A stretch of DNA of 64,000 nt from a virus. Position numbers and translations under genes: made by a program. The DNA is taken from positions 64,001-128,000 of IMG/VR virus record IMGVR_UViG_3300031159_000070. One strand, 5' to 3'. Positions within the stretch are counted from its first letter, which is position 1, and each line of letters starts with the position of its first letter. The notes below the pieces were generated by a model. It made no database searches, was not told the DNA's origin, and worked only from the letters and a program-made list of their open reading frames with translations. Of the stretch, positions 1 to 64,000 are shown one piece after another.

Positions 1-217
1 TCCGATATTCGTTGTCATCGGTGTAGGCACTGACGTCGTTGATCTGGCCGCTGTCGCTCGCGCCTTCATAGTCGACCTCGACAACGACGATTCCGGCGGC
101 CTTCAGGATCGGCAAAAGGACGGCCTTGTTTTTCTCCAGGCATTTTTTGCTGATCTCGCGTCGTTTTGCCTGCTCAGCTTCCCATCGATCACGGATCTCT
201 TCAAACGTCTCGGTCAT
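1..217 (-). CDS. DUF6878-like protein (runs off window start)
   Basis: Hand translation MTETFEEIRDRWEAEQ...LKAAGIVVVEVDYEGASDSGQI; RBS GAAGGAG upstream. Confidence 0.6.
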   Translation of the reverse strand, partial: MTETFEEIRDRWEAEQAKRREISKKCLEKNKAVLLPILKAAGIVVVEVDYEGASDSGQINDVSAYTDDNEYR

Positions 218-264
218 GAGTCACTCCTTCGAACTCGACGTACAAGGCAACGAGGCGCCGCGAG

Positions 265-711
265 CTACCACTCCTCGCGGTGTCCGGTCGCGTTTTTGAT
301 CTCGGTGTAGAGGGCGTTCCAGTCGATTGCGGTCGGGCACCTTTCGTTTTTGTCCATCTCCTCGGACTGCTGACGCACGAACTTGAGAATGGCGTCCAGA
401 GCTTCGGTGTCCTGTTTGGCGAGGGTGCGCTCGTTGTTTGCCTGGGCCATGAACCGGTCGAGCGCTTCTTTTTCGTATTGCGGGGCCAGTGATTCAAAGC
501 AGACGGTCTGGAGCAGATTGATTGCGTGTTGTGGATTGGCAACCGGATAGAATTGCCCATCTTCCTTCTGCATGAAGAGTGCTGTTCCTCTTCCAAAGCT
601 CGAGCTGGCGGTGTAAAGCCGGGCCTCCTCGAATGCCAGATTCAGATCGCGCTTCAGTTCCTTTCGTGCGTTTTCGCGAATGCGCTCCTCGAGCGTTTTG
701 ATGTCGGCCAT
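265..711 (-). CDS. hypothetical protein
   Basis: 148-aa ORF, AGGAG RBS, co-oriented with neighbours. Confidence 0.7.
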   Translation of the reverse strand: MADIKTLEERIRENARKELKRDLNLAFEEARLYTASSSFGRGTALFMQKEDGQFYPVANPQHAINLLQTVCFESLAPQYEKEALDRFMAQANNERTLAKQDTEALDAILKFVRQQSEEMDKNERCPTAIDWNALYTEIKNATGHREEW

Positions 712-813
712 GGTCGTGATCTCCTATTTGCGGTTCAGTCGAGTGATCCGGCGAGCGCGGCGCTGCGCCTCGCGGCGCCCGCGGCAAGCGTCATGCCGAG
801 ACCAAGGGCGCTG

Positions 814-996
814 TCAGCTTTCAGGCACGAAGGTGCGCACGACTTCCCCTTCCGGGCCTATCTCTTGAATTTGGGCGTCGAAGATCCGGCCCTTCTTGAC
901 TCGCTTCTGGAAAGTCTCCTCCGCTTCGGCCCTTGTGGTGTGTTCGGACGATTCCTCGGTCTCGCCGTTATCGATGATCAGCACAAACGTGTTCAT
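814..996 (-). CDS. small hypothetical protein
   Basis: 60-aa ORF with AAGGAG RBS. Confidence 0.6.
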   Translation of the reverse strand: MNTFVLIIDNGETEESSEHTTRAEAEETFQKRVKKGRIFDAQIQEIGPEGEVVRTFVPES

Positions 997-1053
997 GGGC
1001 TGGGCTCCTTGGGAGAAGGCGGGGCCGTCAGGCCCCTGCCTTCGCGTATGCTG

Positions 1054-2013
1054 TCAGCTCGCCATCTCGAGGGCGAGCTTCAGGGCGCGGTTCTTGCGAT
1101 CGGCGCCCTGGCCGTACCAAGCCGAGTAGAGCCGCGCGTCCGGATCGTTGCCGGCGTGATGATCCACGTGGACCGTCACCGCGTTGAAGGCTTGCCACCA
1201 CGTGCCAGCGCCGAACTCGGCACCGGGCTGGGTGTGCAGGAGCTGCTTGAGCTGCTCGACCTGCTTGCGCGAGCGCTCCGCAACCGCCTTGCCGGCCGGC
1301 GTGTCCTGGTTCCCTTCCTTGATGTCGAACACGCGCTTGAAGTAGGTGACGACGTCTTCCTTCTTCGCGCGCTGCTTGGCCAGGAACTCGGCCCGCTCCT
1401 TGTACTCAGCCAGGATCTTGCTCGAGATGCCGAGCGTGCGCTTGACCTCTTCGGGGTCGAACTTCTGGTTATGCGCGACGCTCACTTGATTGCGGGACTC
1501 CCGGTTAAGGGCCAGCGACAAGGTGTTGTTGCAGACCACCCTGATCGGGGTGAACCGGACGTCGAGCGCGTGGCCGACCTTGTGCGGGTTCGTAAAGAGC
1601 AGATAGGCGTCGATCTGATCCTTCTTCAGGACCGTGAAGCTCTCCTTCACTTTGGCGAGCGCCCACACGAACTGACCATCCTTGAGGGAGCCGGCCGTGT
1701 GCATCTCCATGTCGCCGTTCTTCACGAAGTCGTTGAAGAACTCGAACGCCTGCTCGTTCTGCAGAGGGTTCCAGCTGCCCGACGCGATGTCGAACACGCG
1801 CTGATCCTTGTCGCGCACCAGCGCGAAACGGTTCTCGATCGTTTGCGTCGTGCCGTCCTCGTTGATGAAGGCGATCGGCTTCTTTGCGACGCGCCAATCA
1901 ACGCCGGCCTCGACCAGCATCTCCTGCGGCGTCAGATCCGGGCGGACCTTCTTGCCCTGCCGGTGCCAAGGTACCTCGCCCGCATAGGCCATCGTCTCAA
2001 CTTCTGCGCTCAT
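1054..2013 (-). CDS. DUF932/DUF945 phage/plasmid protein (TIGR03299-like)
   Basis: N-terminal MSAEVETMAYAGEVPWH; motifs TAGSLKDG and TPIRVVCNNTL. Confidence 0.85.
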   Translation of the reverse strand: MSAEVETMAYAGEVPWHRQGKKVRPDLTPQEMLVEAGVDWRVAKKPIAFINEDGTTQTIENRFALVRDKDQRVFDIASGSWNPLQNEQAFEFFNDFVKNGDMEMHTAGSLKDGQFVWALAKVKESFTVLKKDQIDAYLLFTNPHKVGHALDVRFTPIRVVCNNTLSLALNRESRNQVSVAHNQKFDPEEVKRTLGISSKILAEYKERAEFLAKQRAKKEDVVTYFKRVFDIKEGNQDTPAGKAVAERSRKQVEQLKQLLHTQPGAEFGAGTWWQAFNAVTVHVDHHAGNDPDARLYSAWYGQGADRKNRALKLALEMAS

Positions 2014-2078
2014 GGCTCTCTCCGTTCGCTAACGGTTGAACTCGGCGACAAGCGAACCGCTCGCTCATCATGGTTCTA

Positions 2079-2107
2079 TGTATAGTACAGCTATATGAGA
2101 CTGTCAA
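2079..2107 (-). promoter_or_regulatory. sigma70-type promoter (copy C) with imperfect TATAG-N5-CTATA palindrome
   Basis: Minus strand TTGACA-17bp-TATACA upstream of the DUF932 gene; related to the copies at 5767 and 7182. Confidence 0.7.
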
Positions 2108-2194
2108 CTCTCATGAGACGTCCTCGTCAGCAAAAGGGCCGTGTGGCAGTCAGAGCACTGTCAACGAAACAATGTGCGGGGTTCCATTTGGGCG

Positions 2195-2223
2195 TTGACA
2201 GAAAGGCCAATTTGGTCTAGCAC
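2195..2223 (+). promoter_or_regulatory. sigma70-type promoter pointing antisense into parB
   Basis: TTGACA-17bp-TAGCAC; 18 bp GCCAATTTGGTCTAGCAC identical to the promoter at 39256-39284. Confidence 0.55.
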
Positions 2224-2248
2224 TGCGATACACTGCCGTGTCGTGTAT

Positions 2249-3139
2249 TCAGATCAATGCCGTCTCTCTGGCGGCGCAGGCGCGGCGCAATTCCTTCTCC
2301 ATGATCTTCAGCGCGTGAATGGTGGCCTTGATCTTGTCGGCCATCAGCTCGGTGCGGTCCGGCGACACTCTCGTGGCGACGATGCACTCGCCGTCCTTCC
2401 ATCCGCTGGCGGCCATGGCGGCCATGCGTTCGATGCGGGTCTCCATCTGATTCAGCGTGGCTACGTCCTGTGCGCTCGCCTGAGGCGCGTTGGCGGGCAG
2501 CAGATCAGGCTGGGCGGCCTTGTCCTGCAACGTGGCGACGGCGGAGCGGATGGCATCGATCGTGGTGAGCTTGCCGGCCGTGTAGGCGGCCATGACGCGG
2601 CGTTGGTCGGAGTGGGAGAGCTTGGCCATTTCGAGCGCGTAGAGCGGCGGTAGGGCTCCGGTGGCGACCAGCTGTTGAATGGACGTGTCAAGGTCCATGA
2701 GGCTGAGGCGCCATCTGACACGGAACGGAGCGCAGCCGACGGCGCGGGCGAGGGCTTCCGGCTCCCAGCCTTTGGCGACCATGGCGGCGAAGGCGCGGGC
2801 CTCCTCGATCGGATTGAGATCCGCGCGCTGCAGGTTCTCGATAATGGCGGCGACATCGCGGTCCTTCGTGCTCAGTCTCTCGACCTGGGCCTTGATGGTC
2901 TCGAATCGCTTGTCGGTTTCGGCGAGCAGCCGATGGGCGCGCCAGCGGCACTCGCCGGCGACGATCTCGTAGATGGTGCCGACTTCGTCAGGCTTTACGC
3001 GGCGCACGGTGATGGGCTGCATGAGGCCGGCGGCGCGGATCGATGCGGCAAGCGCGCGAATGTGCTCGATCGGGAAGGTCTGTCGGGGATTGTCCGGGTT
3101 CGGACGGATGAGGGAAATCGGTATACGCTCAATGGTCAT
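2249..3139 (-). CDS. parB: ParB/RepB/Spo0J family protein
   Basis: PNPDNPRQTF, LMQPITVR, YEIVAGECRWRA, IIENLQRADLNPIEEA, then an HTH. Confidence 0.9.
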   Translation of the reverse strand: MTIERIPISLIRPNPDNPRQTFPIEHIRALAASIRAAGLMQPITVRRVKPDEVGTIYEIVAGECRWRAHRLLAETDKRFETIKAQVERLSTKDRDVAAIIENLQRADLNPIEEARAFAAMVAKGWEPEALARAVGCAPFRVRWRLSLMDLDTSIQQLVATGALPPLYALEMAKLSHSDQRRVMAAYTAGKLTTIDAIRSAVATLQDKAAQPDLLPANAPQASAQDVATLNQMETRIERMAAMAASGWKDGECIVATRVSPDRTELMADKIKATIHALKIMEKELRRACAARETALI

Positions 3140-3208
3140 GACGTGCTCCTGAACGACAAGGCACACTAGACAAGTGTGGCCTTGCCGTCCAGAGCGATAT
3201 CGCGCTTC

Positions 3209-3499
3209 TCAAGCCGCCATTGCTTCTCGGTTTTCTTCGATGATGCGGTCGATCTCGGCGTCGGCGTCGTGCTCATTGGCGATCATGAAGGCGCATGTGT
3301 CGCCGACGAAGATCGATAACGATTGGACGGCGCTCGGCTTGAAGCAATCGGGATCCCCGAGCGCGAGCTGCTGCTCATCCTCGTTCTCGATCGGCACAAC
3401 CCAGACGGCGAACTTCTCGTAGTCGATCAGCGGCTCGACCTGCTTGATAGCGGCCAGCACCAAGGCTTGGCGCAGGAGTTCGTTCTCGCGGATGGTCAT
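3209..3499 (-). CDS. hypothetical protein
   Basis: 96-aa ORF in a tightly packed leftward operon. Confidence 0.65.
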   Translation of the reverse strand: MTIRENELLRQALVLAAIKQVEPLIDYEKFAVWVVPIENEDEQQLALGDPDCFKPSAVQSLSIFVGDTCAFMIANEHDADAEIDRIIEENREAMAA

Positions 3500-3502
3500 T
3501 GC

Positions 3503-3712
3503 TCAGCTCTCCAGGTTCAGGGTCTTTCTGATGGCCGGGTCCTTCAGCCGCTCCTTAATGCGCCATTGCAGGAACGTGATCTCTGCATTGATTGAGCGAA
3601 TTACCGCTGTGTCTACCCATCCGCTCAGGCGATCTCTCGCTTCGAGCAGCTTGGTGATCTTGCACGCGTCCTCGTTGATCAGGGGATCGTAGGCTTCGAG
3701 CTTGTTGGGCAT
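3503..3712 (-). CDS. hypothetical protein
   Basis: 69-aa ORF, GGAGG RBS, 3-nt gaps to both neighbours. Confidence 0.6.
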   Translation of the reverse strand: MPNKLEAYDPLINEDACKITKLLEARDRLSGWVDTAVIRSINAEITFLQWRIKERLKDPAIRKTLNLES

Positions 3713-3715
3713 GTT

Positions 3716-4111
3716 TCAGTCCTCCAACCATTCTTCGTCGTCCGGCTCATAACCGAGGATCTCTTTTGCACGATCCTTCGGCAGAGCCAGCGTTACGTTG
3801 AGAAGGCTCGTGCCATCCTGGTGCGGCTCGACGTCTTCGATCACGGCGCCTCTGGCGACGTAGGTCTGGCACCACTCCTTAAGCTCCGCTTCGTTGTCGG
3901 CGATCCACCAGAGGCGGCCGATGCCGGGAGCGGTCTGAGCGCGAGCGGCGAAGATCGCAGGCGCTGCCTTGGGGCTGCACCAGTATTGCCCTTGGCTTGC
4001 GAGAGCGCGGCGGGCAGCGTTGCGCTCGCTGGCCTCGGGGAAGGCCTCGATCAACGGAACGTCGATCCTGTAGGGCTCGCCTTCCGGGTTCGTGTAGAGG
4101 TTGACGCGCAT
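3716..4111 (-). CDS. hypothetical protein
   Basis: ORF from MRVNLY with GAGGAG RBS. Confidence 0.65.
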   Translation of the reverse strand: MRVNLYTNPEGEPYRIDVPLIEAFPEASERNAARRALASQGQYWCSPKAAPAIFAARAQTAPGIGRLWWIADNEAELKEWCQTYVARGAVIEDVEPHQDGTSLLNVTLALPKDRAKEILGYEPDDEEWLED

Positions 4112-4131
4112 GGGTCCCGTGCTCCTCTCTG

Positions 4132-4554
4132 TCAGGCTGCTTTCTGGACGGTCGGGTCGTAGGTCACGACCCAACCCTTGCCGATCACGTAATGGCCGCC
4201 TTTGACCGGCTCGAACGGTTGCGCCGAGATGTCGGTCGGATCGAACAGCCCGTACCGGTCGGGGTTAGCCTTCCACTTCGCGATCCACTCCTCGCGCACG
4301 GACTGCTGCCACTCGTTGAAGGCGGCCACGGTCTCATCCGGGATGGGGCGCGTCGAGCTTGTCCGGTGCAGTATACCGATGGCGGCCACCACGTCGCGCT
4401 CCCAGGCCTCGTCCGTGTAACTGGTGATGCTGCGCTCGTAATCCGAGACGCGGCGGCGGAGTTCGACCTCATAGGTGCCGGTCTCGTCGGTCACCTCGTA
4501 CCAGACGCAGTTGAGATACGAGCAGGTCCAGCGGAATGTCGGCTTGATTGCCAT
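4132..4554 (-). CDS. hypothetical protein
   Basis: 140-aa ORF with AAGGAG RBS. Confidence 0.7.
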   Translation of the reverse strand: MAIKPTFRWTCSYLNCVWYEVTDETGTYEVELRRRVSDYERSITSYTDEAWERDVVAAIGILHRTSSTRPIPDETVAAFNEWQQSVREEWIAKWKANPDRYGLFDPTDISAQPFEPVKGGHYVIGKGWVVTYDPTVQKAA

Positions 4555-4569
4555 GGCTCCAATCTCCTT

Positions 4570-4833
4570 TCAGCGCTCAAGCGCGTAGCGAGCTGCTGTC
4601 TCAAGGTCTCGGTCGCTGCCGACGATGCCGTTGTGGCTCACGCACCAGAGGCCGCGCCGGTCGCGCCAGATGAGGACGCTGGGCCCGTCCTTGACGTCGA
4701 CTTGCGTCAGGCCATCGCGGTCGCACAGCTCATCGTTCACCCAATGAGCATTGCCGAACTCGCCGTGGTGAATGCCGCGTAGCCAGAGCGATCCATAGAT
4801 GGTCGCGATCTTCTCGTGGTCGGTGAAGGTCAT
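4570..4833 (-). CDS. hypothetical protein
   Basis: ORF from MTFTDHEK with ACGGAG RBS. Confidence 0.6.
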   Translation of the reverse strand: MTFTDHEKIATIYGSLWLRGIHHGEFGNAHWVNDELCDRDGLTQVDVKDGPSVLIWRDRRGLWCVSHNGIVGSDRDLETAARYALER

Positions 4834-4901
4834 GGCTGTCTCCGTTGTCTGATCTGGTGCAGGGGATGGGAGCCGGGCGGGCCGGCTCCACATGAGCTGC
4901 A

Positions 4902-5495
4902 TCAGGCCTTGGCGCCCCATGGCAGGCCCCACTTGTGGGCGCACGTCTTGCCATAACCGACAGCCAGCGAACGCTCGTCCTTGAGCGGCAAATCGCAAAA
5001 GCAGCAGTGACCTGAAAGTTTGCCCTGCTCGGCCGCGGTCTCGGCTGGCTTGTCGGCGAGCCGACGCAGCAGGTCGAACAGGCCTTCCGGTGCCTCGTCA
5101 CGGCCGGGCGCGAACGTGCCGTCGCGCAGGATGCGGCCGAACCACTTGCCCTGGCCGTAGGGCGCATCCTCGGCAACGAGGATCGATCCCGGCACCTTCG
5201 AGCGCTCGCCGGCAATCGTCAGGCGAATGACGATGTCGCCGACGGTGAGCGCGATCGACGGCCGCTTGAGCTTCTGGCCGGCGTTCTCGAAAAAGGCGAT
5301 CAGCTTGCTCAAGTCGCCAATCTCAACCGTCTTCGGCGGGTTCTTCGCGCGCTCAATGAGCTTGTCGACCCAGAAGAGCTGCTTGCGGGACAGCCCGCGC
5401 TCGCGGGCCTGCCGTAAAAGGCTGTCGGCAAAGCTGAGGTCGCCGGCCGGGAGCTGGTCGCGGATGGCTTCGAGGGTTTCGATGTTCGCGGTCAT
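4902..5495 (-). CDS. DUF6011 domain protein (C-terminal Zn-binding motif)
   Basis: C-terminal CCFCDLPLKDERSLAVGYGKTCA. Confidence 0.8.
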   Translation of the reverse strand: MTANIETLEAIRDQLPAGDLSFADSLLRQARERGLSRKQLFWVDKLIERAKNPPKTVEIGDLSKLIAFFENAGQKLKRPSIALTVGDIVIRLTIAGERSKVPGSILVAEDAPYGQGKWFGRILRDGTFAPGRDEAPEGLFDLLRRLADKPAETAAEQGKLSGHCCFCDLPLKDERSLAVGYGKTCAHKWGLPWGAKA

Positions 5496-5525
5496 GGCAC
5501 TCTCCACTCAGGTCTGGGTTGCGGC

Positions 5526-5723
5526 TTAGTTGTTGATCGCTGCAAAGCGTGCAGTGCGGATCTTCGGCAGGATGTCCGTGCGGACGTGGACGTAGTCGTT
5601 CTCCGGACCCTGGAATTTCGAGCTCGACAGATAGCGTTCGATCTCGGCCAGCTGCTCACGCACATCGCGCAGCTGCTGGTGAAGCTCTTCGTTCTCCTTC
5701 TGCAAGCGGTGGATGTAGTTCAT
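5526..5723 (-). CDS. hypothetical coiled-coil protein
   Basis: 65-aa ORF directly downstream of promoter copy A. Confidence 0.65.
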   Translation of the reverse strand: MNYIHRLQKENEELHQQLRDVREQLAEIERYLSSSKFQGPENDYVHVRTDILPKIRTARFAAINN

Positions 5724-5766
5724 TGGAGGTCTCCAGGGCTGGCGTTGCGTCGTTCCTGATGGTTCT

Positions 5767-5825
5767 GTTATATAGCCAAGCTATACGGAATGCAACAAAA
5801 ATCGTCAGCCTAGACCGCATTTTTT
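5767..5825 (-). promoter_or_regulatory. sigma70-type promoter (copy A) with TATAGC-N3-GCTATA operator-like palindrome
   Basis: TTGCAT-17bp-TATAAC; 38 bp (5788-5825) identical to 7203-7240. Confidence 0.8.
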
Positions 5826-5865
5826 ATCGTTGTGGGGCGGCTACTTAGCCGCCCAGCTTTGCGCC

Positions 5866-6306
5866 TTATGGCATGATGCGGACCACGCCGGCGGCGATGC
5901 TGGCCAGTGTGGCGAGCCTCGGGATCTGCTCCAGGAGCTCATCCCACGAGCACTCGATCGGGCCCTCGACCTTCTTCGCGGTGCAGCCGTACCGCGCATG
6001 GCGACCGGAGATAACGATCGTCCAGCGGCCATGGCCTTCCGGGCTCTTGTGATGGCGCTTCTCGTACTCGCGCGTATCGATCCGGAAGCCTTGAACGAGC
6101 GGGCCGGTCGGTGCCTTGGCGGGGTCGAGGTAGACCTGCTCGCCTGCCGGGCGGATGTGCTGCTGGCGCACTAAGGTTGCGAGCGTGCCGCGGCGGGCAG
6201 GCTTCGTTGACGCCTTCTTCGGCGACTGCGATGGCGCCTTGCCTTCGGCCGCGAGCTTGGCGCGGCGTGTTTCCCAGGCTTTGCGTGCGGCTTCGGAACT
6301 TGCCAT
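5866..6306 (-). CDS. basic hypothetical protein (AARKAWETRR motif)
   Basis: 146-aa ORF, ACGGAGAG RBS. Confidence 0.7.
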   Translation of the reverse strand: MASSEAARKAWETRRAKLAAEGKAPSQSPKKASTKPARRGTLATLVRQQHIRPAGEQVYLDPAKAPTGPLVQGFRIDTREYEKRHHKSPEGHGRWTIVISGRHARYGCTAKKVEGPIECSWDELLEQIPRLATLASIAAGVVRIMP

Positions 6307-6347
6307 TTTCGCTCTCCGTGTCTATCCACATTAGACCTTCCAGGCAT

Positions 6348-6513
6348 GACTGCACTGGCAAGATGGCGCGCGTCTTACGGGCTGGCCCCATCGCCGGGTT
6401 CTGCCGGCGAGATCCGAGGGCGAGACGCACAGGACCGAGGCTGCATCGGACGAACAGCTGGTTCTCGGCCCTTCCGGAAGCGCCCCTGCGGGCGCCATCT
6501 TGGCAGGGCAGTC
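6348..6513 (-). ncRNA. candidate structured RNA (long closing stem with two internal arms)
   Basis: 6348-6369 pairs with 6492-6513 (20 of 22 bp); inner stems 6370-6375/6423-6428 and 6432-6439/6464-6471, the latter with a G.U pair only on the minus strand. Confidence 0.5.
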
Positions 6514-6521
6514 GGGGGGGG

Positions 6522-6551
6522 GCCGGATGAGAGAGACCTCTCTCATCCGGC
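6522..6551. terminator. perfect hairpin downstream of the histone-like gene
   Basis: GCCGGATGAGAGAG/CTCTCTCATCCGGC inverted repeat; no clear U-tract. Confidence 0.45.
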
Positions 6552-6585
6552 AGCCGGGCTACGCGGAACCGGTTGCGCCCGGAAC

Positions 6586-6828
6586 TCAGGCGGCCTTCTT
6601 GGCCTTGCCCTTGGCCTCCGCCTTGGCCGGCTTGCCAGCCTTGGCGGGCTTGGCGGTCCCGGCCGGCTTGACCTCACCGCGGCGGCGGGCCCAGAACTTG
6701 AGGGCGGCCTCGCGGGCAATCTCGGAGCGGCTCTTGGCCGGTGCCGCGGCCGACGCGGCGGCTTTCGCCTTCGGGGCAGCCTTCTCGACCTTGGCCTTCG
6801 GGGCGTTCTTCGCGATCTTCGTGGTCAT
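6586..6828 (-). CDS. Lys/Ala-rich histone-H1-like basic protein
   Basis: 80 aa of PKAK/KPAKA repeats around RSEIAREAALKFWARRR; ACGGAGAG RBS. Confidence 0.75.
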   Translation of the reverse strand: MTTKIAKNAPKAKVEKAAPKAKAAASAAAPAKSRSEIAREAALKFWARRRGEVKPAGTAKPAKAGKPAKAEAKGKAKKAA

Positions 6829-6868
6829 GGTTCTCTCCGTTCGTTTCGAGTTTCGGTTCAGGTTTCGA

Positions 6869-7024
6869 TCAGGCAGTCAGGGCTTCGTAGGTCGCTTGCA
6901 GGGCTTGGGCCTTTGCGAGGTAGACCGACTTGGCCTTGAAGTTGCGAGCCTTCTTCGCCTTGCGCTGATTGATGGTGATGTGAGCGCGGATGGCGGCGAG
7001 CTGGGCGATCTGTGAGCGGGTCAT
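6869..7024 (-). CDS. small basic protein
   Basis: MTRSQIAQLAAIRAHITINQRK..., ACGGAGAG RBS; the frame is open to 7138. Confidence 0.6.
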   Translation of the reverse strand: MTRSQIAQLAAIRAHITINQRKAKKARNFKAKSVYLAKAQALQATYEALTA

Positions 7025-7181
7025 TTTCTCTCTCCGTGGCTTTGGGTTGCTGACTTCGATTTCGATCTTTGCTGGCCGCTTCATCCGCGTCATGATTAGG
7101 GTGGCTAGATCATCCAGCCAGGTCCTTTCTGTAATCATGTCCGCGTCCTCTGCGATCTCGTGTTCCGTTCTTGATGGTTCC

Positions 7182-7240
7182 TTTATATAGCCCAGCTATA
7201 CAGAATGCAACAAAAATCGTCAGCCTAGACCGCATTTTTT
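7182..7240 (-). promoter_or_regulatory. sigma70-type promoter (copy B) with TATAGC-N3-GCTATA palindrome
   Basis: TTGCAT-17bp-TATAAA; near-duplicate of copy A. Confidence 0.8.
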
Positions 7241-7337
7241 TTTGCGTCTAAGTGCACATTTTCTCTTGACAGGGGAGCCATTCTGGCGGGTGAAAAAATC
7301 CGCCGTTTCCGTGCCGAAAAAACCGCAAAGGTGAATA

Positions 7338-7967
7338 ATGGCAAAGCCGCCGAGAAAACCGAAAGCGCCAAAGGCGCCGCCTGAGCTGTCCCGCGATAAA
7401 TTCGAGACCGTTTTCATCGCACCCGATCAGCTCGTGGCCAATCCGCGCAATCCGCGCGTGCATCCTGCAAGCCAGATTTCCATGCTGGCCGAAAGCCTGC
7501 GCCGCTTCGGGCAGACCTATCCCGTGATCGCACGGCGGGCGAATAAGATGATCGTCGCCGGCCACGGAGTCCGTGAGGCAGCGCTCGAGGCGGGGCTTGA
7601 CCGCATCGAGGTCCGCCTGTGGGATGTCGACCAGAAGACCGCCGACGGCTACATGCTCGCCGACAACCGGCTCGGCGATCTGTCGAATGATGATGAGGCG
7701 GCTGTTAAGGCGCTGCTCGCCGAGTTCGAAGACGACTGGCTGCCGGCGCTTGGCTTCGATCTCGACGATAAGCCCGATGAAGACGACGCCGATCTCGGTG
7801 CCGATCTGGAGATCCGCGAGATCGATACCTCACCCGTCGCCGACATGTTCTATGTGACCGTCCGCGGTCCGCTCGAATTGCAGTCGAAGGCGCTCGACGT
7901 CTTCAAGGCGCTCGAGCGGGAGCATCCGGCGCTTGAAGTGCTGCTGGGCACGTCGGCCGATGGCTAA
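7338..7967 (+). CDS. ParB N-terminal (ParBc/Srx) domain protein
   Basis: NPRNPRVH, SLRRFGQTYPV, IVAGHG, LADNRL: the type usually linked to phage DNA methylases. Confidence 0.85.
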   Translation: MAKPPRKPKAPKAPPELSRDKFETVFIAPDQLVANPRNPRVHPASQISMLAESLRRFGQTYPVIARRANKMIVAGHGVREAALEAGLDRIEVRLWDVDQKTADGYMLADNRLGDLSNDDEAAVKALLAEFEDDWLPALGFDLDDKPDEDDADLGADLEIREIDTSPVADMFYVTVRGPLELQSKALDVFKALEREHPALEVLLGTSADG

Positions 7968-8574
7968 GCGCTTTGCCGCCGGCCTCGCCGCGGCCGGCAA
8001 GACCAACAACTCCGAGTCCGCGCATCGCCTGAAGATCGAGCTGCGCAACTTGGCTCTGGAGGCGATCGGACCGGACAATGCCGTGGTGCTCGACGCTTAT
8101 GCAGGTTCAGGCGAGATGCACAAGGGCGTCTGGCATCGTGCAAGCCGGTACGTCGGTTGCGACACGGAGTTTTATAGAGACGAGCGCGAGATGTTCGTGT
8201 GCGACAATCGCCGGCTGTTTCGCTGCCTCGATCTCAGGGCCTTTAACGTCTTCGACCTCGACGCCTATGGCTCACCATGGGAGCTGGCGCTGATTTTGGC
8301 CGATCGGCGCAAGATCGCCGAGGGCGAGCGCATCGCGCTCATCATCACCGACGGCTCGGCGATCGCCGGCCGGCTCAATGCGACATCGAACGCGTTCCTC
8401 CTGCTTACCGGCACGAAGATGCTGGCCGGCATGACCCGGGATTACGAGCGGCTGCACACCAAGGCCATCCACGCGGTCGCACGGCGCATGGGGGCGACGC
8501 TGGAAAAGCACTGGCTGCTCAGGGGGCGCGGGGCGCGGATGTACTACTCATCCGTCGTTCTCAGAGGAGCATGA
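7960..8574 (+). CDS. class I SAM-dependent methyltransferase-like protein
   Basis: Motif I VLDAYAGSG and DLDAYGSPW; overlaps the ParB-N gene stop. Confidence 0.7.
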   Translation: MAKRFAAGLAAAGKTNNSESAHRLKIELRNLALEAIGPDNAVVLDAYAGSGEMHKGVWHRASRYVGCDTEFYRDEREMFVCDNRRLFRCLDLRAFNVFDLDAYGSPWELALILADRRKIAEGERIALIITDGSAIAGRLNATSNAFLLLTGTKMLAGMTRDYERLHTKAIHAVARRMGATLEKHWLLRGRGARMYYSSVVLRGA

Positions 8575-8781
8575 GCTGGCATCTCGCGCTTCGTGTTTGG
8601 CGAGATACTCCTCCTTTTCCAGAAAGTCCAGTTCGACAACGTGTCGTGGAGACAATGACGGTTTCCCAGCGAGAATTGCCTCTGCGTCAAGAATCGTATC
8701 CCACAAAGGATGCAATGTTCCATAGCGGGCTGCGACGCGGCGTGCTCGCTTGATGTATGATCTGAGTTCGTCGTCAGTCAT
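8548..8781 (-). CDS. hypothetical protein
   Basis: ORF from MTDDELRS, ATGA-coupled to the upstream gene. Confidence 0.55.
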   Translation of the reverse strand: MTDDELRSYIKRARRVAARYGTLHPLWDTILDAEAILAGKPSLSPRHVVELDFLEKEEYLAKHEARDASSCSSENDG

Positions 8782-8939
8782 GATCCAGGTCCGAGCAGCA
8801 GGAGCCGGTATGCGATCAATAGAGCGATCCCAGCAATGATCGCACCGATCGCAATCCAGTACGTGAGCCTCGGCTTGCGATCCGAATAGCCGAAGGCATA
8901 TCGAGAAAAATCTGACTTCGGCCCCTCGCGTCGAGACAT
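8778..8939 (-). CDS. small single-TM membrane protein (53 aa, not in ORF track)
   Basis: MSRREGPKSDFSRYAFGYSDRKPRLTYWIAIGAIIAGIALLIAYRLLLLGPGS; AGGAG RBS. Confidence 0.6.
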   Translation of the reverse strand: MSRREGPKSDFSRYAFGYSDRKPRLTYWIAIGAIIAGIALLIAYRLLLLGPGS

Positions 8940-8941
8940 GA

Positions 8942-9235
8942 TTACTCTCCTGGGATCGGTTCAAAGAACTCGTCGAGTTCTGCACCGAGGACCTCGGCGT
9001 AGAGCTTGAGCTGTCCGGCGAAGACGCGCGAGCGCCCGTTCTCGTGCTGCTGCACGAGCGGCTTCGTGAAGCCGGTCAGTTCGGCCAGCGTGTCGAGCGA
9101 CACGCCGGCCCTCTGCCGCAGGCGACGCAGATTGTAGGCAACGAGCTGATTGTTCAGAGCAGCCGCCCCGAGGCCGCCGGCTCCAGATTGCCCTCGATCT
9201 TCGCTTTTCCGAGTTCGTGCTTCAGTGCGTGCCAT
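8942..9235 (-). CDS. XRE/Cro-family HTH regulator (start uncertain)
   Basis: NLRRLRQRAGVSLDTLAELTGFTKPLVQQHENG...LGAELDEFF. Confidence 0.8.
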   Translation of the reverse strand: MARTEARTRKSEDRGQSGAGGLGAAALNNQLVAYNLRRLRQRAGVSLDTLAELTGFTKPLVQQHENGRSRVFAGQLKLYAEVLGAELDEFFEPIPGE

Positions 9236-10074
9236 GCTGTCGGGAGCTCATGATAAACGTGGCCGTCGAGCGTTGCGCCGCCCTTCTCATCGGGTTCCTT
9301 CTCGAGCCCGCGCGCAATCGCGAGCTGGAAGGCCTTCTGTATCGTGATCCGCTCCTCCTTGGCAATTCTGACGGCGTAGGGGTTGTTCTTCGGGTGCCCG
9401 TACTGCTTGAACCAGATCGCAGCGTTGGCAGCGCGCGACTTGTCGATCGATGACTTAAGCCAGTCGAGCGCCATCGGCCGGCATTTCGGACCCGACTCGC
9501 CACCGATCAAGATCCAGTCGCACCCTGAGAAGTCGACCTTGTCGATTGGCCCGATCAATGGCTCGACGGACAGGAAAGCGCAGGAGACGTTGTGGCGGGC
9601 CTTGATATCGCGCAGCACGTCCGTGCGCTTGGCCACGTCATTGTTCTCGATCGACGTGCCGAACCAGAGGTGGAATGGCGCACGGTTATGCCCATATCGG
9701 CGGCGCAGGTAGCGACCGGCAACGCCTGGGCGTTTGGTGAGTAGCTGGAAGATGGTGATGGGATTGTCTTCCATTGCATCGAAGACCTGATCTCGAAATG
9801 TGTCTGGGATCTGCTCGTGAAAAATGTCCGACATTGAGTTCAGGAAGACCATCCTTGGCACGACTTCTCCCACAGCGTTTCGCAGGGGTTTCATCGCGCG
9901 AATGTCCTCCAGCCTCTTGGGGTAATAGCGAATTTCCTCGAACGGGTTTTTTCCCAACCGGTCGTTGATGGCTTCGGCATAGCAGAAGTCACATCCTGCG
10001 CTGACCTTCGTGCAACCCCAGGTGGGATTGATTGTCGTGTTGGTCCAAGAGATTCCGGTCTTCAGGACGGTCAT
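9154..10074 (-). CDS. DUF5131 (phage Gp37/Gp68) radical-SAM-like protein
   Basis: TGISWTNTTINPTWGCTKVSAGCDFCYAE (CX6CX2C), NSMSDIFH, LTKRP, LSVEPL, WILIGGESG. Confidence 0.92.
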   Translation of the reverse strand: MTVLKTGISWTNTTINPTWGCTKVSAGCDFCYAEAINDRLGKNPFEEIRYYPKRLEDIRAMKPLRNAVGEVVPRMVFLNSMSDIFHEQIPDTFRDQVFDAMEDNPITIFQLLTKRPGVAGRYLRRRYGHNRAPFHLWFGTSIENNDVAKRTDVLRDIKARHNVSCAFLSVEPLIGPIDKVDFSGCDWILIGGESGPKCRPMALDWLKSSIDKSRAANAAIWFKQYGHPKNNPYAVRIAKEERITIQKAFQLAIARGLEKEPDEKGGATLDGHVYHELPTAWHALKHELGKAKIEGNLEPAASGRLL

Positions 10075-10666
10075 TCGACTTCCTCTCGATTGTTCGCTTG
10101 ATGACGGATATGGGAACGTTGCTGTTCTTCACCGGTCTTCTGTTGATATGGAAAAGAGTCTCATCTGCTGGTGCGGTGTGAAGTACATGCAGGGGGAGAC
10201 CTAAAGCTTTTGCGTATCGAATTTTTCGGCTGAGATCGCGACGTCGTGCTCCGGTCACTTCGACTGCAACGCGTTTTCCTTCGTAGGTTGCGGCAATGTC
10301 GAATGGAGATCCATGTGAGAGTTCCGATAGGTGCACGATTTCTGTGTATCCGAGTTTCGGAAGGATTCTCGCTATAGCTCGTCTTTCAAGCCTGCGACCT
10401 GTGCCGACAGTATCGCCGCGCGACCCTGATGGCCTCTTGGCGAAGCCGTACCATGCTGTGTTGAAGGCTGAATGCCAGTCCTTCTGAGTGCGTCGCCGTT
10501 CCGCCGCTTTTTGACGCCGGGCGATATGATAGCAACTCTGCGAGCAGTATCTGTTCCTGTGATCTCTGTCGTATTTTTGGCCGCGGTACGGTGTAGGGCC
10601 GCCGCAGACACCGCATGGTCTGTCACTGATCCCATAGCTTATCACCGCTTGCGCTCCTCGCGGCAT
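9989..10666 (-). CDS. Zn-finger plus PD-(D/E)XK-like nuclease protein
   Basis: CGVCG...YCSQSC; E...PFDIAATYEGKRVAVEV; lower GC than neighbours. Confidence 0.6.
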   Translation of the reverse strand: MPRGAQAVISYGISDRPCGVCGGPTPYRGQKYDRDHRNRYCSQSCYHIARRQKAAERRRTQKDWHSAFNTAWYGFAKRPSGSRGDTVGTGRRLERRAIARILPKLGYTEIVHLSELSHGSPFDIAATYEGKRVAVEVTGARRRDLSRKIRYAKALGLPLHVLHTAPADETLFHINRRPVKNSNVPISVIKRTIERKSNDRPEDRNLLDQHDNQSHLGLHEGQRRM

Positions 10667-10683
10667 TGTTGAGGCTTTCGAGC

Positions 10684-10968
10684 TTAGGATAGCTCTTTCT
10701 CAAGCTGGTCGAGGAGCTCTCTGGCTTGGCGCAGGCTTCTATCGATCAGCGGCTTGTTGAAGCGCGAAGCGAGGTCGTTCAAGGCGTCTGCGATGGCTTC
10801 CTTCTCTTCGGGCGTATGTCCATTCCAAGTGCAATCAACTGTTGGCGGGCGCTCACCCTGACAAAGATTGCCATGTTTCACCGACCACCTTCTGGCGAGC
10901 GCCCTGTCGATGTTGCTCAGTGTCCCCATGAGAGCGTGCAGCGTCTCGTTCTTTGACTCCGTGAACAT
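10684..10968 (-). CDS. hypothetical protein
   Basis: 94-aa ORF, GAGG RBS, directly after a promoter. Confidence 0.65.
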   Translation of the reverse strand: MFTESKNETLHALMGTLSNIDRALARRWSVKHGNLCQGERPPTVDCTWNGHTPEEKEAIADALNDLASRFNKPLIDRSLRQARELLDQLEKELS

Positions 10969-11004
10969 GAGTTCGCGTTCCTCGTGTGATTGCGGAAGCT
11001 CGTG

Positions 11005-11033
11005 AGTATAATAGCACTATACTATTCCATCAA
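11005..11033 (-). promoter_or_regulatory. sigma70-type promoter at the early/late divergence
   Basis: Minus strand TTGATG-17bp-TATACT; an overlapping TATAAT lies on the plus strand at 11007-11012. Confidence 0.6.
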
Positions 11034-11042
11034 GTCGCGGTG

Positions 11043-11173
11043 CGAGCGCGATGCTCGGTGCCGTGCAGTCTCAGGGGCGATCCCTGGAACTCAGTTCAAC
11101 CCGCGTCGCAGCGCGATGCTGCGGTCAAGGAGAAACCCACCATGTCTGCAATGAACGGCGGGAGCGATTCCCG
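11043..11173 (+). repeat. four GCGAT-loop hairpins in the terS leader/start
   Basis: CGAGC-GCGAT-GCTCG, CAGGG-GCGAT-CCCTG, CGCAGC-GCGAT-GCTGCG, CGGGA-GCGAT-TCCCG. Confidence 0.8.
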
Positions 11174-11615
11174 GCGGGAAGGCAACTACACTGGTAAGCC
11201 TCCGCGTTTTACGGTCGAACAGGTCATCGAGGCATTGCGTGCCGCGGCCGGTGTCCAGCACATCGCCGCGCAAAAGCTCGGGTGTGCGCGCTCCACCATC
11301 ACCTATTACAAGCGCAAGCACCCCGAGATAGAAGAGGCGCTCGAGGAGATCAAGGAAAGCCTCATCGACCTTTCCGAGGGTGTCGTCTGGCACCACGTCC
11401 GCAAGAAGAATCTGCGTGCAGCACAGTTCGTGCTCGAAACGATCGGCAAGCAGCGCGGCTGGGTCAAGCGCGGCGAGATCGCCGGCGTCAACGGCGAGCC
11501 GATCGAAGTGCGTCTCGGGCTCGACCTTTCGAACCTGTCGCCCGAAGAGCTGATTACCCTCGATCAGCTGCTGGCACGAGCTCAGGGCAAGCCCACAGAA
11601 GCCGTTCCGAACTGA
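11142..11615 (+). CDS. terS: terminase small subunit
   Basis: N-terminal HTH, AAQFVLETIGKQRGW, EIAGVNGEPI; AAGGAG RBS; directly upstream of terL. Confidence 0.8.
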   Translation: MSAMNGGSDSRREGNYTGKPPRFTVEQVIEALRAAAGVQHIAAQKLGCARSTITYYKRKHPEIEEALEEIKESLIDLSEGVVWHHVRKKNLRAAQFVLETIGKQRGWVKRGEIAGVNGEPIEVRLGLDLSNLSPEELITLDQLLARAQGKPTEAVPN

Positions 11616-11616
11616 C

Positions 11617-13170
11617 GTGCTCTCTGCCGCGCAGTGGCGGCAGCTCAACGAACGTCCGCGCGACGTCGTTGATCTTCGGGCCGCGATAGATCGGACGCTC
11701 TGCGAGAAGTCGTTCTCGCATTTCGTGCGTCAGGCCTGGCCGTACATCGATCCGGCGCACTACCTGCACAACTGGCACATCGATGCGATCGCCGAGCATC
11801 TTGAAGCGGTGATGCGCGGCGAGATCCGGCGGCTGCTCATCAACATCCCGCCGCGGTCGATGAAGAGCCTCATGTGCTCCGTCGCGTTCCCGGCCTACGT
11901 GTGGGCGCAGGAGCCGATCAAGGGGCCGGACGGCGTTCAGCTGCCGACGTGCGGGCCCCACTGCCAGTTCTTCTATGCGTCCTATGCCGCAGAGCTGTCG
12001 ACTGAGCACTCGGTCAAGACGCGCGATCTCATACTGTCGCCCTGGTATCAGAGCCGCTGGGGCACTCGCTTCAAGCTCAAGGGCGACGCCAACCTAAAGA
12101 CCAAGTTCGACAACGACAAAGGCGGCAAGCGTCTCGCCGCCTCGGTCGGCGGCATATCGACCGGTTTCGGCGGCGACATCATCGTCGTCGACGACCCGCA
12201 CAACACCAAGACCTCGGAAAGCGACGTCGTCCGCGATGAGACGGTGCGCTGGTATTTCGAGGTTCTGCAAACCCGTCTCAACGATCCGAAGCGTGGCGCG
12301 TTCATCGTCGTCATGCAGCGCGTTCACGAACGTGACGTCGCTGGCGAGATCATCGCGCGAGAGGCAGGCTACGTTCATCTGTGCCTACCGGCGCGGTTCG
12401 AATCCGATCATCCGTTCGTGTGGGTCCGCGATCCGCGCGCCGTCGAGAACGGCGGGGAAGGGGACGGCCAGCTGCTCTGGCCAGAGCGCTTCGGCGAGAA
12501 GGAGCTCGAAGAGCTCGCCATCATGGGAGAGTACGGCGTCGCCGGCCAGCTGCAGCAACGTCCGGCTCCGCGCACCGGCGGCTTCTTCGAGACCGACAAG
12601 ATCGAGGTCATCGATCACCTGCCGGTCGACGCAGACGGCAAGCCGATCAAGATCGTCAAACGCGTAAGGGCCTGGGACCTCGCTGCCACCAAGGATATCG
12701 GCTCGCTTGACCCGAGCTGGACCGTCGGCGTCCTGATGGCCAAGGGCGAGAACGGTGTCTTCTACGTCGAGGACGTGCAGCGGTTCAGAGAGAACCCGCA
12801 CGAGGTCGAGGTGCGCATTCGTCGGACTGCGCAGATCGACGGCCGTGATGTCGAGATTTCGATTCCGAAAGATCCGGGTGCGGCCGGCAAGACGGTTGCT
12901 GAGCATCTCATCAGGATGCTCGCCGGCTTTATCGTCAAGGAAGAGCCGCAGTCAGCCGACAAGGCCCAGCGGGCCAAGCCGTTCGCTGCGCAGGTCGGCG
13001 GACGAAACGTGAAGCTCATCCGAGCCAGTTGGAACCGGGCGTACCTGGACGAGCTGCAGACGTTTCCTATGGGTCGGCATAATGACCAGGTCGACGCATC
13101 GGCGTCGGCTTTCAACCGGCTCGCTGATCCCGGCAAGATCGGCTTCATCATCGGTGGTGGTCGCAGATAG
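11617..13170 (+). CDS. terL: terminase large subunit
   Basis: LLINIPPRSMKS (Walker A), IIVVDDPH (Walker B), nuclease AWDLA and HNDQVDA. Confidence 0.96.
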   Translation: MLSAAQWRQLNERPRDVVDLRAAIDRTLCEKSFSHFVRQAWPYIDPAHYLHNWHIDAIAEHLEAVMRGEIRRLLINIPPRSMKSLMCSVAFPAYVWAQEPIKGPDGVQLPTCGPHCQFFYASYAAELSTEHSVKTRDLILSPWYQSRWGTRFKLKGDANLKTKFDNDKGGKRLAASVGGISTGFGGDIIVVDDPHNTKTSESDVVRDETVRWYFEVLQTRLNDPKRGAFIVVMQRVHERDVAGEIIAREAGYVHLCLPARFESDHPFVWVRDPRAVENGGEGDGQLLWPERFGEKELEELAIMGEYGVAGQLQQRPAPRTGGFFETDKIEVIDHLPVDADGKPIKIVKRVRAWDLAATKDIGSLDPSWTVGVLMAKGENGVFYVEDVQRFRENPHEVEVRIRRTAQIDGRDVEISIPKDPGAAGKTVAEHLIRMLAGFIVKEEPQSADKAQRAKPFAAQVGGRNVKLIRASWNRAYLDELQTFPMGRHNDQVDASASAFNRLADPGKIGFIIGGGRR

Positions 13171-13211
13171 CGAAAAACAAGCCGCGAGCTGAGAACTCGT
13201 GAGCAAGTGTC

Positions 13212-13781
13212 ATGAGCAAGGATTGCACGTCGGTCTTCGAGGCCGATTATGTTGCGCGGCAGCTTTGCACGAAAGCGCCGCTGGTCGAAGGCTGGCAATG
13301 GACTCGTCATCGCCGGCCGCCGCTGCCGTTCTACGAGAACCACGATCTGCTGCCCGCGGCGCATGGGTACTGCCGCATCTGCGCCGGACCTGTTTACGCC
13401 GACGGCGCGCATTTCGGCTCGCACCTGAGCAAGCGGACCTGGCACAACATCTGCCTCAAGGCTTTCACGTTCTGGACGCAGCCCGACGCCAACGTGCTGG
13501 GTCCACGCCAGCAATGGGCGTGTGCGTCCTGTGGCAGAGATCTTTCGCGGGAGCGTTCGTCTGGCCCCTGTTTCGCTGACGTCGCCCAGGTCGACCATAT
13601 CGTGCCGCTGTACCGCGTCTGGCGAGACCTCAGAGGCCTCCATTGGACGGAGCTGCTTCACTACTGGTCGCCCGACAACTGTCAGGTGCTCTGCGTTGCC
13701 TGCCACAAACTCAAGTGTTCCGCTGAAGCCGGCGAGCGCGCCGCCTTCCGCGCCGATGGTCCGCAACTCGTCCTGATCTGA
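13212..13781 (+). CDS. HNH endonuclease
   Basis: CASCG...QVDHIVPL...NCQVLCVACHKLK. Confidence 0.85.
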   Translation: MSKDCTSVFEADYVARQLCTKAPLVEGWQWTRHRRPPLPFYENHDLLPAAHGYCRICAGPVYADGAHFGSHLSKRTWHNICLKAFTFWTQPDANVLGPRQQWACASCGRDLSRERSSGPCFADVAQVDHIVPLYRVWRDLRGLHWTELLHYWSPDNCQVLCVACHKLKCSAEAGERAAFRADGPQLVLI

Positions 13782-13845
13782 GCCCCGCACAATCCGAAAC
13801 CTTAGAGCCTGGAGCGCAAGCCCCGGGCCGCAGGAGCATGCGCAA

Positions 13846-15420
13846 ATGCCAACTCCGCTCCCCCGCATTTCGTCGGACACCAAGACCGGTGGTCAGGGTC
13901 GCATGCGCGATCCGAGCACGCCGTCCTACGCCTACCTGCGAATGGAGGAAGACTGGCACGTCGTTCGCACCGTCTACGAGGGCACTCGGGCGATGCGCGA
14001 AGCGCGCCACCGGTATCTGCCTCAGCACACCCGTGAGACCGATGACGAGTACGAGCGGCGCCTGCAGTGCACCACGCTGCACAACGTGCTTCGCGATGCC
14101 GTCCAGAACACAGCCGCCCGCCCGTTTCGCAAGCGCATCGCCCTCACCGAAACGAGCCCCGAGGTTGCGCAGTTCTGGGCCGAAGATATCGATCTGATCG
14201 GCAACAGTCTGCATATGTTCGCCGTCCGCGCCTTTCGCGAGGCGCTGCTCGACGGCATGGTGCACGTCCTTGTCGATATGTCGATCGTGCCGCCCGGCGC
14301 GACGAAGGCTGATGAGATGGCGCTCCGGACTCGTCCGTTCTGGACGCTTGTTCCCGCACGGGACCTCATTGCCGCCTACAGTCGCTTTGACGAGGCCGGC
14401 AACAAGATCTGCTATCACGCGCGCATCCGCGAAACGGTTACCGAGCTCGAGGACGATTTCTTCGAGGTGGAGGTCGAAAGAGTCCGCGTCTACCGGCTGA
14501 AACCGGAGGAAGATGAGTTTGGCAATCCGATCGAAGGTGGCCGCGAAGTCGCCGTGTGGGAGCTGTGGGAGCGGACTTCTGCCGGCTGGGAAGTCATCGA
14601 CGGAGGACCGCTGCTCAAGGCCGGCGGCGAGCCCTGGGATCGCGTGCCGCTCGAGACCTTCTATTGCGGCAACTTCATCGACGATTATGTCGCCACGCCG
14701 CCGTTTCTCGATCTTGCATGGAAGAACGTCGAGCACTGGCAGTCATCCTCTGACCAGCGCAACATCCTGACCAAGGGACGCTTTCCGATCCTTGCCGCCT
14801 CCGGCATCGAAGATCCATCGAAGCTGCTCAATGACAAGGGCGAGCTGGAGATCGGCCCGCACACAGCGCTCGTCACGCCGCACAAGGAAGCCAAGTGGTA
14901 TTATGTCGAACCACAAGGCAATGCGATCAAAGCGGGCGCTGAAGATCTGAAGCAGCTCGTCGAGGACATGCGCATCATGGGCCTCGACCCGCTGATGCCG
15001 CAGAACGGTGGCATGCAGACGGCCACGGAGCGCTCGATCGATGAATCCAAGGCGCGCGCGCCGCTTGAGCAGTGGGCGTGGGAGTTCGCCGATTTTATTT
15101 CACGTTGCTTCGATCGCATGTTCGAATGGGTCGGCCTGGGTCAATACGTCGGACTGGCCAAGGTCCTGCTCGATATCGACATGGGGCTTGGTGACGAGAA
15201 CAAGCACGACCTGCAGACGCTGCTACAGCTGCGTCAGCTCGGAGACATCTCGCGCCACACGCTCTACGAGGAGCTGAAACGGCGCGGCCTGCTCGGGCCG
15301 TACTTCGATCCGTTGAGAGAAGAGCAGTTCATCGAGCAGGAGCTGATGATGATCGCCCGCACCAATCCCAATTTCGATGACGACAGCGACGGTGCAGGCG
15401 ATGAGTCGTTTCTCAATTAA
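13846..15420 (+). CDS. portal protein (DUF4055 family)
   Basis: YLPQHTRETDDEYERRL, PPFLDLAWKNVEHWQSSSD, TATE; position after terL. Confidence 0.9.
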   Translation: MPTPLPRISSDTKTGGQGRMRDPSTPSYAYLRMEEDWHVVRTVYEGTRAMREARHRYLPQHTRETDDEYERRLQCTTLHNVLRDAVQNTAARPFRKRIALTETSPEVAQFWAEDIDLIGNSLHMFAVRAFREALLDGMVHVLVDMSIVPPGATKADEMALRTRPFWTLVPARDLIAAYSRFDEAGNKICYHARIRETVTELEDDFFEVEVERVRVYRLKPEEDEFGNPIEGGREVAVWELWERTSAGWEVIDGGPLLKAGGEPWDRVPLETFYCGNFIDDYVATPPFLDLAWKNVEHWQSSSDQRNILTKGRFPILAASGIEDPSKLLNDKGELEIGPHTALVTPHKEAKWYYVEPQGNAIKAGAEDLKQLVEDMRIMGLDPLMPQNGGMQTATERSIDESKARAPLEQWAWEFADFISRCFDRMFEWVGLGQYVGLAKVLLDIDMGLGDENKHDLQTLLQLRQLGDISRHTLYEELKRRGLLGPYFDPLREEQFIEQELMMIARTNPNFDDDSDGAGDESFLN

Positions 15421-15448
15421 CTCCGCATGAAAAAATGGACTGACCGCA

Positions 15449-17974
15449 ATGCCGACGCCGCGAAAGCGCGATGCCTACCGCGCCGATCTGATGCGAGAGA
15501 TGAATGGCGCCGGCCGGACAAGCGCTACCGGCGCGCGCCGCGCCAGCGCCTCGTCGACCCCGCGCGTCTCGAGCCCGCCAGCACCCAGCTTCGACGCCCA
15601 GGCGATAGCTGAGGCTGCTGAACGCAAGCTGGCGCAAAAGCGGGCCCTCGAAACGGTCAATGCCGCGCGTGTGCGGGGGCTCACGGACACCACGCGCTCT
15701 GCACGCGAGATCAAGCGCGCTTCATTCGAAAAGGCTCGACCGCAGGCGCGTGGTGGCGCCGATCGGGTCTGGGTCGAGGGCTTCACGCGCAAAGATGGGA
15801 CCCGGGTCAAGGGCCATTGGCGGACCAATCCGAACCCAGCCGAAGTGGACGATGCGCTGCCGTTTCCGAAGGTCACCGATCCCAAAGCTGCCGAAGCTGG
15901 CATAGAGAACATGCCGCTCACGGGCATGTTCTCGCCGGTGGGCCTGGCACTGATGGGCGCTGCCACCATCAAGAGTGTGCATGATGCCTACAAGGCGATG
16001 AAGGGTGCCTTTGACATTACGCTGGGCCGCGCTCCGGCAACCTATCAGCTTGACAAGGACGGCAAGCTCGTCAGCCGCATTCCGACGGAGATCCAGGCCG
16101 GCGGCATGGCCGCGGCCGGGCTTGCAGCAACCGGCTCGGTGGCCGGCATGGGCAGGGTAGGCGTGAGAAATGCCGTTGGCTCAGGCCCAACTCGCCTTGC
16201 TTCTGGTGTGGCGCCCGACATCAACGAGCTTGGGCTTTACAGCCAGGCCTTGCGCGCAGCGCGCGCGCTGCCACAGGAGAAGGGTACGCCCCAACAGATG
16301 CTGGAGATGCTGAAGCGCGCCGGCGTCAAGGATGATGAGATCAAATGGACTGGGCTCGACAAGTTCCTTCAGCAAAGCGGCAAGCAGGTTACCAAGAAGG
16401 ACATTGTCGAGTTTATCGATGCCAACCGAGTGAGGTTGCGCGAGCGGACATACGGCGGCGGATATAATGCCGAGGAGCTTTTCGTCGACCTTGGCGAAAA
16501 TTTGCGCCGGCTCGGAAGTGGCTGGTATGCGCAGACGCTGAATCATGGAGATTGGATCGTTCGGCCTCTGGGCGGCAACAGATACAAGGCTCGGTCGGAT
16601 CGAGGCATTCAATTAGAGATCGATTTGACGGGTAATCCCACTGTGGAACGCGTGGCGGCAAAAATTGCGGACGCCCTTGAAAAGAGTGGCGGGGGAGAGC
16701 CAGCGCGTTATGCCAAATACTCGTTTGATCCCGATAACCCGACCTATCGAGAGCAGGTTTTGCAGTGGCTGCATCCTGAAGGTATGTCGGTGCAGAGGAC
16801 CCTTCCCGGAGGTCACTTCAGTGTATCTGGCACCGTGGCTCATGTGAGGTCCCTGGTCGATGAGCTTCGCGAGCCTCCTGCTGGCACCAACCTCAAGTCC
16901 GGCGATCGCATTCTTCACATTGAAGAGATCCAGAGCGATGCGGCGCAGGAAGCACGCAAAATTGGGATTAAGCCGACCGGAGAGGAAGGTGAGAAGCTTC
17001 GCGGTGAGTTGAAGCGCGTCGGCAAGGAGCTGTCTCGCGTTACAGACCAAACGGCAGAACTCCACGCCGAGATGGTCAGGTTCACCAGCAAGCATGGCGT
17101 TTCCGGCGGTGATGTTACTGATCTCATTGGGATTGACGTTGACCCCGCGGTGCGTGATCAAGCGTGGGCTTTACTTGAGCGTAACAACCAGCTCATTCAG
17201 CAATACAATCGCTTGAGCCAGGAGTTTCATGCGTTGCAGCAGCTTACGCAGGGTGTCGAGCCGATGCCCTACATCGACTCCACCAACAAATGGGTTGATC
17301 TCGCTCTCAAGACGCAGCTTGTCAGGGCCGCGCGTGATCCTAGTGTTAAGGGGATTTCCCTTATTGCCGGCAAGGATGTTGCGCAGCGCTTTTCCCAAAT
17401 CCGCGTGTTCGATTATGTCGAGTACCAGCCCATTGGCGATAAATTCGAGGTTCGCACGAGAGACGTTTACGGCAACCGACGGAAAGACATTGTGTCATCG
17501 GAGCAATTGCCGGATGTCGTTGGCTCTGAGATTGCCGAGCGCATTCTCCGCGGGGAGGGCGAAAAGCACGGCATGATTCACGAGCTACTTCCTCCATTTG
17601 CTCCGATGATAACGAGGAAGGGTCAGGGTAACATCGCCTTCTACAACAAGATCGTCCCGCAACGCCTGAAAGAGATCGTCCGCAAGATCGATCCGCAGGC
17701 CAAGATCGGCGAGGGCAAGCTCTCTGTCCAGTCGACCGATCAGTCGCCCGTCAAGGTCCTCGAGATGACGGAAAAGATGCGCGAGAAGATCATCCGTGAT
17801 GGTCTCTCCCTCTTCGTCAACCGGCCGGGCGCTGGCGTGCCGGCCCTGCCCCTCATGACGCCGCGCGAGCAGCGCGAAGCCGAGCACCGCGCTGCCTTGC
17901 GTGAAAGCGTGCGCCGTCGCTCTCGCCAACGCCGGGAGTTCTATCGCGCTCTCGCTCGTGGAGATGCCACCTGA
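15449..17974 (+). CDS. putative head-cargo polyvalent protein A (shared N-terminus plus EEIQSD module)
   Basis: N-terminal ~215 aa paralogous to the next gene; C-terminal GLYSQAL...GVKDDEIKWTGL...HIEEIQSD...FYNKIVP as in large phage polyvalent proteins. Confidence 0.7.
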   Translation: MPTPRKRDAYRADLMREMNGAGRTSATGARRASASSTPRVSSPPAPSFDAQAIAEAAERKLAQKRALETVNAARVRGLTDTTRSAREIKRASFEKARPQARGGADRVWVEGFTRKDGTRVKGHWRTNPNPAEVDDALPFPKVTDPKAAEAGIENMPLTGMFSPVGLALMGAATIKSVHDAYKAMKGAFDITLGRAPATYQLDKDGKLVSRIPTEIQAGGMAAAGLAATGSVAGMGRVGVRNAVGSGPTRLASGVAPDINELGLYSQALRAARALPQEKGTPQQMLEMLKRAGVKDDEIKWTGLDKFLQQSGKQVTKKDIVEFIDANRVRLRERTYGGGYNAEELFVDLGENLRRLGSGWYAQTLNHGDWIVRPLGGNRYKARSDRGIQLEIDLTGNPTVERVAAKIADALEKSGGGEPARYAKYSFDPDNPTYREQVLQWLHPEGMSVQRTLPGGHFSVSGTVAHVRSLVDELREPPAGTNLKSGDRILHIEEIQSDAAQEARKIGIKPTGEEGEKLRGELKRVGKELSRVTDQTAELHAEMVRFTSKHGVSGGDVTDLIGIDVDPAVRDQAWALLERNNQLIQQYNRLSQEFHALQQLTQGVEPMPYIDSTNKWVDLALKTQLVRAARDPSVKGISLIAGKDVAQRFSQIRVFDYVEYQPIGDKFEVRTRDVYGNRRKDIVSSEQLPDVVGSEIAERILRGEGEKHGMIHELLPPFAPMITRKGQGNIAFYNKIVPQRLKEIVRKIDPQAKIGEGKLSVQSTDQSPVKVLEMTEKMREKIIRDGLSLFVNRPGAGVPALPLMTPREQREAEHRAALRESVRRRSRQRREFYRALARGDAT

Positions 17975-19650
17975 TGCCAGAGAATCGCAGCGCCTACGCC
18001 AGGGATCTTCTGCGGTCCATGACTGCCGAGACCCCGAAGACGTCCGTCGTGCGCATTTCCAGTCCACCACGTGCCGAGCTCACCCCCCAAGACTACGTCG
18101 AGGCCGCACGCCGCAAGCGCGCACAGCGCGAGGCGATGGAAGTGCTCAATGCGGCGCGCAGCCGCGGCATCACCCCGGTCATGCGCGAGGCCAAGGACGC
18201 CAAGCGCGAGGCGTTCTCGACCACTGCTATGAACGTCAAGCCGGGACCAACTCGTGTCTGGGTCGAAGGCTTCAGGCGCAAGGACGGCACCCGGGTCGAA
18301 GGTCACTGGCGCACCAACCCCAGCCCGGCAAAGCCGCCTCAGCCCAAGACGCATCCCATGGCGCGGCCGAAGTCCGCTTCAGCGCCCGGCGAGAAAGAGA
18401 TCGCCGATATGTCGCTCATCGACATGGCCTCGCCGACCGGTGCCGTTCTGGTCGGAGCCGCTGCCATCAAGGCGCTCTACGACGGCTACAAGACGGTCAA
18501 GGCTTATACCGACGCCATTCGCGGCAAACGCCCGCTCACCTACACGATCCGCCCGGACGGCACTGTCGCGCCATACTCGGATCAAGCGGCAGAAGCCGGA
18601 AAGGTGCTCGCCGAGATCGCGGTCACAAAAGGCCTGCCAGCAGCCGTGGCGCGCTCTGCAGTACGCGGCATAGCACGCGACCGCCTCAACACCTTCATCG
18701 GCCCGGAAGGTGCGGAAAACCTCGCCAAGGCTGGGCTGCGTCATCCGGATGACTGGGGCGGCATCAACCGGCTCGCTGCCGCCAAGCAAGCCTGGGGCAA
18801 GGGCAAGGGCGATGAAGAGGTCTGGCGCGAGTTCGGCTGGACCAGAGCCAATACCTGGGGGCCGTGGAACCAGGGCGATCAGCCGGCCACAGTCATTGCG
18901 GATAATCGCGTCGCCCTGAAGCCGTTGAGTCCCGGCCAGCATGGCGGATCGCTCAAGGATTTCATTGATGCGGATGAGCTGTTCGTCGCGGAACCCAGGT
19001 CAGCGATGGTGCCAACCGTCGTCACCATCAGGGAAGGGTTGACGCATGGTGGCGCGACACGCCCCTACGAGTCAGGCCAGCCCAAGAAGCCAGAAAAGTG
19101 GCCTCGTATGTCATCGCGGCAGCGGGCGATGTGGCTTGATGCCAATCGGCCGCGCCTTCTTCCACGGGATATCGATGTCACGGCTCCTGTCGCCGATCGC
19201 AATCTGCTGGAAACGCTGATGCACGAGACTCAGCACACCGTGCAGATGTTCCAGAATGTCCCGACCGTTCACATGGAGATGCTGGGGTACATGCTGCATG
19301 GCACCGAGGCACAGCGTTTGCTGGCTTTACGCGTGCGCGATGTCGAGAACCAACTCCTCGCCATCAAGGCTTCGCCGCAACCCGACTGGGAACAGATCTT
19401 CAAGCTGAATGAATTGCTGTCCGACCTGAAATGGCGGATGGACAGATCTGCAACGCACGCGCGCTATCTGGACGTCCCTTGGGAGCGGCAGGCGCGCGAA
19501 GGGCACCTGCGGCGGCGCATGACGCTCGAGGAAAACCGCGAGGTGGTGCCCGGCAAGATGGACGTCTACGCGCCGGAAGCTTTTCCGGGATTGGATTATG
19601 CCGGCACCTGGGGGCTCCCGCCGTCAGCCTTCAGGCCTCCGAAGAAGTAG
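17974..19650 (+). CDS. putative head-cargo polyvalent protein B (LPD23-like plus HExxH metallopeptidase)
   Basis: EEVWREFGW, LMHETQHTVQ, YLDVPWERQAR; N-terminus paralogous to the previous gene. Confidence 0.72.
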   Translation: MPENRSAYARDLLRSMTAETPKTSVVRISSPPRAELTPQDYVEAARRKRAQREAMEVLNAARSRGITPVMREAKDAKREAFSTTAMNVKPGPTRVWVEGFRRKDGTRVEGHWRTNPSPAKPPQPKTHPMARPKSASAPGEKEIADMSLIDMASPTGAVLVGAAAIKALYDGYKTVKAYTDAIRGKRPLTYTIRPDGTVAPYSDQAAEAGKVLAEIAVTKGLPAAVARSAVRGIARDRLNTFIGPEGAENLAKAGLRHPDDWGGINRLAAAKQAWGKGKGDEEVWREFGWTRANTWGPWNQGDQPATVIADNRVALKPLSPGQHGGSLKDFIDADELFVAEPRSAMVPTVVTIREGLTHGGATRPYESGQPKKPEKWPRMSSRQRAMWLDANRPRLLPRDIDVTAPVADRNLLETLMHETQHTVQMFQNVPTVHMEMLGYMLHGTEAQRLLALRVRDVENQLLAIKASPQPDWEQIFKLNELLSDLKWRMDRSATHARYLDVPWERQAREGHLRRRMTLEENREVVPGKMDVYAPEAFPGLDYAGTWGLPPSAFRPPKK

Positions 19651-20056
19651 GGGCGAGCCATGCTGCCCGCCAGGCCTCGTTCCAGCCCGGTGGGCTGATA
19701 TCGTCGTCATCGTCGAAGTCCACCGGTGGATCGGCGATGACCCGGCCTTCGACCCGTCCCACACGACCGAAGCGCCGGCGCATGACAAGGCGTTTGCTTT
19801 CTCCGTCGAGCTCATCACCGATCGTTACCCAGCCGAGCGCGACGGCGCAGTCTAAGCCAATGCCGAGCCCCTGCAGGTCCTCGCCGCGCCGGAAAAAGCG
19901 CTTCACCCCGTTCGGCCACGCGTGCGGAGCAACCGCGCACGTCTGCTCGTCAAGATAAGCCCAGCGCCAGCTCTTCTGCCACCAGACAGCGACCTTGCCG
20001 GCGTAGAGATCGAGGTCCCAGGCACTCGCGCGGACGATGTGTTCGTGAGTGAGCAT
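19631..20056 (-). CDS. hypothetical Trp-rich protein, opposite strand
   Basis: Fills the gap between two plus-strand genes; weak RBS. Confidence 0.45.
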   Translation of the reverse strand: MLTHEHIVRASAWDLDLYAGKVAVWWQKSWRWAYLDEQTCAVAPHAWPNGVKRFFRRGEDLQGLGIGLDCAVALGWVTIGDELDGESKRLVMRRRFGRVGRVEGRVIADPPVDFDDDDDISPPGWNEAWRAAWLAPTSSEA

Positions 20057-20170
20057 TCCGAGTCTCGTGCGGCAACCAGCCGTTCTTACCGACTTTGCAC
20101 TGAATTTGCCGGACGTCGAGGCGTCCATCAAGGCTGGCTCGATCCTGGTCGGGCCTTCACGGAGATCGTC

Positions 20171-21115
20171 ATGCCTGAAATCACGGACGACAGAACGCGT
20201 TATCGCAAGGCGCTCGTGCACGTGATGGCGGAAGCCGCCCGCGGCGCGACCATCCTGAACGTATGGGCGCCGCCCACCACTCCGCCGCCAGCACGCGTGG
20301 CGCTGGGCGTCCTCGGCGGAGCTGGGATGGGGGGAATTGCAGCCATGGGTGTCATCTGGCGCGGCGCAAGCGGCGAAGAGCTGACGCCGCCGCTGCGCTT
20401 CTCACCTATCGAGCGCATTCTCGGCGAGGCGGCAGCAAGCGGCGGCACCGGCTTCGTCATGGCGGCCGGCATCACCCGCAGCCTCGCCAGATCATCCGTC
20501 ATCGGCGGGCGCATCGCTATGGCGACGGCCGCCGGTGCTGCTGCCGCCGAAACGGTGCGTGCGCTCGATGACGTGATCGCGCGTGGTCGCGTCATGGATG
20601 AAGCGGCCGAAACGCTCCAGGAGTTGAAAGAGAAAACCGAGGAGCGTCTTGACCGAGTCCGTGAACTGATCAACGAGCGCATCGAGGAAATCGCCCCCGA
20701 CATACCGAAATTGCCGGCAATTTCCGAAATGCCGGTCTTCGACTTCATCTCGCGTCAGGTCGCGAAGTTTCGTGAGCGCAAGGCAATCGAAGACAAGAAC
20801 GTGGCCCGCGTCACTGGCAATACCGAGGCCAAGCGCGAAGCCACGGAGAAGGTCCAGAGAGTCTTTGGTCTCGGCCGCGAGATCAAGGGCGCCGAGCTTG
20901 AGGCGCTTCTAGAGGCAAGTGACCGCGCTCGTGAGGTCGCTCGCGCCCTAATGCGCAAAGCCCAGCCAGCCCCGGCGCCAAAGGTGCTGCAGCTCAAGAG
21001 CGAAGTGCCGACGCGAAAGCAGGTCTCAAACGTCAAGGGTTTCTGGCGCACGCGGACGTCGCCCGATGGCCGCAAGATCCGTGAGTACGTTCGCCCGCAT
21101 AGCCGGAAAATTTGA
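20171..21115 (+). CDS. putative head-cargo protein C
   Basis: GGAG RBS; MPEITDDRTRYRKALVHVM; Gly/Ala hydrophobic segments, coiled coil; C-terminal VKGFWRTRTSPDGRKIREYVRPHSR. Confidence 0.7.
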   Translation: MPEITDDRTRYRKALVHVMAEAARGATILNVWAPPTTPPPARVALGVLGGAGMGGIAAMGVIWRGASGEELTPPLRFSPIERILGEAAASGGTGFVMAAGITRSLARSSVIGGRIAMATAAGAAAAETVRALDDVIARGRVMDEAAETLQELKEKTEERLDRVRELINERIEEIAPDIPKLPAISEMPVFDFISRQVAKFRERKAIEDKNVARVTGNTEAKREATEKVQRVFGLGREIKGAELEALLEASDRAREVARALMRKAQPAPAPKVLQLKSEVPTRKQVSNVKGFWRTRTSPDGRKIREYVRPHSRKI

Positions 21116-21138
21116 TCTTCATCAGAAAGGATAAGGTC

Positions 21139-22029
21139 ATGCCAAAGCGTCGGAAGCCTGGTCAGGATCATCGCAGAAGCTATCTCGATATCCTGAAGAG
21201 CGCCGCGCGCAGCGTGCAGAAGGAGATCGACGAGAATCTCGAGGAAGCCAAGCGTTTCGCGCGTCAAGTCGAGACAGAAGCCAAGCGGCGCATCCTGCTC
21301 ACCATCGTGCAGGACAACGGCAACCTGCAGGCCAAGGCGCTGCGATTCGCCGCCGACAAAGCGCCCATCCAGACGTTCGACGTCATCACCACCATGGCCT
21401 TGCGAAATCCCGAGGGTGTTGCATGGTTCCTCTTCGGGCCAGAGGCTGCACAAAAGGTTACCAAAGGGCTGAAGTTCGCCGATGACCTGAAGCGGTCGAT
21501 CCGTGCACAGTTCCCTGGCTCCAAGCGCACTGAGGAGTCGATCAGACGCCAGAAAGAATTGCAGCAGCGGATGCGCGAGCGGGCGAGGGCGCGCGCTGAG
21601 CAGGAGGCGCTCGCCATCAAGCCGAAGCCCGGGGAGCTTGCCGGCGAACGGCTTGAGCGTCTGTTGCGGGAAAGCGATGAGCGCAGAGAGCGCGCCTTGC
21701 GCGAAAGAGGCGAGCTCCCACGGCGAACATCTGACAGCCTGACCACATCTCGCGATGCCAGCGTCGCTTTTGTTCAAGATGCCGTTGCGGTGCAGGCGGC
21801 CAAAAACCGGCAACGTCGTGCGCTCGAGCAGAAGAACGCACTGCGTGTGAGCGGTGCTGACCCGGAAAAGATCCGTGCTGCCAATCAGGCGTTTCGCGAT
21901 GCCATCGCAGCCGTGCGCCGGCAGCGGGAAGATGAGCGGGAAGAGACCAACAGCCGCGGCGACATCAAGGTCAGGAGCTATGTGCGCTCCGACGGCACTC
22001 GCGTGCGCGCCTTCCGCCGGTCGAGGTGA
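21139..22029 (+). CDS. putative head-cargo protein D
   Basis: Basic coiled-coil protein ending IKVRSYVRSDGTRVRAFRRSR. Confidence 0.7.
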   Translation: MPKRRKPGQDHRRSYLDILKSAARSVQKEIDENLEEAKRFARQVETEAKRRILLTIVQDNGNLQAKALRFAADKAPIQTFDVITTMALRNPEGVAWFLFGPEAAQKVTKGLKFADDLKRSIRAQFPGSKRTEESIRRQKELQQRMRERARARAEQEALAIKPKPGELAGERLERLLRESDERRERALRERGELPRRTSDSLTTSRDASVAFVQDAVAVQAAKNRQRRALEQKNALRVSGADPEKIRAANQAFRDAIAAVRRQREDEREETNSRGDIKVRSYVRSDGTRVRAFRRSR

Positions 22030-22032
22030 TTC

Positions 22033-22443
22033 ATGAGCAGCAATATCATCGGCGATGTCGCTCGGCGTGAGAAGCTGCGCAGGGAAATCGAACACGGCGC
22101 CGAAACCCAGCGCCAGCTCGTCAACTCTCTCTCGCCCATCGATCGCGCGCGCCGCGCACGCCTTGATCCTGATGCAGTGAAGGGTCGTTTTCTCGATCGC
22201 TCTGCGCTTTCCGCCTACGGACACCAGGAGCAGCAGGGCAGGGATGATCCGCTGGCGTCCTATGGCCATTCCCATCAGCAGCAGCTCGGAATCGTGAACG
22301 ATCAGGTCGCCGTTCTGAAAAATCGCCTCGCACAGTCCGACGAAGATGCCGAGCGCGCCGAGTGGCAAAAGCAACAGCGCGTTTCGGCGCCCGATCCTGA
22401 GACGATCGATCCGCGGGGGCTTGCAAACCGTAAGGACGCCTGA
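22033..22443 (+). CDS. hypothetical protein
   Basis: 136 aa, GAGGTG RBS, directly before MuF. Confidence 0.7.
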   Translation: MSSNIIGDVARREKLRREIEHGAETQRQLVNSLSPIDRARRARLDPDAVKGRFLDRSALSAYGHQEQQGRDDPLASYGHSHQQQLGIVNDQVAVLKNRLAQSDEDAERAEWQKQQRVSAPDPETIDPRGLANRKDA

Positions 22444-22451
22444 GTTCCTGC

Positions 22452-25400
22452 ATGCCGGATACTCGCCTCGACGAGCTCGTCAAGCACCGCATCGGGCTTG
22501 AGAGATACCAGACGAGCATTTTGCGCCAGGTCATCCCTGTGCTGCACGACGCTGAACAGGATCTCGTGCAGATCATTCGCGAGAAGCTGTTCGATCCGCG
22601 TCTTACGCTGTCGGAGGCCCGTCGCCTCGAGACCACGCTGCGCATGGTGCGCAAAGCGCAGCTCGAGGCCTACGAAGTCATCTTCAAGCGACTGTGGAGC
22701 GAGTACCGCGGTCTGTCCGCCCATGAGGCAGACTGGGCGAAAAGCTACTATCGCGATCTGTTCGCCGTCCAGCACAGCATCGAGGTGCCTTCGGCATCCA
22801 TGCTTGTCGCCGCGGCTTTGGAGCGGCCGATGTCCGGCCGCCATCTCAAGGCCTGGGCCGACAAAATGACCGCCGAGCACATTGCCGAGGTCGAGCGGCA
22901 GATCAGGCTTGGCGTCATTGAAGGCGAGTCCATCGATCAGATGGTGCGCCGGCTCCGTGGCACCGAGGCCTTCCGGTTTCGCGATGGCGTGACGGCAAAG
23001 CAAAGGCGCAGTCTCGAGGCTCTGGTCCGCACGTCCGTCAACCACATCACGAACGCAGCGCATCTGAGCTTTCTGCAGCAGAACCCCGAGGTCTTCAAGA
23101 AAGTCCAGTTCGTTGCGGTGCTCGACAACCGCACGACGCCGCGCTGCCGGTCGCTCTCAGGCCAGATCTTCGACGTCGATAAGGCGCCCGTCCCTCCCTT
23201 GCACGTCAACTGCCGTTCGACGCTGGTCGGGCTGCCGACGGCGCCGGACGGCACACCGGCTGCTGAGCCGCTGGCCGATGTCTCATACGAGGAATGGCTT
23301 CGCGAGCAGCCGGTTGCGGTCCAGGAAGATGTGCTGGGCGTCGCCAAGGCCAAGCTCTTCCGCATCGGCGATCTCAAGCTCGATCGCTTTGTCGACCACA
23401 CCGGCAAGGAGCTGACCCTCGATCAGCTGAAGCGTCAGGAGCGTGCCGCCTGGGAGCGTACGTTTCTGACCGCCGAAGATCGCCGCGCAATGTCCGTCAT
23501 CCGACGCGTCAACAGCCTCGTCAACCGCGCGCCAGAGGACCTGAGGCCGCTGGCAGAGATCGGTCAGCGCGCCTGGCAGTTCCTGCGCTTTCATTCCAGT
23601 CAGTGGCTCGAGGCTGTCGCGACCCAATGGAGCCGGCCGGTTGATCCTGAGCTCGTCAGCCTCGTGTTCCTGCTCGATTTCTTCGATGGGCCGGTAACCG
23701 TCCAGCTCTACCGCTCATCGGCGTTCTGGCGCTCGATCATCCGCCGGGGATTGCGGCCGCGGCCGGCTCTTGTCTACCCTCATACCCGCATGCCGCGCGG
23801 GCTCATCGTGCATCCGACCGTGCGGCGTGTGCGCGGCGAGCTGTTCCCGCCGCCAGGTCGCTCACGCTCTCCGGTGCCCGTCGGTCCACGGCCGCGGCCG
23901 GGCGAAGGCATCATCATCGACATCGATCCGACCCGTCCACCGCAGCCACCGACACCCAGGCCGATCGTTCCGCCCCGCCGGCCTGACAGCATCATTATCC
24001 CTCCGGGCCGCAGAGGGCCTGCAACACGACGGCCGCCTGCCGACATGCCGGTGCCACCACCGCGCGCGCCGGTGCCGACGGAGCGCCTGCCGCACGTCAT
24101 GCGCGTCATCCCCGACAAGGGCGCCGAGGCGATCATCCCGAAGATCGCCGATGACGTGCAGTCGCTGCCGCCGCCGAGCCCGGTGCGCGTTCTGCCCTCG
24201 CCACAGCCAAGCCAGCTGCCGGCAAGAGTTCCGGCGCTCACCAACAATCTTCCGGCACCCAAGAATCCGCTGCGCATCACGGTGCCTGAGCTCGAGGCCG
24301 AGCTCGATCGTCTGCTGCCCAAGGAAGGCGCTCGCTTCAATGTCGAGGATGCGTTGCGCAATCTCTGGAACGCGTTCAAGCAGCGCGGGCACGATGGCTT
24401 CGAGATCCTCGACAGCCAAGGCGTGCCGCGGGTCAGGATCGGCATCAACGAGGATCAGCTCACCACGTTTCTCGACCGCTGGCGCGCGGCGCGTGCCGCC
24501 TTCGACCAAGCTCAGCGCCCGCTGCTGCCGGCTCCACCCGCACGTCCTGCGTTGCCCGGGGCAGCACGTGTCGCCGATCGGATCGAGGTGCGGCCGGGTG
24601 CGCAGGCGCCGAATGTCATTCATCTGCCCTATCGCCCGCCACCGCACCCATTGCCGCCCCACGGCGTACCAGGCGATCTTGCGGCTGTGGCCAAGAACCA
24701 GCTTGGCAATGGTATCAGAGCCATCGAGGATCTGCCCAAGCCACGCGCGCGTCGCCGCGTGCCGCTTGCGCCCCGCATTGCCGCGCGCCGCGCGCGCGAG
24801 GCAGAGGCGCGCCGGCTTGTCGCCGAACAGCAGATCCGCGATCTGCTTGCCGAGCTCAATGAGATCAACGCCGGGCTGGAAGGCCTGCGTCCGATCTCAC
24901 GCCAGCTGCAGGCGCGTGCCGACGTGCTGCAACGACTCACCTTGCAGAACAGGCTCGAAACGGACGTCACGGTCTATCGCCCCGTCCGCTGGGCGAACTT
25001 CGCCGAGCGTATGGGCCCGTCTCCGGCGCGACTCGATAAGGTCATCTTCGAGTCTCCGTCGTTCCTGAGCGGCACCGGGAACGAGATCACTGCCTTCGAG
25101 GCAGGTGCTCGCTTCGGCAAAGGGCCGCTTGTCGTCATGCGCATCAACCTCAAGAAGGGCGACGTCGCCCTGGCAGGCAACCGTGAGGCGCATGAGCTGG
25201 TGCTGCCGGCAGGCTCCCGCCTCAAGGTGACGGCGGTGCGCCGCATGCGCGCTTCCGAGATTCCGGCCGATCTGCGCAATCTCTACCCGCAGAACCAGGA
25301 GTTCTGGCTGGCTGACATCGAGATGGTGCGGCCAGGAGATCCGGTCGACCGTGCCATCACGGCCGCCCGCACGACCCAGCAGCGTTACGTCGACCGCATG

Positions 25401-28400
25401 CTGCGCACGCCGCTCGACAACGAGGCCGAGCAGGCCATGCGGCGCACGCCATACGCTCCGTTCCGTCAGGTGGGTGAAGGCGTTGACGAGTGGCCGGTCT
25501 ACGATCCGTCGTCCGGCGAGATGCTGGTCGGTCCGCCGAAAGCCCATCCCATCATTGTCCTTGGCCGCGAGCAGCGTGCGATCGATCCGACGGATGCGGC
25601 ATCGGCTCCGCTGTTCCGTCGGGCGCTGGGCACGCTCATCAATCGGTCCGGCCGTGCTCAGCCGTTGACGAATGAGATCGCCAAAGAGGCTGAGGAGATC
25701 GGCAATCGCTACGTCAAAGGCTTTTCTCTCGAGCGGTTCCTGCGCCGGCTCGATGCCGGCAATCTCTCGAAAGCGGATCGCTTTCTGCCTGAGCCGCGCG
25801 CCGACATCGTGCGCAAGGTGCGCGAGCTGATCGATGTCGATATGGAGCAATTCGGCGATGCCGCCGGGCCGCTCGGGCATGCGCTGCTGAAGAAGGATCC
25901 GGTGGCGTTCGCGCGCATGGTCTCGCAGCTGTCGGACGCGCGCATGAGCCAATACTTCCTCGACCGCGGCTATGATGCGACGCGCGCCGCAGTGGAGGGC
26001 GCGGAGCTCCAGCGTGGTGCCCGGCTGTTCGCTGAGCTGGTCGATGGCATCACCAAGGGCAAGGCGCGCGTCAAGTTCTACGACCTCGCCAACGTGGATG
26101 GAGCGCTCAGAACCTATCGTGGCAGAGAGCATCTGGCGCAGGCCTTTGAGGCTTGGTTCGCGCTGGAGTACAGCCCGAACCCGACCTGGCGCCGGATGAT
26201 CGATCACATGATGCCTGGGCTGGACGAGGTGATGCGTCGGGTGCTGAGGGCGCGCTCGCGCGAGGCGTTCCCGGACGTGTGGGCGCCGACGCTGCGCATG
26301 GCCCACAACCGGCGCATCGTGGCCGATCCGCGCGCCATCGATGTCGATCGTCTGACGTTTGAGCTGGAGGCGCCACCGGCCAGCATTGCCGCCGGCATAC
26401 GCGAGAGCGTGCGGCAGCGGTTCTATGACTACCTCGAGGGCGAAGGGTCGCTCGCCAAGCGCGTTCACAACCAGATCGCCAAGGACCTCGGTATCTCGCG
26501 GCAGGATGTCGAGGTGCTGATCCGTGAAGCGCAGCGCGCGGGCTGGGTCAGGGCTCAGGGTCGCGGCTTCCGCGTGGTGCCGGCCGACAGGCGTCCGCCG
26601 CGCCCCGTCGGCACGCCGGCCATCTCCCCGACGCAGCATCAGCGCGACCTATTCTACGACTATCTGGAAGGCAAGACCGGCGGCTCGGAGAAATCTCTCG
26701 GCTCGCTGAGCCAGGCTGCCTTGCGCGATCTGCAGCGCGAGATCGGCGCGACGCCGATACAGATGAGCCGCCTGACGTTTGAAGCGCAAGAGGTGGGCTG
26801 GCTCAAGCGCGATGCGCGCGGACAGCTCAGGCGCACATGGACCCGCGGTCTGGAGCGGACTGACAAGGCACCGCCGCCGCGGCCAAAGTCGCAAGATATC
26901 GAGCGGATCGAGGGGACACTTGGCACGCCTGCTGGTAGGATCGAACCGGCAGAGGCGCCGAAGCGACGGCGAGGTGACGATGGCGACTTTGGCGGAACTG
27001 GAGGCGCGGGAGAAGGACCTGCTGGGCCGGGCCCCCAAGGCGGAGGACTATCCGAACCCGGAGGCCTTCGCGGAAGCGAGAGCGAGCTGGATCCGAACAT
27101 ACGGGCCAGCGCTGAGGATCCTCCGCTCAGAAATCTCCCGACGCAGATCACAGTCCCGGGCCGCGGCAAGGTCACGTTCGGGCCGCTGAAGCAGGCGCGG
27201 CAAGCGGCAATCGACTACATGCGCGACGCGGGTCTGCCTTACAACCCGCCGCGCACCTACGTGAAAGTCGATCCGGCGCGTGCCAGGCGCATCGCCGAAG
27301 CCTATGAGGCGATGCCGCACAATCCCAACGATCCCGAGGTGAAGGCCGCCTTCAAGGCGATGATCGAGGAGACTCTGGCTCAGTATCAGTACATCAAGAA
27401 GACCGGTCTCAAGATCGAGATGATGGACCTCGATCAGCCCGACCCCTATGCCGCTTCGCCGCGGCTCGCTCATCTCGACGTCATCGAGAACAACCACCTC
27501 TGGGTCTATCCGACGGACGCCGGCTTCGGATCGAATGCCGATTTCGATGTCAGCGACAATCCGCTGATGCAGTTCACCGATGAGTACCTGAACGGCAAGC
27601 GCCTCAGGGCAAATGACGTGTTCCGCATCGTCCATGACTACTTCGGCCACTTCAAAGAGGGCGTCGGTTTCCGTGCAGATGGCGAGGAGAACGCGTGGCG
27701 CTCGCACAGCGCCATGTACTCGCCGCTCGCCCGGCGAGCGATGACGACGGAGACGCGCGGACAGAACTCCTGGGTCAACTTTGGCCCGCACGGTGAGAAG
27801 AACCGCACGGCCAAGGCCGAAGATACGATCTTCGCCGACCAGAAAACGGGCCTGCTCCCGCAATGGGTTGTTGACGAAGGCGCAGGCGATCCGCCGGACG
27901 TGACGCCCCCTGCGCAACCAGAGCCGACCCGAAACATTCTCGATCGGGCGCATCTCACAGAGCTTGTCCAGCGCATCGTCTCTGAAATGCGTGGTGTTCC
28001 GCTCGATCGCATCGCCCATCAGCGCCTCCCGGTGCGCACCGAGTCCGAACAGACGATGGTGAATGAGGTCTGGCGCCACGCCACGCTGTCGCCAGAGATC
28101 GAAAAGGTGATTTCAGGTGCCGAGTCCATCACGCTCTCTGAGCCGACCGACGGGCCCACCTACTACGATCCTGTGACGGGAACGCTTGAGATCGGCCGGC
28201 GCAATCCTTCGGCGCCTCAGGACCGGGTCTGGATCCGCCACGAGTTCGGCCACCACCTCGACCTGCCGATGACGCCGGACGGAACGGTGGTGCAGTATTC
28301 GGCCGCGCCAGAGTTCGGCCTGGCCAAAGCGATGCAGGCCGATCTCGAGCAGCTGGCGCGCAGCTACGCGCCTGATGCGAAGGTCGTCCTGCGTGCCGAG

Positions 28401-28844
28401 TCCGCGCTGCAGCGGTTCAAGGATCGTTACGGGATCGATCTTGCGAAAAACGTCTCTGATATTGGGCTTGCGCATCGCATGGCTGAATACGCGTTGACCG
28501 GCAATGCGGCGTTCCTGAAGCTGGTTGACCAGGCCGTGCGGACTGGTGCGATCAGAGACGCCAAGATCGCCAGCGAGTTCATGGTCTATTCAGACTTGAC
28601 GGCTGCGGTGACAAAGCTCAAGCTTGGCACCGGCCATCCTGAGACGTACTTCGCCGGTGGATTTGATATCGGCGAGGGTTACACGAGTCGTCATGCCAAT
28701 GAGGCATTCGCCAACTGGTTCGCGCTGCATTCGAGCGATGTGACCGGTTGGCGCCTGCTTATGCAGCAGTATTTCCCGCGCGTCGTGGAGTCCAATGCGT
28801 CGATCCTGGATCGCATGGGAGCCGATGCGCATGGCGAACAGTGA
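22452..28844 (+). CDS. MuF (SPP1 gp7-like) minor head protein fused to ART-like, winged-HTH and zincin domains
   Basis: MuF motif AVLDNRTTPRC...PPLHVNCRS; ART-like VYR/FLSGT/HELVL; FRIVHDYFGH...TTETRGQNS; HEFGH...NEAFA. Confidence 0.9.
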   Translation: MPDTRLDELVKHRIGLERYQTSILRQVIPVLHDAEQDLVQIIREKLFDPRLTLSEARRLETTLRMVRKAQLEAYEVIFKRLWSEYRGLSAHEADWAKSYYRDLFAVQHSIEVPSASMLVAAALERPMSGRHLKAWADKMTAEHIAEVERQIRLGVIEGESIDQMVRRLRGTEAFRFRDGVTAKQRRSLEALVRTSVNHITNAAHLSFLQQNPEVFKKVQFVAVLDNRTTPRCRSLSGQIFDVDKAPVPPLHVNCRSTLVGLPTAPDGTPAAEPLADVSYEEWLREQPVAVQEDVLGVAKAKLFRIGDLKLDRFVDHTGKELTLDQLKRQERAAWERTFLTAEDRRAMSVIRRVNSLVNRAPEDLRPLAEIGQRAWQFLRFHSSQWLEAVATQWSRPVDPELVSLVFLLDFFDGPVTVQLYRSSAFWRSIIRRGLRPRPALVYPHTRMPRGLIVHPTVRRVRGELFPPPGRSRSPVPVGPRPRPGEGIIIDIDPTRPPQPPTPRPIVPPRRPDSIIIPPGRRGPATRRPPADMPVPPPRAPVPTERLPHVMRVIPDKGAEAIIPKIADDVQSLPPPSPVRVLPSPQPSQLPARVPALTNNLPAPKNPLRITVPELEAELDRLLPKEGARFNVEDALRNLWNAFKQRGHDGFEILDSQGVPRVRIGINEDQLTTFLDRWRAARAAFDQAQRPLLPAPPARPALPGAARVADRIEVRPGAQAPNVIHLPYRPPPHPLPPHGVPGDLAAVAKNQLGNGIRAIEDLPKPRARRRVPLAPRIAARRAREAEARRLVAEQQIRDLLAELNEINAGLEGLRPISRQLQARADVLQRLTLQNRLETDVTVYRPVRWANFAERMGPSPARLDKVIFESPSFLSGTGNEITAFEAGARFGKGPLVVMRINLKKGDVALAGNREAHELVLPAGSRLKVTAVRRMRASEIPADLRNLYPQNQEFWLADIEMVRPGDPVDRAITAARTTQQRYVDRMLRTPLDNEAEQAMRRTPYAPFRQVGEGVDEWPVYDPSSGEMLVGPPKAHPIIVLGREQRAIDPTDAASAPLFRRALGTLINRSGRAQPLTNEIAKEAEEIGNRYVKGFSLERFLRRLDAGNLSKADRFLPEPRADIVRKVRELIDVDMEQFGDAAGPLGHALLKKDPVAFARMVSQLSDARMSQYFLDRGYDATRAAVEGAELQRGARLFAELVDGITKGKARVKFYDLANVDGALRTYRGREHLAQAFEAWFALEYSPNPTWRRMIDHMMPGLDEVMRRVLRARSREAFPDVWAPTLRMAHNRRIVADPRAIDVDRLTFELEAPPASIAAGIRESVRQRFYDYLEGEGSLAKRVHNQIAKDLGISRQDVEVLIREAQRAGWVRAQGRGFRVVPADRRPPRPVGTPAISPTQHQRDLFYDYLEGKTGGSEKSLGSLSQAALRDLQREIGATPIQMSRLTFEAQEVGWLKRDARGQLRRTWTRGLERTDKAPPPRPKSQDIERIEGTLGTPAGRIEPAEAPKRRRGDDGDFGGTGGAGEGPAGPGPQGGGLSEPGGLRGSESELDPNIRASAEDPPLRNLPTQITVPGRGKVTFGPLKQARQAAIDYMRDAGLPYNPPRTYVKVDPARARRIAEAYEAMPHNPNDPEVKAAFKAMIEETLAQYQYIKKTGLKIEMMDLDQPDPYAASPRLAHLDVIENNHLWVYPTDAGFGSNADFDVSDNPLMQFTDEYLNGKRLRANDVFRIVHDYFGHFKEGVGFRADGEENAWRSHSAMYSPLARRAMTTETRGQNSWVNFGPHGEKNRTAKAEDTIFADQKTGLLPQWVVDEGAGDPPDVTPPAQPEPTRNILDRAHLTELVQRIVSEMRGVPLDRIAHQRLPVRTESEQTMVNEVWRHATLSPEIEKVISGAESITLSEPTDGPTYYDPVTGTLEIGRRNPSAPQDRVWIRHEFGHHLDLPMTPDGTVVQYSAAPEFGLAKAMQADLEQLARSYAPDAKVVLRAESALQRFKDRYGIDLAKNVSDIGLAHRMAEYALTGNAAFLKLVDQAVRTGAIRDAKIASEFMVYSDLTAAVTKLKLGTGHPETYFAGGFDIGEGYTSRHANEAFANWFALHSSDVTGWRLLMQQYFPRVVESNASILDRMGADAHGEQ
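26980..27189 (+). CDS. nested +1-frame small protein inside the MuF gene
   Basis: GAGGTG RBS; MATLAELEAREKDLLGRAPKAEDYPNPEAFAEARASWIRTYGPALRILRSEI...; overlies a Gly/Pro linker of MuF. Confidence 0.55.
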   Translation: MATLAELEAREKDLLGRAPKAEDYPNPEAFAEARASWIRTYGPALRILRSEISRRRSQSRAAARSRSGR

Positions 28845-29130
28845 GCTCACACCTGCTGCCATCAGTGTCCTGGCCGATGAACCATTTGCCAAGCGGATCG
28901 AGGACAACGGGCGGGTGCTGTCCGTTGATCTCTTCTTCGATGGCCCAGAATGCAAGGCGCGGCTCAAAGCCGGCAAGATCGACATCGTCTTGAGCGCCGG
29001 CGGCGCGGAGCGGCTGTCGCACGTGCTTTATGAGGCGGCGCGCACGGCAGAGCGCAAGATGCACTGGGCCAAAGTTCGCGGGCTTTCGCCGGCGCCTACC
29101 GCGAGTGCGCAAGCCGATCTTTTTGGTTGA
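28831..29130 (+). CDS. hypothetical protein
   Basis: Overlaps the MuF stop. Confidence 0.6.
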   Translation: MANSELTPAAISVLADEPFAKRIEDNGRVLSVDLFFDGPECKARLKAGKIDIVLSAGGAERLSHVLYEAARTAERKMHWAKVRGLSPAPTASAQADLFG

Positions 29131-29158
29131 AACAAATCAAAAAGCACTGAGCCGGCTG

Positions 29159-29368
29159 ATGTCCAAAGACAACTACGAGATCTTCCAGGATCTTCCTTGC
29201 GACAGGACGCTTCACGTCGTGCCGCTTGGCGATCTTCGCGAGCACGAGACAGAGCGCACGTGCTGGTGCCGACCGCGTCTCGAGATCGAGGGAGCCTATT
29301 GGATCCTCGTGCACAACAGCCTCGACGGCCGCGAGGCATTCGAGGAAGGCAGGAGAAAACCGTCGTGA
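29159..29368 (+). CDS. small His/Cys phage protein
   Basis: HVVPLGDLREH...CWCRP...VHNSLDGRE. Confidence 0.7.
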   Translation: MSKDNYEIFQDLPCDRTLHVVPLGDLREHETERTCWCRPRLEIEGAYWILVHNSLDGREAFEEGRRKPS

Positions 29369-29637
29369 CACTCACCATCTGTTGTCCCGCTTGCGGCTGG
29401 ACGGGGTCAAAAGAAGATCCACATGAAATCCTTCATAAGGTCCTGGATGAGCCGAAGCTCTCAGGAAAAGATGACCTCGCCTACCAACCCATTCGCTGCG
29501 GTGCCTGCGGACACGAGTTCTATCCGCTGGCAATTATAGGCGGCAAGCTCACCAGTCACTTCTTCGACGAAAACGGAAAGCGCTGGGAAGGCGATCAGAA
29601 GCATTTCTGGTGGAATCCGAATCCTGCCAATGCCTGA
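29365..29637 (+). CDS. Zn-ribbon protein
   Basis: GTG start coupled by GTGA, AGGAG RBS; CPAC...CGAC. Confidence 0.6.
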   Translation: MTLTICCPACGWTGSKEDPHEILHKVLDEPKLSGKDDLAYQPIRCGACGHEFYPLAIIGGKLTSHFFDENGKRWEGDQKHFWWNPNPANA

Positions 29638-29851
29638 CCCTGTTTTTGATCACGGTCCCCTCAAGGATGATTGGGACCGTTATGCAGAGTTGTTCGGCCC
29701 GTTGCCGTTTCACGTTCACAAACTCGAGTCCAAAACACTGCGTGCGCTAGCAGATCTGATCTCAGCTGCAGTTGCGCGCGGCTCCCCAATCACAAAGTCC
29801 GAACTTGACGGGATCGGCTACGAGCACCCGCACCCTGGGCTTTTCCACTGA
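29630..29851 (+). CDS. hypothetical protein
   Basis: 73 aa, overlaps the previous stop. Confidence 0.55.
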   Translation: MPDPVFDHGPLKDDWDRYAELFGPLPFHVHKLESKTLRALADLISAAVARGSPITKSELDGIGYEHPHPGLFH

Positions 29852-29870
29852 ACTCAAGAGGGCACTGGCT

Positions 29871-30308
29871 ATGAGCAAGTCGAACGCCTTTGAAACGGCG
29901 CTGCTGAAGCTGATTTTCCAGAATACCGACATCACCAACCTTGGCGATGCGAATGGAGTTCTTGGCAGCGATACCGCCGGCAATCTCTATGTCAGCTTGC
30001 ATACCGGTGATCCCGGCGAGAGTGGTAATCAGGAAACCAATGAGGCTGACTATACCGGTTACGAGCGTGTCGCTGTGGTCCGATCTGCTTCGGGATGGAC
30101 GGTGAACGGGAACGCGGTCAATCCGGCTGCCAATATCGATTTTCCGCAGTGTACCGGTGGCACCAATACCATCACGCATTTTGGTGTCGGCACGGCAGCA
30201 AGCGGTACTGGTATGCTGCTCTACAAGGGAACAGTCACCCCGAACATCAATGTCAGCGAGGGCGTGACGCCAAGGCTGACTACCGACACGAATATCACCG
30301 AGGACTGA
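29871..30308 (+). CDS. virion structural/fibre-associated protein
   Basis: MSKSNAFETALL...LYVSLHTGDPG...YERVAV...IDFP...ITHFGV: common phage structural family. Confidence 0.75.
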   Translation: MSKSNAFETALLKLIFQNTDITNLGDANGVLGSDTAGNLYVSLHTGDPGESGNQETNEADYTGYERVAVVRSASGWTVNGNAVNPAANIDFPQCTGGTNTITHFGVGTAASGTGMLLYKGTVTPNINVSEGVTPRLTTDTNITED

Positions 30309-30335
30309 TCGGTTCGATTCCGTCGGGATCGAACG

Positions 30336-30366
30336 GGGACCGCCTAGTGCGGTCCCTTTCTTTTTT
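30336..30366 (+). terminator. rho-independent terminator
   Basis: GGGACCGC-CTAGT-GCGGTCCC followed by TTTCTTTTTT. Confidence 0.8.
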
Positions 30367-30376
30367 GGGGTTCGCG

Positions 30377-31063
30377 ATGGGAAAGCTTTTCGATCTTGTG
30401 CGCGTCGTGACGAGCACGACCGGGCAGGGGACCATAACGCTTGGGCCGGCGGTTGATGGATTCCTGACGTTCGCCGAAGCCGGTGTGCAGAATGGCGACG
30501 TCGTCTCTTATGGCCTGCGCACTCTCGATGGTCAGCACGCCGAGGTCGGCGAGGGCACCTATTCCTCGAGCGGGCCGACGATGACGCGATCCGTCTCGGC
30601 TTCGACAAATGGCGGAGATCCCATCGACCTCGATGGACCAGCGGTCATCTTCATCACGCCGAGAGCCGTCGATTTTCTGCTGGCCGCCGTCGCGGCCGAT
30701 TTTCGTGTCGGCACTGCGCTCAACAAGGCGCTCACGCCGAAGGCGGTTTGGGACGGCGCCGAATACGTCTCGCTGACGGATGCGAGCACGATTGCCGTCG
30801 ACATGAGCGCCGGCTTCAATTTCCAGGTCACACTCGGCGGCAACCGGACATTAGGCAATCCGACGAGCGCCAAGCCTGGTCAATCCGGCGTGATCAAGAT
30901 CAATACCAACGGCAGCAACCGCACTTTGGCATTCGGCTCCAACTGGAAAGCGGCTGGCGGCGAGGCGCCGGATATCTCTGATACCGACACGATCGATCTG
31001 CTGTTCTACCACGTCGTCGAATCCGATTTCATCGTTTACTCCCTGCTGACGGACGTGAGCTGA
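30377..31063 (+). CDS. fibre-like structural protein
   Basis: TSTTGQGTITLG...EVGEGTY N-domain; C-terminal LTDASTI...LGGNRTLGNPT module shared with 50754-51878. Confidence 0.75.
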   Translation: MGKLFDLVRVVTSTTGQGTITLGPAVDGFLTFAEAGVQNGDVVSYGLRTLDGQHAEVGEGTYSSSGPTMTRSVSASTNGGDPIDLDGPAVIFITPRAVDFLLAAVAADFRVGTALNKALTPKAVWDGAEYVSLTDASTIAVDMSAGFNFQVTLGGNRTLGNPTSAKPGQSGVIKINTNGSNRTLAFGSNWKAAGGEAPDISDTDTIDLLFYHVVESDFIVYSLLTDVS

Positions 31064-31107
31064 TGATCCTGGCTGCAACAGCCGGATAAGTCGCCGAGGG
31101 CGCGGCC

Positions 31108-34100
31108 GTGGCCAATAAGCCAACCGATATCCACTATGAAGGCCAGATTCTTTTCGGATCTGTCGGGCAGTTCGGTCTTGGTGACCCAGGGTTTCCCCGG
31201 GGCAGCGCTGTTGGAACCGCCGCCGGCTCATCATCTGCATCTGGTGGCGGTGGCCGGCTTACCGCACCACTTCTCCCTGTCCATCTCGTCGGGCATGTAC
31301 TTTTCGGCGCGATAGGACAGTTCGGGCTTGGGGATGCGGGCGATCTCAATCCGATCGTTGAAGCCGCTGGCTCCGCATCGGCCAGCGCTGAAGCCAACGC
31401 GTCAGCGACCACCGTTCTCTCATCGACCGCCTCGGCTGTCGGTTCGGCAACCAGCACAGGTGCTGGAACCGGCATATTCGATGCGGCGGCCAGCGCCGAT
31501 GGTGACGCGCAAGCATCGGCGACTGGCCTTGGTTTGGCGGTCGTCGCGGCAGTAGGCAGCGCATCAGGAACTTCGCAAGCAACGAGTGCGAGTGTTGCGA
31601 CTGCTGCAGCCTCCGGCAGCTCATCCTCGCTCGCAGAGCTTGTCGCAGTTGGTGCTGCGACCTCGGCCGCGGCAGCTTCGAGCTCTGCCGCAGCTACAGC
31701 TGCCGCCATTGGCGCTGCTGCGGTTCAAGCTATCGGTGTAAGCACTGGATCTTCTGCAGCCGAAGGAACGTCAGCGCCCGTTGCTGCTGGAGCCGGCGAG
31801 AGCGCTGCATCTGCTGCTGTTGCCGGCTCGCTTCACGCACGAGCCGATGCGACTGGCTCGGTTTCAGGAACGTCAACCGCATCAGCTGCGGCGTTGCTGA
31901 CAGCTGCGGCGACTGGCGCGAGTTCCGCAGCAGGCAGCGCAACAGCTGCCGGGCGAGAAGTTGCCCTCCAGACGCGCGTTGACCGCGAGGGCCACGTTCT
32001 CTTCGGTGCGCTGGGCCAGTTCGGGCTTGGTGATGCCGGCGAGATCCCCGGTATCCTGCTTGCTTCGGCCGGAATCAGCGCTGGCGTAGCGGCGGCAGAT
32101 GCAATCGGGCGGTCAATCGCAACCGCTGCCGGATCGGCTGTCGCCACCTCCACCGCCGCCGCGTTTGGTATCGGCGAGATCGGCACGTCCGGAACCGTTG
32201 CCGGACAGAGCACCGCTGCGGGCGTTGGCAGCGCCATTGCTGCTGCTGCTGGATCCGTTGTCGACGCGAGCGGTTCCGCTGACGGCCATGCACTTTCACA
32301 AGCTTCCGGCGTCGGTGTTGCTATCGGCAACGCGTCGGCCAGCGCCGTCGGCAGATCAACATCTGATGCCGCTGGCACTTCTGCAGCCGTTGCTTCCGCG
32401 GTCGCGGCCGGTGCAAGCATCATTGACTCGTCAGGCGTTGCTGCGGCTGCCGCGACAGCTGCCGCGCAAGGTGCCGCCACTGCAGCCCGCGCTGGGATTG
32501 TTTCGTGTTCTGCTGCTGTCAGCGGGAACACTGCTGCCACCGCATCGGCCTCAGGCAACGCATCGGCCGAGACAACCGCTCTTGCTGATGGCGCCTCTAC
32601 GAGCGAGGCAGCTGGCAGCACATCCGCCACGGCCGATGCGGACGGGCGCGGTCGAGCTGTCGCCCCACTGAGGCCCGTTGACCGCGAAGGTCACGTTCTC
32701 TTCGGTGCGCTGGGTCAGTTCGGACTTGGCGATGCTGGCGATAATCTTACTGGCACCGTTCAGGCCGTGGGCTCGAGTAGTGGTGCGGCGCAGACATCTG
32801 CGATTGGCGCGTCCACTGCAGCAGCGGATGGCGTTGCAGCTGCTGTCGCCAGTACGAGCGGCGTTGCGTCAACGATCGCTGCCGCGTCCGGTCAGTGCCA
32901 GGCGCAGAGCGGCGTCGCCGGTGCTGGCTCGACGGTCATCAACGCAAGCGGCTCTGCTGAAGCTGCGTCCGGCGCTGAGGGGCGCGGCGCATCCATAAGC
33001 GCAGCCGCGGCCACGGCGGCAGGCGCAAGCACGACCAGCGCGAAAGGCGCATCGCGGTTTTCGGCTTATGGCCTTATCATCGCCATGGCCGCCGCGCTCG
33101 CGCTGTGGATTGCTACCCACAGCAGTATCGGCCTGTCCGTTTCTGGTGCTTCTGCTGCAGCCCGTGGGGCTTCCATCGCGGCAAGCGCAGGGCAGGCGAG
33201 TGGCACCAGTGCTGTCGATGGTGGCGGTGCATCAACGCATGCCGCATCTGGGTCAAGCGCCGGCGCAGCCACAGCATCTGCCGAGTCGGCGCTGACCGGC
33301 GAAGCGAGCGGTCTGGCGCAAGGTCTTGCAGCCGTCGAAGGTGTCGGTCAGTCGACCGCGGCAAGCGCGGGTGCTGCTGGCGGTGATGCCGCGAGCCAGG
33401 CTGTTCTGGCAGCGACTGCCAGCGCAGTCGGATCGGCGCAAGGAACCGCGAACGCTGCAGCCGACGGCGCCAGTTCCGCTGCCGGCGTCGGTACAGCGAT
33501 TGGCCAGAGCGAGGTTGCCGGCGAGGCCAGATCGTCTGCTGCATCGGCCGGATCCTCCCCTGGCCTTGCAACCGTCGAAGGCACTGGCGCGGCCACAGCC
33601 GCTGCTGTCGGTGTGTCGGATGCTATTGCATCCGTGTCGGCCGGCTTCTCGGCCACCGACGCTGGCGTCGGCGCGGTTGCCGGTGTTGCAACGGCGGCGG
33701 CGAAGGCCGAAGCGACCGCTGCCGGGACAGGCAAGGCCGAAGGATCGGTTGCTGTCCTGGGCGCTGGAACCGGCATCGCCCCGGCCGCTGGCAGTGGCGA
33801 TGGTGCTGCAGAGGCCGCAGCTGCTGGCGAAGCCGCGGCGATCACTGTCGGCGAGACGGCCGGCTCGAGCACTGTTGCTGGAACCGGCGCTGCCACCGCG
33901 GAAGGCTCCGGTTCCGCGATCGGCACCAGCGTTGTCAGCGGCGGCGCAAGTGCGACAGCTGCCGGCGTCGGACAGGTTGCTTGCGTCGCAACGTCGGAAA
34001 GCACCGGAGCTCCGATAGCGGCTGCTGCTGGTGGCGTGTCAGGCGATGCCATCGTTGATGGTCAGAGTCTGCCGCTTGTCACCCTCTCCGGCGACGGTCT

Positions 34101-35409
34101 TGCCGAGGGCTCTGCGACCGCTAACGGCGTCGTCGCCGCAACGCATGCATCCGCCGCCGAAGCCGTAGCCGCATCGCTTGTTTCAGCTGTTGGCGCTGCG
34201 ACGGCTCAAGCCCGTGGGTCCGTCGAGGCGAGCTCGAGCGTCGCCGGCGTTGTCTTCTCGACAGCAGCCGCGACCGGTGCGGCGGCGGGCAGCTCGACTG
34301 CCGATGCGGAAGCTGCTTGGACGGCAGCTGCTGCCGGCGACGCGGATGCCAGCGCTTCTATCAGTGGTGATGCGGAATCAACCGCCGCAGCTGCCGGTCG
34401 GTCCGAAAACCTGGCCGCGGTTGATGGGCGAGCTGCGGCCCGTGCTGATGCTGCAGGTGTCGGTGCCGGCGTCGCTACTGCCGATGGCGCACTTCGCGCG
34501 GATGCGTTTGCTGCAGGCTTTGGCCAAGGCGAAGCGGCAGCGGCGGCGCAAGGAGCGGCGGCGGCGGCTGCTGCCGGGGAGGTCTCCGCCAGCGCGAGCG
34601 TGGCAGGCGCAGGCGCTTCGACGGCAGCTGCTGTTGCGGAGAGTGCCGGCGCTGTTGCAGTCGAGGGCAGTGCTGCAGCCACTGCCGCTACCGTTGCAAC
34701 GGCCGAAGCTGTTGCCGATGCTCATGCGACCGGTGCTGCGACGGCGAGCGCAGCTGGTGTTGCTGCTGGTGAGGCGAGCGCTGTCGCCGATGCCCGAAAG
34801 CTCCTGTCGGGCGCCGGCGCGAGCGAGGGCCAGGCGAGCGCAAGTGCCCACGGCGTTGCGCTACGCATGGGAGCGGGCGCTGCGGTCGGCGAGGCCTCCG
34901 CGGCTGCGACGGGCCGGGCGACGCATTCGGCTGTTGCGGCTGCGTCCGGTTCCGCAGAAGTCGCGGCACAGCACGATTCGATCCTGTGGTGGGAAGGCCT
35001 GGCCTCGGGCCACGCCACCGCCGCCGGCGTCGGTAAGGCGCTGCATCAGCTCAACATCCAGTCCGATCACTGGCCTGCAGCGGCGCTCGCCGTGTCCGCG
35101 GAGCCCGCCGCTGAGATCGACGTGGTTGCGCAGGCGCCGGTCGCAATTGCTGTAAGTGTGCGTGGCGAGGCACCACCAAAGACAGCGAAGTCTCGCAAGC
35201 TGCATGTTGCCACGCGCGTGATGTCGCTGAGCGAAGTCGAAGTCTCACACGATAGTGCGATGGAAATGTCGGTCTCGAGCGGCCCGGCGGTGATCATCTC
35301 GACGCTTGTTCTCGAGCTGGTCGAGACGGGGTCGAGCAACGGACCCGAGATCGACACCGATGCATCTCATGGGCCGAAGGCAAGAATTGCAACCCGAGCG
35401 AGGTCGTGA
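31108..35409 (+). CDS. Ala/Gly/Ser-rich 20-aa-repeat fibre-like protein
   Basis: 1433 aa; long 20-residue periodicity; four (H/Q)(V/I)LFGxxGQFGLGD motifs. Confidence 0.8.
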   Translation: MANKPTDIHYEGQILFGSVGQFGLGDPGFPRGSAVGTAAGSSSASGGGGRLTAPLLPVHLVGHVLFGAIGQFGLGDAGDLNPIVEAAGSASASAEANASATTVLSSTASAVGSATSTGAGTGIFDAAASADGDAQASATGLGLAVVAAVGSASGTSQATSASVATAAASGSSSSLAELVAVGAATSAAAASSSAAATAAAIGAAAVQAIGVSTGSSAAEGTSAPVAAGAGESAASAAVAGSLHARADATGSVSGTSTASAAALLTAAATGASSAAGSATAAGREVALQTRVDREGHVLFGALGQFGLGDAGEIPGILLASAGISAGVAAADAIGRSIATAAGSAVATSTAAAFGIGEIGTSGTVAGQSTAAGVGSAIAAAAGSVVDASGSADGHALSQASGVGVAIGNASASAVGRSTSDAAGTSAAVASAVAAGASIIDSSGVAAAAATAAAQGAATAARAGIVSCSAAVSGNTAATASASGNASAETTALADGASTSEAAGSTSATADADGRGRAVAPLRPVDREGHVLFGALGQFGLGDAGDNLTGTVQAVGSSSGAAQTSAIGASTAAADGVAAAVASTSGVASTIAAASGQCQAQSGVAGAGSTVINASGSAEAASGAEGRGASISAAAATAAGASTTSAKGASRFSAYGLIIAMAAALALWIATHSSIGLSVSGASAAARGASIAASAGQASGTSAVDGGGASTHAASGSSAGAATASAESALTGEASGLAQGLAAVEGVGQSTAASAGAAGGDAASQAVLAATASAVGSAQGTANAAADGASSAAGVGTAIGQSEVAGEARSSAASAGSSPGLATVEGTGAATAAAVGVSDAIASVSAGFSATDAGVGAVAGVATAAAKAEATAAGTGKAEGSVAVLGAGTGIAPAAGSGDGAAEAAAAGEAAAITVGETAGSSTVAGTGAATAEGSGSAIGTSVVSGGASATAAGVGQVACVATSESTGAPIAAAAGGVSGDAIVDGQSLPLVTLSGDGLAEGSATANGVVAATHASAAEAVAASLVSAVGAATAQARGSVEASSSVAGVVFSTAAATGAAAGSSTADAEAAWTAAAAGDADASASISGDAESTAAAAGRSENLAAVDGRAAARADAAGVGAGVATADGALRADAFAAGFGQGEAAAAAQGAAAAAAAGEVSASASVAGAGASTAAAVAESAGAVAVEGSAAATAATVATAEAVADAHATGAATASAAGVAAGEASAVADARKLLSGAGASEGQASASAHGVALRMGAGAAVGEASAAATGRATHSAVAAASGSAEVAAQHDSILWWEGLASGHATAAGVGKALHQLNIQSDHWPAAALAVSAEPAAEIDVVAQAPVAIAVSVRGEAPPKTAKSRKLHVATRVMSLSEVEVSHDSAMEMSVSSGPAVIISTLVLELVETGSSNGPEIDTDASHGPKARIATRARS

Positions 35410-35705
35410 TGATACCCCTTGGCAATACTGTCGTCGTCTCTGCTGTCATCAGGGACAAGGCCACGAAGGCGCTGATCGATCCTGAAACGCTGCGCTGTCG
35501 CGTCAAGCGGCGCGCGAAGGACGCGGAAGAGACCGTTTATGTGTACGGCACGCATCCCGAGTTGACCCGGCGCAGTGTGGGCACCTATGAGCTGAGAATC
35601 ACACCAGACGCGCCTGGCGCCTGGATCTATCGTTGGGAAGGCGACGGACCGTTTGAGAGCGCGCGGGAAGGCACGTTCAACATCGAGCCGAGCAATTTCG
35701 GATGA
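35406..35705 (+). CDS. small Ig-like beta-sandwich virion protein
   Basis: DP...GTYEL...PGAWIYRWEG pattern. Confidence 0.6.
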   Translation: MMIPLGNTVVVSAVIRDKATKALIDPETLRCRVKRRAKDAEETVYVYGTHPELTRRSVGTYELRITPDAPGAWIYRWEGDGPFESAREGTFNIEPSNFG

Positions 35706-35989
35706 CGGACTATTCTCCTGAAAGCTTCGCCGACCATCCAGAATCGATCCAGGAGCTTCGCTCCGACAGGACGCAGAATGCCGCTGACTGGTCACCGCGC
35801 GATGCGCTGATTGCGATGTTGAGAAAGATCGATCGCGGCGAGATCGACTCCGATGCGCTGGTTGTGGTCTGGCGCCAGCGCAAGGGCGAAGGCGTAGCTG
35901 AGTCGGGTTTTGCTGTGGCAAGTCCGGATGTGCATGTAACGCTCGGCTTGCTGGTTCACGCCCAGCACAAAGTGATGGGATTGCCCTGA
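35702..35989 (+). CDS. hypothetical protein
   Basis: 95 aa, ATGA-coupled. Confidence 0.7.
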   Translation: MTDYSPESFADHPESIQELRSDRTQNAADWSPRDALIAMLRKIDRGEIDSDALVVVWRQRKGEGVAESGFAVASPDVHVTLGLLVHAQHKVMGLP

Positions 35990-36204
35990 TGGCTGACGAA
36001 GACGAGGATGAGATCGAGATCCCAGAGCGTACCTTCGAGCAGGCGCTGGAAGGGCTCGTTTCGGTCGGCGGCGCGGGACCTGGCGGAGCGCTGCGGTTCT
36101 ATGATGCCGAGGGCCATATCCTGACGCCTGAGCAGATCGCGCGGCGCCCGCCGCCGAGGAAGGCGCCCAACATCAAGCTGAAGTTTCGCGCTCGCCGGGA
36201 TTAG
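35989..36204 (+). CDS. hypothetical protein
   Basis: 71 aa, TGATG-coupled. Confidence 0.6.
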   Translation: MADEDEDEIEIPERTFEQALEGLVSVGGAGPGGALRFYDAEGHILTPEQIARRPPPRKAPNIKLKFRARRD

Positions 36205-36403
36205 TCTCGTCGCACCACGCCATGAGCGCGCCGATCTTCTGAGTTGCTTCGGCTTCGATCTCGGCGCAGGTCGGTCTTCCGAGTGCTCTGTCGATGCGGT
36301 CCAGTATGTGCTGTCGCGCGAACGGAGTTGCCGGGCCGCCGTAGATCATGTGGTAGGCGTCATTCAAAAGGCGCTCCAGCTCTTTCACGCGATCGGCAGT
36401 CAT
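36173..36403 (-). CDS. hypothetical protein
   Basis: 76 aa, ATGA-coupled to the upstream gene. Confidence 0.55.
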   Translation of the reverse strand: MTADRVKELERLLNDAYHMIYGGPATPFARQHILDRIDRALGRPTCAEIEAEATQKIGALMAWCDETNPGERETSA

Positions 36404-36702
36404 GGGCGGGGTTCCAGCTCAGCCTCGAGCTCGACCACTACCGCGTCGACCTCATTCAGGAATTGCAGCGCCGCGCGGGCCAGCTTCTTCTGTCTCTCAA
36501 AGGACTTCGAGTAGATCATGTCGCGATAGAGCGTCGGGTCGAGGATGTGTCCGACGTTGTGCATGTGGTGCTCCGCTTCCAAAAGCGTTTCGAGGTGCGG
36601 CTTCACCGCCTTCAGGTTCTGATACAGGAAGCCGATCGTGTCCATCGCCAGCTTGTGCTCGGGCGATACGTTGTTCCTGTACTTCTCGGCTGGATCAACC
36701 AT
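36400..36702 (-). CDS. hypothetical protein
   Basis: Helical ORF from MVDPAEKY. Confidence 0.6.
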   Translation of the reverse strand: MVDPAEKYRNNVSPEHKLAMDTIGFLYQNLKAVKPHLETLLEAEHHMHNVGHILDPTLYRDMIYSKSFERQKKLARAALQFLNEVDAVVVELEAELEPRP

Positions 36703-36848
36703 GAATGCCCATCCCGGGTGCCAAAGCATAGGGTTCTAGTCTAGGAGCACTAGACCGCTCAGTCGAGCAACTATTCGGGCTTTCCACTGCCGACTTCTCG
36801 TCATAGTATTGATCTACGGAGACCGGTTATCGAATGTAGGTGTTCGCC

Positions 36849-37235
36849 ATGATTGATCGTCGCTCGTTTCTCACTGCAGGCGCTGCGCTTCTGCCGGCCT
36901 CCTGGCTCACTCCTGCACGTGGCGCTGAGACGCTCGCCGGCGAGCCGATCATCGGCACATATGCCATCACCCTGCCGCGCGACGGCGTTTACCGGGTGAT
37001 GGCGGACGGCATCTGGGCCAAAGATCCGACAGAGCTGTCGATGTTTCTGACGCGCGGCTCTGACATCAGCATGATCGCGGCTGCGGTTCGCGCGCCGCGG
37101 CCGGGCGAGGGCGGCGAGCTGGTGCTGGCGACGCGCATCGATGCCAAGGCACACGATCGCATCTCGATCGAGGTCTCGAGCGATACCAACTCGATGCCGC
37201 GGCTTGCCGCGATGCCTCTCATCTTCTACGCGTAA
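36849..37235 (+). CDS. Tat-signal exported protein
   Basis: MIDRRSFLTAGAALLPASWLTPARGAE; AGGTG RBS. Confidence 0.7.
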   Translation: MIDRRSFLTAGAALLPASWLTPARGAETLAGEPIIGTYAITLPRDGVYRVMADGIWAKDPTELSMFLTRGSDISMIAAAVRAPRPGEGGELVLATRIDAKAHDRISIEVSSDTNSMPRLAAMPLIFYA

Positions 37236-37251
37236 ATCTGTCTAGCGTCAC

Positions 37252-37280
37252 TTGACCTGAATCTGCGTCGGGCATAGCGT
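37252..37280 (+). promoter_or_regulatory. sigma70-type promoter
   Basis: TTGACC-17bp-TAGCGT with GTCTAG 6 bp upstream of the -35. Confidence 0.55.
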
Positions 37281-37301
37281 CACCTCTACAGGAGGTGGCG
37301 C

Positions 37302-37601
37302 ATGAATGCTTTGGAGCAACATCTAAAGCCCGATCAGCTGTTGCGGCTGCGATGTCTCGAGCTGGCGCTCAACAACCGGCACGCGTTCTCCGATGGAGAG
37401 CGACGATCGTTCACGGAATGGGCTGATCTCTTCCAGCAGTTCGTCATGACCGGCGTGCCCTTCACGGATAATCCGTGGATCACGGGGAACGTCACCCGCC
37501 AGCATGAAATCATGCAGAAGAACCCAGAGCTTGCCAGGAAGCTCATTGCCGAAGTGAGCGAGGCTCGCGGCGAAAACTCAGCACCAGCAACCCAGGAGTA
37601 G
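37302..37601 (+). CDS. small protein with a scaffold-like C-terminal motif
   Basis: AGGAGG RBS; NPWITGNVTRQHEIMQKNPELARKL. Confidence 0.75.
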   Translation: MNALEQHLKPDQLLRLRCLELALNNRHAFSDGERRSFTEWADLFQQFVMTGVPFTDNPWITGNVTRQHEIMQKNPELARKLIAEVSEARGENSAPATQE

Positions 37602-37605
37602 TGAC

Positions 37606-37830
37606 ATGCCTGTGCAGATTCGCATGGATCATACCGGTGACACCCGCTTTACGTTCGATGCTGCCGATGAGGCGGCTGTCGCCGAAGCCGAGGCCCGTTT
37701 CAAGGAGCTGACCGGAAAGGGCTTCCGCGCCGCAGCCTTGGGTGAGAGCGGTGAGCCTGGACGTCTGCTCAAGGAGTTCGATCCGACCGTCGAGCGCACG
37801 CTCTTCATTCCGGCTCTGCAGGGCGGCTAG
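37606..37830 (+). CDS. small protein ending in Gly-Gly
   Basis: 74 aa, MDHTGD...FDP...PALQGG; AGGAG RBS. Confidence 0.8.
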   Translation: MPVQIRMDHTGDTRFTFDAADEAAVAEAEARFKELTGKGFRAAALGESGEPGRLLKEFDPTVERTLFIPALQGG

Positions 37831-37912
37831 TCCATGTGGCCACCAGAGGGGATCAATGATCTCCAGTATCTGGAAAGGGAGATCGAGCGGGCCGCGACGC
37901 GATCTCCAGTAC

Positions 37913-38479
37913 ATGGGCATGCAGGTGGTCGTGGATGCTGCGGATCAGGCCGACAACACTGGCTTGATGGGCTTACGCATCGATCGGGCTCTTCTCGATC
38001 CTGTAGACAGCGATGTCGGGATCGGCCTCTGTGCTCCCAATTTCGAGGCGGAGCTGGCTGAACACGCGCGGCGTATCTCGCAGGCCGACGTCGTTATCGA
38101 CCGCTACAATGATTTCGGGGGCGACAAGAAGGCCAGCGAGAAGTCCATCAAGCTGCTCAAGGAAAACCTGACGCCCAAGCAGCTCGAAACCTATGAGAAA
38201 CATCGCTGGTTCGAGGTGAAGGGCGGCGACACCGGCCGGACCTACCGCATCTATCACCGCCGGCAAATGAACGTCTCGGTGCGCAACTGGCGCGGCAAGC
38301 ACAAACACGGGCTCTGCTTCCTGCCCACCGGCGGCCTCGCCATTGGAGATATCCTGCTCGGACAGAAGATCGCGCTCGAGCTCTACGAGCACGATGCCCT
38401 CAAGGTCGCCAACCGGTTCGATCATGACCCTGGCATTTGGGTCACGCCCTTCGAAACTTCTTTCGAAGAAGTGGTCTAG
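37913..38479 (+). CDS. putative partner of the GG protein (start uncertain)
   Basis: LLKENLTPKQ...FEVKGGDTGRTYRI...N...GLCFLP...GDILLGQKIALE...AN. Confidence 0.7.
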   Translation: MGMQVVVDAADQADNTGLMGLRIDRALLDPVDSDVGIGLCAPNFEAELAEHARRISQADVVIDRYNDFGGDKKASEKSIKLLKENLTPKQLETYEKHRWFEVKGGDTGRTYRIYHRRQMNVSVRNWRGKHKHGLCFLPTGGLAIGDILLGQKIALELYEHDALKVANRFDHDPGIWVTPFETSFEEVV

Positions 38480-38485
38480 TGACGC

Positions 38486-38514
38486 TTGACGTCTCCGCTG
38501 GCTGACCTTACACG
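38486..38514 (+). promoter_or_regulatory. sigma70-type promoter for the tRNA
   Basis: TTGACG-17bp-TACACG with GTCTAG 6 bp upstream of the -35. Confidence 0.5.
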
Positions 38515-38536
38515 TGATTCTGCCACGAGCGAGCGG

Positions 38537-38611
38537 TGTGGGGTGGAGCAGTGGTAGCTCGCTGGTCTCATACGCCAGAGGTCGTCGGTTCGAATCCGAC
38601 CCCCGCAACCA
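38537..38611 (+). tRNA. tRNA-Met(CAT), initiator-like scaffold, encoded CCA
   Basis: TGTGGGG/CCCCGCA acceptor stem, GAGC/GCTC D stem, CTGGT-CTCATAC-GCCAG anticodon arm, GTCGG-TTCGAAT-CCGAC T arm, ACCA end. Confidence 0.93.
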
Positions 38612-38704
38612 ATCGATCCCATCCGAGATAAAAGCCGCCGGGGATGGGAAAAAGGAAGTGGTGACAGCGCGCATCTCGCGCCAACACACGGAGGCTTGCC
38701 ATTC

Positions 38705-39139
38705 ATGTTCAAGAGCGCAGCATACCCCGATACTCCGCTCGATCACTCCAAATCGCGCGATTTCATGCGCACCAACCTCGGCCTTTCGCCAGTACAGGAT
38801 TCGCTCGAACTGAATGGCGAGGCGGCAACCGACGTCACGCTCGAAGCCTATCAGACGACGCTCGTCTCGGCAGACGCTGGCGCCCAATACAATCTGCCGG
38901 ATGGCGAATACGTTGGCCAGCGCAAGCTGCTGAAGGCCGATGTCTCCGACGCAGGAACATGCGTCGCTTCCGACGCGGCCAAGGCGAAATTGATCGTCAA
39001 TGGACTCCATGGCCAATCGGCAGCGAACGTCACTGCGCTCACCTTCGATGCCGATGGCGAACTCGCTCTCCTCGAGTGGACAGGCGCGAAATGGAATGTC
39101 GTCTACGCAACCGCTACGGTCACGGATGATTCGGTATAG
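38705..39139 (+). CDS. beta-rich virion decoration/fibre-like protein
   Basis: YNLPDGEYVGQRKLL...LTFDADGE..LLEWTGAKWNVV; GGAGG RBS. Confidence 0.6.
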   Translation: MFKSAAYPDTPLDHSKSRDFMRTNLGLSPVQDSLELNGEAATDVTLEAYQTTLVSADAGAQYNLPDGEYVGQRKLLKADVSDAGTCVASDAAKAKLIVNGLHGQSAANVTALTFDADGELALLEWTGAKWNVVYATATVTDDSV

Positions 39140-39159
39140 CGCGCGGCAAGACCAATTTG

Positions 39160-39190
39160 AACGGGCACCTTCGGGTGCCCGTTGTATTTT
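39160..39190 (+). terminator. UUCG-capped terminator hairpin
   Basis: AACGGGCACC-TTCG-GGTGCCCGTT followed by a T-rich tract. Confidence 0.75.
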
Positions 39191-39255
39191 GATTGCAAAT
39201 CAGCAACACCTTTGCACCTTTCAGAAAAAAATCTTGACAGGCGCATTTTTGCTGG

Positions 39256-39284
39256 TTGACGCAAGAGCCAATTTGGTCTAGCAC
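39256..39284 (+). promoter_or_regulatory. promoter of the sRNA
   Basis: TTGACG-17bp-TAGCAC. Confidence 0.65.
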
Positions 39285-39290
39285 CACGAT

Positions 39291-39386
39291 ACCATCGGCT
39301 CATTGCGAGCGATGAGCTATGGGCCCTCCTTGGGCGTTGTTTCCTCCCTAGACTTGGGCCGTTCGGAAATCCGGACGGCCTTTTTC
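39291..39386 (+). ncRNA. mmgR: alpha-r8/MmgR (Rfam suhB)-like small RNA
   Basis: CCCTCCTTGGGCGTTGTTTCCTCCCTAGACTTGGGCCG core, terminator GGCCGTTCGG-AAAT-CCGGACGGCC-TTTTT, 5' hairpin and its own promoter. Confidence 0.85.
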
Positions 39387-39513
39387 GTTGGGGGATCGTT
39401 CAGTACGGCGAAGGCGGGGTGCCTGCGCTTTGCGATTGTCCTGAGATGTGCTGCTCAATACGCCCACTCGATTTTGGAGTGCGGCAGGTCACGGCTTTCC
39501 GAAAAAGCAGCGC

Positions 39514-39750
39514 TCAGGGTCGTCGATCGATGCGGGACCATTTGGGCTCGTCGAGACCTCGCTCGACGCGCCGCATCTTCGTCTTTACCGCCGCAAACGA
39601 GCGGTGGTCTGAGGGTGAGCTCGGCGTAAAAACGATCGTCCTGTGCCGAGGATGCGTCAGCCTGTAATGCTGATTCTTGGTCTGCTCGATATCCCAGCCA
39701 CGCTTCTTCGCGTAGCTCAATAGCTCGCGGCGGTAGTGTGCGGGGTTCAT
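39514..39750 (-). CDS. HicA-like small protein
   Basis: ELLSYAKKRGWDIEQTKNQHYRLTHP...TPSSPSDHR; GAGGAG RBS. Confidence 0.65.
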   Translation of the reverse strand: MNPAHYRRELLSYAKKRGWDIEQTKNQHYRLTHPRHRTIVFTPSSPSDHRSFAAVKTKMRRVERGLDEPKWSRIDRRP

Positions 39751-39760
39751 GGGCGTCTCC

Positions 39761-40114
39761 TCAGGCGGCACGCTTGATGGAGACTTGCTGAAGCTGCCAC
39801 TGCAGAATGATCTTTTCGCGCAGCCACGCTCGAAAAAGAGCTTCATGCAGCGGTTTCGAGTAGGACCAGTGTCCATTCACTCCCATCTGTCGCGCGCGGC
39901 TGCAGGCGACCTCGAGCTTTAGGATAAGTGCTCGCGTATTGTGGATCGCGGCCTTGGCATCGACCAGGAGATGCGCGGCTGGATCAACGAGCATATTCGG
40001 ATCGTCAATGATCGGCGCCCATTTCGGAATGTCGCGACGATCATAACTGCCGATCTTCGCACGTAAATCAGCACAGCTTTGTTGCCAGGATTTGACGTCC
40101 TGCAGCTCGATCAT
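39761..40114 (-). CDS. hypothetical protein
   Basis: 117 aa, AAGGAG RBS. Confidence 0.65.
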   Translation of the reverse strand: MIELQDVKSWQQSCADLRAKIGSYDRRDIPKWAPIIDDPNMLVDPAAHLLVDAKAAIHNTRALILKLEVACSRARQMGVNGHWSYSKPLHEALFRAWLREKIILQWQLQQVSIKRAA

Positions 40115-40289
40115 GGTGGTCTCCTTGGGGCTCGCGTCCGGGTCGGGCAGGCGGTAGTCTCACGCCACTTGCCATCATGCGTCTAGTATAACTGGTCTTG
40201 ATGCCGTCCAGCAAGGATCAGTCCAGCTCTCCACAGCTGGGTCAGTCGGGCGCCGTTCGCCTTCGTCCGTAATCGATCAGAGTGCCGGG

Positions 40290-40385
40290 CCGGCGCGATG
40301 CCGGGTCGGATCACCTCAACTGCCAGCTTGTCTGCCGGCGCGATGCCGGTCGAGAGCCGAGGCCAACCGCGGGCGCGATGCCTGC
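40290..40385 (+). repeat. three GCGAT-loop hairpins in the scaffold leader
   Basis: CCGGC-GCGAT-GCCGG, GCCGGC-GCGAT-GCCGGT, GCGGGC-GCGAT-GCCTGC, the last abutting the GAGG RBS. Confidence 0.8.
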
Positions 40386-40398
40386 ATTGAGGATTGTG

Positions 40399-41271
40399 AT
40401 GTTCGACTTTCCACTGACCGTCAAATCAATCGACGAAGTTCCCGAAGAGTACCGCATCCTTTACGAGCTGAATGACGACGGCGAGGGCGCGACGCTCATC
40501 GCTAGTCTGAAGCAGCGCATAGAGGGTGTCGGTCCTGCCGGACAACGCGCTCTGCAGGAAGAGCGCAAGGCCCGGGCTGCTGCCGAAAAAGCCGCGAAGG
40601 CTTGGAAGGAGGCGGCCGGTGTCGAAACTCCGGAAGAGCTCACTGCCAAATTCGAGGAAATCGAATCCGAGTGGCAGCAGAAGCTCGAGGAAGCGCAGGC
40701 CACTAAAGGCGGCGACAAGGACGAAGATCTGAACAAGCGATTGCAGCAGGTCAGATCCGAAGTCGAGCGCGAGTGGAGCAAAAAGCTCGATCGGGAAATT
40801 GCCGAGCGCAAGAAGGCCGAGGAAGAGCGCGACCAGATGTTCAAAGACATGCAAAGGAACATGCTGGAGCGCGAAGCCATGGAGGCCATCGCAGCGCACA
40901 AGGGCAAGCCTACGCTGCTCAGGCGCGAGGTTATGGCCCAGCTCAAACTCGCCAAGACGGACGCCGGCTGGAAGGTCCGCGTCGTCGATGAAGATGGCGA
41001 TGAGCGCTACGACGGCGATGGAAAGCCGATGACGGTCCACAACCTCGTGGCACTGATGCGCCAGTCCGATGACTACGCGGCTGCTTTTGAGGGCGATGGC
41101 GCCACTGGAAGCGGTTCACGGTCGCCGGCCGGCGGCACGAAGATCTCCTCAAAAACCAACCCCTGGTCCAAAGCGACGTTCAACGCAACGGAGCAGGCCA
41201 AAATCCTGAAGTCGAATCCTCAGCTCGCCAAGCAACTGCAGGCGCAGGCTGAGGCCGAGGCTCGCAGGTAA
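40399..41271 (+). CDS. capsid scaffolding protein
   Basis: DEVPEEYRILY, RALQEERKAR, long coiled coil, GSGS linker, C-terminal NPWSKATFNATEQ; directly before the capsid gene. Confidence 0.88.
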   Translation: MFDFPLTVKSIDEVPEEYRILYELNDDGEGATLIASLKQRIEGVGPAGQRALQEERKARAAAEKAAKAWKEAAGVETPEELTAKFEEIESEWQQKLEEAQATKGGDKDEDLNKRLQQVRSEVEREWSKKLDREIAERKKAEEERDQMFKDMQRNMLEREAMEAIAAHKGKPTLLRREVMAQLKLAKTDAGWKVRVVDEDGDERYDGDGKPMTVHNLVALMRQSDDYAAAFEGDGATGSGSRSPAGGTKISSKTNPWSKATFNATEQAKILKSNPQLAKQLQAQAEAEARR

Positions 41272-41390
41272 GGCCACAGCTCACTTCCGAAGTTTCAAGA
41301 CCCCGTCTCTCGTGAGAGTGGCGGGGTCTCGTCGTTTCGGGAGCCGCGTCGGCGCGCTGAGGGCCACCAGCGAAAGAGGGCACCCCAGAA

Positions 41391-42356
41391 ATGACTGAGA
41401 CTCGCCTTGCAGACGTTATCGTTCCCGAGCATTTCAATCAGTATTCGATGCAACTTACCACCGAGTTGTCTCGATTCCGGCGCTCTGGGCTTGTGGTCGA
41501 CTTCTCCGCGGAGCTTGGCTCCCAGATGGGCGGCACGACCGTCAACATGCCGTACTTCAACGATCTGGAGGGTGACGACGACGTCGTCGACGACACCCAG
41601 GATCTCGAGCTCAACAAGATCACGACCGGGCAGGATGTTGCGGTCAAGCTGTACCGCGCCAAGGCTTTCGGTGCAACCGACCTGTCCGGCGATCTCGCCG
41701 GCGCCGATCCTGTCAAGGCGATCGCCACGCGCTTTGCCGAGTGGTGGATCCGCAAGGAGCAGGAGGTTCTGATCTCGGTCTGTCAGGGCGCGCTCGGTTC
41801 GGCGCTGATGACCGATAACGTCCTCGATATTTCAAACCTCGAGGGCGCTGCCGCAAACTTCGATCCCTACAGCTTCATCGATGCGCAGGCGCGTCTCGGT
41901 GACCACCAGGATCTTCTGTCTGGCATTGCCTGCCACAGCAAGACCTACACGGCCATGAAGAAGGCTGATCTCATCGAGGAGATCCGGCCGTCGGATGGCG
42001 GTGATCCCATTCCGACCTACATGGGCAAGGTCCTGATCGTCGATGACAAGATGCCTTATTCTGAGGGCGTCTATACGACCTTCATCTTCGGCCAGGGCGC
42101 CATCGGCTACGTCTCCGCAAGCCCGAAGGTTCCCGTCGAGGTCGGTCGCGAGCCTCTGAAGGGCGGTGGCCAGGACTATATCGTCCAGCGCCGCTTCTTC
42201 GTCATGCACCCGCGCGGCGTGCGCTGGTCTCCGCAGCCTGGCGTCCCGGCGAGAGCGACGCCCACCAACGCCGAGCTGGCCAATACGGCCAACTGGCAGC
42301 GCTGCTATGACCCGAAGAACATCCGGATCGTGATGTTCAAGCACAAGGTCGGCTAA
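41391..42356 (+). CDS. major capsid protein
   Basis: TRLADVIVPEHF, GGTTVNMPYFNDL, PTYMGKVLIVDD, MHPRG, PTNAELA..ANW. Confidence 0.93.
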   Translation: MTETRLADVIVPEHFNQYSMQLTTELSRFRRSGLVVDFSAELGSQMGGTTVNMPYFNDLEGDDDVVDDTQDLELNKITTGQDVAVKLYRAKAFGATDLSGDLAGADPVKAIATRFAEWWIRKEQEVLISVCQGALGSALMTDNVLDISNLEGAAANFDPYSFIDAQARLGDHQDLLSGIACHSKTYTAMKKADLIEEIRPSDGGDPIPTYMGKVLIVDDKMPYSEGVYTTFIFGQGAIGYVSASPKVPVEVGREPLKGGGQDYIVQRRFFVMHPRGVRWSPQPGVPARATPTNAELANTANWQRCYDPKNIRIVMFKHKVG

Positions 42357-42378
42357 GGCTGATCACCCGCGCACTTAC

Positions 42379-42417
42379 AAGCGGAAAGGCCGATCGGGAT
42401 TGCCGGCCTTTCCGCTT
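42379..42417 (+). terminator. hairpin after the capsid gene
   Basis: 14-bp stem AAGCGGAAAGGCCG/CGGCCTTTCCGCTT. Confidence 0.6.
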
Positions 42418-42452
42418 GCTCCTCCATAACGACAGCAAAGCCGAGCCTCCCC

Positions 42453-43082
42453 GTGGAATATGATCAACTTTCTGAGCTGATGGAGCGGCGTGCCCGCAAG
42501 CGGGCCAAGCGCCGCCGTGCTCAAATGCGCGCGGCCCAGGCGGCCGTATTGCGCGTGCGTGCCGTTTACGTCAATGCCTGCGACAACGGCTGGAAAAGCG
42601 ATGAAGCCCTGGCTCTGCAGCGCGCTTTTGTCGACGCCATGCAGATTGGCGATGAAGTGCATGCCGCGGCCATCGAACATCTGAGCCATCTGACCCCAGC
42701 CGAAGCCAACGCCGCCATCGACAAATACGAAGCGATCGTTGCAGCCCAGCATGCTGCCGAGCAGCAGGCCGATCCCGTTGTTGAGACCGCACCCTCTGCG
42801 GAAGAAATCGCAGAGCCGGAACCGAAGCATCCTGTTTCCCCAGAACCGGAGCCGGAAGCCCAGCCCGTTGCTACGGGTGCAGCGTTTGACGATGACGACG
42901 ATCCATTCACCGATTGGGTCGACAATCCCGAAGCGAACGCAATAGCCGAGACGGCGCTGGAGCCTGTCGTTGAAAGCCCGCCGGTAGAATCCACGACAGA
43001 AATCGAGACCGTGGCGAGTCCTGTCTCTGAGCCTGCGCCGGCGGTCGAGAAGCCGAGGCGTAGACGTCGCTCGCGCAATTGA
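42453..43082 (+). CDS. hypothetical protein (acidic, Pro-rich)
   Basis: 209-aa ORF between capsid and connector genes. Confidence 0.65.
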   Translation: MEYDQLSELMERRARKRAKRRRAQMRAAQAAVLRVRAVYVNACDNGWKSDEALALQRAFVDAMQIGDEVHAAAIEHLSHLTPAEANAAIDKYEAIVAAQHAAEQQADPVVETAPSAEEIAEPEPKHPVSPEPEPEAQPVATGAAFDDDDDPFTDWVDNPEANAIAETALEPVVESPPVESTTEIETVASPVSEPAPAVEKPRRRRRSRN

Positions 43083-43090
43083 GTCTCATC

Positions 43091-43528
43091 ATGGCCTACG
43101 CGACCCGGGAAGACATCGAAAGCCTTTACGGCCCTCAGCTCGTTTCCATCATCGCTGATCTCACCGAAGACGGTCAGCCCGAGGATGTCGCGGTCGAGCG
43201 AGCCCTCAACGAAGCCTCTTCCGAGATTGATACCTATCTCGCAGTCCAGTATCTGACGCCTATCAATCCTGCGCCGCCGATCCTCGTCCAGCTTTGCCGT
43301 GACATGGCGATCTATCGCCTGGCGCTGCAGTCGAGCGTGCGCACCACGGAAATGCGCACGCGATACGAGGACGCCATCAAGATGCTCGAACGCATCGCGG
43401 CCGGCAAGGCAAGCCTGCCGCCCGTTGACGGCGATCTCAACAGAGATGGCGAGGTCAACGAGGATGATGATGCGCTTGCTGAGGCGCTGAAGCGGCCTTA
43501 CATCCTGCGCACCGTTCGCAATGGGTAA
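43091..43528 (+). CDS. head-tail connector, Mu gp36/DUF1320
   Basis: MAYATREDI...ASSEIDTYL...DMAIYRL...RYEDAIKMLERIAAGK. Confidence 0.9.
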   Translation: MAYATREDIESLYGPQLVSIIADLTEDGQPEDVAVERALNEASSEIDTYLAVQYLTPINPAPPILVQLCRDMAIYRLALQSSVRTTEMRTRYEDAIKMLERIAAGKASLPPVDGDLNRDGEVNEDDDALAEALKRPYILRTVRNG

Positions 43529-43537
43529 GGGCTGCAG

Positions 43538-43960
43538 ATGATTGTCGTCCACACTCATGGTTTTGATCGGGCTGTTCTGCAGATCAACGAGTTCGCGGAA
43601 TTTGATCGCCGCGCTCTGCTTGCTGCTCTTGCAGAGACCGTGCGGAAGCAGACGATCCGTCGTTTTGCGACGAAGACAGCCCCGGGCGGCGGCAAGTGGG
43701 CCCCATTGAAGCCGTCATCCGTGCGCGGCCGGCGCACGCCTCGCGACATTCTGGTCGATACCGGGCGGCTCAGGAACTCGATCGCATCGAAGGTGTACGG
43801 CCACACCGCCGAGATCGGCACCAATGTCTTCTACGGCAAGTTCCACCAGTTCGGGACAAAGAAGATGGTGGCGCGGCCGTTCTTAGGAATTGACTCATCG
43901 GATGTCGCGGAGCTTCGGCGCGTGGCTGAAGCTTTCATCCGTGCTGCCACGGTCGCGTGA
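43538..43960 (+). CDS. virion morphogenesis protein (Mu gpG/P2 gpS-like)
   Basis: PGGGKWAPLK, LVDTGRLRNSI, GTNVFYGKFHQFG, ARPFLG. Confidence 0.9.
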   Translation: MIVVHTHGFDRAVLQINEFAEFDRRALLAALAETVRKQTIRRFATKTAPGGGKWAPLKPSSVRGRRTPRDILVDTGRLRNSIASKVYGHTAEIGTNVFYGKFHQFGTKKMVARPFLGIDSSDVAELRRVAEAFIRAATVA

Positions 43961-43969
43961 GGTCGCGCG

Positions 43970-44569
43970 ATGTCGTTTCGCCAATATCGCGACGCTGTCA
44001 TCGACGACATCCGCAAGGAGCTGGTGATCAATGTGAGCGAAGGTCTGACGGACAGGCCGTTTCTGCAAGTCGCTGCAGCGCCGCGCGTCGTTGACGAAGA
44101 CTGGCTCGAGCACGTGATCCGCAAGGTGCCGTCCGTTCACGTTGCCTTTATCGGGAGTGGGCGGCGTCTGGAACGCCTTGCCAACGGACAGCTCAGAGGC
44201 CCCTGGTCAATGGTGGCGCATGTTGTCGTCGGCACCAGACCGAAGGTCCCGGCAGAAACTCTGCTTCTCGACAAGCTCTACGAGTTCGCCATGTGGATCG
44301 AAGGCCGCACGTTCGGCTATCCGCTGGCGGCGCCGGCACAGGTCGTTGAGATCGAGAACCTGTGGAACCTGCAGGTTGACAAGGAAGGTTTTGCCATTGG
44401 CAGCGTCTCCTGGCAGCAGATGGTGACCTTCGGGCGGGACCTTGCGGCAGAGGCGTTTGCAGAAGGCGGGCCGGATTTTCCGGTGACCGCGCCGGCTGGT
44501 GGCCTGCCCTCAATGCGTGAGCTGTTTGTCCATCCCGACGGGTCCAGAGCCTGGCCCGAAGAAGATTAA
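43970..44569 (+). CDS. tail completion/terminator-like protein
   Basis: Position after gpG; ENLW...SVSWQQ. Confidence 0.65.
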   Translation: MSFRQYRDAVIDDIRKELVINVSEGLTDRPFLQVAAAPRVVDEDWLEHVIRKVPSVHVAFIGSGRRLERLANGQLRGPWSMVAHVVVGTRPKVPAETLLLDKLYEFAMWIEGRTFGYPLAAPAQVVEIENLWNLQVDKEGFAIGSVSWQQMVTFGRDLAAEAFAEGGPDFPVTAPAGGLPSMRELFVHPDGSRAWPEED

Positions 44570-44611
44570 GCCGCTTCGCTTTCATCCCTCTCGCCCCTGG
44601 AGATTGCACTG

Positions 44612-44818
44612 ATGATCATCGGCCTGCTCAACCCTATCCGCTGGGTTTTCGATCACAGCCGTTGGGCTGTCGATCGCACCCGCTTTGGTCCATCCCGCCA
44701 TGCAACGCTGCAGCGCGAGAAGGTCGAGTACCGCTTTATTTTCGATCACGACCGCTGGATCTTCGACCGGGCCCGCTGGTGGGGCACGGAGGCGATGACT
44801 CCGGAAGAGCTGGAGTAA
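44612..44818 (+). CDS. small protein with a duplicated aromatic motif
   Basis: 68 aa, GGAG RBS; two FDHxRWxxDRxR(F/W) copies. Confidence 0.55.
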   Translation: MIIGLLNPIRWVFDHSRWAVDRTRFGPSRHATLQREKVEYRFIFDHDRWIFDRARWWGTEAMTPEELE

Positions 44819-44824
44819 GCGCTG

Positions 44825-45385
44825 GTGGCGCGGCACGCCCTCATTGAGCTCGTCATTGAGTTACGCGAGGAGTTGATCGAGGCGCGCCGCGAAATCGCTG
44901 AGCTGCATCGGCGCATGGCCCACATCATGCGCCCGGCGCGCGTGACTCAGGTTGATGCGGAGAAGGGTCTGTTCAAGGTCGCGTATGCGCTCGACGATGA
45001 AGGCAATCCCGTCGAGAGTCCATGGATTCGCTACGCGCATCGCAATAGCAAAAAAAATCAGGTTTGGGACCCGCCGGGTGTCGATGAGCAGGTGATTCTG
45101 TTTTCGCCCGGCGGCGATGTCTCGCCGCTGTCGTGGATCATGCCTGGCGGCTTTTATGATGACATCCCGAAGAACCACGACAAGGAAGACGAATACAAGC
45201 GGACCGTCAGCAGCTCGTTGTTCCTGATGAAAGACGGGGAGATTCGCTTCAAAGCCGACAAATTGATTCTTGAAGGCGAAGTGCATCTCGGCGGCGAAGG
45301 TGGTCAGCTGGTGCATCGCAAAGGCGACGTCGATAGCGACGGCGATACGGCTGAGACCTCGGCCAGCAAAGTCTACGCCGTCTGA
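44825..45385 (+). CDS. baseplate spike (P2 gpV-like)
   Basis: ESPWI...WDPPGVDEQVILFSPGGD; C-terminal HRKGDVDSDGD. Confidence 0.9.
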   Translation: MARHALIELVIELREELIEARREIAELHRRMAHIMRPARVTQVDAEKGLFKVAYALDDEGNPVESPWIRYAHRNSKKNQVWDPPGVDEQVILFSPGGDVSPLSWIMPGGFYDDIPKNHDKEDEYKRTVSSSLFLMKDGEIRFKADKLILEGEVHLGGEGGQLVHRKGDVDSDGDTAETSASKVYAV

Positions 45386-45413
45386 TCTTTTCCCTAGATA
45401 ACGGAGATTTCCG

Positions 45414-45734
45414 ATGACGACCAAGACCTACCGGTCGAGCGGCGGCTGGGTGCTCGGCTCGTATGTGGCTGAGAATCAGCGGCTGAGGCTGCACCCGAAG
45501 CAGGCGGCGCCTTACGTGCAGAACGGCACGCTCGTTGAACTCGGTGCCGATGGGCAGCCTGTCAAGAAGGTGGCCAAGAGCGCAAAGCCGACGCCCGTCG
45601 AGGCGCCTGTCAAGCCGGCTACTCCTCCGTCTCCGCGCCCTCGCCGCTCGCGCCGCGTCTCTGAAAGCGTCTCGGCAAGCTTGCCCCAAAATCTTGTTGG
45701 CCTCGCGCCGCTCACCGACAGGTCCGAGCAGTAA
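45414..45734 (+). CDS. hypothetical protein
   Basis: 106 aa, GGAG RBS. Confidence 0.6.
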   Translation: MTTKTYRSSGGWVLGSYVAENQRLRLHPKQAAPYVQNGTLVELGADGQPVKKVAKSAKPTPVEAPVKPATPPSPRPRRSRRVSESVSASLPQNLVGLAPLTDRSEQ

Positions 45735-45747
45735 GGAGGTTTGAGCG

Positions 45748-46083
45748 GTGGCCGGGATGAACCGCCAGACCGGCAAGCCGCTTGATGGCTGGCAGCACGT
45801 CTCGCAATCGATCGGCGATATTCTCTCGACGCCGATTGGTACGCGCGTCATGCGCCGCGACTACGGCTCACGTCTTTTTGAGCTTGTTGATCGCCCGATG
45901 AACGAAGCGACCGTGATGGAGGCAACGATTGCCGTTGCCGAGGCGCTCGATCGTTGGGAGCCGCGGTTTGAGCTGCGTCGCGTGATGATCCTTGAAGGCG
46001 GCCAGGACGGCCATCTCAGCATCGATGTCATTGGCGTCTATGTGCCGGACGGCCATTTGAGAACCGTGCGCGTGACGATCTGA
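45748..46083 (+). CDS. baseplate wedge gpW/gp25
   Basis: GMNRQTGK...HVSQSIGDILSTPIGTRVMRRDYGS...RWEPR. Confidence 0.95.
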   Translation: MAGMNRQTGKPLDGWQHVSQSIGDILSTPIGTRVMRRDYGSRLFELVDRPMNEATVMEATIAVAEALDRWEPRFELRRVMILEGGQDGHLSIDVIGVYVPDGHLRTVRVTI

Positions 46084-46095
46084 AGGGGCGCTCTC

Positions 46096-47007
46096 ATGAC
46101 CACCCAAGTCACGCATCCGCCGCGCTTCGACGCGATCGATCTGTCGCAACTGCCTGCTCCAGAGGTTGTCGAAACCCTCGACTACGAAGCGATTCTCGCT
46201 GAGCTCAAGGCGGACTTCAAAGAGCGCTGGCCCGACTACGACGTCGAGATGCTGGAAAGCGATCCAGCGATCAAGCTGCTTGAGGTTGCGGCATTCCGCG
46301 AGCTGGTCCTGCGCGCCCGCGTCAATGATGCGGCCCGGGCGGTCATGCTTGCATTTGCGAAGTCGTCCGATCTCGATCATCTGGGCGCGCTTTTCAAGAC
46401 GTCGCGCAAGCTGATCCAGGAAGCCGACCCGACGATCAATCAGCCGGAAATCTACGAGAGCGACCGGGAGTATCGCGCGCGGGTGCAGCTGGCGCCGGAA
46501 GCCCTGTCGACCGCCGGCCCGATCGGGGCTTATATCTACCATGCATTATCAGCGCACCCGGATGTTCGTGACGTCGGCGTCTATTCTCCAGAGCCTGGCA
46601 GCGTGCATGTTCTGCCGCTCGTGCGCGCCGACGACGGCATTCCTTCCGAGGAAGTGCTTGATGCCGTGCGCGACCGGCTGATGCTGGAGACTGTCAAGCC
46701 GCTCACCGACTCGCTTGCGGTGCGTGCGCCTGAGCGTATCGATTTCACGGTCGAGGCAACGCTCGTCATTCCGCATGGACCGGACTCGTTGACCGTCAAG
46801 CAGGCGGCAGAGGCCGCTCTTGCGACCTACCTCAGCTCAAGGCACAGAGTTGGCCGCACGGTCTATCGCTCAGGAATAACTGCAGCGCTTTCCGTGGCCT
46901 CCGTCGAGACCATCGTGCTCGCCAGTCCGGCCCAAGATGTGATCGTGGGCCCCGATCAAGTCGCTTGGGCGACGGATATCTCGATCTCCATTCAAGTCGC
47001 CGACTGA
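46096..47007 (+). CDS. baseplate J protein
   Basis: IDLSQLPAPEVVETLDYEAIL, ESDP, STAGP.GAY, PLTD. Confidence 0.95.
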   Translation: MTTQVTHPPRFDAIDLSQLPAPEVVETLDYEAILAELKADFKERWPDYDVEMLESDPAIKLLEVAAFRELVLRARVNDAARAVMLAFAKSSDLDHLGALFKTSRKLIQEADPTINQPEIYESDREYRARVQLAPEALSTAGPIGAYIYHALSAHPDVRDVGVYSPEPGSVHVLPLVRADDGIPSEEVLDAVRDRLMLETVKPLTDSLAVRAPERIDFTVEATLVIPHGPDSLTVKQAAEAALATYLSSRHRVGRTVYRSGITAALSVASVETIVLASPAQDVIVGPDQVAWATDISISIQVAD

Positions 47008-47010
47008 GCG

Positions 47011-48246
47011 ATGCACCAACATCTGCTGCCGCCCAACTCGACGCCGCTCGAGATCGCGCTCGCGCAGACTATTGCGCGCATCTCGATGATTCCCGATCCC
47101 GTCGAGGTCGTCTGGCGTCCTTGGGAATGTCCGGAAAACATCTTACCGTGGCTCGCGTGGGCGTTATCTGTCGATGTCTGGGATAATACCTGGACGGAAG
47201 AGCGCAAGCGCCACGTCATCGCGAATGCGGTCGAGCTGCATCGCCTGAAAGGGACTGCGGCAGGTCTCAAGCGTCACGTCAAGCTCGTCGATTCGGAAGT
47301 CAAGCAGCTCGTCGTCCCGCCGCAGAGCGCATTCGCGTCGCGCTCTCTCACCAAGGAGGAGATGGACGCTTGGCTCAGGACGATGCCGCAGATCCGGGTC
47401 TATCTCGCGCGCGAGGTGGGCTCTGGACAGGGGCTCTACTTTGCCAACCAGCATTTCGTCGACAACGCGTTTGCCTGCTTCGATGCCGGCAGGGCACTCT
47501 ATGGTCGCACTGCCCGCCTATGGGATCGCGGCGAGGAAGTTCCGCTCAAGATCGTCGATCTGACGACGCAGCGGGAAGAGAGACAGGCTCTGAGAATTGA
47601 GCGCGTCTCGATTCCCGGTAATGCCGGCAAGGGTGCGTTCGTCGGGCGGTTCATCAATCACACATTCGTCGGTCATGTCGGTAAGGCGGCGCAGATTGTC
47701 ACTTACCGTCAGAACATCAGCTATGAGCACCGGCTGTCGTCCCTGTCGATGCGCTCTGCTCATCCTGGCCTTGATCCCGTTGACGTGCGTTCGGAAAGGG
47801 TTAGCGAAACAGGGCATGCCGGTGCATACGCGTTTGTCAGGCGTTTTGTCGGTCACGTGTTTGCCGGCGAGGATCGAGCGCCGTGGATGATGTACGACCG
47901 CATCGTCCTGCATGATCCGGCGCGCGCGGCGATCAAGGTGCCGGCCTGGTCTTTTGCGGGTTACGCCCGGCTCGGCATCCGGCCCTATACGGCCAAAACG
48001 ATCATCGATCTCAAGGATACGATGCACGCGCGCGCCGCGGCCGTCGGCAAGTTCATCGGCAGGTGCTACGCGCTACCTGAAAAGACCCGCAAGAGGACGA
48101 ATGCGCGACTCGCCGTGCGTGCTTCCAAGGCCGCACGCGACCGCATCTTTGTTACCCACAAGCTCACGCGCCCGCGCACCTTCGCGGACGGCATCCCGCT
48201 CGACGGGAGCTTCACGTTCGGCGCGCGCGTCGCATTCCGCCTTTAA
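47011..48246 (+). CDS. tail protein I (P2 gpI-like), extended
   Basis: LLPPNSTPLE, LPWLAWALSVDVW, HRLKGT. Confidence 0.9.
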   Translation: MHQHLLPPNSTPLEIALAQTIARISMIPDPVEVVWRPWECPENILPWLAWALSVDVWDNTWTEERKRHVIANAVELHRLKGTAAGLKRHVKLVDSEVKQLVVPPQSAFASRSLTKEEMDAWLRTMPQIRVYLAREVGSGQGLYFANQHFVDNAFACFDAGRALYGRTARLWDRGEEVPLKIVDLTTQREERQALRIERVSIPGNAGKGAFVGRFINHTFVGHVGKAAQIVTYRQNISYEHRLSSLSMRSAHPGLDPVDVRSERVSETGHAGAYAFVRRFVGHVFAGEDRAPWMMYDRIVLHDPARAAIKVPAWSFAGYARLGIRPYTAKTIIDLKDTMHARAAAVGKFIGRCYALPEKTRKRTNARLAVRASKAARDRIFVTHKLTRPRTFADGIPLDGSFTFGARVAFRL

Positions 48247-48263
48247 CTCGGAAGGACCACTCC

Positions 48264-50522
48264 ATGGAGCGGCGTGTCAAGATCCATCAGAATCAGCAGA
48301 TCACTGATACCGATCTCAACAACATGGGCGAGTTCCCGCGTGCGTCGCTTGATCACGTCGTGCATGACGGTATCGATAATGGGCGCAAGTTCTGGGGTTT
48401 TCCTGTTGTTGCAAGCGGCCCGCTTGAGGTCACCGTTGGTGCCGGCCGGTATTACAATCAGGGCAAGGTGTTTTATCGCGACGATGACGGCGGTGTGACG
48501 CTGTCCGTTGCCGATTACGTGCCTGTCGTCACAAAGCGCATCGTCACTGTCGCGGTCTGGGGTCAGGAGGTCGATACCAACGTGCAGCCGCGCACGTTCC
48601 TGCAGAATGTCGATACTCTTGAGACCGAAGCCGAGGCGGTCGCCACCGAAAGCCGTCGTCACGCCGAAATCAATCTCGTGGCCGGCATCGAGGCCGTCGA
48701 GCCGCAGCCGGCTCCGCTCGATGCCAACGTCATCGCGGTTGCCTATATCACCATGTCGCCGGGCGGCATCGAATCGATCGAGGCTGTCGAGATCAACCGT
48801 ATCACGTCGGTTGCCGCCAATCGGCAAAAGATCAATGAACTAGACGCATGGCGCAGTCAGGCAGGGTCGATCCTTGATACCCTGCGGTCGGACGTGGCTG
48901 GCATCGTCGATCGGCAGCGCGGATTGATCGGGCGCACGGAGTTCAACGATGTGACCGCGGACGTAGCGGCAATCAAGGACTTGCTGGAGCTTCCTGATGA
49001 TCTGACGACTTACTCCGCCGACCACTTCCTCGACCTGAGCGGTAGCGATCCGGATCATCCCGATTGGCTTGCCAAGGTCGAAGAGGGTGTTCGCTTTCCG
49101 CATGCCCAAGAGCGCCTTGCTCAAATCGGTCTGCTCAATCAGTTCGAGGAGCGCGTTACGGTCACCAACGGCTTCATGCTGCCAAAGTGGCATGAGGTGA
49201 CACGCATCGCCGTCGTCGGAAACGACGGCGAGCTGAGTCTGTCTCAGTACCAGTTCCAGACTGTGACGGTTGTTGAGAAGAAGCGCTCTCGTCGCCGCGT
49301 CCGCTACGGCGAGGTAATGAAGAAGTGTACGAACTCCTCCTGGTGGAAGTCCGGACACTACAATGCGCATGAGCGTATTTTCAGCCGCGGCGACGAAGTC
49401 TTCGAGGTCGTCAGCAAGGACGGCAAGTGGGTTCGCCTGCGTCAATACTGGGTTGATTACGTCGAGGAGAGCTATTGGGAGGAAGTCGTCGTTACCGAGG
49501 GCGTCAACGGCTCGGTAACGGGGCAGACCTTCCTCAATGCGCAAGACGGCTGGCTGACTTCGATCGATCTCTACTTCACCCGCGTCGCCAGCACCGGCGA
49601 TGTCCATGTGCTGATCACGGAAACCGCAGGTGGCGCGCCAGATTTCACGAAGACGATCGCCAAGGTCACGGTTGCTGCCGCCGATTTGAAGGTCTGGCCA
49701 GACGCGACGCGCATTCCGTTCTCACCAACGCACCTAATCGCTGGCCGCTATGCGATCGTGATCATCACTCCAGGCAACCATTTCTCTGCACTTGTCTCCA
49801 ACAATAAATTCGCCGAAGGCTCGCTCTTCTACAGCACAGACAGTGCTTGGTTCATGGGCGACCTGACGCGCGATCTGGCGTTCCGCGCCAACTTCGCCGA
49901 GTTTGAGAGTCCGCGCGTCGAGGTCCAGATGCAGCCGCTGGAGCTCGCCAATGGTATTGCCGCGATTGACCTTTTGATGGAATCAATCGTTCCGACGGGT
50001 TGCGAGATCCATCACGAGGTCCAGATCAATTCCGTCTGGAAGCGGCTGTCAGAGGAAAACCAGAACCTTCTGAACGGCCTGCCGGCTCTGGTGCCCTATC
50101 GCATCGTGTTTGTTGGCACAACCGACAATCATGGCGGTGTCGCGCTGGGCGCGCCGTCAACGGCGCTCACATTGCGCCCGCGCACGGATTTCCAGCACGT
50201 TTCCGCGACACGGACGCTGCCGGCTCCGTGCGACGAGATCGAGGTCAGGGCAGAGGTCGAATGGTGGGATGACGACCGCCATACACTCGACATCAAGCTG
50301 CTGACAGGCGCCGAGTTCGATACCGAGGTGCCGGCGGACAGCACAGAAGAAAGGGCGTTGCCGAACCTCGCCGGCGTCACGGATCGCAAAGAGTTCCGCG
50401 CCAAATTCACTCTCGGTGCCCCGATCGAGGCTTACAAGATCCTGCTCGAAGGCACAACCAACAACGCGCTCGTCACCTATCACGTGTCAAAGCGTGTCGA
50501 CATCGCGTGGGCGGCAGAGTGA
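48264..50522 (+). CDS. baseplate/tail protein (DUF4815-like)
   Basis: 752 aa after gpI; GQTF...LTSIDLYF...GRYAIV. Confidence 0.7.
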   Translation: MERRVKIHQNQQITDTDLNNMGEFPRASLDHVVHDGIDNGRKFWGFPVVASGPLEVTVGAGRYYNQGKVFYRDDDGGVTLSVADYVPVVTKRIVTVAVWGQEVDTNVQPRTFLQNVDTLETEAEAVATESRRHAEINLVAGIEAVEPQPAPLDANVIAVAYITMSPGGIESIEAVEINRITSVAANRQKINELDAWRSQAGSILDTLRSDVAGIVDRQRGLIGRTEFNDVTADVAAIKDLLELPDDLTTYSADHFLDLSGSDPDHPDWLAKVEEGVRFPHAQERLAQIGLLNQFEERVTVTNGFMLPKWHEVTRIAVVGNDGELSLSQYQFQTVTVVEKKRSRRRVRYGEVMKKCTNSSWWKSGHYNAHERIFSRGDEVFEVVSKDGKWVRLRQYWVDYVEESYWEEVVVTEGVNGSVTGQTFLNAQDGWLTSIDLYFTRVASTGDVHVLITETAGGAPDFTKTIAKVTVAAADLKVWPDATRIPFSPTHLIAGRYAIVIITPGNHFSALVSNNKFAEGSLFYSTDSAWFMGDLTRDLAFRANFAEFESPRVEVQMQPLELANGIAAIDLLMESIVPTGCEIHHEVQINSVWKRLSEENQNLLNGLPALVPYRIVFVGTTDNHGGVALGAPSTALTLRPRTDFQHVSATRTLPAPCDEIEVRAEVEWWDDDRHTLDIKLLTGAEFDTEVPADSTEERALPNLAGVTDRKEFRAKFTLGAPIEAYKILLEGTTNNALVTYHVSKRVDIAWAAE

Positions 50523-50562
50523 CGTTTTGCTGAAATAGCAGAAAATCAGACGGAGACCTGAT

Positions 50563-50754
50563 ATGGCCCCCCGAAAAAAGGAGCCAGCCCTTGAGCTTGG
50601 CGCAATTGAAGCCGATCGCCAGTACAGGGTGAAGTTCCGTCTGCCGCATGCAATTGGGCGGACGCGCTTCTCACCGATCCACAGCTACAGGATCAAGGGT
50701 AAGTTGCTGACCGAAATTCCGGTTGAAAAGCTTTCGAGCGTGGAAGCTATCTGA
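50563..50754 (+). CDS. small hypothetical protein
   Basis: 63 aa, GGAG RBS, TGATG-coupled. Confidence 0.6.
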   Translation: MAPRKKEPALELGAIEADRQYRVKFRLPHAIGRTRFSPIHSYRIKGKLLTEIPVEKLSSVEAI

Positions 50755-51878
50755 TGGCAGAAGTCGTCGATGCTTTCGAGCGGGCGTTTTCGGCCGCCTC
50801 CCTCAAGGGCATCAACGCCGAAACCTGGGACCGCTTTATCCGCACGATCAACGTGCGACTCAAAGGCGTCGAGGAAAAGAAGGCAGATTTTGAGGCGGCA
50901 GAGCAGCTGCTTATCGGTCTTGGGTTGCAGCGGATCAACGAAGCGCTGCTGCCGGCATTCCAGACGATCACGGGCCTATCGCATCTAGGCGCGATATTTT
51001 CAACCACCTCATCGACAACACTCGAGATCGGCGTTGGCTCGAAAGAGCTCACCATAGCCGAGGCGGATCGCGACCGTTTCGCTCCGTCGGCCTATCTGGC
51101 AATTCGCGCGACTGGCGAAGGCGTGCGCGTGATGACCGGCTACCTTGTCGAGTATCAACGCGAGACTGGTACGCTCAAGATTGATGTCGATCAATTCCGC
51201 GGAGAAGGCTCTCACAACGATTGGACCATATCGGCTGCGGCAGCACCTGATTTCGCAAGTTTTGCGGACATCAGAGGAGAGGCGCCGGAAGGACTGGATA
51301 CACTCGAAAAGATTGCTCAAGCGATCGACAACGATCCCACATTCGCCGAGACTATCAACTCCGCATTGGCCTCGTTGAACGCGAGCCTGGTCAATGGTCT
51401 GTCCGGCAAGGTATCGCTTTCTCGAAAGATCGAGACCTCTGGATTGGCTCAGGGAGGGGGTACACTTGCTTCGGATCGCACCATTCTGGTGCCAAAGGCC
51501 AATGCTGCTTCACTTCGCGGCGGGACAGACGATACCAGCGCGCTAACAGCGAAGGCAGCTTATAGCGCCATGGCCGAGGTGACGCTGACGGATGCCGCAA
51601 CCGTCACTATCGATTTGACCGCGGGCACGGATTTCTACCTTCCGCTCGGAGGCAACCGCACCCTCGCCAATCCGACCAATGCCGACAAGGTGATCGGAAA
51701 GAAGGGCCGCATTCGCATCGTCCACAGCGACCGCACGCTCTCATTCGGGTCGAATTGGGAGTTTGCTGGCGGGGAGGCACCGGACCTGAGCGAGGGCAGC
51801 AACAAGACCGACATTCTCTATTACGACGTTATAGCCGCCGATCGCATTCTCGGCGCGCTGGTTCCGGAGATTTCGTGA
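50754..51878 (+). CDS. tail fibre protein
   Basis: APEGLDTLEKIAQAIDNDPTFA fibre motif, GLAQGGGTLASDRTI, LTDAATV...LGGNRTLANPT. Confidence 0.85.
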   Translation: MAEVVDAFERAFSAASLKGINAETWDRFIRTINVRLKGVEEKKADFEAAEQLLIGLGLQRINEALLPAFQTITGLSHLGAIFSTTSSTTLEIGVGSKELTIAEADRDRFAPSAYLAIRATGEGVRVMTGYLVEYQRETGTLKIDVDQFRGEGSHNDWTISAAAAPDFASFADIRGEAPEGLDTLEKIAQAIDNDPTFAETINSALASLNASLVNGLSGKVSLSRKIETSGLAQGGGTLASDRTILVPKANAASLRGGTDDTSALTAKAAYSAMAEVTLTDAATVTIDLTAGTDFYLPLGGNRTLANPTNADKVIGKKGRIRIVHSDRTLSFGSNWEFAGGEAPDLSEGSNKTDILYYDVIAADRILGALVPEIS

Positions 51879-52633
51879 TGACGCCTCCGCTTGCGCTTCC
51901 CCCCCCTGATTTTCCTCTCCCCGCCTATGTGCGGCGGGCTGAGAGTGGGCTGCTGACGCCGGTAGCTGCTGTTCTGCCTGGACTCTACATGCTGCCGGGG
52001 TTCTTCGGTGGCGCACGCAAGGTCGAGTTTTTCGATAGTGCGACCAGCAAGAGCGCGACGATCCAAGTCCCGCCCGGTGTGCGGGCTGGCGACATCATCG
52101 TACTGGCCGACTATGCGATTGAAGATGGTGACGAGCCGGATCTGGTCATCCCGTCCGGCTTTACTTCGTGGATGGACTATGGCGGCGACACCAGCGCCAG
52201 TGGCTGGGAGTCCCGGCTGCTGGCGAGCTACAAGATTGCCGCTGGCACCGAGGGCGGGACGAACCTCACCGGCATGGCGGGCGATGAAGAGTCGAAGGCG
52301 TTGGTGGTGTTTCGGCCGAACTTCGCGGTGGGCGCAGTTACGAGGACCGATTCGGGCGGGTCGAACACCAACAGCAACCCAGCGCCTGTGTCGATTCTGT
52401 CCGGCGCTGGAGCCCCACCGCTGATCGTGTTCGGGTTCTACGCGGTTGCGTCCGGTTCGATTAGCCCGCGCACCATGACTCCGGCGAAGGACTCCGAGAT
52501 CAACGCGGCGGGTGATCCTGTCCTCTACATGGCGTGGAAAATTTACAACTCATCTCCCGCCAACGTCCAAATCGACATGGATGACGAAGGCAACCTGAAC
52601 ACGCTCGCGGGCGGATTTTTGGAGGTAGCGTGA
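51878..52633 (+). CDS. fibre tip/receptor-binding-associated protein
   Basis: VPPGVRAGDIIVL...PSGFT beta-sandwich; coupled to the fibre gene. Confidence 0.6.
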   Translation: MTPPLALPPPDFPLPAYVRRAESGLLTPVAAVLPGLYMLPGFFGGARKVEFFDSATSKSATIQVPPGVRAGDIIVLADYAIEDGDEPDLVIPSGFTSWMDYGGDTSASGWESRLLASYKIAAGTEGGTNLTGMAGDEESKALVVFRPNFAVGAVTRTDSGGSNTNSNPAPVSILSGAGAPPLIVFGFYAVASGSISPRTMTPAKDSEINAAGDPVLYMAWKIYNSSPANVQIDMDDEGNLNTLAGGFLEVA

Positions 52634-53160
52634 TGCTCGTCTACACCCTCCCCGACAACCGCCAGATCCAGCAAGGACAAGCCTTCGAGCTGGACGGTAT
52701 CAAATACCCGCGCAACTGGCTCACCCGTGCCACCCCAGAAGATTTGCAGGATCGCGGAATTACCGTCGAGGAAATTGCTGATCCGGAGCCCGAGCCCTAT
52801 CAGCCGACAGTCGATGATGTGATCGCCGAGCGCGCGCGACGCTTGGCGCTCGGCTTCGACTATGACTTCGGTGACGAGCGCGGCGTTCATCGTATCGGCA
52901 CGACCGATAACGATATGAAGGGCTGGGATGAGGTAACAAAGATATCGAATGCCTTTCTAGCGATTGGCGAAAACGACGCGACTATTCAGATCGAAACCAA
53001 TACCGGCCCGACACAAGTTACCGCGTTGGAATGGCAGTATATTCTGATTGCTGCCGCGCAGTTCCGGCAGCCGATTTGGCTGGCATCCTTCGCGCTGCAG
53101 AAGATGGACCCGATTCCGGAAGACTACGCCGACGACAGCTATTGGCTGCCGAGCGAATGA
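52630..53160 (+). CDS. tail fibre assembly protein (DUF4376-like)
   Basis: GIKYPRNWL; ERARRLALGF...DPIPEDYADDSYW. Confidence 0.75.
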   Translation: MMLVYTLPDNRQIQQGQAFELDGIKYPRNWLTRATPEDLQDRGITVEEIADPEPEPYQPTVDDVIAERARRLALGFDYDFGDERGVHRIGTTDNDMKGWDEVTKISNAFLAIGENDATIQIETNTGPTQVTALEWQYILIAAAQFRQPIWLASFALQKMDPIPEDYADDSYWLPSE

Positions 53161-53294
53161 TCGATTCACCGAGTGAATATCTGAGTTTGGCCGATTCCTG
53201 ATCCGGCATCGTGATTTCGCGCTGCGACCTACGGTTCGCGGCGTTTTTTGCGTTCTCGCGCCCTCTCACCCACGTCATTGAAGGAGGCCATCTG

Positions 53295-55031
53295 ATGGCT
53301 GCCGCTCTTCGCTATCTGCACGGCGTTGAGGTTATTGAGGTGTCGGATGGCATCCGGCCCATCCAGACCCTCAAGTCCGCCGTGATCGGTATCGTCGGCA
53401 CGGCTCCCGACGCTGACCCGGAAATCTTTCCTATCAACGAACCCGTCCTGCTTATCGGCGATCAACGCACCGCACAGCTGCTCGGATCTTCCGGCACGCT
53501 GCTCGATGCTATGAAAGACATCTATTCCATCATCGGCGCCACGGTCGTGCTGGTGCGCGTCGAGGAAGGCGAAAACGACGCCGAGACGCTTTCCAACGTC
53601 ATCGGCAATCCGATCACCAAGACCGGCGTGTGGGCCTTGATGACGGCCAACGAGAAGGTCAAGGTAAAGCCGCGCTTGCTGTGCGCTCCCGGCTTCACTG
53701 GATTGCGCCCGACAGACGGTATTGCGAGCGTCACTGTCAACACCGGCGGCGCAAACTACGACCCGCTCCGGCCGCCCAAGGTGACATTCCAGAGCGACAG
53801 CGGCTACGGCGCCGAAGCCGTCGCGGTCATTCAAAACGGCCATGTCAACTCGATCATCGTCACCAACCCGGGTCACGGCTATGCTTCGCCGCCGACGGTT
53901 ACGATCGAAAGCACGGCGCCCACTCTCTCGGTCCAGGCTGGCGAGGAGAACGCCGGCAATGGCACGCTGACGCTGGCTGAGCCTGGTTATAGCACCGACA
54001 TCAAAGCTGGCCGGTATGTCATCACCTGCACGGCTGCAGCACAGGATGGCGGCACCTTCAGCGTCGTCGATCCCAATGGTGATACGGTCGGCGAAGCCAC
54101 TGTTGGCCTGGCCTTCGATGACGAGATCAAGTTCACGATCGCCGATGGCGAAGACGACTTCGAGGAAGGCGACACCTTCTTCGTGGACGTGACCATCAAC
54201 GGCGGCTTCGGCGCCACGGCGACGGCTGTTCCCGGCGCTGCTGCTAATCCGGTCGGCAAGGCGCTCGAGGCGCTTGCGATGCGACTGCGTGCTATCGCGT
54301 TCCTCGACGGTCCGAACACGACCAACGAGGCAGCCGTTCAGTATCGCGGCGACTACGGGTCGGATCGTGTCATGATTCTCGATCCGTATCCGCTCGTCTG
54401 GTCAACCGACGTCAATGCCTATGTGGCGCGGCCGGGCTCGCCGCTCGCTTGTGCGCTGCAGTGCCGTATCGATAACGAGAACGGTTTTTGGCACTCGTTC
54501 TCGAACAAGGTGCTGCCCAACATCGGCGGGATTTCGCGTCCCATTAGCTGGGAGATCGACAACCCCGACACGGACGCCAACTACCTCAACGAGAACCGCG
54601 TCACGACTATCGTCAGGACCTGGACAGCGCAAAACGGCGGCTTCCGGTTCTGGGGTGTGCGGACGACGGCATCCGATCCGGTGTGGACTTTCATGTCGGT
54701 CCGGCGCACGGCTGACATGATCTACGAGTCGATCATCGACGCCTTCCTGTGGATCGTTGATCAGCCGATCAGTCCGCAGCTCCTCGAGGACGCCGTGCGC
54801 TCGGTGCAGGCCTATCTCCGTCTGCTCACCCGCCGCGGTGCGACGCTTGGCGGTGATGCCTGGCTCGATGTGCACCTCAACACCAAGGAGGAGCTGGCCT
54901 CCGGCAAGCTGTCGATCAGCTTCGACTTCGAGCCGCCGGCTCCCGTCGAGCGCCTGACGTTCCACGCACACAGGAACATCGCCTACTACGATGTGCTGCT
55001 CGAGGAAGTCATTCGCGAGCTGAGCCTCTAA
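53295..55031 (+). CDS. tail sheath protein with inserted domains
   Basis: YLHGVEVIE..GIRPI, SAVIGIVGTAPDAD, GFWHSFSN, ANYLNE, GFRFWG.RT, VRRTAD. Confidence 0.96.
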   Translation: MAAALRYLHGVEVIEVSDGIRPIQTLKSAVIGIVGTAPDADPEIFPINEPVLLIGDQRTAQLLGSSGTLLDAMKDIYSIIGATVVLVRVEEGENDAETLSNVIGNPITKTGVWALMTANEKVKVKPRLLCAPGFTGLRPTDGIASVTVNTGGANYDPLRPPKVTFQSDSGYGAEAVAVIQNGHVNSIIVTNPGHGYASPPTVTIESTAPTLSVQAGEENAGNGTLTLAEPGYSTDIKAGRYVITCTAAAQDGGTFSVVDPNGDTVGEATVGLAFDDEIKFTIADGEDDFEEGDTFFVDVTINGGFGATATAVPGAAANPVGKALEALAMRLRAIAFLDGPNTTNEAAVQYRGDYGSDRVMILDPYPLVWSTDVNAYVARPGSPLACALQCRIDNENGFWHSFSNKVLPNIGGISRPISWEIDNPDTDANYLNENRVTTIVRTWTAQNGGFRFWGVRTTASDPVWTFMSVRRTADMIYESIIDAFLWIVDQPISPQLLEDAVRSVQAYLRLLTRRGATLGGDAWLDVHLNTKEELASGKLSISFDFEPPAPVERLTFHAHRNIAYYDVLLEEVIRELSL

Positions 55032-55055
55032 GATCCCAAACCTGACGCAATCGCG

Positions 55056-55086
55056 GTCGCCGGCGAAAGCCGGCGGCTTTCTCTTT
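55056..55086 (+). terminator. hairpin with T-tract after the sheath gene
   Basis: GTCGCCGGC-GAAA-GCCGGCGGC-TTTCTCTTT. Confidence 0.65.
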
Positions 55087-55110
55087 ATCGGCCAATGACG
55101 GAGAGCGCAG

Positions 55111-55638
55111 ATGGCCCAGCTAAACAATCTTCTTCGGTACTACGCCGTCTACCTCAACGGCGTTGGCTACATGGGCGAGGCTGAAGATGTCAAGCTGCCC
55201 GAGCTCAAGATCAAGCGCGAGGAGTTCCGCGGAGGTGGCATGGACATCCCCGTTGATGTCGACCTCGGCATGGAAAAACTCGAGACGGAGTTCAAGCTCT
55301 TCTCCTACGATCCCATGGTCTTCCGCCGTTTTGGTCTCCTCGGTCAGTTTGCGCGCACGCCGCTCACTTTCCGCGGCCACCTTGAGGGCCAGGACGGCGT
55401 GACTCAGGGCATCAAGATCAACATGGACGTCAGGTTGATGGAGAACGTGCCCGACAACTGGCAGGCTGGCGAGAAGGCTTCCGTGACGGTGCGCTGCGCG
55501 GTCGATTTCTATGAGTATATTCAGAACAATCGCGTGCTCATCAGGATCGATCCGCTTGGATTCCACCGCATCATCGATGGCGTCGATCAGCTGCTCGAGG
55601 CGCGCATCAATCTCGGCCTGCTGGCTGGCGCCAACTAA
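55111..55638 (+). CDS. major tail tube protein (P2 FII-like)
   Basis: LPELKIKREEFRGGGMD, LGMEKLE, IIDGVDQL. Confidence 0.95.
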   Translation: MAQLNNLLRYYAVYLNGVGYMGEAEDVKLPELKIKREEFRGGGMDIPVDVDLGMEKLETEFKLFSYDPMVFRRFGLLGQFARTPLTFRGHLEGQDGVTQGIKINMDVRLMENVPDNWQAGEKASVTVRCAVDFYEYIQNNRVLIRIDPLGFHRIIDGVDQLLEARINLGLLAGAN

Positions 55639-55738
55639 TCACCCCGCCTGATCCGTCGTTGGGCCGACGCCCATGAGTTCCGCGCCGGCCGGATCGGCTT
55701 TTCTCTCAACTCTCACCCCCAACTGACGAGCCCTTCCA

Positions 55739-56287
55739 ATGAACGATAAGCCGCAACGTGAATATGTTCTGACTGAAGCAGAGGCCAAGAGGCTTGGTCT
55801 GATTGCCGAGGATATGCAGCGTCCTCCGCAGCGCCGCGCCGCACAGGTCCAGGCCGCGCACGCCGTGCCGACACCGCATTCGGCCCGCGTGCTTCCCGGG
55901 ATCCCCGGCGGCGAGCCGGTCGCGGAGGAGACTGAGACGTCGCCGGCCGCGGTGGCGGCAGCAACGGGCGAGCCTGCACCTCATGAGAAGCGCATCAAGC
56001 TCGAGGTTCCGGTCACCGATCCGTCGGGTAAGGTGTGGACTGAGGTTGTCCTGCGCCGGCCGAAGTGGTCGAAGATGGAGGAGTATGCGGGGCATCGTCT
56101 TGTGACGTCCGGCAAGCTCACCACGAACTCGGCGATCATTGCCGCGTGTGCCGGCGTGCCGCTCGACTTCATGCTGGACCTTGACGGGTTCGACGGCATG
56201 CGGCTGTTGGGCGCGCTCACAGATTTTTTCCCACAGGACCTTCGGGACAAAATCCAGTCCACTACGTCAGCATCGGAGCAGACCTAG
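55739..56287 (+). CDS. tail assembly chaperone (gpE-like)
   Basis: VVLRRP...LDLDGFD...LTDFF after the tube gene. Confidence 0.85.
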   Translation: MNDKPQREYVLTEAEAKRLGLIAEDMQRPPQRRAAQVQAAHAVPTPHSARVLPGIPGGEPVAEETETSPAAVAAATGEPAPHEKRIKLEVPVTDPSGKVWTEVVLRRPKWSKMEEYAGHRLVTSGKLTTNSAIIAACAGVPLDFMLDLDGFDGMRLLGALTDFFPQDLRDKIQSTTSASEQT

Positions 56288-56454
56288 CGGACCGGTTCCG
56301 CTGGTCGCCTGACGTGTGGGAAGACTGGCCATGGGAGCGCCTCGTGCTGTGGCACGAGGAAGCTCTCCGGCGAGCCAAGCGCGAGCAGGATGAGATCGAG
56401 AAGTCGAAGCGCCAGTCACGTACAAAGGCGCCAGGGGTCAATCAGCCATTCTGA
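56224..56454 (+). CDS. -1 frameshift extension of the chaperone (gpE'-like)
   Basis: Slippery T TTT TTC at 56224-56230; open -1 frame encodes ADLADRFRWSPDVWEDWPWERLVLWHEEALRR. Confidence 0.8.
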   Translation, partial: FFPTGPSGQNPVHYVSIGADLADRFRWSPDVWEDWPWERLVLWHEEALRRAKREQDEIEKSKRQSRTKAPGVNQPF

Positions 56455-56946
56455 TCAGAGTGTCAGGTTGATTTCCTGCATCTTTCCGTTCTTGCCGTTG
56501 TGGACCCGGATGCTGATGATCTGCGCCGGCTCTGTTTCGGCTTTGCCGTTGGGTCGGCGCGGGCGCTTGTAGTGCTCGCTCACCCTCACGCCGTCTCTGC
56601 GCATGTAGGGAGCGACGTAGACCGTCTTCCCCTCATTGGTCGATCTGGTAGGCTGATCCGACGGCCGTGCCGGGTTGTCGGATACGGCAGTCAGGGTGAA
56701 GATCACACCGTTGGCGGTCTCTCGAGCGACGATGCGGTTGCTGGCGATGAGGTTCTGGAGATTGCGGAAGGCTGTGGTATAGCGCAGCCGTTCCATGTGC
56801 TCGGCGCTGACGAATGCACCGCGTTCTGTGACTGTGATGGTTGCCTCCGACATCCACGCAGCCGGGAAGCCGGCTTCGTGAAGTAGAGACATCACGTTGC
56901 GAGATGTGGTATAGGCGTGGCCAGCCTGGGCCATGGGGACCTCCAT
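56455..56946 (-). CDS. moron protein with a VAPYMRRDGVRVSEH motif
   Basis: Opposite-strand ORF between TAC and TMP. Confidence 0.65.
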   Translation of the reverse strand: MEVPMAQAGHAYTTSRNVMSLLHEAGFPAAWMSEATITVTERGAFVSAEHMERLRYTTAFRNLQNLIASNRIVARETANGVIFTLTAVSDNPARPSDQPTRSTNEGKTVYVAPYMRRDGVRVSEHYKRPRRPNGKAETEPAQIISIRVHNGKNGKMQEINLTL

Positions 56947-57043
56947 TGGCTTGGGTTAGGGCCTCGCGCGGTGGTAGGAGCACCCGCGAGGTCCGCTTGT
57001 CAGTTTAGCAGATTTGATCGTAAAACCAACGCCTTAATTGCTA

Positions 57044-57406
57044 CTAAAGCTTGCCGGTCAGATACTCCACTATTATGCCGATAGCTATAATCATTATGAG
57101 TGGTCCGAGAAAATTGTAGCGCCGTGGTTCTCTGGCGGACTGCTGTAAAGCGGCCTTTAAGGTGTGGTTATCTGCTAAGGCGCTGGGCTCAAGCGTGCTG
57201 CTTTCGTCTCTCGCTTCGTCAGAAGTCAGGAGTGGTGAATATTCTCCGCAAAGCTCGCTCTTATACACCTCTGGCCAGTAAGTATTACCATATCTGGTTA
57301 TCTGTGGCGGCAGACGCCGACAGATCCCATCACGCTCATCTCGCGCATCACGAACTGGCTTGAAGTATTGGCACGTGCCGCAACGAATATCGTTTTCCTC
57401 CGGCAT
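57044..57406 (-). CDS. Cys-rich protein with a C-terminal TM helix (moron)
   Basis: CGTCQYF...GICRRLPP...WPEV...CGEY; hydrophobic tail; low GC. Confidence 0.7.
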   Translation of the reverse strand: MPEENDIRCGTCQYFKPVRDARDERDGICRRLPPQITRYGNTYWPEVYKSELCGEYSPLLTSDEARDESSTLEPSALADNHTLKAALQQSAREPRRYNFLGPLIMIIAIGIIVEYLTGKL

Positions 57407-57430
57407 TGCTTAGTGCTCCCCGACACGTAA

Positions 57431-57943
57431 TCAGCGTCTGGTGACCCTTAGGCGTTTGAAAAGCCGTAGGCAAAAAGATTGTGCGTAGTAGTTGTTCTCG
57501 CAATAGTCCAAGGCTCCCTTGGCGGCGATTGGATCTACATGCTCAACTTTTGCGAAGTTGAGAATCATCGCTGAAGAAAAGCCAGAGTATTCAATTTTCT
57601 GAAGATCAGATGTTCTGATGCTGAGCCGTAATACGGGCTGCATTGATGATTTGTTATAACGATTACGAACAGACACCTTCATAATCCAAACTACGCGATC
57701 GGCAGATTTATCTCCTGTCTCCTTTATCCACTTCCCGAATCGGCGCAGATCGATGGCGCTTAAAGCGAATATGTCAGCGTCGGTGAATAGAGGGTCAGCT
57801 GATTTTGTTACTATTACAGTCTTTCCTGACCTCTCGACCGTGTAGTCGTCGCTTCCGAAGAATCCTTCTATGGATTCTTCTGCTTTAGGATGTGCGCTTG
57901 CAATTACGCAGGCCGCCAAGATGCCAGCGATGAGAGTTCGCAT
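57431..57943 (-). CDS. secreted/periplasmic protein (moron)
   Basis: Signal peptide MRTLIAGILAACVIASA; low GC. Confidence 0.7.
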   Translation of the reverse strand: MRTLIAGILAACVIASAHPKAEESIEGFFGSDDYTVERSGKTVIVTKSADPLFTDADIFALSAIDLRRFGKWIKETGDKSADRVVWIMKVSVRNRYNKSSMQPVLRLSIRTSDLQKIEYSGFSSAMILNFAKVEHVDPIAAKGALDYCENNYYAQSFCLRLFKRLRVTRR

Positions 57944-58065
57944 TGCTCAGTTCTCCCCTCATTTGCGAGAGTTGCAGCGAGAAAGTAGCAGCAGCTACTC
58001 GCACCATCCACGTGAACGAAAAAAGAACTCCAGCTCATCTACCAACACTGGACTAAACCTCACCC

Positions 58066-61000
58066 ATGGCCGCAATGGACGTCTCCGTGCAGCTCCGGCT
58101 GCTCGATCAGATGAGCGCGCCCGCTCGCCGTGCGGCCGAAGCGTTGCGCAATATCGAGCGCCGCGCGCGAGCGCTTGGTCCGGCGGCACGTGGCGCTCTT
58201 CAGATGGCACATGCCTACGATCGTCTCGCTCTCAGTGCGCAGCGTGCGCAGGCGAAGATTGGTGCGCTGCGCGGCAAAGCGCTTGGTGTTGCTCTCGGTG
58301 CTTTCGGTTTGTCACTGCCGCTGAGAGTCGGGGCTGACTTCGAAAAGTCGCTGGTGCGGTTCGGCCAAGTCGCTGGCTGGACCGCCGAGAACATGCAGCA
58401 GAACATCCTGGCTCTTTCCCAAGAGCTGACAACGATGGCGCGAGCGACGCGCCAAAGCTCCTCCGACTTGCTGCAAGGCATGACCACCATCGTCAACCTC
58501 GGCGTCGAGGCTGACGTCGCGCGCGTGGCGATGCTTGGTATCGGCCGCGCGGCAACTGCGAGCGGTGCTTCCGTCGACGAACTCGCACGCACCTGGCATG
58601 CGGCCAGCATTCACCTTGGCCTCAGCGCGGAAGCTGCTGAGCGCGCCATGAACGTACTGCATCAGGCCGGCAAGAAGGGTGGCTTTGAGCTCACCGACAT
58701 GGCGCGGTTCTTCCCGTCGTTCCTGGCCAACGTCGGCGTGCTTTATGCGGACTTCATCAAGCGCTCTACCGCCGGCATGACACCGGAGGAGGCCAAACGC
58801 TGGAGAGATGAGTTTGCGCTGCGAAAGCTGACTGAGATTGCGAGTTGGGCACAGGTTGTCCGACTTGGTGCCGCTGATGCCGAAACAGCTGGCACCAACC
58901 TGCAGAACATCTTCCAGAAGAACCTCATTCCGGAGACGTCGAAAAACTTCTCAAAGGCCCTCGGCATCGATCTGCGCAAAGCGATGTGGAACGTCGTCAA
59001 CCAAGGCGGCGATCCGATTCTGTTCGTCGCCGAGCGCATTGCCGATCTCGTCGAAAAGAACAAAGGCAACCCGCTGTTCCTTGGCGAGCTGTTTGCCGAC
59101 AAGCAGGCGATGGAAGGCTACCTGCCTATCATCCGCAAGGTGATGCACGAGCGCGGCCAACTCAGGGAGTTCATGAAGCAGGTTTATGCCGCGCGTGATG
59201 AGGGCATTATCAGCAAGGACTTTGCGACAGCGGTTAACACGGTCTCTTTTGCCTTCAAGTTCTTTACCGACGCGCTGAGCGAGCTCTACAAGGCGCTCAC
59301 GCTGCTTGGCCTCGGCTCGCCACTGCGGTCGTTCTTCGAGTTCCTCGGGGATCGGATCTACGATCTCGTCCAGTTGATGCAGAGGAACAAGGAGCTCGCA
59401 GGCTGGCTGATTCGCATCGGCTCCGGAATCATGACGGCCATGGGGGCGCTCGTACTGCTGCGCTTCGTAATAGCAGCGCTCGAGTTTGCATTCGCTCGCG
59501 CCGGCATGGGAGCAATTACACTTGCCCGTGCGATCCCCGGTGCAGCAACTGCAATCGGTCTTTTTGGAGCTGCTGCAGGTAGACTGCTGCGTCTGGGTCT
59601 GATTGGTGGCGCGGTGGGCGGTCTCGGCTTCCTGGCCTGGCAGCACTGGGATCAGCTCAGACCACACATGGAGTCTGTCGGGACTTGGTTCCTCGGCTTC
59701 ATCAGCCGTCTGTCCACGATGTTTCCGGAGACGTTCGGCTGGTTCACGGACACCGCGCTGCCGGCGATCACCGAGTGGTTCCAGACGAACTTCCCAACCC
59801 TTGCCACTTTCTTCTGGACGCTGGTCGATGCAGGTAAGCAGCTTTGGGAAGCCTTGAAATGGCTGTTCACCGGTATCGGTGATGCCAATGCGTTCGAAAT
59901 TTTCAAGTCGAGTGTCGCTTCGCTTGGTGAGCTGCTGGGTGATCTGTTTCCGAGGCTTGAGGCTATCAGGGAGTTCTTCTCTCAACTTTGGGATGATCTC
60001 GGTTCCGATAGCTTGTTCACGCGTGTCGGCGCCTGGATGAAAGCTCTCGGCCTTGGTTTTCTTGCCAGCTCCGCAGGTATGATTCTGGCACGGGGACCTG
60101 CCGGCCTGCTGATGTCGCTGATGGCCCTGCGTACGATAATGTTCGTAGCCGGCATTCTGATCGGCCTCTTCAGCATGCTGGCGTCGATCGTGACGACATT
60201 TCTGACGCCATTCATCGAGTCGTTCTTCGATTCCGATCTATGGAAAACGCGCATGGCGGGACCAGTTGCCGGGTTCTTTGGCAGCATCTTCGCGGTCATC
60301 GGCCTGCTGATTCTGTTCAGAGAGCATTGGGAGGCGGTCAAGGCAAGCCTTTCCGGATTCGTGGAGGGGGTGCAGTCGATAGTAGGTCCGGCATTCCAAG
60401 TCTTGCAGGAAGCCTGGACCGACCTCATGCGCACCCTGTTCGGCGAGGGTGAGGTCAATTACACCGAACAGGATCTTCAAGACATTCTATCGTTCTGGCG
60501 CAATATCGGCAGGATTGTCGGCGCAATTCCAGCATATGCTTTCCGCGGCTTGGCTTGGGCTATTCGCGAGCTCACTGCTGCGCTGAAGGAATTTCGCGAT
60601 CTGGTCGGTCAGGAGCGGTTCGACGCCATTGTGAAATGGGGATCGATCATCGCTGGCGCACTTGTCTCCTGGCTTGCGCTGCGAGGCGCCATCAAGGCTG
60701 TCGGCACTGCCTTGGTGTGGGTGCTGTCGAAGCTCAACCCCTTCAAATGGGGCGGCGGCGGGATCCTCGGACGTATCACTGGTTTCGCAATGGGCGCTCT
60801 CGGCAGTACGGCGGCCGGGAAAATCATCGAGGCGTTGAGGACTGGTACGCTTGCAAAATGGGCACCCAGATTGCTTCGTTTTGTAGGCGGTCCCGTCGGA
60901 TTCTTTTTGCTGCTCTTTACGGTTATTGGCGCCGTCATCGACCACCTGGATGAACTCAAAGCAAAGCTAGATGAGATTTCCAACTGGGGTAAGGATACTT

Positions 61001-61386
61001 GGATCGGCAAGCTGTTCAGCTTGATGGGCGACAACATTGAGCGAGATTCGACAATTGCTCGAATTTTGGGTCTCTGGCTGAAATCGAAGATGCAGCCGGC
61101 GCCGGCCGATTCAAACCTGCAGCCACAGTCAGGTGTCGAGAGTCCCTTCGGTCATTGGGCGCAAATGGCAAGCCAGCTCAACACCGGTATCGAAGCTGCC
61201 GGCCGGCAGGCCGCGACTGAGATCCAGAGCAGCGGCAGCCTCATCAGGTCGGCCGTCGAGCAACTGGCCGCGGCCATCCGCTCGTCCGCTGCGAGCGTAG
61301 CCCACGCCGCGCATGTGCCGGGGGGATCGCTGTCCAATCGCGCCGAAGGTCAGCTGGCCGACGCGCCATACTCGTCATATCCCTGA
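58066..61386 (+). CDS. tail tape measure protein
   Basis: 1106 aa; VQLRLLDQMSAP, AGKKGGFELTDMARFFP core; Trp/Phe-periodic helical region. Confidence 0.95.
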   Translation: MAAMDVSVQLRLLDQMSAPARRAAEALRNIERRARALGPAARGALQMAHAYDRLALSAQRAQAKIGALRGKALGVALGAFGLSLPLRVGADFEKSLVRFGQVAGWTAENMQQNILALSQELTTMARATRQSSSDLLQGMTTIVNLGVEADVARVAMLGIGRAATASGASVDELARTWHAASIHLGLSAEAAERAMNVLHQAGKKGGFELTDMARFFPSFLANVGVLYADFIKRSTAGMTPEEAKRWRDEFALRKLTEIASWAQVVRLGAADAETAGTNLQNIFQKNLIPETSKNFSKALGIDLRKAMWNVVNQGGDPILFVAERIADLVEKNKGNPLFLGELFADKQAMEGYLPIIRKVMHERGQLREFMKQVYAARDEGIISKDFATAVNTVSFAFKFFTDALSELYKALTLLGLGSPLRSFFEFLGDRIYDLVQLMQRNKELAGWLIRIGSGIMTAMGALVLLRFVIAALEFAFARAGMGAITLARAIPGAATAIGLFGAAAGRLLRLGLIGGAVGGLGFLAWQHWDQLRPHMESVGTWFLGFISRLSTMFPETFGWFTDTALPAITEWFQTNFPTLATFFWTLVDAGKQLWEALKWLFTGIGDANAFEIFKSSVASLGELLGDLFPRLEAIREFFSQLWDDLGSDSLFTRVGAWMKALGLGFLASSAGMILARGPAGLLMSLMALRTIMFVAGILIGLFSMLASIVTTFLTPFIESFFDSDLWKTRMAGPVAGFFGSIFAVIGLLILFREHWEAVKASLSGFVEGVQSIVGPAFQVLQEAWTDLMRTLFGEGEVNYTEQDLQDILSFWRNIGRIVGAIPAYAFRGLAWAIRELTAALKEFRDLVGQERFDAIVKWGSIIAGALVSWLALRGAIKAVGTALVWVLSKLNPFKWGGGGILGRITGFAMGALGSTAAGKIIEALRTGTLAKWAPRLLRFVGGPVGFFLLLFTVIGAVIDHLDELKAKLDEISNWGKDTWIGKLFSLMGDNIERDSTIARILGLWLKSKMQPAPADSNLQPQSGVESPFGHWAQMASQLNTGIEAAGRQAATEIQSSGSLIRSAVEQLAAAIRSSAASVAHAAHVPGGSLSNRAEGQLADAPYSSYP

Positions 61387-61395
61387 GGCCCATCG

Positions 61396-61953
61396 ATGAT
61401 CCTTGCTGCTTTGGGACCGGCTTTCGAGCCGGTCATCAAGGACGCGCTCTCGCGCTTGCATCGCTTGCCGGTCGTGTATGATCCGGAAAACATTCCCGAT
61501 CTGTCCGAAGTACGCTCGCCCGTCGAGACGCTCGCCGAACAACCGGTCAAGCTCAACGAGACTTATGGTCGTGCATACGTCTTCGCGATGAACGACCTTC
61601 CGCAGACGATGCTCGATCGCAACTTCGAGTATCGCTGGGACCCGGCCAACCGTCTCGGCCGCCGGCCGGCGATGCAGTTCCTCGGGCCGGGCGAGGAGAC
61701 CGTATCAATCAAGGGCATCATCTACCCGCCGCACTTCGGCTCATTCAGCATGCTGCAGTCGATGCGCGCGGAAGCCATGGCCGGCACGCCACGCCCCTTC
61801 GTGACGCAGTACGGCGAATATCACGGCATCTGGTGCATCAAGGCGATCCGCGACAACCAGGGCCCCTATTGGCCAGACGGATATCCACGCAAAGTCGAGT
61901 TCACCATCGAGCTGACCCACTACGGGCCTGACGGCTTCAGCCTCGGATTCTAG
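61396..61953 (+). CDS. tail protein gpU
   Basis: YRW...RLGRRPAMQFLGPGEETVSIKGIIYP...PRKVEFTIEL. Confidence 0.9.
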   Translation: MILAALGPAFEPVIKDALSRLHRLPVVYDPENIPDLSEVRSPVETLAEQPVKLNETYGRAYVFAMNDLPQTMLDRNFEYRWDPANRLGRRPAMQFLGPGEETVSIKGIIYPPHFGSFSMLQSMRAEAMAGTPRPFVTQYGEYHGIWCIKAIRDNQGPYWPDGYPRKVEFTIELTHYGPDGFSLGF

Positions 61954-61966
61954 CGAGACTTTAGAA

Positions 61967-62191
61967 ATGGCTTATCGCCTCTACCAGACCAAAGACGGCG
62001 ACATGATCGATCTGATCGCCTGGCAGCACTACGGCAAGTCGAGCGGCTTTGTCGAAAAGATGCTGGAGGTCAACCGCGGCGATCGCGCGCACGCCCTGTC
62101 GAGCAAGCCGCTGGTTCTCCCGAGAGGCCTCAACATCCTGCTGCCGGAAGCAACCGAGGAACCGCGTCGCATCATCAGCCTCTACGACTGA
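61967..62191 (+). CDS. tail protein X (LysM-like)
   Basis: TKDGDMIDLIAWQHYG...LPRGLNILLP...ISLYD. Confidence 0.92.
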   Translation: MAYRLYQTKDGDMIDLIAWQHYGKSSGFVEKMLEVNRGDRAHALSSKPLVLPRGLNILLPEATEEPRRIISLYD

Positions 62192-62209
62192 TCGCAAGGT
62201 CGCTCAGCG

Positions 62210-63319
62210 ATGCGCCCGATGGTCAGCATCTCTGGTCTATCGGCCAATGCCAATGACAGGATCATCGCCGTTGAGGTGCGAGACGAGGAAGGCCGCCAGT
62301 CCGATTCTGTCGACATCACGCTTGATGATCGCGACCAGGCAATCGGCCTACCGAGCGAGGGGCAAACGATAAGCGTCTCGATCGGCTACGTCGAAACCGG
62401 CCTCGTCTTCATGGGCTCGTACAAGATCGACAGCGTCAAGGCGAGCGCTCCGCCTTACGAAATCAAGGTCTCCGCCAAAAGCATCGACCTTCTGAAGAAG
62501 GGCAAGCATAAGCAGTACAAGGCTTACGAGAACAAGAAGCTCGGCGAGATCATTCAGGACCAGGCCAAGATCATCGGCGCCCAGGCGGTGATTTCGCCTG
62601 GGCTCGCCAATGAGCTTGTCGAATACATCGCGATGCAGGACGAGTCGGCGCTGCATTTCGTGACTCGTCTCGCCGATATGTATGATGCCAACGCCAACGT
62701 GAAGGACGGCCGGCTTGTTTTCACGGAGCGTGGCACGCTGACGTCTGGCTCGGGCTTGTCGCTCGGCACTGTCACGGTTCTCGGCCCCAACGGTGGCGGC
62801 ATCACCGGATTCGGTATGCTGCCGGGGAATGTGATCGATTTCGACTGTGATATCGTCACGCGCCCGCAGGTCAAGCAGGGCGTCAAAAAGGGCTGGGACA
62901 AGGACAAGGCCGAAGAGTGGAGAGAGTCCGTGCTGTCTTTGATCGGCCCGGAAGCCGAGCAGACGGCGCGCTATCAGACCGCCGAGCGTGCCCGCGCCAA
63001 GCGTGAAGCGCAGGGAAAAGCGCGATCCCTGAAGCGCAACAAAGGGCAACTCTCACTCACGGTCGTCGGTGATCCGACAATTCGCGCTGAGTCGCCGCTC
63101 CTCGTTCAGGGCCTACGTGCTGGTGTTGACGGCATGTGGCGCGTGAAATCCGCCACGCACACGTTCTCCGGCGGCGCCGCCTACGTCACGAAGATCGAAG
63201 CGGAAAAGCCAAACTCCGGCGGCTCCTCTTCAGGTGGTGCCGGCGGTGGTTCTGGCGGCGGCTCCAGTGGCGGCATGAGCGGCGCGACTTCGGGACCCCT
63301 TTCTCTGTTGGACGAATAG
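62210..63319 (+). CDS. baseplate hub/late control D protein
   Basis: DEEGRQSD...LDD, IGY.ETGL..MG, QDESALHFVTRLA, GDPTIRAE. Confidence 0.92.
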   Translation: MRPMVSISGLSANANDRIIAVEVRDEEGRQSDSVDITLDDRDQAIGLPSEGQTISVSIGYVETGLVFMGSYKIDSVKASAPPYEIKVSAKSIDLLKKGKHKQYKAYENKKLGEIIQDQAKIIGAQAVISPGLANELVEYIAMQDESALHFVTRLADMYDANANVKDGRLVFTERGTLTSGSGLSLGTVTVLGPNGGGITGFGMLPGNVIDFDCDIVTRPQVKQGVKKGWDKDKAEEWRESVLSLIGPEAEQTARYQTAERARAKREAQGKARSLKRNKGQLSLTVVGDPTIRAESPLLVQGLRAGVDGMWRVKSATHTFSGGAAYVTKIEAEKPNSGGSSSGGAGGGSGGGSSGGMSGATSGPLSLLDE

Positions 63320-63330
63320 GAGCCCATCCC

Positions 63331-63564
63331 ATGAAGAGACTGGCCAATTTCGCAGGCGTGCTTGCGCTTTTCTTCTCTGGCTATCTGACCATCGGCGCGC
63401 TGTTCCATTGGCTGCTGTTTGGCCCATTCGTCGATTGGTCGTATCTGCCGAGCATCGTCATCCTGCTCGCGTGGCCCGTCATCTTCATCGCTGCTGGCAT
63501 CATCTACGGCGCGCTCGAGAAAATCGTGCAGGTTGCGCGCCACACCACCAAGCCAAACGCCTGA
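63331..63564 (+). CDS. small two-TM membrane protein (possible holin)
   Basis: 77 aa, two hydrophobic helices, directly before the endolysin. Confidence 0.55.
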   Translation: MKRLANFAGVLALFFSGYLTIGALFHWLLFGPFVDWSYLPSIVILLAWPVIFIAAGIIYGALEKIVQVARHTTKPNA

Positions 63565-63589
63565 CGTTCCTCTAACCCCAGGCTGATCC

Positions 63590-64000
63590 ATGACTTTCTA
63601 TCCGACAGAGGCGGAGCTCCGCCTCTATTGCCCGAACGCGCCCAAAGCGTGGATCGAGACTTTCGCACGCCTCGCGCCGGTTCTTTGTCAGCACTATGAG
63701 TTCAATCGCCTGCGCTGGATCCACTTTGCCGCGCAATGGGGTTTTGAAAGCGGCGGGCTCACGATCATTCGTGAGAACATGACCTTTACCACTGTCAAGC
63801 GGATCAAGGAGGTCTACAGCTATCGGCTGAGCCTGTGCATCCAGAAGGTCAACAGCGGCCAGGAAACAGAGCCGAAGATCGCCAAGGGTTCGACGGTCAC
63901 CAAGCTCGCACAGGCATGCGTGCGCAATCCAACGCTGCTCGCTGATATCGTCTATGGCGGGCGCGAGGGAACGCCGTGGATGCAGGGCTCTCGTTACATC
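63590..64000 (+). CDS. GH19-family endolysin (runs off window end)
   Basis: Hand translation ...HFAAQWGFESGGLTIIREN...NPTLLADIVYGGREG...GSRYI. Confidence 0.8.
   Translation, partial: MTFYPTEAELRLYCPNAPKAWIETFARLAPVLCQHYEFNRLRWIHFAAQWGFESGGLTIIRENMTFTTVKRIKEVYSYRLSLCIQKVNSGQETEPKIAKGSTVTKLAQACVRNPTLLADIVYGGREGTPWMQGSRYI

Follow-up and report, generated by a model that had tools for sequence, protein, structure and literature searches.

Arrays of small GCGAU-loop hairpins in two late leaders of a provirus, a probable sense-strand RNA element of packaging and head operons

Results

The window analysed here is a stretch of 64,000 nucleotides (positions 64,001 to 128,000 of the 137,047-bp provirus record IMGVR_UViG_3300031159_000070). 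It contains on the plus strand terS, encoding a small terminase of 157 amino acids (11142..11615; phrog_309, E 4e-6), followed downstream by terL (11617-13170; phrog_38, E 2e-83) and the portal gene (13846-15420; phrog_145, E 9e-107), which together with further downstream genes form a first operon. The terS gene starts with the ATG at 11142, and the Shine-Dalgarno (SD) sequence AAGGAGA can be read from the sequence at 11127..11133 (plus strand).

Four plus-strand hairpins, each with the loop GCGAT, surround this start. Hairpin 1 (11043..11057) has the 5-bp stem CGAGC/GCTCG. Hairpin 2 (11071..11087) is built on the stem CAGGG/CCCTG, whose five Watson-Crick pairs span 11072-11086 and are extended by an extra outer U-G pair, and hairpin 3 (11105..11125) on the stem CGCAGC/GCTGCG, with six Watson-Crick pairs at 11107-11123 and two outer wobble pairs. 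Hairpin 4 (11159..11173) has the 5-bp stem CGGGA/TCCCG and lies within codons 6-11 of terS, spanning coding positions +17 to +31. Because the 6-bp core of hairpin 3 ends 3 nt upstream of the SD and hairpin 4 is inside the coding region, the terS ribosome-binding site is bracketed. Thus, the four perfect hairpins of 5-6 bp that the initial annotation had described between 11043 and 11173 are all present with the same loop, and they flank the ribosome-binding site and start codon as it had proposed, with hairpin 3 before the SD and hairpin 4 after the ATG. It had also pointed to a plus-strand TATAAT upstream of the array. This hexamer occupies 11007-11012, within the -10-like box AGTATAAT of the terS leader (11005..11012, plus strand, read from the sequence), yet it lacks a -35 match and for this reason is not listed as a sigma-70 promoter. 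Indeed, the consensus promoter scan gave no plus-strand promoter at the terS leader, its sole listing there being a minus-strand promoter-like site at 11033-11005.

A second array of three GCGAT hairpins is found at 40290-40385, 29 kb from the terS array and directly upstream of an operon that comprises the scaffold, major capsid, head completion and tail genes. All three are on the plus strand: hairpin 5 (40290..40304) has a 5-bp stem, hairpin 6 (40334..40350) has six pairs of which the outer one is G-U, and hairpin 7 (40369..40385) has six pairs including one internal G-U. The SD of this leader, GAGGA (40389-40393, plus strand), begins 3 nt past the end of hairpin 7, and is followed by the gene of the head scaffolding protein (40399..41271, plus strand; phrog_206, E 2e-25) and, downstream of it, by that of the major head protein (41391-42356; phrog_247, E 9e-103). 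The scaffold leader also carries a -10-like box, AGTATAAC (40185..40192, plus strand), identified by reading the sequence and by counting the word GTATAA, which occurs five times in the 137-kb record, with both of its plus-strand copies at the two leaders.

The GCGAT word itself occurs 454 times on the plus strand and 346 times on the minus strand of the record. Perfect 5-bp hairpins with this loop number six in the whole record, all of them on the plus (coding) strand and all within the two leaders: four at 11043-11173 and two of the three at 40290-40385, where the third requires one G-U pair. In 100 dinucleotide shuffles of the record the mean was 0.5 and the maximum 3, so that the genome-wide scan suggested earlier does reveal an enrichment, and this enrichment is confined to the two leaders. 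When all pentaloops on 5-bp stems were ranked, GCGAT came first, the next loops reaching three copies each. The bias in strand is also evident: the window has no ATCGC-oriented hairpins with stems of 3 to 6 bp, and the minus-strand GCGAT hairpins of the whole record (stems of at least four pairs, G-U allowed) are five scattered copies, none of them clustered. Allowing G-U adds seven pairs across the seven stems of the window, and allowing A-C, which is equivalent to G-U on the opposite strand, adds none. Across a collection of viral contigs, the same comparison of G-U with A-C gave 18 versus 13 copies when the 283 motif copies among the pattern matches listed were pooled, and 7 versus 2 loci when counted by array, again among the matches listed. 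The folding energy of both leaders is ordinary (z -0.56 and +0.32), and the minimum-energy fold of the first leader contains an overlapping alternative hairpin in place of hairpin 3.

How are these arrays conserved? In two relatives, L002 and L003, whose capsid proteins are 80-84% identical, the scaffold-leader array is kept at the same spot with altered stems. At the corresponding place L003 has two perfect hairpins and an imperfect one, with hairpin 7 identical, and L002 has three hairpins whose loops are GCGAG, GCGAT and GCGAC. In the hairpin adjacent to the SD, the third pair changes among relatives from G-C to A-U and the fourth from G-U to G-C. At the terS array, where covariation is based on one diverged contig only, a T>C change at 11125 in a related contig converts an outer G-U pair of hairpin 3 into G-C and keeps the core CAGC/GCGAT/GCTG. 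The diverged contig shows 41 differences and 2 gaps over the aligned part (11140-11398), none of them within 11140-11176, that is, the start codon and hairpin 4; the list of differences starts at 11177. The peptide encoded in the region of hairpin 4, GGSDSRRE, is invariant in two relatives. Close relatives of the packaging genes are few: a search of 5.8 billion proteins gave just 2 homologues of terS other than itself, no cultured relative of terL exceeds 40% identity, and searches of IMG/VR with terS and terL returned nothing close. No arrays were seen in the relatives L004-L007, where the search was for GCGAN loops only, or in RHph_X3_2, R6L and MaGuCo.

Stems that vary around a constant loop imply that selection acts on the hairpin. 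The initial annotation had argued for selection on structure from the four terS stems, and this claim gains from the strand specificity, the sense-strand G-U pairs, the recurrence in a second late leader and the compensatory changes in relatives.

The pattern scan of the collection returned at least 120 stretches, most of them isolated or coding-repeat matches, and because the pattern fixed GC-GCGAT-GC twice, the resulting estimate of breadth is biased to high-GC phages. Among the matches listed, seven loci have at least two hairpins under the G-U rule. One of the seven, L054, has three identical hairpins and an RNA-dependent RNA polymerase-like ORF on the opposite strand and was dropped from the array counts, leaving six phage-like loci. 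L031 has one pattern-matching copy plus additional hairpins. In the unrelated viral contigs, the gene directly downstream of the array is terS in L010 and L124 (Pfam Terminase_7) and in L070 and L031 (phrog_226), and the scaffold gene in L052 and at a second site of L031, and the major head protein gene lies downstream of the array in L107 and L120. Hence all downstream genes scored there (8/8, among the matches listed) encode the small terminase, the scaffold or the major head protein. In 10 of 12 arrays, the end of the last hairpin is 5-19 nt upstream of the start codon. The two remaining arrays are farther from it, at 74 nt in L107, where the array is inside an operon between the scaffold and capsid genes, and at 105 nt in L120; hence contact with the ribosome site cannot be a general rule.

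Similar hairpins are found in two named phages. Bradyrhizobium phage BDU-MI-1 has hairpins with GGGAC and GGGAT loops (two checked) upstream of its scaffold gene, and cyanophage P-SS2 has a GTGAT hairpin immediately upstream of terS. Common to these and to the window are a G-N-G-A-Y loop, free stems and an association with head or packaging genes; the window differs in that every loop has C as its N and U as its Y (7/7) and in that the hairpins form rows of three or four per leader. All seven hairpins of the window are sense-strand hairpins with G-N-G-A-Y/N loops and free stems located in head-gene leaders.

Comparison with catalogued RNA families gave no counterpart. With Rfam 15, the whole window yielded only a tRNA and suhB/mmgR, both outside the leaders, and within the leaders the best hits at E<=10 reached 13.2 and 16 bits against gathering thresholds of 53.5 and 34. 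A literature search, supplements aside, retrieved nothing on GCGAU-loop phage hairpins before terminase or capsid genes; the cabRNA paper (PMC10686824) reportedly concerns a different, terminase-derived RNA.

Discussion

We consider that the arrays are a functional element of the sense-strand RNA, with a probability of about 85%, and the best reading of the evidence is that this RNA is recognised by a factor acting in trans. The loop may be viewed as a GNRA-type GCGA turn with one additional base. One factor probably controls the production of head proteins through this fixed-loop signal. As to mechanism, we give even odds to a translational operator, in which a trans reader bound to the hairpin loops would set the translation of head and packaging genes. 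Translation appears the likeliest target because in 10 of the 12 arrays the last hairpin ends so close to the start codon.

According to this model, each late structural operon would open with its own AGTATAA promoter-like box followed by an untranslated leader. Each leader has three or four small hairpins whose stems are free in sequence and whose loop is constant, being GCGAU in the window and G-N-G-A-Y/N when phages are compared. The last upstream hairpin abuts the SD, with an additional hairpin just within the coding region in the case of terS. The loops would be bound by a reader acting in trans, probably an RNA-binding protein with several binding sites, and its binding would set translation initiation of the first gene in each operon, either by repression or by activation. 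The packaging and head-shell genes would thereby come under a single post-transcriptional control.

Several known systems resemble parts of this arrangement. In CsrA/RsmA leaders, several small hairpins with fixed loops and free stems also bracket the ribosome-binding site and imply a multivalent reader, whereas the loops of the window lack GGA, the record has no CsrA gene and the targets are phage head genes. ANTAR substrates are tandem small hairpins in which loops are conserved instead of stems; however, they are hexaloops with A1 and G4 whose second hairpin competes with a terminator, and the window has pentaloops, no terminator and no ANTAR domain. In the operators bound by the MS2 and PP7 coat proteins, a hairpin at the start site likewise controls the message of a structural protein, but the operator of RNA phages is a single hairpin that includes the start codon and a bulged A, and the window has arrays. 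In P22, free scaffold protein lowers its own synthesis post-transcriptionally, and we know of no RNA site defined so far for this control. Unlike in MS2, PP7 and P22, the loop of the window is common to terS and the scaffold gene.

The boxB hairpin of nut sites deserves separate attention, as it underlies the first alternative: the arrays could be sites of processive antitermination (boxB/nut-like or put-like), where RNA polymerase, either bound directly by the nascent hairpins or joined by a factor that they load, would read through terminators in the long late operons. BoxB of the lambda and P22 nut sites combines a short 5-bp stem with a pentaloop able to form a GNRA-like turn plus one extra base, and the unit of the arrays, a 5-6 bp stem with a pentaloop, could adopt a similar fold; the arrays are promoter-proximal in long operons, and strong terminators occur just upstream of the second leader (39160-39183 and 39356-39381). 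The differences are that each leader has three or four copies, not one, and that the loop is G-C-G-A-U, not GAAAA or GACAA. BoxB, which the arginine-rich motif of N recognises, shares with the window hairpins a free stem, phage encoding and a promoter-proximal leader. The 5-nt loop of the window, which begins GCGA, differs in sequence from the known boxB loops. In lambda and P22, the N protein reads boxB through its pentaloop (PMC9074901), and a reader would act through the loops here too. Compared with the lambda nut region, the window lacks boxA (the boxA-like word GCTCTT is absent from both leaders), no N-like gene was found, the operons are late ones for head and packaging, not early, and the hairpins abut the ribosome site, an abutment that, at 10 of 12 arrays, is unexpected for nut sites. 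Moreover, plus-strand terminator-like sites in and after the leaders are not above shuffles (counting both strands, 15 versus 9.4 and 6 versus 11.4) and are all weak, and none of the 20 proteins scanned could be recognised as N-like or Q-like. Antitermination is therefore unlikely in our estimation. The earlier suggestion of a multivalent protein-binding RNA element is supported as far as the RNA element is concerned. No sign of a protein, an Arg-rich peptide or antitermination emerged: genes of the N-like, CsrA, ANTAR or sigma type were not found, and no convincing terminators follow the arrays.

It is also improbable that the hairpins serve as mRNA stabilisers or processing marks, either as 5′ ends protecting late messages from 5′-end-dependent RNases or as marks for nuclease cleavage. 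Their position at the start of messages for bulk proteins such as scaffold and capsid would suit this role, and the intra-operon array of L107, between scaffold and capsid, fits segmental stabilisation. Nevertheless, a stem alone suffices for protection, which leaves the invariant loop (7/7 here, and also in unrelated phages) without explanation, and the largest array belongs to terS, whose product is needed in small amounts.

A protein-free translational enhancer or standby site, with the loops docking to some conserved region of the 30S subunit, would explain the spread over phages of different bacterial phyla. The carriers are diverse (a Prochlorococcus phage, a Bradyrhizobium phage and contigs with actinophage-type terS) and have no shared phage protein, and the hairpins adjoin the SD. 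Against this, there are related phages without any arrays, and a 5-nt loop would hardly be able to pair throughout with the 16S tail. Pairing of a GNGAU loop with the tail just 5′ of the anti-SD was considered and rejected, as GCGAU gives a central C-A mismatch in the 5-nt pairing. We regard docking on the 30S subunit as a long shot.

Finally, the initial annotation had offered a DNA element linked to packaging as a second possibility, and a DNA-level role, whether as a pac/cos-type terminase site or as extruded single-strand hairpins for the initiation of replication or transcription, now seems very improbable. Array 1 does straddle the beginning of terS, a common location of pac sites, and the array of L010 lies between terS and an HNH-endonuclease-like gene (Cys/His motifs; no Pfam match), the interval that holds cos sites in HK97-like phages; but pac and cos are one site per genome near terS, and the packaging role is not supported because a second array precedes the scaffold gene 29 kb away and because in BDU-MI-1, L052, L107 and L120 the arrays are found only before scaffold or capsid genes. 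In addition, array orientation is always that of the downstream gene, the G-U pairs of the stems would be A-C mismatches on the opposite strand, and double-strand binders would be expected to conserve the arms, not an asymmetric centre.

Returning to an RNA operator read in trans, how far might it extend? We tentatively raise the possibility, which we consider less than probable, that the G-N-G-A-Y hairpin is a pan-phage tag of a head regulon, present in cyanobacterial, alphaproteobacterial and probably actinobacterial phages with unrelated head modules, and that its reader is a partner conserved universally. This partner could belong to the machinery with which the host translates or transcribes, or it could be a conserved protein of head assembly or packaging, for instance the portal or the large terminase. 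If so, packaging and shell proteins would be made in step with the state of head assembly, and late genes of Caudoviricetes would be subject to a layer of control not described before. To our knowledge, little is understood of how tailed phages achieve the very different levels of their terminase, portal, scaffold and capsid proteins beyond promoter and ribosome-site strength, and a loop-defined hairpin at the head genes of phages with unrelated head modules offers a mutable handle on this question. A common reader is predicted, for which the array RNA could be used as bait. The hairpin signature could also help to find late leaders, and the operons for head and packaging proteins, in viral contigs that lack annotation, and the hairpin could serve as a portable regulatory part.

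What might read the loops? Among 20 neighbouring or shared proteins, which are part of the proteome, there were no RNA-binding Pfam or PHROG matches, and CsrA (PF02599), ANTAR (PF03861) and Sigma70_r2 gave 0 matches each in the record. By proteome BLAST this phage has 22 proteins in common with BDU-MI-1 and six with P-SS2, and no non-structural protein except SSB is common to the three. A speculative candidate is a 117-aa DUF6477-like helical protein with an Arg-rich helix, encoded on the minus strand at 39761..40114, divergently from the scaffold leader. The AF2 model of this protein (pLDDT 93) had no PDB match at E<=0.001, the best PDB rows being generic helical hairpins, including small ribosomal protein chains, at E of about 1-2. 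The 80 chromosomal homologues retrieved are nearly all from Hyphomicrobiales and lie beside SufE, DUF5330 and Ros/MucR genes, and clustered GNGAY hairpins occur at 1 of the 80 loci, in that case far from the gene. We therefore keep the 117-aa protein as a weak lead. A literature search on DUF6477 retrieved nothing, and the divergently encoded 94-aa and 117-aa proteins are not paralogues. Homologues of the 117-aa protein occupy the same divergent position in L002 and L003, and in the alignment of the DUF6477-like family the Arg-rich helix is conserved, with an invariant Trp close by.

Two hairpin arrays precede late structural operons

The initial annotation had reported four hairpins with the same GCGAT loop and different stems around the small terminase gene terS; this finding is real and represents one half of a two-leader signal. 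In the provirus record (137,047 bp, 60.6% G+C, estimated completeness 95%), of which the window covers bases 64001-128000, all four lie on the plus strand with perfect stems: CGAGC/GCTCG (hairpin 1, 11043-11057), CAGGG/CCCTG (hairpin 2, 11072-11086), CGCAGC/GCTGCG (hairpin 3, 11107-11123) and CGGGA/TCCCG (hairpin 4, 11159-11173). The layout described for them also holds, since reading of the same strand gives a TATAAT upstream (11007-11012), the Shine-Dalgarno (SD) AAGGAGA at 11127-11133 and the terS ATG at 11142. The SD lies 3 nt beyond the end of hairpin 3 and hairpin 4 is within the coding region (+17 to +31), so that the ribosome site is bracketed by the two. The 157-aa ORF matches a PHROGs small terminase weakly (E 4e-6) and is followed by clear large terminase and portal genes. 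Just upstream of this leader, the opposite strand carries a DUF5131 protein gene (9154-10074, E 1e-65) and a second ORF (9989-10666) that weakly matches an HNH-endonuclease PHROG (E 8e-4); the two calls overlap by 86 nt.

The second array consists of hairpins 5 (40290-40304), 6 (40334-40350) and 7 (40369-40385, with an internal G-U pair), all on the plus strand with GCGAT loops. Three nucleotides separate the end of hairpin 7 from the SD GAGGA. The head scaffolding gene (phrog_206) starts at 40399 with an ATG and precedes the major head protein gene (phrog_247). Each cluster lies between divergently transcribed genes and is preceded by an AGTATAA box; only five GTATAA copies exist in 137 kb, and the two on the plus strand are those of the leaders. 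Because nearly all genes of the record from 75 kb onward are structural and on the plus strand, the two arrays head two late structural operons. Just upstream of the scaffold leader there are also a tRNA gene (38537-38608, plus strand) and, 700 nt downstream of it, an Rfam match to the alphaproteobacterial sRNA family suhB/mmgR (39316-39395, plus strand; 48 bits, gathering score 41) ending in a strong terminator (39356-39381); the phage may here carry a member of a host sRNA family.

Could these clusters arise by chance? The whole record contains 454 GCGAT words on the plus strand and 346 on the minus strand, of which only six are closed by perfect 5-bp stems, all six on the plus strand and in the two small clusters. 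GCGAT is the most frequent pentaloop on 5-bp stems, the next loops reaching three. In 100 dinucleotide-shuffled versions of the record, such hairpins numbered 0.5 on average and never more than 3. No ATCGC-oriented hairpin with a 3-6 bp stem was detected in the window, and the minus strand of the record carries only five scattered GCGAT hairpins (at least 4 pairs, G-U allowed). A lone long GCGAT-loop hairpin of about 13 pairs, counting G-U, lies outside the window at approximately 18660-18700 (plus strand) of the record. The total folding energy of both leaders is ordinary (z of -0.56 and +0.32), and in the minimum-energy fold of the terS leader another hairpin that overlaps hairpin 3 takes its place, indicating that the signal is the motif and not bulk stability.

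Stems turn over while the loop core is kept

The window phage has no cultured close relative (terL identity up to 40%). Two IMG/VR contigs, L002 and L003, whose capsid proteins are 84% and 80% identical to its own, carry an array at the same position before the scaffold SD. L003 has two perfect hairpins, one of them identical to hairpin 7, and one imperfect; L002 has three, with loops GCGAG, GCGAT (on a bulged stem) and GCGAC, and in its SD-adjacent hairpin the third pair changes from G-C to A-U and the fourth from G-U to G-C. Stem sequences therefore change, but base pairing and the G-C-G-A core are retained and the last base of the loop can vary, which bears out the proposal that varying stems on a fixed loop reflect selection on structure. 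In a diverged contig from a public run, the CAGC/GCGAT/GCTG core before the terS SD is kept, a T to C change at 11125 converts the outer G-U of hairpin 3 into G-C, and the start codon and hairpin 4 (11140-11176) show no differences versus 41 over 11140-11398. No GCGAN hairpins were found in L004-L007, contigs with 41-56% capsid identity.

Arrays also precede head and packaging genes of other phages

A pattern scan of IMG/VR (two copies of a 9-nt core within 12-42 nt, a pattern biased to high-GC phages) returned at least 120 stretches, mostly isolated matches or coding repeats. Among the matches listed, genuine hairpin rows occur at six phage-like loci and in contig L031, and in eight of eight cases the next gene downstream serves the head or packaging: terS in L010 and L124 (Pfam Terminase_7, the L124 type being that of actinobacteriophages) and in L070 and L031 (both phrog_226), the scaffold gene in L052 and at a second site of L031, and the major head protein gene in L107 and L120. 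L107 is a distant relative of the window phage (terL 41% identical), and its array separates the scaffold gene from the capsid gene. Bradyrhizobium phage BDU-MI-1 has GGGAC and GGGAT hairpins before its scaffold gene, and cyanophage P-SS2 a GTGAT hairpin directly before terS. The corresponding leaders of Arthrobacter phage MaGuCo, Rhizobium phage RHph_X3_2 and Erythrobacter phage R6L contain no arrays; the distribution is patchy.

In L010 an HNH-endonuclease-like gene (4522-4878, minus strand; a Cys/His-rich protein by our own motif reading, with no Pfam match) is followed by the array and by terS, 230 nt separating the two genes. HK97-like cos phages have this gene order, and by that analogy the array would sit between a presumed cos region and terS. 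L054 (3360 bp) was left out as a carrier of the phage signal, its RNA-polymerase-like ORF being encoded on the other strand. Its three identical 6-bp GCGAT-loop hairpins (approximately 3020-3110, minus strand), together with a fourth holding GCGAT within a 7-nt loop, are located past the 3′ end of this ORF, which has 950 aa and a GDD polymerase-like motif; L054 is probably an RNA-virus contig with no relation to the phage signal.

How might the arrays act?

Anatomy and conservation suggest post-transcriptional, probably translational, control, in which a multivalent putative reader would bind the hairpin loops and act on translation at the ribosome site. In 10 of 12 arrays the last hairpin ends at the SD, leaving 5-19 nt to the start codon; in those of L107 and L120 the distance is 74 and 105 nt. 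Such positions, together with the bracketed terS ribosome site, are the geometry expected of a translational operator and not of a nut site. Of the two roles first suggested for a multivalent RNA element, translational control by a trans-acting reader is thus favoured, with a probability of about 0.5. Antitermination, in which the arrays would serve as nut-like sites, is doubtful: besides the SD-adjoining geometry, scanning both leaders gave no convincing terminators after the arrays and no boxA-like word. Message stabilisation or processing is an equally doubtful explanation, and direct enhancement of ribosome binding, free of any protein, is less likely still.

A role in DNA or packaging, the other part of the initial proposal, is very improbable, and a cruciform or double-strand binding site is unlikely; array orientation, which is always that of the downstream gene, G-U usage and position at ribosome sites favour a sense-strand RNA element. 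Allowing G-U adds seven pairs to the seven window stems, and allowing A-C (G-U on the opposite strand) adds none; a 31-hairpin set gains 56 versus 3 pairs, a contrast biased by selection of the set with the G-U rule. The unbiased count is weaker: among the matches listed, 18 of 283 motif copies need G-U to form 5 pairs versus 13 that need A-C, and arrays of at least two hairpins number seven loci versus two.

In appearance the unit, a 5-bp stem with a pentaloop that may form a GNRA turn with one extra base, is most like boxB. N of lambda and P22 reads boxB via the pentaloop (PMC9074901). Unlike a nut site, the arrays come with no boxA in either leader, no N among the 20 proteins scanned and no convincing terminators after them, and they belong to late, not early, operons. 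The logic of the arrays most resembles that of CsrA or ANTAR targets, but the loops lack the GGA of the former and are not the hexaloops of the latter; searches of the record for CsrA, ANTAR and Sigma70_r2 detected none. No Rfam 15 family reached even half its threshold in the leaders and a literature text search for a GCGAT-loop phage hairpin motif found nothing. Apparently, this is an undescribed class of RNA hairpins, defined by the loop, that marks genes for heads and packaging across diverse phages.

A candidate reader

No RNA-binding family was recognised among 20 scanned proteins. By BLAST, the window phage has 22 proteins in common with BDU-MI-1 (structural proteins, RtcB, an MT-A70 methylase, a ThyX-like protein, SSB and two function-unknown proteins, one of 174 aa and one with a weak DUF7352 match) and only six with P-SS2 (DnaB, terL, portal, a fibre domain, SSB and a dCTP-deaminase-like protein). 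Sheath, tube and baseplate genes in common with BDU-MI-1 make it a myovirus-type relative. The genes for RtcB RNA ligase (46690-48039, minus strand), the MT-A70 methyltransferase (25016-25657, plus) and the ThyX-like protein (32186-33160, minus) lie outside the window, in record coordinates, and their products are 30-44% identical to the BDU-MI-1 counterparts.

As a lead, we propose the 117-aa product of a gene divergent from the scaffold leader (39761-40114, minus strand), whose homologues occupy the equivalent position in L002 and L003. It belongs, distantly, to a DUF6477-like family of small helical proteins in which an Arg-rich helix is conserved and an invariant Trp follows it; its model is confident (pLDDT 93), all-helical and has no significant PDB match, and a literature search for DUF6477 found nothing. 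Judging by record titles, Hyphomicrobiales account for nearly all of the 80 homologues recovered from chromosomes, where the genes lie next to SufE, DUF5330 and Ros/MucR genes. As clustered GNGAY hairpins occur at only one of these 80 loci, synteny in three close relatives is the only observation that points to this protein as the candidate reader. A neighbouring 120-aa ORF (39514-39876, minus strand) matches phrog_2089, has a homologue in L002 and a weak HicA-toxin-like match below cut-off (E 0.0016); as called, it shares 116 nt with the 3′ part of the 117-aa gene, and the real start codon therefore probably lies further inside the ORF.

Follow-up and report, generated by a model that had tools for sequence, protein, structure and literature searches.

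A putative small-protein gene in the +1 frame of a phage MuF polyvalent protein gene, and its candidate partner domain

For a small gene lying against an effector domain, type II toxin-antitoxin systems and colicin-immunity pairs are obvious points of comparison, as is the lambda pair Rz/Rz1, in which Rz1 is read in the +1 frame. Two papers on lambda (PMC5295617, PMC6139136) treat Rz and Rz1 as embedded spanin genes. Among MuF polymorphic toxins, according to Jamet et al. 2017 (PMC5576092), the muf gene is directly followed by a small immunity ORF. Polyvalent proteins, as set out in the main text of Iyer et al. 2017 (PMC5512222), join several unrelated effector-type domains, often MuF together with a zincin peptidase, and MPTase domains also occur in them. 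Overprinted genes of small viruses are treated in two reviews (PMC8227390, PMC6195259).

Full-text literature searches, together with the main texts of PMC5512222 and PMC5576092, yielded no description of a gene embedded in that of a MuF or polyvalent protein. “Embedded” is a word with 0 occurrences in the main text of PMC5576092, and “overlapping,” “frameshift,” “linker,” and “low-complexity” have 0 occurrences in that of PMC5512222. The locus described here shares features with each of these arrangements: in a 64,000-nucleotide viral sequence, hereafter the window (the whole stretch of DNA that was analyzed), a putative small gene lies inside a MuF gene, in another frame, directly upstream of an internal HDxxxH domain.

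The MuF gene and its nested reading frame

The host gene (Table 1) had been called MuF from its sequence, and this identity is borne out by the Pfam domain listed in the table and by a match of the polyprotein to phrog_241, head morphogenesis (E 1.5e-100). MuF, the HDxxxH domain, and a HEFGHH motif lie within its 2130 aa, an architecture of the polyvalent-protein kind. The HEFGHH region had no family match in Pfam or NCBIfam; a zincin peptidase may be present there, going by the motif and by the account of Iyer et al. 2017 (PMC5512222). A separate small ORF (28795-29130) follows the MuF gene.

The original prediction placed a GAGGTG ribosome-binding site and an ATG at 26980 just before the HDYFGH domain, opening a 69-codon ORF in the +1 frame, and we find these elements exactly there. 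Relative to the MuF coding sequence (22452-28844) the ORF is indeed in the +1 frame, which is stop-free from 26776 onward, and it closes with a TGA at 27187-27189. Over the same bases the MuF frame reads DGDFGGTGGAGEGPAGPGPQGGGLSEPGGLRGSESEL, a low-complexity stretch, as had been noted. Between 26802 and 27160, the GC content of MuF-frame third positions (GC3) drops to 0.59-0.64, below the rest of the gene (mean 0.77), while that of the alternate frame's third positions over the same interval is 0.76. Since 14 alternate-frame stop-free stretches of at least 69 codons (7 + 7) occur on the same strand of this 65%-GC gene, ORF length alone is weak evidence. The embedded ORF thus does not exceed chance by its length; it does so by its composition and, judged against relatives, clearly so.

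The helical character that had been read from the 69-aa product is reproduced by AlphaFold2, which folds it as a helical hairpin (pLDDT 93.7), with helices at residues 4-16 and 27-67. The product has no Cys and no signal-like N terminus. Because the conserved domain starts at ~27100-27135, the 3' end of the embedded ORF overlaps the first residues of that domain.

Table 1. Positions of the features discussed, in window coordinates
Feature	Position	Strand	Details and basis
MuF-family polyvalent head protein gene	22452..28844	+	2130 aa, one frame open throughout; ORF list, translation
Phage_Mu_F domain, aa 146-258	22887..23225	+	Pfam PF04233, E 3.5e-15
MuF-frame Gly/Pro/Arg-rich low-complexity linker, about aa 1505-1561	26964..27134	+	Translation, GC3 dip
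Shine-Dalgarno-like GAGGTG	26971..26976	+	3 nt 5' of ATG, GAGG core 5 nt 5'; sequence
Putative embedded +1-frame gene, small helix-loop-helix protein	26980..27189	+	69 codons + TGA; translation, HMM, AlphaFold2
Conserved core of the embedded protein, LLGRAPKAEDYPNPEAFAEARASWIRTYGP	27019..27108	+	Motif KPxRExF..EEFEEA..W; alignments, frame-specific conservation
HDxxxH domain of unknown function	27099..27881	+	261 aa as modelled; AlphaFold2, phrog_3170
HDYFGH motif	27633..27650	+	H179, D180, G183, H184 invariant in 24 sequences
HEFGHH (HExxH-type) motif, C-terminal part of polyprotein	28239..28256	+	Motif position

A small-protein family and its candidate partner domain

By its sequence, the peptide is a member of a widespread, unnamed family with the motif L..xKPxRExF..EEFEEA.GYW...GRIL. 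The family is defined by a helix-loop-helix, about 45 residues long, that carries an invariant Pro, a Glu-Ala, and a pattern of aromatic residues; the window peptide retains P19, Y24, F29, E32, A33, and W37. An HMM of 10 database proteins, built with the window copy excluded, has the peptide as its sole significant match in all six frames of the window (E 1.2e-4), and at 20.4 bits with this independent HMM the window copy is the most divergent member of the family. A profile search at E <= 1e-3 returned 178 representatives, of which 14 reach E <= 1e-10 and most are 50-100 aa long; this set may mix free-standing genes with embedded ORFs called by a gene caller. A second search gave 134 proteins. 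All the database members are unnamed or “hypothetical.” The peptide itself has zero matches in Pfam, PHROGs, and NCBIfam and no usable match in the ESM Atlas, and none of the GenBank phages examined has the ORF annotated.

Besides the window, 16 loci (GC 0.47-0.69) carry the peptide in the +1 frame directly 5' of the same domain. Because 13 of these 16 came from a search with the peptide, the others (L004, L014, and L019) being retrieved by the domain alone, the alternate-frame similarity among them is partly ascertained; the close-pair synonymous-site test given below is free of this bias. Two GenBank phages have the peptide in this same place: MW202675.1 and Synechococcus phage MinM2, the latter with a divergent copy, as in Planktothrix phages that share its tblastn match. 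The search for close relatives of the window turned up none, since even the best loci, viral or genomic, are 52-66% identical in the domain. A 400-genome sample of the class of genome G001 gave two matches at E <= 0.001, namely, the known L019 locus and a weak in-frame match, and no family member in the other genomes searched.

Over the 17 loci, the 200 aa of polyprotein 5' of the module fall into 13 unrelated groups, followed in each case by the one downstream domain, in agreement with the original prediction that the embedded gene travels with the HDYFGH domain. The companion expectation, that homologues of the domain keep an alternate-frame ORF upstream, holds for these loci and fails for others: the peptide is absent from 13 of the 30 judgeable domain-bearing metagenomic or viral loci, from 3 of 5 close GenBank phages, and from both of the distant actinophage homologues (2/2).

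The domain is 50-67% identical in 23 other loci, and its AlphaFold2 model is confident (pLDDT 91.8, pTM 0.91). It matches phrog_3170, a family of unknown function, and has no match in Pfam or NCBIfam. Searches for solved neighbors returned nothing at E 0.1 or better among PDB sequences and nothing at E <= 1e-3 with Foldseek against the PDB, and the best hits of VIA-align wide (minigluzincin zymogens and SPRTN, Z 2.6) are far below a meaningful level. Its relatives in BFVD are phage polyvalent proteins labelled ART-PolyVal, LPD, or head-morphogenesis. The domain may already be one of LPD1-40 of Iyer et al. 2017, and our guess is that HDxxxH could be a variant form of HExxxH, a peptidase motif that figures in the main text of that study (PMC5512222).

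When peptide and domain were modelled together, the complex reached an ipSAE of 0.87 (0.84, 0.92, and 0.87 in separate runs) versus 0.02 for the best of three controls, in which the domain was replaced, so that the suggested pairing with the HDYFGH domain is reproduced by prediction. The partners have a pLDDT of at least 84, and at least 82% of contacts agree between runs. In the benchmark, 58 of 80 solved complexes attained the ipSAE mark, as did 2 of 110 mismatched pairs, counts that hold only roughly because the alignments were our own. The predicted interface includes residues 14-21 and 31-51 of the peptide and, on the domain, the invariant Y117, P121, G142, R176, D180, G190, R192, Q222, T243, and A246 together with the near-invariant R122. 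The peptide is predicted to bind the most conserved face of the domain, the HD motif included. The interface is no more conserved in domains that have the peptide (majority fraction, 0.70) than in those that lack it (0.73). We consider it probable that the small protein binds the adjacent domain; that it also inhibits the domain, as first suggested, is plausible, though short of what we would expect by default.

The module is also found away from the HDxxxH domain, and it may therefore be a general adaptor. It stands alone between a SAM-synthetase-like ORF and a DUF3293 ORF (L028), is fused in frame to Kinase-PolyVal (P0234), follows DUF7178 (P0241), and is repeated three times within P0104, a tape-measure-like protein of 1219 aa. 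In P0236-P0240, L014, and L028, it is fused to or adjoins a protein with a PPDHP motif, and “PPDHP” is a second small protein, embedded in L025, L026, L030, and L014. Together with 16 domain homologues that lack the peptide, these occurrences favor a reading in which the gene is real and its product works for something other than the neighboring domain. The product would be a general small adaptor or chaperone, for example in loading polyvalent proteins into the capsid, or a partner of PPDHP, and its position would be historical. We regard this reading as unlikely, although it deserves serious attention. Against it, all 17 polyprotein loci place the peptide directly before one domain despite their 13 upstream contexts, the peptide subtypes track the domain clades, and the complex model is both confident and specific, its score collapsing (0.87 to 0.02) when the domain is replaced. 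The domain homologues without the peptide and the module elsewhere do count against a strict toxin-immunity pair.

Start signals and selection on the two frames

An ATG stands 8-18 codons before the invariant Pro in 17 of the 17 listed loci, and the start in L031 is a GTG after AAGGAG. At positions -17 to -4, a Shine-Dalgarno-like tetramer is present in 15 of the 17 loci versus 11.5% of background positions, and in 12 of the 17 the alternate frame has a stop 0-9 codons upstream of the ATG. These signals bear on ribosomal frameshifting: +1 slippage out of the polyprotein frame would give a truncated polyprotein with a helical tail, and -1 slippage from the small ORF into the domain a free peptide-domain fusion. 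Such a mechanism would fit the window, where no stop interrupts the +1 frame over the 68 codons that precede the ATG, and the existence of in-frame module-domain fusions (P0234, for example). The stops just upstream of most starts and the conservation of both the ATG and the Shine-Dalgarno sequence nevertheless leave it very little probability. An in-phase X_XXY_YYZ heptamer was found in 2 of 16 ORFs only, at different places, and a programmed -1 frameshift was rejected for lack of a conserved slippery heptamer.

We also considered whether the overlap might reflect an upstream polyprotein reading through a free-standing small gene. This idea is weakened by L030, where the domain gene starts ~17 codons before the peptide ATG and still overlaps the peptide ORF.

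The original prediction depended on the alternate frame being uninterrupted in relatives, and both frames are open in all 17 loci, the third frame being stopped in 11 of them over the 30-codon core. Comparison of the frames over this core in 16 unique sequences gave 43.7% identity and a BLOSUM score of 2.21 per site for the alternate frame, 32.3% and 1.11 for the host frame, and 30.5% and 0.85 for the third frame, which contains stops. In four close pairs, the core differs at 14, 12, and 37 sites at alternate-frame positions 1, 2, and 3, respectively, of 120 each, and the domain in the same pairs differs at 50, 403, and 93 of about 799 sites at host positions 2, 3, and 1. Host third positions thus show 12 differences among 120 sites in the overlap versus 403 among 799 in the domain (Fisher p = 9e-19). 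In sliding windows, the divergence of host third positions has its whole-gene minimum on the embedded ORF in the pairs L021-L027 and L037-L038 and its second lowest value there in the pair L025-L026. Selection on the alternate frame, proposed from one sequence, is thereby supported by per-frame divergence, the tests having been made on relatives. Four public sequencing runs give fragmentary, near-identical cover of the window's own copy, with one difference in the ORF (27091 A>G); it changes I38 to V in the embedded frame and D to G in the MuF frame and has no discriminating power. Among the public runs listed, the single RNA run contained a 0.10 share of the sampled words.

A chance open frame in GC-rich DNA, its conservation due to the polyprotein frame or to an RNA or DNA element, is already very unlikely: the many other long open stretches of the MuF gene and the lack of a Pfam, PHROG, or NCBIfam match are in its favor, but the ORF is kept at 47-52% GC (L021, L027, L032-L035, and L037) with the third frame full of stops, differences concentrate at the alternate-frame third position where an RNA element would predict evenness, the host frame is less conserved than the alternate one, and the 178 profile matches include a stand-alone gene and in-frame fusions. 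Taken together, the comparisons of sequence make a real embedded gene in the +1 frame highly probable.

A proposed module and its place among described systems

The explanation that we favor, with moderate confidence in it as a whole, combines an embedded gene, a module shared with the HDxxxH domain, and a product that caps this domain. The embedded gene would be translated from its own Shine-Dalgarno sequence and ATG (26971-26982), and the “linker” of the polyprotein would be the other reading of this gene, with selection acting mainly on the embedded frame. The gene and the HDxxxH domain would be inherited as one module. Most likely, the small protein would bind non-covalently across the invariant cleft of the domain, and its likeliest role would be that of a cognate inhibitor or “safety cap,” either immunity-like or helping to fold or hold the domain. 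One late mRNA would yield both the polyprotein and the small protein, which would silence the domain inside the cell that makes it and be stripped off when the polyprotein unfolds for packaging or ejection.

A broader conjecture, which we think rather improbable, is that dual coding is routine in the linkers of polyvalent proteins. These linkers would hold cassettes of alternate-frame partner genes (KPxRExF..EEFEEA and PPDHP), each capping or guiding its neighboring effector, with the non-covalent cap lost as the polyprotein unfolds for packaging or ejection. Injected enzymes would then possess a built-in timed switch, and an effector and its control gene would recombine as one piece of DNA.

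Nested ORFs inside long genes are discarded by gene callers and curators. If the embedded-gene explanation is correct, a widespread family of small proteins (178 cluster representatives) gains its first context and a candidate partner, and what look like low-complexity linkers in giant phage virion proteins can be, instead of spacers, the shadow that a second gene casts. Effector domains would then shuffle between polyproteins together with the proteins that bind them, on a single DNA stretch, and the toxin-immunity logic of MuF proteins and the embedded-partner logic of Rz/Rz1 would extend to injected virion proteins. With its confident model, no solved-structure neighbor in the searches, and a putative dedicated partner, the HDxxxH domain is singled out for biochemistry.

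How, then, does this locus relate to described systems? Like type II toxin-antitoxin and colicin-immunity pairs, it has a gene for a small helical protein that immediately precedes the coding region of the candidate partner and overlaps its start; the protein is predicted to cover the partner's conserved site. It differs from those pairs in that the partner is one domain of a virion protein of 2130 aa and in that many homologous domains occur without the small partner; nor is a DNA-binding domain evident.

The overprinted genes of small viruses (PMC8227390, PMC6195259) likewise yield two proteins from different frames, with the synonymous sites of one frame constrained. In contrast to them, the well-folded, widely distributed protein here would be the embedded one and the disordered, fast-evolving reading that of the host, so the polyprotein's leader may be the derived reading; moreover, the record is that of a large tailed provirus (137 kb) and not of a size-limited virus.

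With the MuF toxins of Jamet et al. (PMC5576092), the locus shares an N-terminal MuF, variable effector domains, and a very short candidate cognate ORF of no known family. It departs from them in that the ORF lies inside the muf gene, in another frame, and upstream of an internal candidate-effector domain. Similarly, the host gene resembles the polyvalent proteins of Iyer et al. (PMC5512222) in combining MuF with several domains of effector or LPD type and with an HExxH motif, and it differs from them, as described in the main text, in the apparent dual coding of its linker.

The resemblance to lambda Rz/Rz1 (PMC5295617, PMC6139136) is that a small gene is wholly embedded, in another frame and with its own start, in a larger gene of a tailed phage, and that its product binds the product of the host gene, here by prediction. 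The peptide is not an o-spanin, since it has no Cys or lipobox. Unlike in Rz/Rz1, the host gene encodes a giant MuF polyvalent head protein and is not a lysis gene, and the embedded ORF covers an inter-domain linker and belongs to a family that also exists outside overlaps.

A second reading frame within the MuF linker

The IMG/VR provirus record is 137,047 bases long, and CheckV puts its completeness at 95; the window covers bases 64001-128000 of it and has a GC content of 55-68%. The MuF polyprotein encoded there shares the phage polyvalent protein architecture described in Iyer et al. 2017 (PMC5512222). Its residues 1575-1776, a region that includes HDYFGH, have a single match, phrog_3170 (function unknown). 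At 26349-26800, just upstream of the linker, the motif (R/L)FYDYLEG occurs in two repeats, and a weak winged-helix-like match (wHTH-PRTase_assc, HTH_Crp_2; E 0.03-0.1) follows each of them.

Features of the MuF polyprotein gene in the window
Feature	Position	Extent or placement	Evidence
MuF polyprotein ORF	22452-28844	2130 aa	ORF list and translation
MuF head-morphogenesis domain	aa 146-258	N-terminus	Pfam PF04233, E 3.5e-15; phrog_241, E 1.5e-100
SD-like GAGGTG	26971-26976	three bases before ATG 26980	sequence
Embedded +1-frame ORF	26980-27189	ATG 26980; 69 codons; TGA 27187-27189	translation
HDYFGH motif	27633-27650		sequence
HEFGHH motif	28239-28256	after HDYFGH	sequence

The original prediction, an out-of-frame gene with its own ribosome-binding site over a low-complexity MuF linker, was accurately described: its coordinates and frames were confirmed, and the MuF translation across the embedded ORF is Gly/Pro-rich and of low complexity. 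Its argument from length is insufficient, since the MuF gene contains 14 same-strand, alternate-frame, stop-free stretches of at least 69 codons. A stop-free +1-frame stretch of 456 codons over a Pro-rich part of MuF (23698-25068; host-frame GC3 of 0.67-0.81) resembles an ordinary shadow frame of GC-rich DNA. The first sign that the embedded ORF differs from other open stretches is a dip in MuF-frame GC3, which reaches its gene-wide minimum of 0.59-0.64 at 26802-27160 (gene mean, 0.77), against a third-position GC of 0.76 in the embedded frame. Contigs of four public runs showed one difference from the window within the embedded ORF, altering both frames.

Over a 30-codon core aligned from 16 unique sequences, mean pairwise identity was 43.7% in the embedded frame (BLOSUM62 per site, 2.21), 32.3% in the MuF frame (1.11), and 30.5% in the third frame (0.85), a comparison that is partly ascertained because most loci were found through the peptide. 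The third frame is interrupted by stops within the core in 11 of 17 loci, and at the nucleotide level the embedded third position is the least conserved (identity 0.455, versus 0.573 at the MuF third position). A cleaner test is provided by close pairs of loci homologous over their whole length (L025-L026, L021-L027, L027-L032, and L037-L038). In these, embedded-frame positions 1, 2, and 3 of the core differ at 14, 12, and 37 of 120 sites each, while in the 600-base domain, the MuF positions 2, 3, and 1 differ at 50, 403, and 93 of ~799 each. Change at MuF synonymous-type sites thus amounts to 10% in the overlap versus 50% next door (Fisher p = 9e-19), and change at MuF first positions is three times commoner in the overlap (p = 3e-7). 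The pattern speaks against an RNA or DNA element, which would not be expected to shift the changes onto a single codon position of the alternate frame. Along 1100-1500 aligned codons, sliding windows of 30 codons placed the global minimum of MuF third-position divergence exactly over the embedded ORF in L021-L027 and L037-L038, and the second lowest place there in L025-L026. The proposal that the other frame is the one under selection is borne out in these relatives by the greater conservation of the embedded frame and by the constraint on host third positions over the overlap in close pairs.

The other L025-L026 dip in host-frame third-position divergence (0.00-0.07 versus a mean of 0.39) coincides with a second +1-frame ORF of 67 codons in the same polyprotein (L025:1084-1287, same place in L026; L030:513-716), located ~1.9 kb upstream of the peptide ORF and carrying the motif FLPAPHDHPIYSEG. 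Its profile matched 21 small database proteins.

Translation of the embedded ORF could in principle depend on frameshifting. A slippery heptamer occurs in 2 of 16 ORFs, at different places, and none is conserved. An ATG lies 8-18 codons before the invariant proline in 17/17 listed loci, and the start in L031 is a GTG after AAGGAG. GGAG, GAGG, or AGGA is present at -17 to -4 in 15/17 (background over every position of that DNA, 11.5%), and in 12/17 the alternate frame is closed by a stop 0-9 codons ahead of the ATG. Together, these signals and the lack of a conserved heptamer make independent initiation much more likely than frameshifting.

Distribution and linkage to the HDxxxH domain

A search with MuF-frame residues 1400-1800 recovered 17 viral and 2 genome loci with the HDYFGH domain at 52-66% identity (75% for L018, a short, 5'-truncated match); the window's sequence ahead of the domain recurs in none of them. 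When the three forward frames upstream of the domain were translated in these loci, L004, L014, and L019 each revealed a +1-frame ORF in the corresponding position, beginning with ATG and 49-70 codons long, with a recognizably similar product, a GGAG-type site 8-9 bases before the ATG, and an alternate-frame stop 0-4 codons before it. Scans with alignments of the embedded peptides added L021 (49% GC), L025, L026, the metagenomic L027 and L030, and L031-L038. All of these carry the peptide in the +1 frame of a long ORF (838 to >2000 codons, except in L030), immediately before the same HDxxxH domain. At L030:2420-2632, the long frame is stopped upstream and the domain gene begins ~17 codons before the embedded ATG, so that the overlap is with the domain's own leader rather than with an upstream-polyprotein fusion.

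A six-frame HMM scan of all loci found peptide and domain together in 17 distinct loci, the window included, the domain without the peptide in 13 (L002, L003, L005-L013, L015, and L020), and the peptide without the domain in one (L028); L016-L018, being 5'-truncated, were left out of this judgment. In GenBank, MW202675.1 holds a clear, unannotated copy of the peptide, and Synechococcus phage MinM2 holds a divergent one, also unannotated, whose ATG follows AGGAGG. The peptide is absent from three other close GenBank phages and from two distant actinophage homologs of the domain.

The claim that the small gene travels with the adjacent domain held up: the polyprotein segments preceding the embedded ORF (200 residues each) form 13 unrelated groups across the 17 loci (BLASTP E <= 1e-5, single linkage), and one and the same domain follows in every case. 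In a maximum-likelihood tree of the domain (31 sequences), peptide-bearing rows spread over most deep branches, and the peptide label requires 7 changes (bootstraps, 5-7) versus a shuffled mean of 10.6, with 10 of 500 shuffles as low. This pattern fits an old peptide-domain association with several losses, the order of events not being proven by the tree. Peptide subtypes (..AFF.HR.. and ..YGYWMTRQGQSIP..) track domain clades.

The KPxRExF small-protein family

A profile of five embedded peptides matched 178 of 1.84 billion representatives at E <= 1e-3 (14 at <= 1e-10), mostly proteins of 50-100 aa with the same KPxRExF motif. A second search returned 134 proteins, all unnamed or "hypothetical" and none with a Pfam domain. 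Judged by these matches, the peptide belongs to a real protein family, some of whose database members may be embedded copies picked up by chance in gene calling. An HMM built from ten database proteins only matches the window ORF at E 1.2e-4 (20.4 bits), its only significant match among the window's six-frame segments. The window copy is the most divergent member and retains P19, Y24, F29, E32, A33, and W37.

The module also occurs in other contexts. In L028, it is a stand-alone 99-codon gene flanked by a SAM-synthetase-like ORF and a DUF3293 ORF, and no long frame overlaps it. Among database proteins, it is found once, in frame and N-terminal, before Kinase-PolyVal (PF18762, E 5.2e-22) in P0234 (323 aa), after DUF7178 in P0241, in two copies each in P0003, P0007, P0027, and P0028, and as three in-frame copies near the C-terminal end of the tape-measure-like P0104 (1219 aa). 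The small "PPDHP" ORF, also embedded in L025, L026, and L030, directly precedes the peptide ORF (stop, then ATG) at L014:2696-2890, where both lie in the polyprotein +1 frame, and at L028:882-1073, where both are free-standing; P0236-P0240 and P0242 each combine both modules in a single fused protein. The small proteins they encode may be partners.

Predicted complex, possible role, and comparison with known systems

In the AlphaFold2 model of the 69-aa protein (pLDDT, 93.7), a helix (residues 4-16) leads through a loop with the KP..E.Y motif into a long helix (27-67). The domain model (27099-27881) has a pLDDT of 91.8 and a pTM of 0.91. Neither sequence, Foldseek, nor VIA-align (best Z, 2.6) identified a neighbor among solved structures; its BFVD neighbors are other phage polyvalent proteins, and ~43 residues are invariant in 24 sequences. 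The domain may represent an enzyme fold of phage polyvalent proteins that has yet to be described.

Complex prediction with the window's own domain and peptide gave an ipSAE of 0.87 (runs, 0.84, 0.92, and 0.87), versus <=0.02 in three controls in which an unrelated partner (two controls) or an unrelated domain (one) was substituted, with a partner pLDDT of at least 84 and a contact agreement of at least 82% between runs. These scores express the confidence of the model itself rather than a measured interaction. The tool's mark is reached by 58/80 solved complexes and 2/110 mismatched pairs, a calibration that is rough here, where our own alignments were used. On the domain side, the predicted interface includes Y117, P121, G142, R176, D180 (of the HD motif), G190, R192, Q222, T243, and A246, all invariant in 24/24 aligned sequences, and the nearly invariant R122. 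The model fits a small protein that covers the functional face of the domain.

Read most simply, the predicted complex would make the peptide an inhibitor or safety cap, produced from the same late mRNA as the domain; a role as holding chaperone comes second. Such a non-covalent cap might be shed as the polyprotein unfolds for packaging or ejection. The existence of many homologous domains without the peptide, and of the module in other contexts, argues against a strong form of inhibition or immunity. So does the finding that interface conservation is no lower where the peptide is missing (0.73, versus 0.70 in domains with it). The original prediction of an immunity or inhibitor gene is supported in part, as regards a gene that is embedded, selected, travels with the domain, and is predicted to bind it; its role in immunity or inhibition is a hypothesis.

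Iyer et al. 2017 (PMC5512222) contains no occurrence of overlapping frames or linkers, and in our full-text search of articles no description of a gene embedded in MuF or polyvalent proteins came to light. The HDxxxH domain may already have an LPD number. The nearest tailed-phage analog is the Rz/Rz1 pair, in which Rz1 lies embedded in Rz and the two products bind each other; unlike Rz1, the peptide lacks a lipobox and is no spanin. In MuF polymorphic toxins, short immunity ORFs lie immediately downstream of the gene (Jamet et al., PMC5576092), a position occupied in the window by a 111-codon ORF (28795-29130) that overlaps the final 50 bases of the MuF gene. In contrast to that arrangement, the small ORF described here lies inside the gene, before the domain, and what appears to be new is a putative partner gene nested in the linker of a virion polyprotein and associated with a single domain.

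Follow-up and report, generated by a model that had tools for sequence, protein, structure and literature searches.

The window analysed here is a stretch of 64,000 nucleotides of viral DNA (IMG/VR virus record IMGVR_UViG_3300031159_000070, positions 64,001 to 128,000), which is part of a provirus record of 137,047 bases. On its plus strand, gene A (37606..37830) encodes a protein of 74 aa with the C-terminus ...FIPALQGG, the two terminal glycine codons being located at 37822-37827 and the TAG stop codon at 37828-37830. Gene A is followed on the same strand by gene B. The longest open reading frame in the B frame spans 37742..38479, and a product of 188 aa is predicted from the first ATG after A (37913..38479). 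The conserved domain of B, 98 aa in length and UBC/RWD-like in arrangement, occupies 38132..38425 and contains an invariant Asn (codon 38270-38272) and an invariant Cys (codon 38315-38317, within HGLCFLPTGGLAIGDILLGQKIALE). The sequence-only reading that drew attention to this pair had described a 74-aa protein ending in PALQGG and a downstream gene with the core GLCFLP...GDILLGQKIALE; the former is confirmed by the open reading frame, and the latter is present in the B frame. The B gene pointed out in that reading is not intact at this locus, where only 19 matching codons follow the original start and the remainder lies in another frame.

The remnant of the original 5′ end of B (37834..37890, plus strand, MWPPEGINDLQYLEREIER) begins with an ATG at 37834, 3 bases past the stop codon of A, and its 19 codons are identical to residues 1-19 of two relatives, P0025 (318 aa) and P0026 (291 aa), after which the frame continues, unrelated to B, until a stop at 38061. 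BLASTP alignment with P0025 placed residues 1-19 in frame 1 and residues 156-313 in frame 2. The deletion junction, at 37891..37912 on the plus strand, thus joins flanks in different frames, and approximately residues 20-155 of P0025 are missing. The junction also occurs in a second sample, of which one contig (run X3) shows 0 differences over 37851-38074, and the identical 188-aa protein exists as a called gene (P0024). A consensus scan detected no promoter-like site before the retained B frame, and a promoter/terminator scan upstream of A returned nothing specific. The sequencing runs listed as containing the locus include no RNA run. Because the N-terminal part of B has been lost by an out-of-frame deletion, the copy in this window may be weakened or dead.

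A survey of relatives, proposed together with the sequence-only reading, recovered the Gly-Gly end followed by a stop codon in 53/53 distinct relatives of A, which share 55-93% identity with the A protein of the window, and F32, G73, and G74 are the only fully conserved positions in these 53 sequences. Among 50 longer hits, 36 are N-terminally extended gene calls that retain the Gly-Gly end and 14 are truncated or frameshifted; no intact A protein extends in frame past the Gly-Gly, save one lost-stop read-through. Fused forms of A in general were rejected on these grounds, and an apparent A-B fusion in one locus (L025) was attributed to a frameshift inside A. The AF2 model of A (pLDDT 90.9) has the order strand-strand-helix-strand-strand, and its matches in Foldseek and in the fold lists are almost all beta-grasp proteins (ubiquitin-like, PB1, RBD, MoaD, and TtuB), with only weak matches in the Foldseek search against the PDB; the structure comparison with beta-grasp folds that had been suggested for A therefore gave a positive outcome. 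In a profile comparison with 13 host ThiS/MoaD genes (hhalign), A matched at 87.2% (E 3.9e-6) over 64 columns with Gly-Gly aligned on Gly-Gly, and the controls gave 0.2% and 0.1%. The C-terminal run of A, consisting of an acidic residue, two hydrophobic residues, Pro, and Gly-Gly, is like that of the aligned host MoaD genes, and the host genomes possess ThiS-family genes of their own. The Pfam ThiS model (PF02597) does not match A at E values up to 0.1, and a search of five genomes with this model recovered no A locus. Among named Atlas clusters, a ThiS family is the one nearest to A (0.76, a lead only), and the Atlas clusters nearest to A overall are 71-83% viral. Protein A is a small beta-grasp protein that appears to derive from ThiS/MoaD stock and is made with a free Gly-Gly end.

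Protein B consists of an N-terminal part that varies and is missing in some cases, followed by a conserved C-terminal domain with an E2/RWD-like arrangement. The identity of this domain across relatives is 38-56%, and N, C, P, D, QK, E, and E are invariant in all 214 distinct rows of the domain alignment, in accordance with the invariance of the Cys that had been put forward for checking. The Gly-Gly and stop in A and the Cys in B recur far beyond chance. The order of elements in the domain (helix, four strands, two helices, and a short flap) is similar to that of RWD and UEV domains, the latter of which bind ubiquitin non-covalently. The HPN motif, which with its characteristic spacing is standard in E2 enzymes, is absent from B; the invariant Asn is situated 15 residues before the Cys, the His preceding this Asn is variable, and the next helix starts only about 8 residues past the Cys. 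Based on the missing HPN motif and these two spacings, the modelled topology appears closer to that of a non-catalytic RWD domain, which counts against an E2 assignment. In contrast to RWD and UEV domains, which lack it according in part to the consulted portion of PMC1779556, B keeps an invariant Cys, placed in the model at the end of strand 4 and the start of the flap, inside the predicted interface with the tail of A.

Sequence and structure searches placed B in no named enzyme family. The E2 models in Pfam do not match the B protein of the window at E values up to 0.1, scans of 35 full-length B relatives against Pfam and PHROGs gave only single chance-level rows, and comparison with a 5-sequence Prok-E2_B alignment gave 0.2% (hhalign), the other Prok-E2 families being covered via Pfam only. 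Foldseek returned no usable match for B in the PDB, and a profile search with the A and B alignments against PDB sequences gave only chance rows (E of at least 1). A BFVD search yielded three proteins, all without a known function: two viral ones that are unnamed (E 2.2e-6 and 1.6e-4) and one from Agrobacterium phage Atu_ph07 that is uncharacterised (E 0.034). Of the suggestion that the partner is a divergent E2-like Cys enzyme, the UBC/RWD-like domain and the invariant Cys are upheld, whereas kinship to E2 enzymes finds no counterpart among the E2 sequence models.

The linkage of A and B, which the sequence-only reading had named as a feature of rhizobial genomes, extends to nearly all loci examined, with A directly upstream of B. 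B lies downstream of A in 23/25 loci, the other 2 being truncated at contig ends, and follows A in 11/11 and 9/9 cases in ten genomes in all; among viral B loci, 28/29 have A upstream, and the 29th begins at a contig end. The start of B overlaps the stop of A in 31/58 pairs and, in a further 21, is no more than 30 nt away, a gene layout from which computation indicates that A and B are co-translated. B occurs without an adjoining A in 3/14 cases in five genomes and in one Bradyrhizobium plasmid copy, and these orphan genes retain the Cys. The family comprises 7,449 B representatives at 50% identity (E up to 0.001). The recurrence in rhizobial genomes stands, with 22 alphaproteobacterial loci (Hyphomicrobiaceae, Xanthobacteraceae, Rhodomicrobium, and unclassified alphaproteobacterial MAGs) and B on 13 Bradyrhizobium plasmids. 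Up to five pairs are found in one genome (five in G008, and three each in G544 and G572), and B is present in 5/300 other genomes of an order-level sample and in 0/300 of a class-level sample. The pair is frequent in uncultured phage contigs of diverse gene content; megablast of 6.5 kb of the window gave 0 matches among GenBank phages, and tblastn with three B queries gave 0 matches in 50,697 phage records. The Bradyrhizobium plasmid copies and many chromosomal copies have no phage genes among their annotated neighbours; because the pair is also found in such ordinary contexts on chromosomes and plasmids, it is not a device of phages alone.

No family for A or B was found in Pfam, PHROGs, NCBIfam, or PADLOC, and a PADLOC scan of A and six B proteins gave no match save one chance-level row (E 0.078). 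No paper on a bare pair of a ubiquitin-like protein (Ubl) and an E2-like protein was found in a literature search whose range excluded most subscription journals and supplements. The pair is thus an unannotated, widely recurring one whose family is named in none of these four libraries. A and B are the only genes common to all 26 loci compared. A conserved third gene was rejected, the only recurrent neighbours being the PP2C and PDZ-Sel1 genes; these are present in 9-10 related Hyphomicrobiaceae loci, a pattern that we attribute to the shared ancestry of those genomes. A role in head assembly, considered because the locus lies between MuF and scaffold/capsid genes, was likewise rejected, as each phage group has different genes around the pair and many copies are surrounded by chromosomal genes of an ordinary kind. 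The absence of E1/ThiF and JAB genes from the window, claimed at the outset, holds for PF00899 and PF14464, with PF01398 outside the search: both models gave 0 matches in the whole provirus record, and neither an E1 nor a JAB protein appeared in Pfam scans of 30 open reading frames of the window. Furthermore, 0/4 viral records, two of which are 95% and 100% complete, contain ThiF (PF00899), and 0/4 contain Prok-JAB (PF14464; PF01398 and the Bub serine protease were outside this search). The 40 annotated neighbour proteins include no E1, JAB, or CD-NTase protein, and no conserved biosynthetic genes adjoin the pair in the loci and annotated neighbours compared.

Modelling of the A-B complex gave ipSAE values of 0.89, 0.89, and 0.90, with 0.02 for the best control; the mark applied to this score is reached by 58/80 solved complexes and 2/110 mismatched pairs and is rough in the present case, for which our own alignments were used. 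The runs share at least 96% of their contacts, with a partner pLDDT of at least 93. The interface involves residues 5, 7-12, 41-54, 66, and 68-74 of A, including the Gly-Gly, and residues 62-70 (including Cys62), 45-46 (adjacent to the invariant Asn), and 73-89 (the helix) of the B domain. In the model, the beta-sheet face of A packs on the long helix of B, and the Gly-Gly tail is predicted to run along the strand and the loop that begin with the invariant Cys. The proposal that complex prediction would bring the Gly-Gly to the Cys is in agreement with this arrangement, in which the A tail passes along the Cys segment, although the model may draw on memory of solved E2-ubiquitin complexes.

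A possible mechanism, tentatively preferred here, is that A and B form a mobile, stripped-down two-gene Ubl/E2 tagging unit with a host E1 acting in trans. For ThiS/MoaD-type proteins, activation in trans by E1 enzymes shared between several carriers is established. The terminal glycine of A could be activated in trans by a host adenylating enzyme of the MoeB/ThiF type, by analogy with every studied ThiS/MoaD or ubiquitin-like protein. A would then be handed to the Cys of B as a thioester, and the variable N-terminal part of B may select the target. Such a module would reside in phages, plasmids, and chromosomal islets and would probably act in phage-host or element-host conflict. Both the absence of a pair-linked activating enzyme and the copies of B without an adjoining A count against this tagging mechanism. 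A more ambitious version, which we regard as doubtful, is a minimal tag system on the phages, plasmids, and chromosomal islets of soil Alphaproteobacteria and other hosts, in which a ThiS/MoaD-derived tag borrows the housekeeping MoeB/ThiF enzyme of the host and a miniature E2 with a swappable N-terminal targeting part marks proteins of the host or of rival phages. Open to similar doubt is the conjecture that such a system, operating with no E1, E3, or deubiquitinase of its own, would mark an evolutionary stage midway from sulfur carriers to ubiquitination proper.

The closest known systems are the bacterial ubiquitination-like operons Bil (BilABCD) and Bub (PMC10557695, PMC11601596) and the E1/E2/JAB gene clusters described by Iyer, Burroughs and Aravind in 2006 (PMC1779556). 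As far as the consulted portions of these sources describe them, they resemble the pair in combining a small beta-grasp protein that ends in glycine with a partner of E2-like fold (putative in the case of B), in their carriage on mobile elements, and in a tie to phage-host conflict that is probable for A and B. In contrast, an E1-like enzyme is a constant component of these systems in the same portions, in most cases together with a peptidase (JAB or other), neither of which lies near A and B, and their Ubl precursors are trimmed, whereas A is made ending exactly in Gly-Gly. B also differs from Bil and Bub proteins in having no Prok-E2, UQ_con, or PADLOC match. In E2-CBASS (type II 'short' CBASS), as presented in the consulted portion of its report, a lone bacterial E2 acts on the C-terminus of a cGAS-like enzyme without an E1 (bioRxiv 10.1101/2022.05.25.493364). 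The A-B pair would resemble that system in having an E2-fold Cys protein, no E1 in the operon, and a partner tail predicted at the active site; in the same portion, however, the E2 first cleaves the C-terminus of its partner, a possible source of energy for the thioester, and this partner is a nucleotidyltransferase, whereas A is a beta-grasp protein with no residues past the Gly-Gly. With ThiS/MoaD systems, MoaD-MoaE among them, the pair shares the beta-grasp fold, the free Gly-Gly end, a profile-level sequence match, and the coupling of the small gene to that of a partner predicted to take in its tail. Unlike those systems, the pair is multi-copy and phage-borne, has no cofactor-pathway context, and combines an A protein missed by the Pfam ThiS model with a B protein unlike MoaE or ThiG.

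A transient E2~Ubl intermediate is no better match than a stable heterodimer for a confidently modelled, co-translated 1:1 complex. It is also possible, though somewhat unlikely, that A and B form an obligate non-covalent couple of a toxin-antitoxin-like or regulatory nature. The B domain would then be an RWD/UEV-like binder whose narrow groove is plugged by the Gly-Gly tail of A, just as the tail of MoaD inserts into a narrow groove of MoaE; the upstream A would neutralise or regulate B, and the invariant Cys, Asn, and Asp would serve a different activity or form part of the groove. A small gene upstream of and translationally coupled to a larger one, multiple copies on mobile DNA with several pairs per genome, varied contexts (chromosomes, plasmids, and prophages), the patchy spread in the order- and class-level samples, the very confident complex model, and the lack of a linked E1 all fit such a couple. 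Bacterial RWD-like domains of E2 fold without the Cys have, moreover, been proposed as Ubl binders in the consulted portion of PMC1779556. The conservation of the Cys (214/214) and Gly-Gly (53/53), however, is stricter than packing alone usually needs, and the orphan B genes keep the Cys. Conservation is no lower in A (55-93%) than in B (38-56%), which is unusual for an antitoxin, and A is modelled as a compact, well-folded domain as opposed to a labile or DNA-binding antitoxin; library scans found no DNA-binding, toxin, toxin-antitoxin, or defence domain or model in A or B.

The resemblance of A to host MoaD genes at its C-terminal run, the ThiS family as its nearest named Atlas cluster (the lead noted above), and the often overlapping genes of carriers and partner enzymes, as in moaD-moaE, would be accounted for if A were a sulfur carrier of the ThiS, MoaD, CysO, or TtuB kind, adenylated and then thiocarboxylated at its C-terminus by host enzymes, with the Cys of B receiving or relaying the sulfur for some thiolation reaction useful to the mobile element. 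This is unlikely, given that B has no Pfam match and is unlike MoaE, ThiG, CysM, TtuA, and rhodanese, which are absent from its fold lists, that the Pfam ThiS model misses A both in the window and at all loci in the five genomes, that no conserved biosynthetic genes adjoin the pair, and that multiple copies per genome and phage carriage are unusual for cofactor pathways. It is even less probable that the pair serves as a decoy or in counter-defence, with no targets of its own, soaking up or misdirecting the E1 of Bil, Bub, or type II CBASS. Many copies are located at ordinary chromosomal sites or on Bradyrhizobium plasmids, away from annotated phage genes, neither defence nor anti-defence models (PADLOC included) match, and A seems to be more like ThiS/MoaD than like the Ubls of these defence systems, although the frequency of the pair in uncultured phage contigs, the largely viral Atlas clusters nearest to A, and the lack of an E1 of its own would agree with a decoy.

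Since copies are present in cultured Bradyrhizobium strains, among them the pair on plasmid p195_1 of Bradyrhizobium sp. 195 (WP_247973846.1 and WP_247973912.1), the question is directly open to bench work. If the Cys of B takes the Gly-Gly end of A as a thioester, the pair would be a ubiquitin-like conjugation unit simpler than any other known. It would then provide a direct link between sulfur carriers of the ThiS/MoaD type and an E2-type enzyme, bearing on the origin of ubiquitination, and would constitute a further class of phage- and plasmid-borne protein modifiers in phage-host conflict. If A and B instead form a non-covalent couple, they would still represent a large family of mobile modules of two genes that has so far gone undescribed.

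The small gene A (37606-37830, + strand) encodes a 74-aa protein that ends in FIPALQGG followed by a TAG stop, and a downstream frame on the same strand, whose longest ORF spans 37742-38479, carries the GLCFLP...GDILLGQKIALE core of its partner, gene B. Both the GG-ended protein and the partner frame pointed out in the sequence-only reading are therefore present in the window. A word-based search yielded 23 relatives of protein A, all GG-ended (23/23), and when genome and viral-contig loci were added the set grew to 58 ORFs comprising 53 distinct sequences. In all 53, GG is immediately followed by a stop codon, and F32, G73, and G74 are the only invariant residues. Among 50 longer database matches, 36 are gene calls extended too far at the N-terminus, which also end in GG, and the remaining 14 are truncated or frameshifted; P0210, one of the longer matches, has lost its stop codon, and no natural precursor or fusion form of A was seen among the 50. 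A metagenome-assembled genome (MAG) copy of A (L025, 5999-6223) is frameshifted, with its N-terminal half in the frame of B, which points to a pseudogene or else to a sequencing error.

The AlphaFold2 model of A, based on 43 sequences (pLDDT 90.9, pTM 0.78), has the order strand, strand, helix, strand, strand; confidence drops in the C-terminal tail (mean pLDDT of 61 for the last four residues). Foldseek returned nothing for A at E <= 0.001, and its best rows were PB1 domains, ubiquitin, and NEDD8 (E 0.03-0.2, TM 0.35-0.51). Comparison by hhalign of the A family with a ThiS/MoaD alignment of 13 genes from five host genomes gave a probability of 87.2% (E 3.9e-6, 64 columns) with GG placed on GG, against 0.2% and 0.1% for two unrelated control alignments. 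Since the Pfam ThiS model does not detect A, the protein is a distant ThiS/MoaD-like protein outside that Pfam family. A is well supported as a beta-grasp protein of ThiS/MoaD descent whose free GG is obligatory.

The conserved part of protein B is a C-terminal domain of approximately 98 aa. A profile of 32 B sequences searched against 1.84 billion sequences found 7,449 representatives at E <= 0.001, 4,575 at 1e-10, and 624 at 1e-30, and nearly all of the best 150 of the 7,449 are proteins of 118-464 aa with the domain at the C-terminus or close to it. Over 214 distinct rows, composed of our own loci and these best 150, twelve columns never vary (L, Q, V, Y, N, C, P, D, Q, K, E, and E), and the Cys is among them. 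The B model, with pLDDT >= 90 in blocks spanning residues 71-170 of the 188-aa protein, consists of two helices, four strands, the last of which ends with the Cys, a short loop, and two further helices. A Foldseek search of the PDB with B found nothing, and hhalign comparison with five Prok-E2_B domains gave 0.2%. The earlier suggestion of a divergent E2-like enzyme is partly supported, by the E2/RWD-like arrangement and the invariant Cys and not by the sequence, as B matched no E2 sequence model and lacks an HPN motif; in the model the next helix follows closely on the Cys, a spacing more like that of RWD domains than that of classical E2 enzymes. There is good support for B as a Cys-bearing domain with an E2/RWD-like arrangement. 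The best-scoring representative, P0039 (377 aa), contains two B-domain stretches, the Cys domain being duplicated in tandem.

The two genes travel together. B lies directly downstream in 23 of the 25 loci found through A, and the contigs of the other two stop 571 and 312 bases past A, with the usual start of B present. Conversely, a GG-ended A is upstream of B in 28 of 29 viral contigs found through B, and the 29th begins at the contig end. In five MAG genomes, B occurs at 14 places and A genes number 11, with B after A in 11/11; the three B genes without A, one of them a fragment, are all in one genome. In an even sample of 300 other genomes of the same order, B occurred in five (nine places, A just upstream in 9/9), and in a class-wide sample it occurred in none of 300 others; in both samples, 14 first-look candidates were scored per genome. 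Several pairs may share a genome (five in G008, three each in G544 and G572). Among 58 pairs, the inferred start codon of B overlaps the A stop in 31; the distance between the two is at most 30 nt in another 21 and greater in six. A and B thus form, with good support, one co-inherited, co-translated unit. Thirteen Bradyrhizobium plasmids carry B; on p195_1, A, ending in LVGG, and B are both annotated "hypothetical protein". An orphan B on plasmid pCB82_1 of Bradyrhizobium sp. CB82 (L065, 5575-6330), with no A nearby, is continuous in a single open frame with some 130 aa of unrelated sequence upstream, and only the last 101 aa are annotated as a CDS.

A and B are the only genes common to all 26 first loci. 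On MAG chromosomes the neighbors are ordinary genes (PP2C phosphatase, PDZ-Sel1 protein, MFS transporter, MsrA, acyl-CoA dehydrogenase, CoA transferases, glyoxalase, cyclase-TPR protein, cytochrome c, Lon, GroEL, and molybdenum hydroxylase), and on viral contigs they vary (helicases, DNA polymerase A, DUF5906 primase-like protein, terminase, portal, capsid, and glycosyltransferases). One group of viral contigs has, two small ORFs past the pair, a large terminase gene (1044 aa; L043, 3992-7126; L044, 5777-8911) that contains an intein with a LAGLIDADG domain. The window occupies bases 64001-128000 of a provirus record of 137,047 bases (CheckV completeness 95%) with myovirus-like gene content, including a large terminase, a DUF4055 portal, a 2130-aa MuF protein, a Gp13-like major capsid protein, baseplate J, tail sheath, tape measure, and a gpD-like hub. 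The MuF protein (22452-28844) bears its Phage_Mu_F domain at the N-terminus (residues 146-258), followed by a very long unannotated remainder. Between its gene and the small-gene cluster of A and B lies an Ala/Ser/Gly-rich ORF of 1433 aa (31108-35409) with at least four repeats of GH(V/I)LFG(A/S)(L/V)GQFGLGD(A/P)G and no Pfam match. A DUF5131 protein (9157-10074, - strand; E 1.2e-65) is encoded upstream of the terminase region on the opposite strand. The 99-aa ORF at 37302-37601, without a family match in the libraries searched, ends 4 bases ahead of A and is therefore probably co-transcribed with it. Strong terminator-like hairpins on the + strand at 39160-39183 and 39356-39381 (10 and 11 pairs), 3' of the ORF at 38696-39139, may end the transcription unit of A and B. 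A tRNA-Met gene (anticodon CAT, 38537-38611) begins 58 bases past the B stop; across it, the summed depth of metagenome contigs is far above that of the flanks and many loose ends occur, so this stretch is shared with tRNA genes of other organisms.

The B gene of the window is damaged. P0025 (318 aa) and P0026 (291 aa), which are closely related to it, both begin with MWPPEGINDLQYLEREIER, and the window encodes the identical 19 codons from the ATG at 37834, 3 bases past the A stop, after which the frame departs; the rest of B, in a different frame, matches residues 156-313 of P0025. The window copy therefore lacks about 136 N-terminal codons, and its two pieces are out of frame. Because a contig from a second sample covers 37851-38074 with no differences, the deletion junction cannot be put down to an error in a single assembly. 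The first ATG of the B frame beyond A (37913) gives 188 aa, and an identical protein has already been called as a gene (P0024). Upstream of this remnant, neither a promoter-like site nor an evident start signal was found. B also lacks its N-terminal part elsewhere, in stop-to-stop frames of 95-175 aa (L004, L021, L023, and L024) and in naturally short proteins of 122-171 aa (P0030-P0038). As such short genes exist, the 188-aa remnant could still be functional.

Prediction of the complex from the B domain and A, each supplied as an alignment, gave ipSAE values of 0.89, 0.89, and 0.90 against 0.02 for the best control, with a partner pLDDT of 93-94 and at least 96% of contacts shared between runs. 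Of 80 solved complexes, 58 score this high, as do 2 of 110 mismatched pairs; these rates are only rough here because our own alignments were used. The predicted interface takes in three stretches of the B domain: residues 62-70, the first being the invariant Cys, residues 45-46 beside the invariant Asn, and residues 73-89 in the helix that follows. The A side consists of the strand 1-2 loop (5, 7-12), 41-54, 66, and the tail 68-74. The GG and the Cys, whose placement together the sequence-only reading had named as a check, are both in the predicted interface. In the model, the sheet face of A on the long helix of B, with the tail toward the Cys, resembles the closed E2~ubiquitin arrangement. 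The model supports A-B binding, and it may draw on solved E2-ubiquitin complexes.

Such binding need not involve a covalent step. The main rival, which we consider rather doubtful, is a stable non-covalent couple, with B as an RWD-like binder or the two in a toxin-antitoxin-like relation; it fits the coupling of the genes, their copy number and patchy spread, and the absence of an E1 (ThiF-type E1 and Prok-JAB genes were found in none of four viral records searched, two of them at least 95% complete), but accounts less well for the absolute invariance of the Cys and GG and the high conservation of A. A sulfur-carrier role for the pair is improbable, and a pure decoy role, as had been raised against host conjugation defences, is quite improbable.

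Bacterial Ubl/E2 systems are known from Bil, Bub, type II CBASS, and the clusters of Iyer et al. 2006 (PMC10557695, PMC11601596, PMC1779556), and a lone E2 from E2-CBASS (10.1101/2022.05.25.493364); as far as these sources portray them, an E1 is present or a C-terminal extension is cleaved. A literature search found no description of a bare pair of a Ubl and an E2-like protein. Our tentative reading, to which we give somewhat less than an even chance, is that A would be activated by an adenylating enzyme of the host and transferred as a thioester to the Cys of B, the variable N-terminal part of which may select the target.
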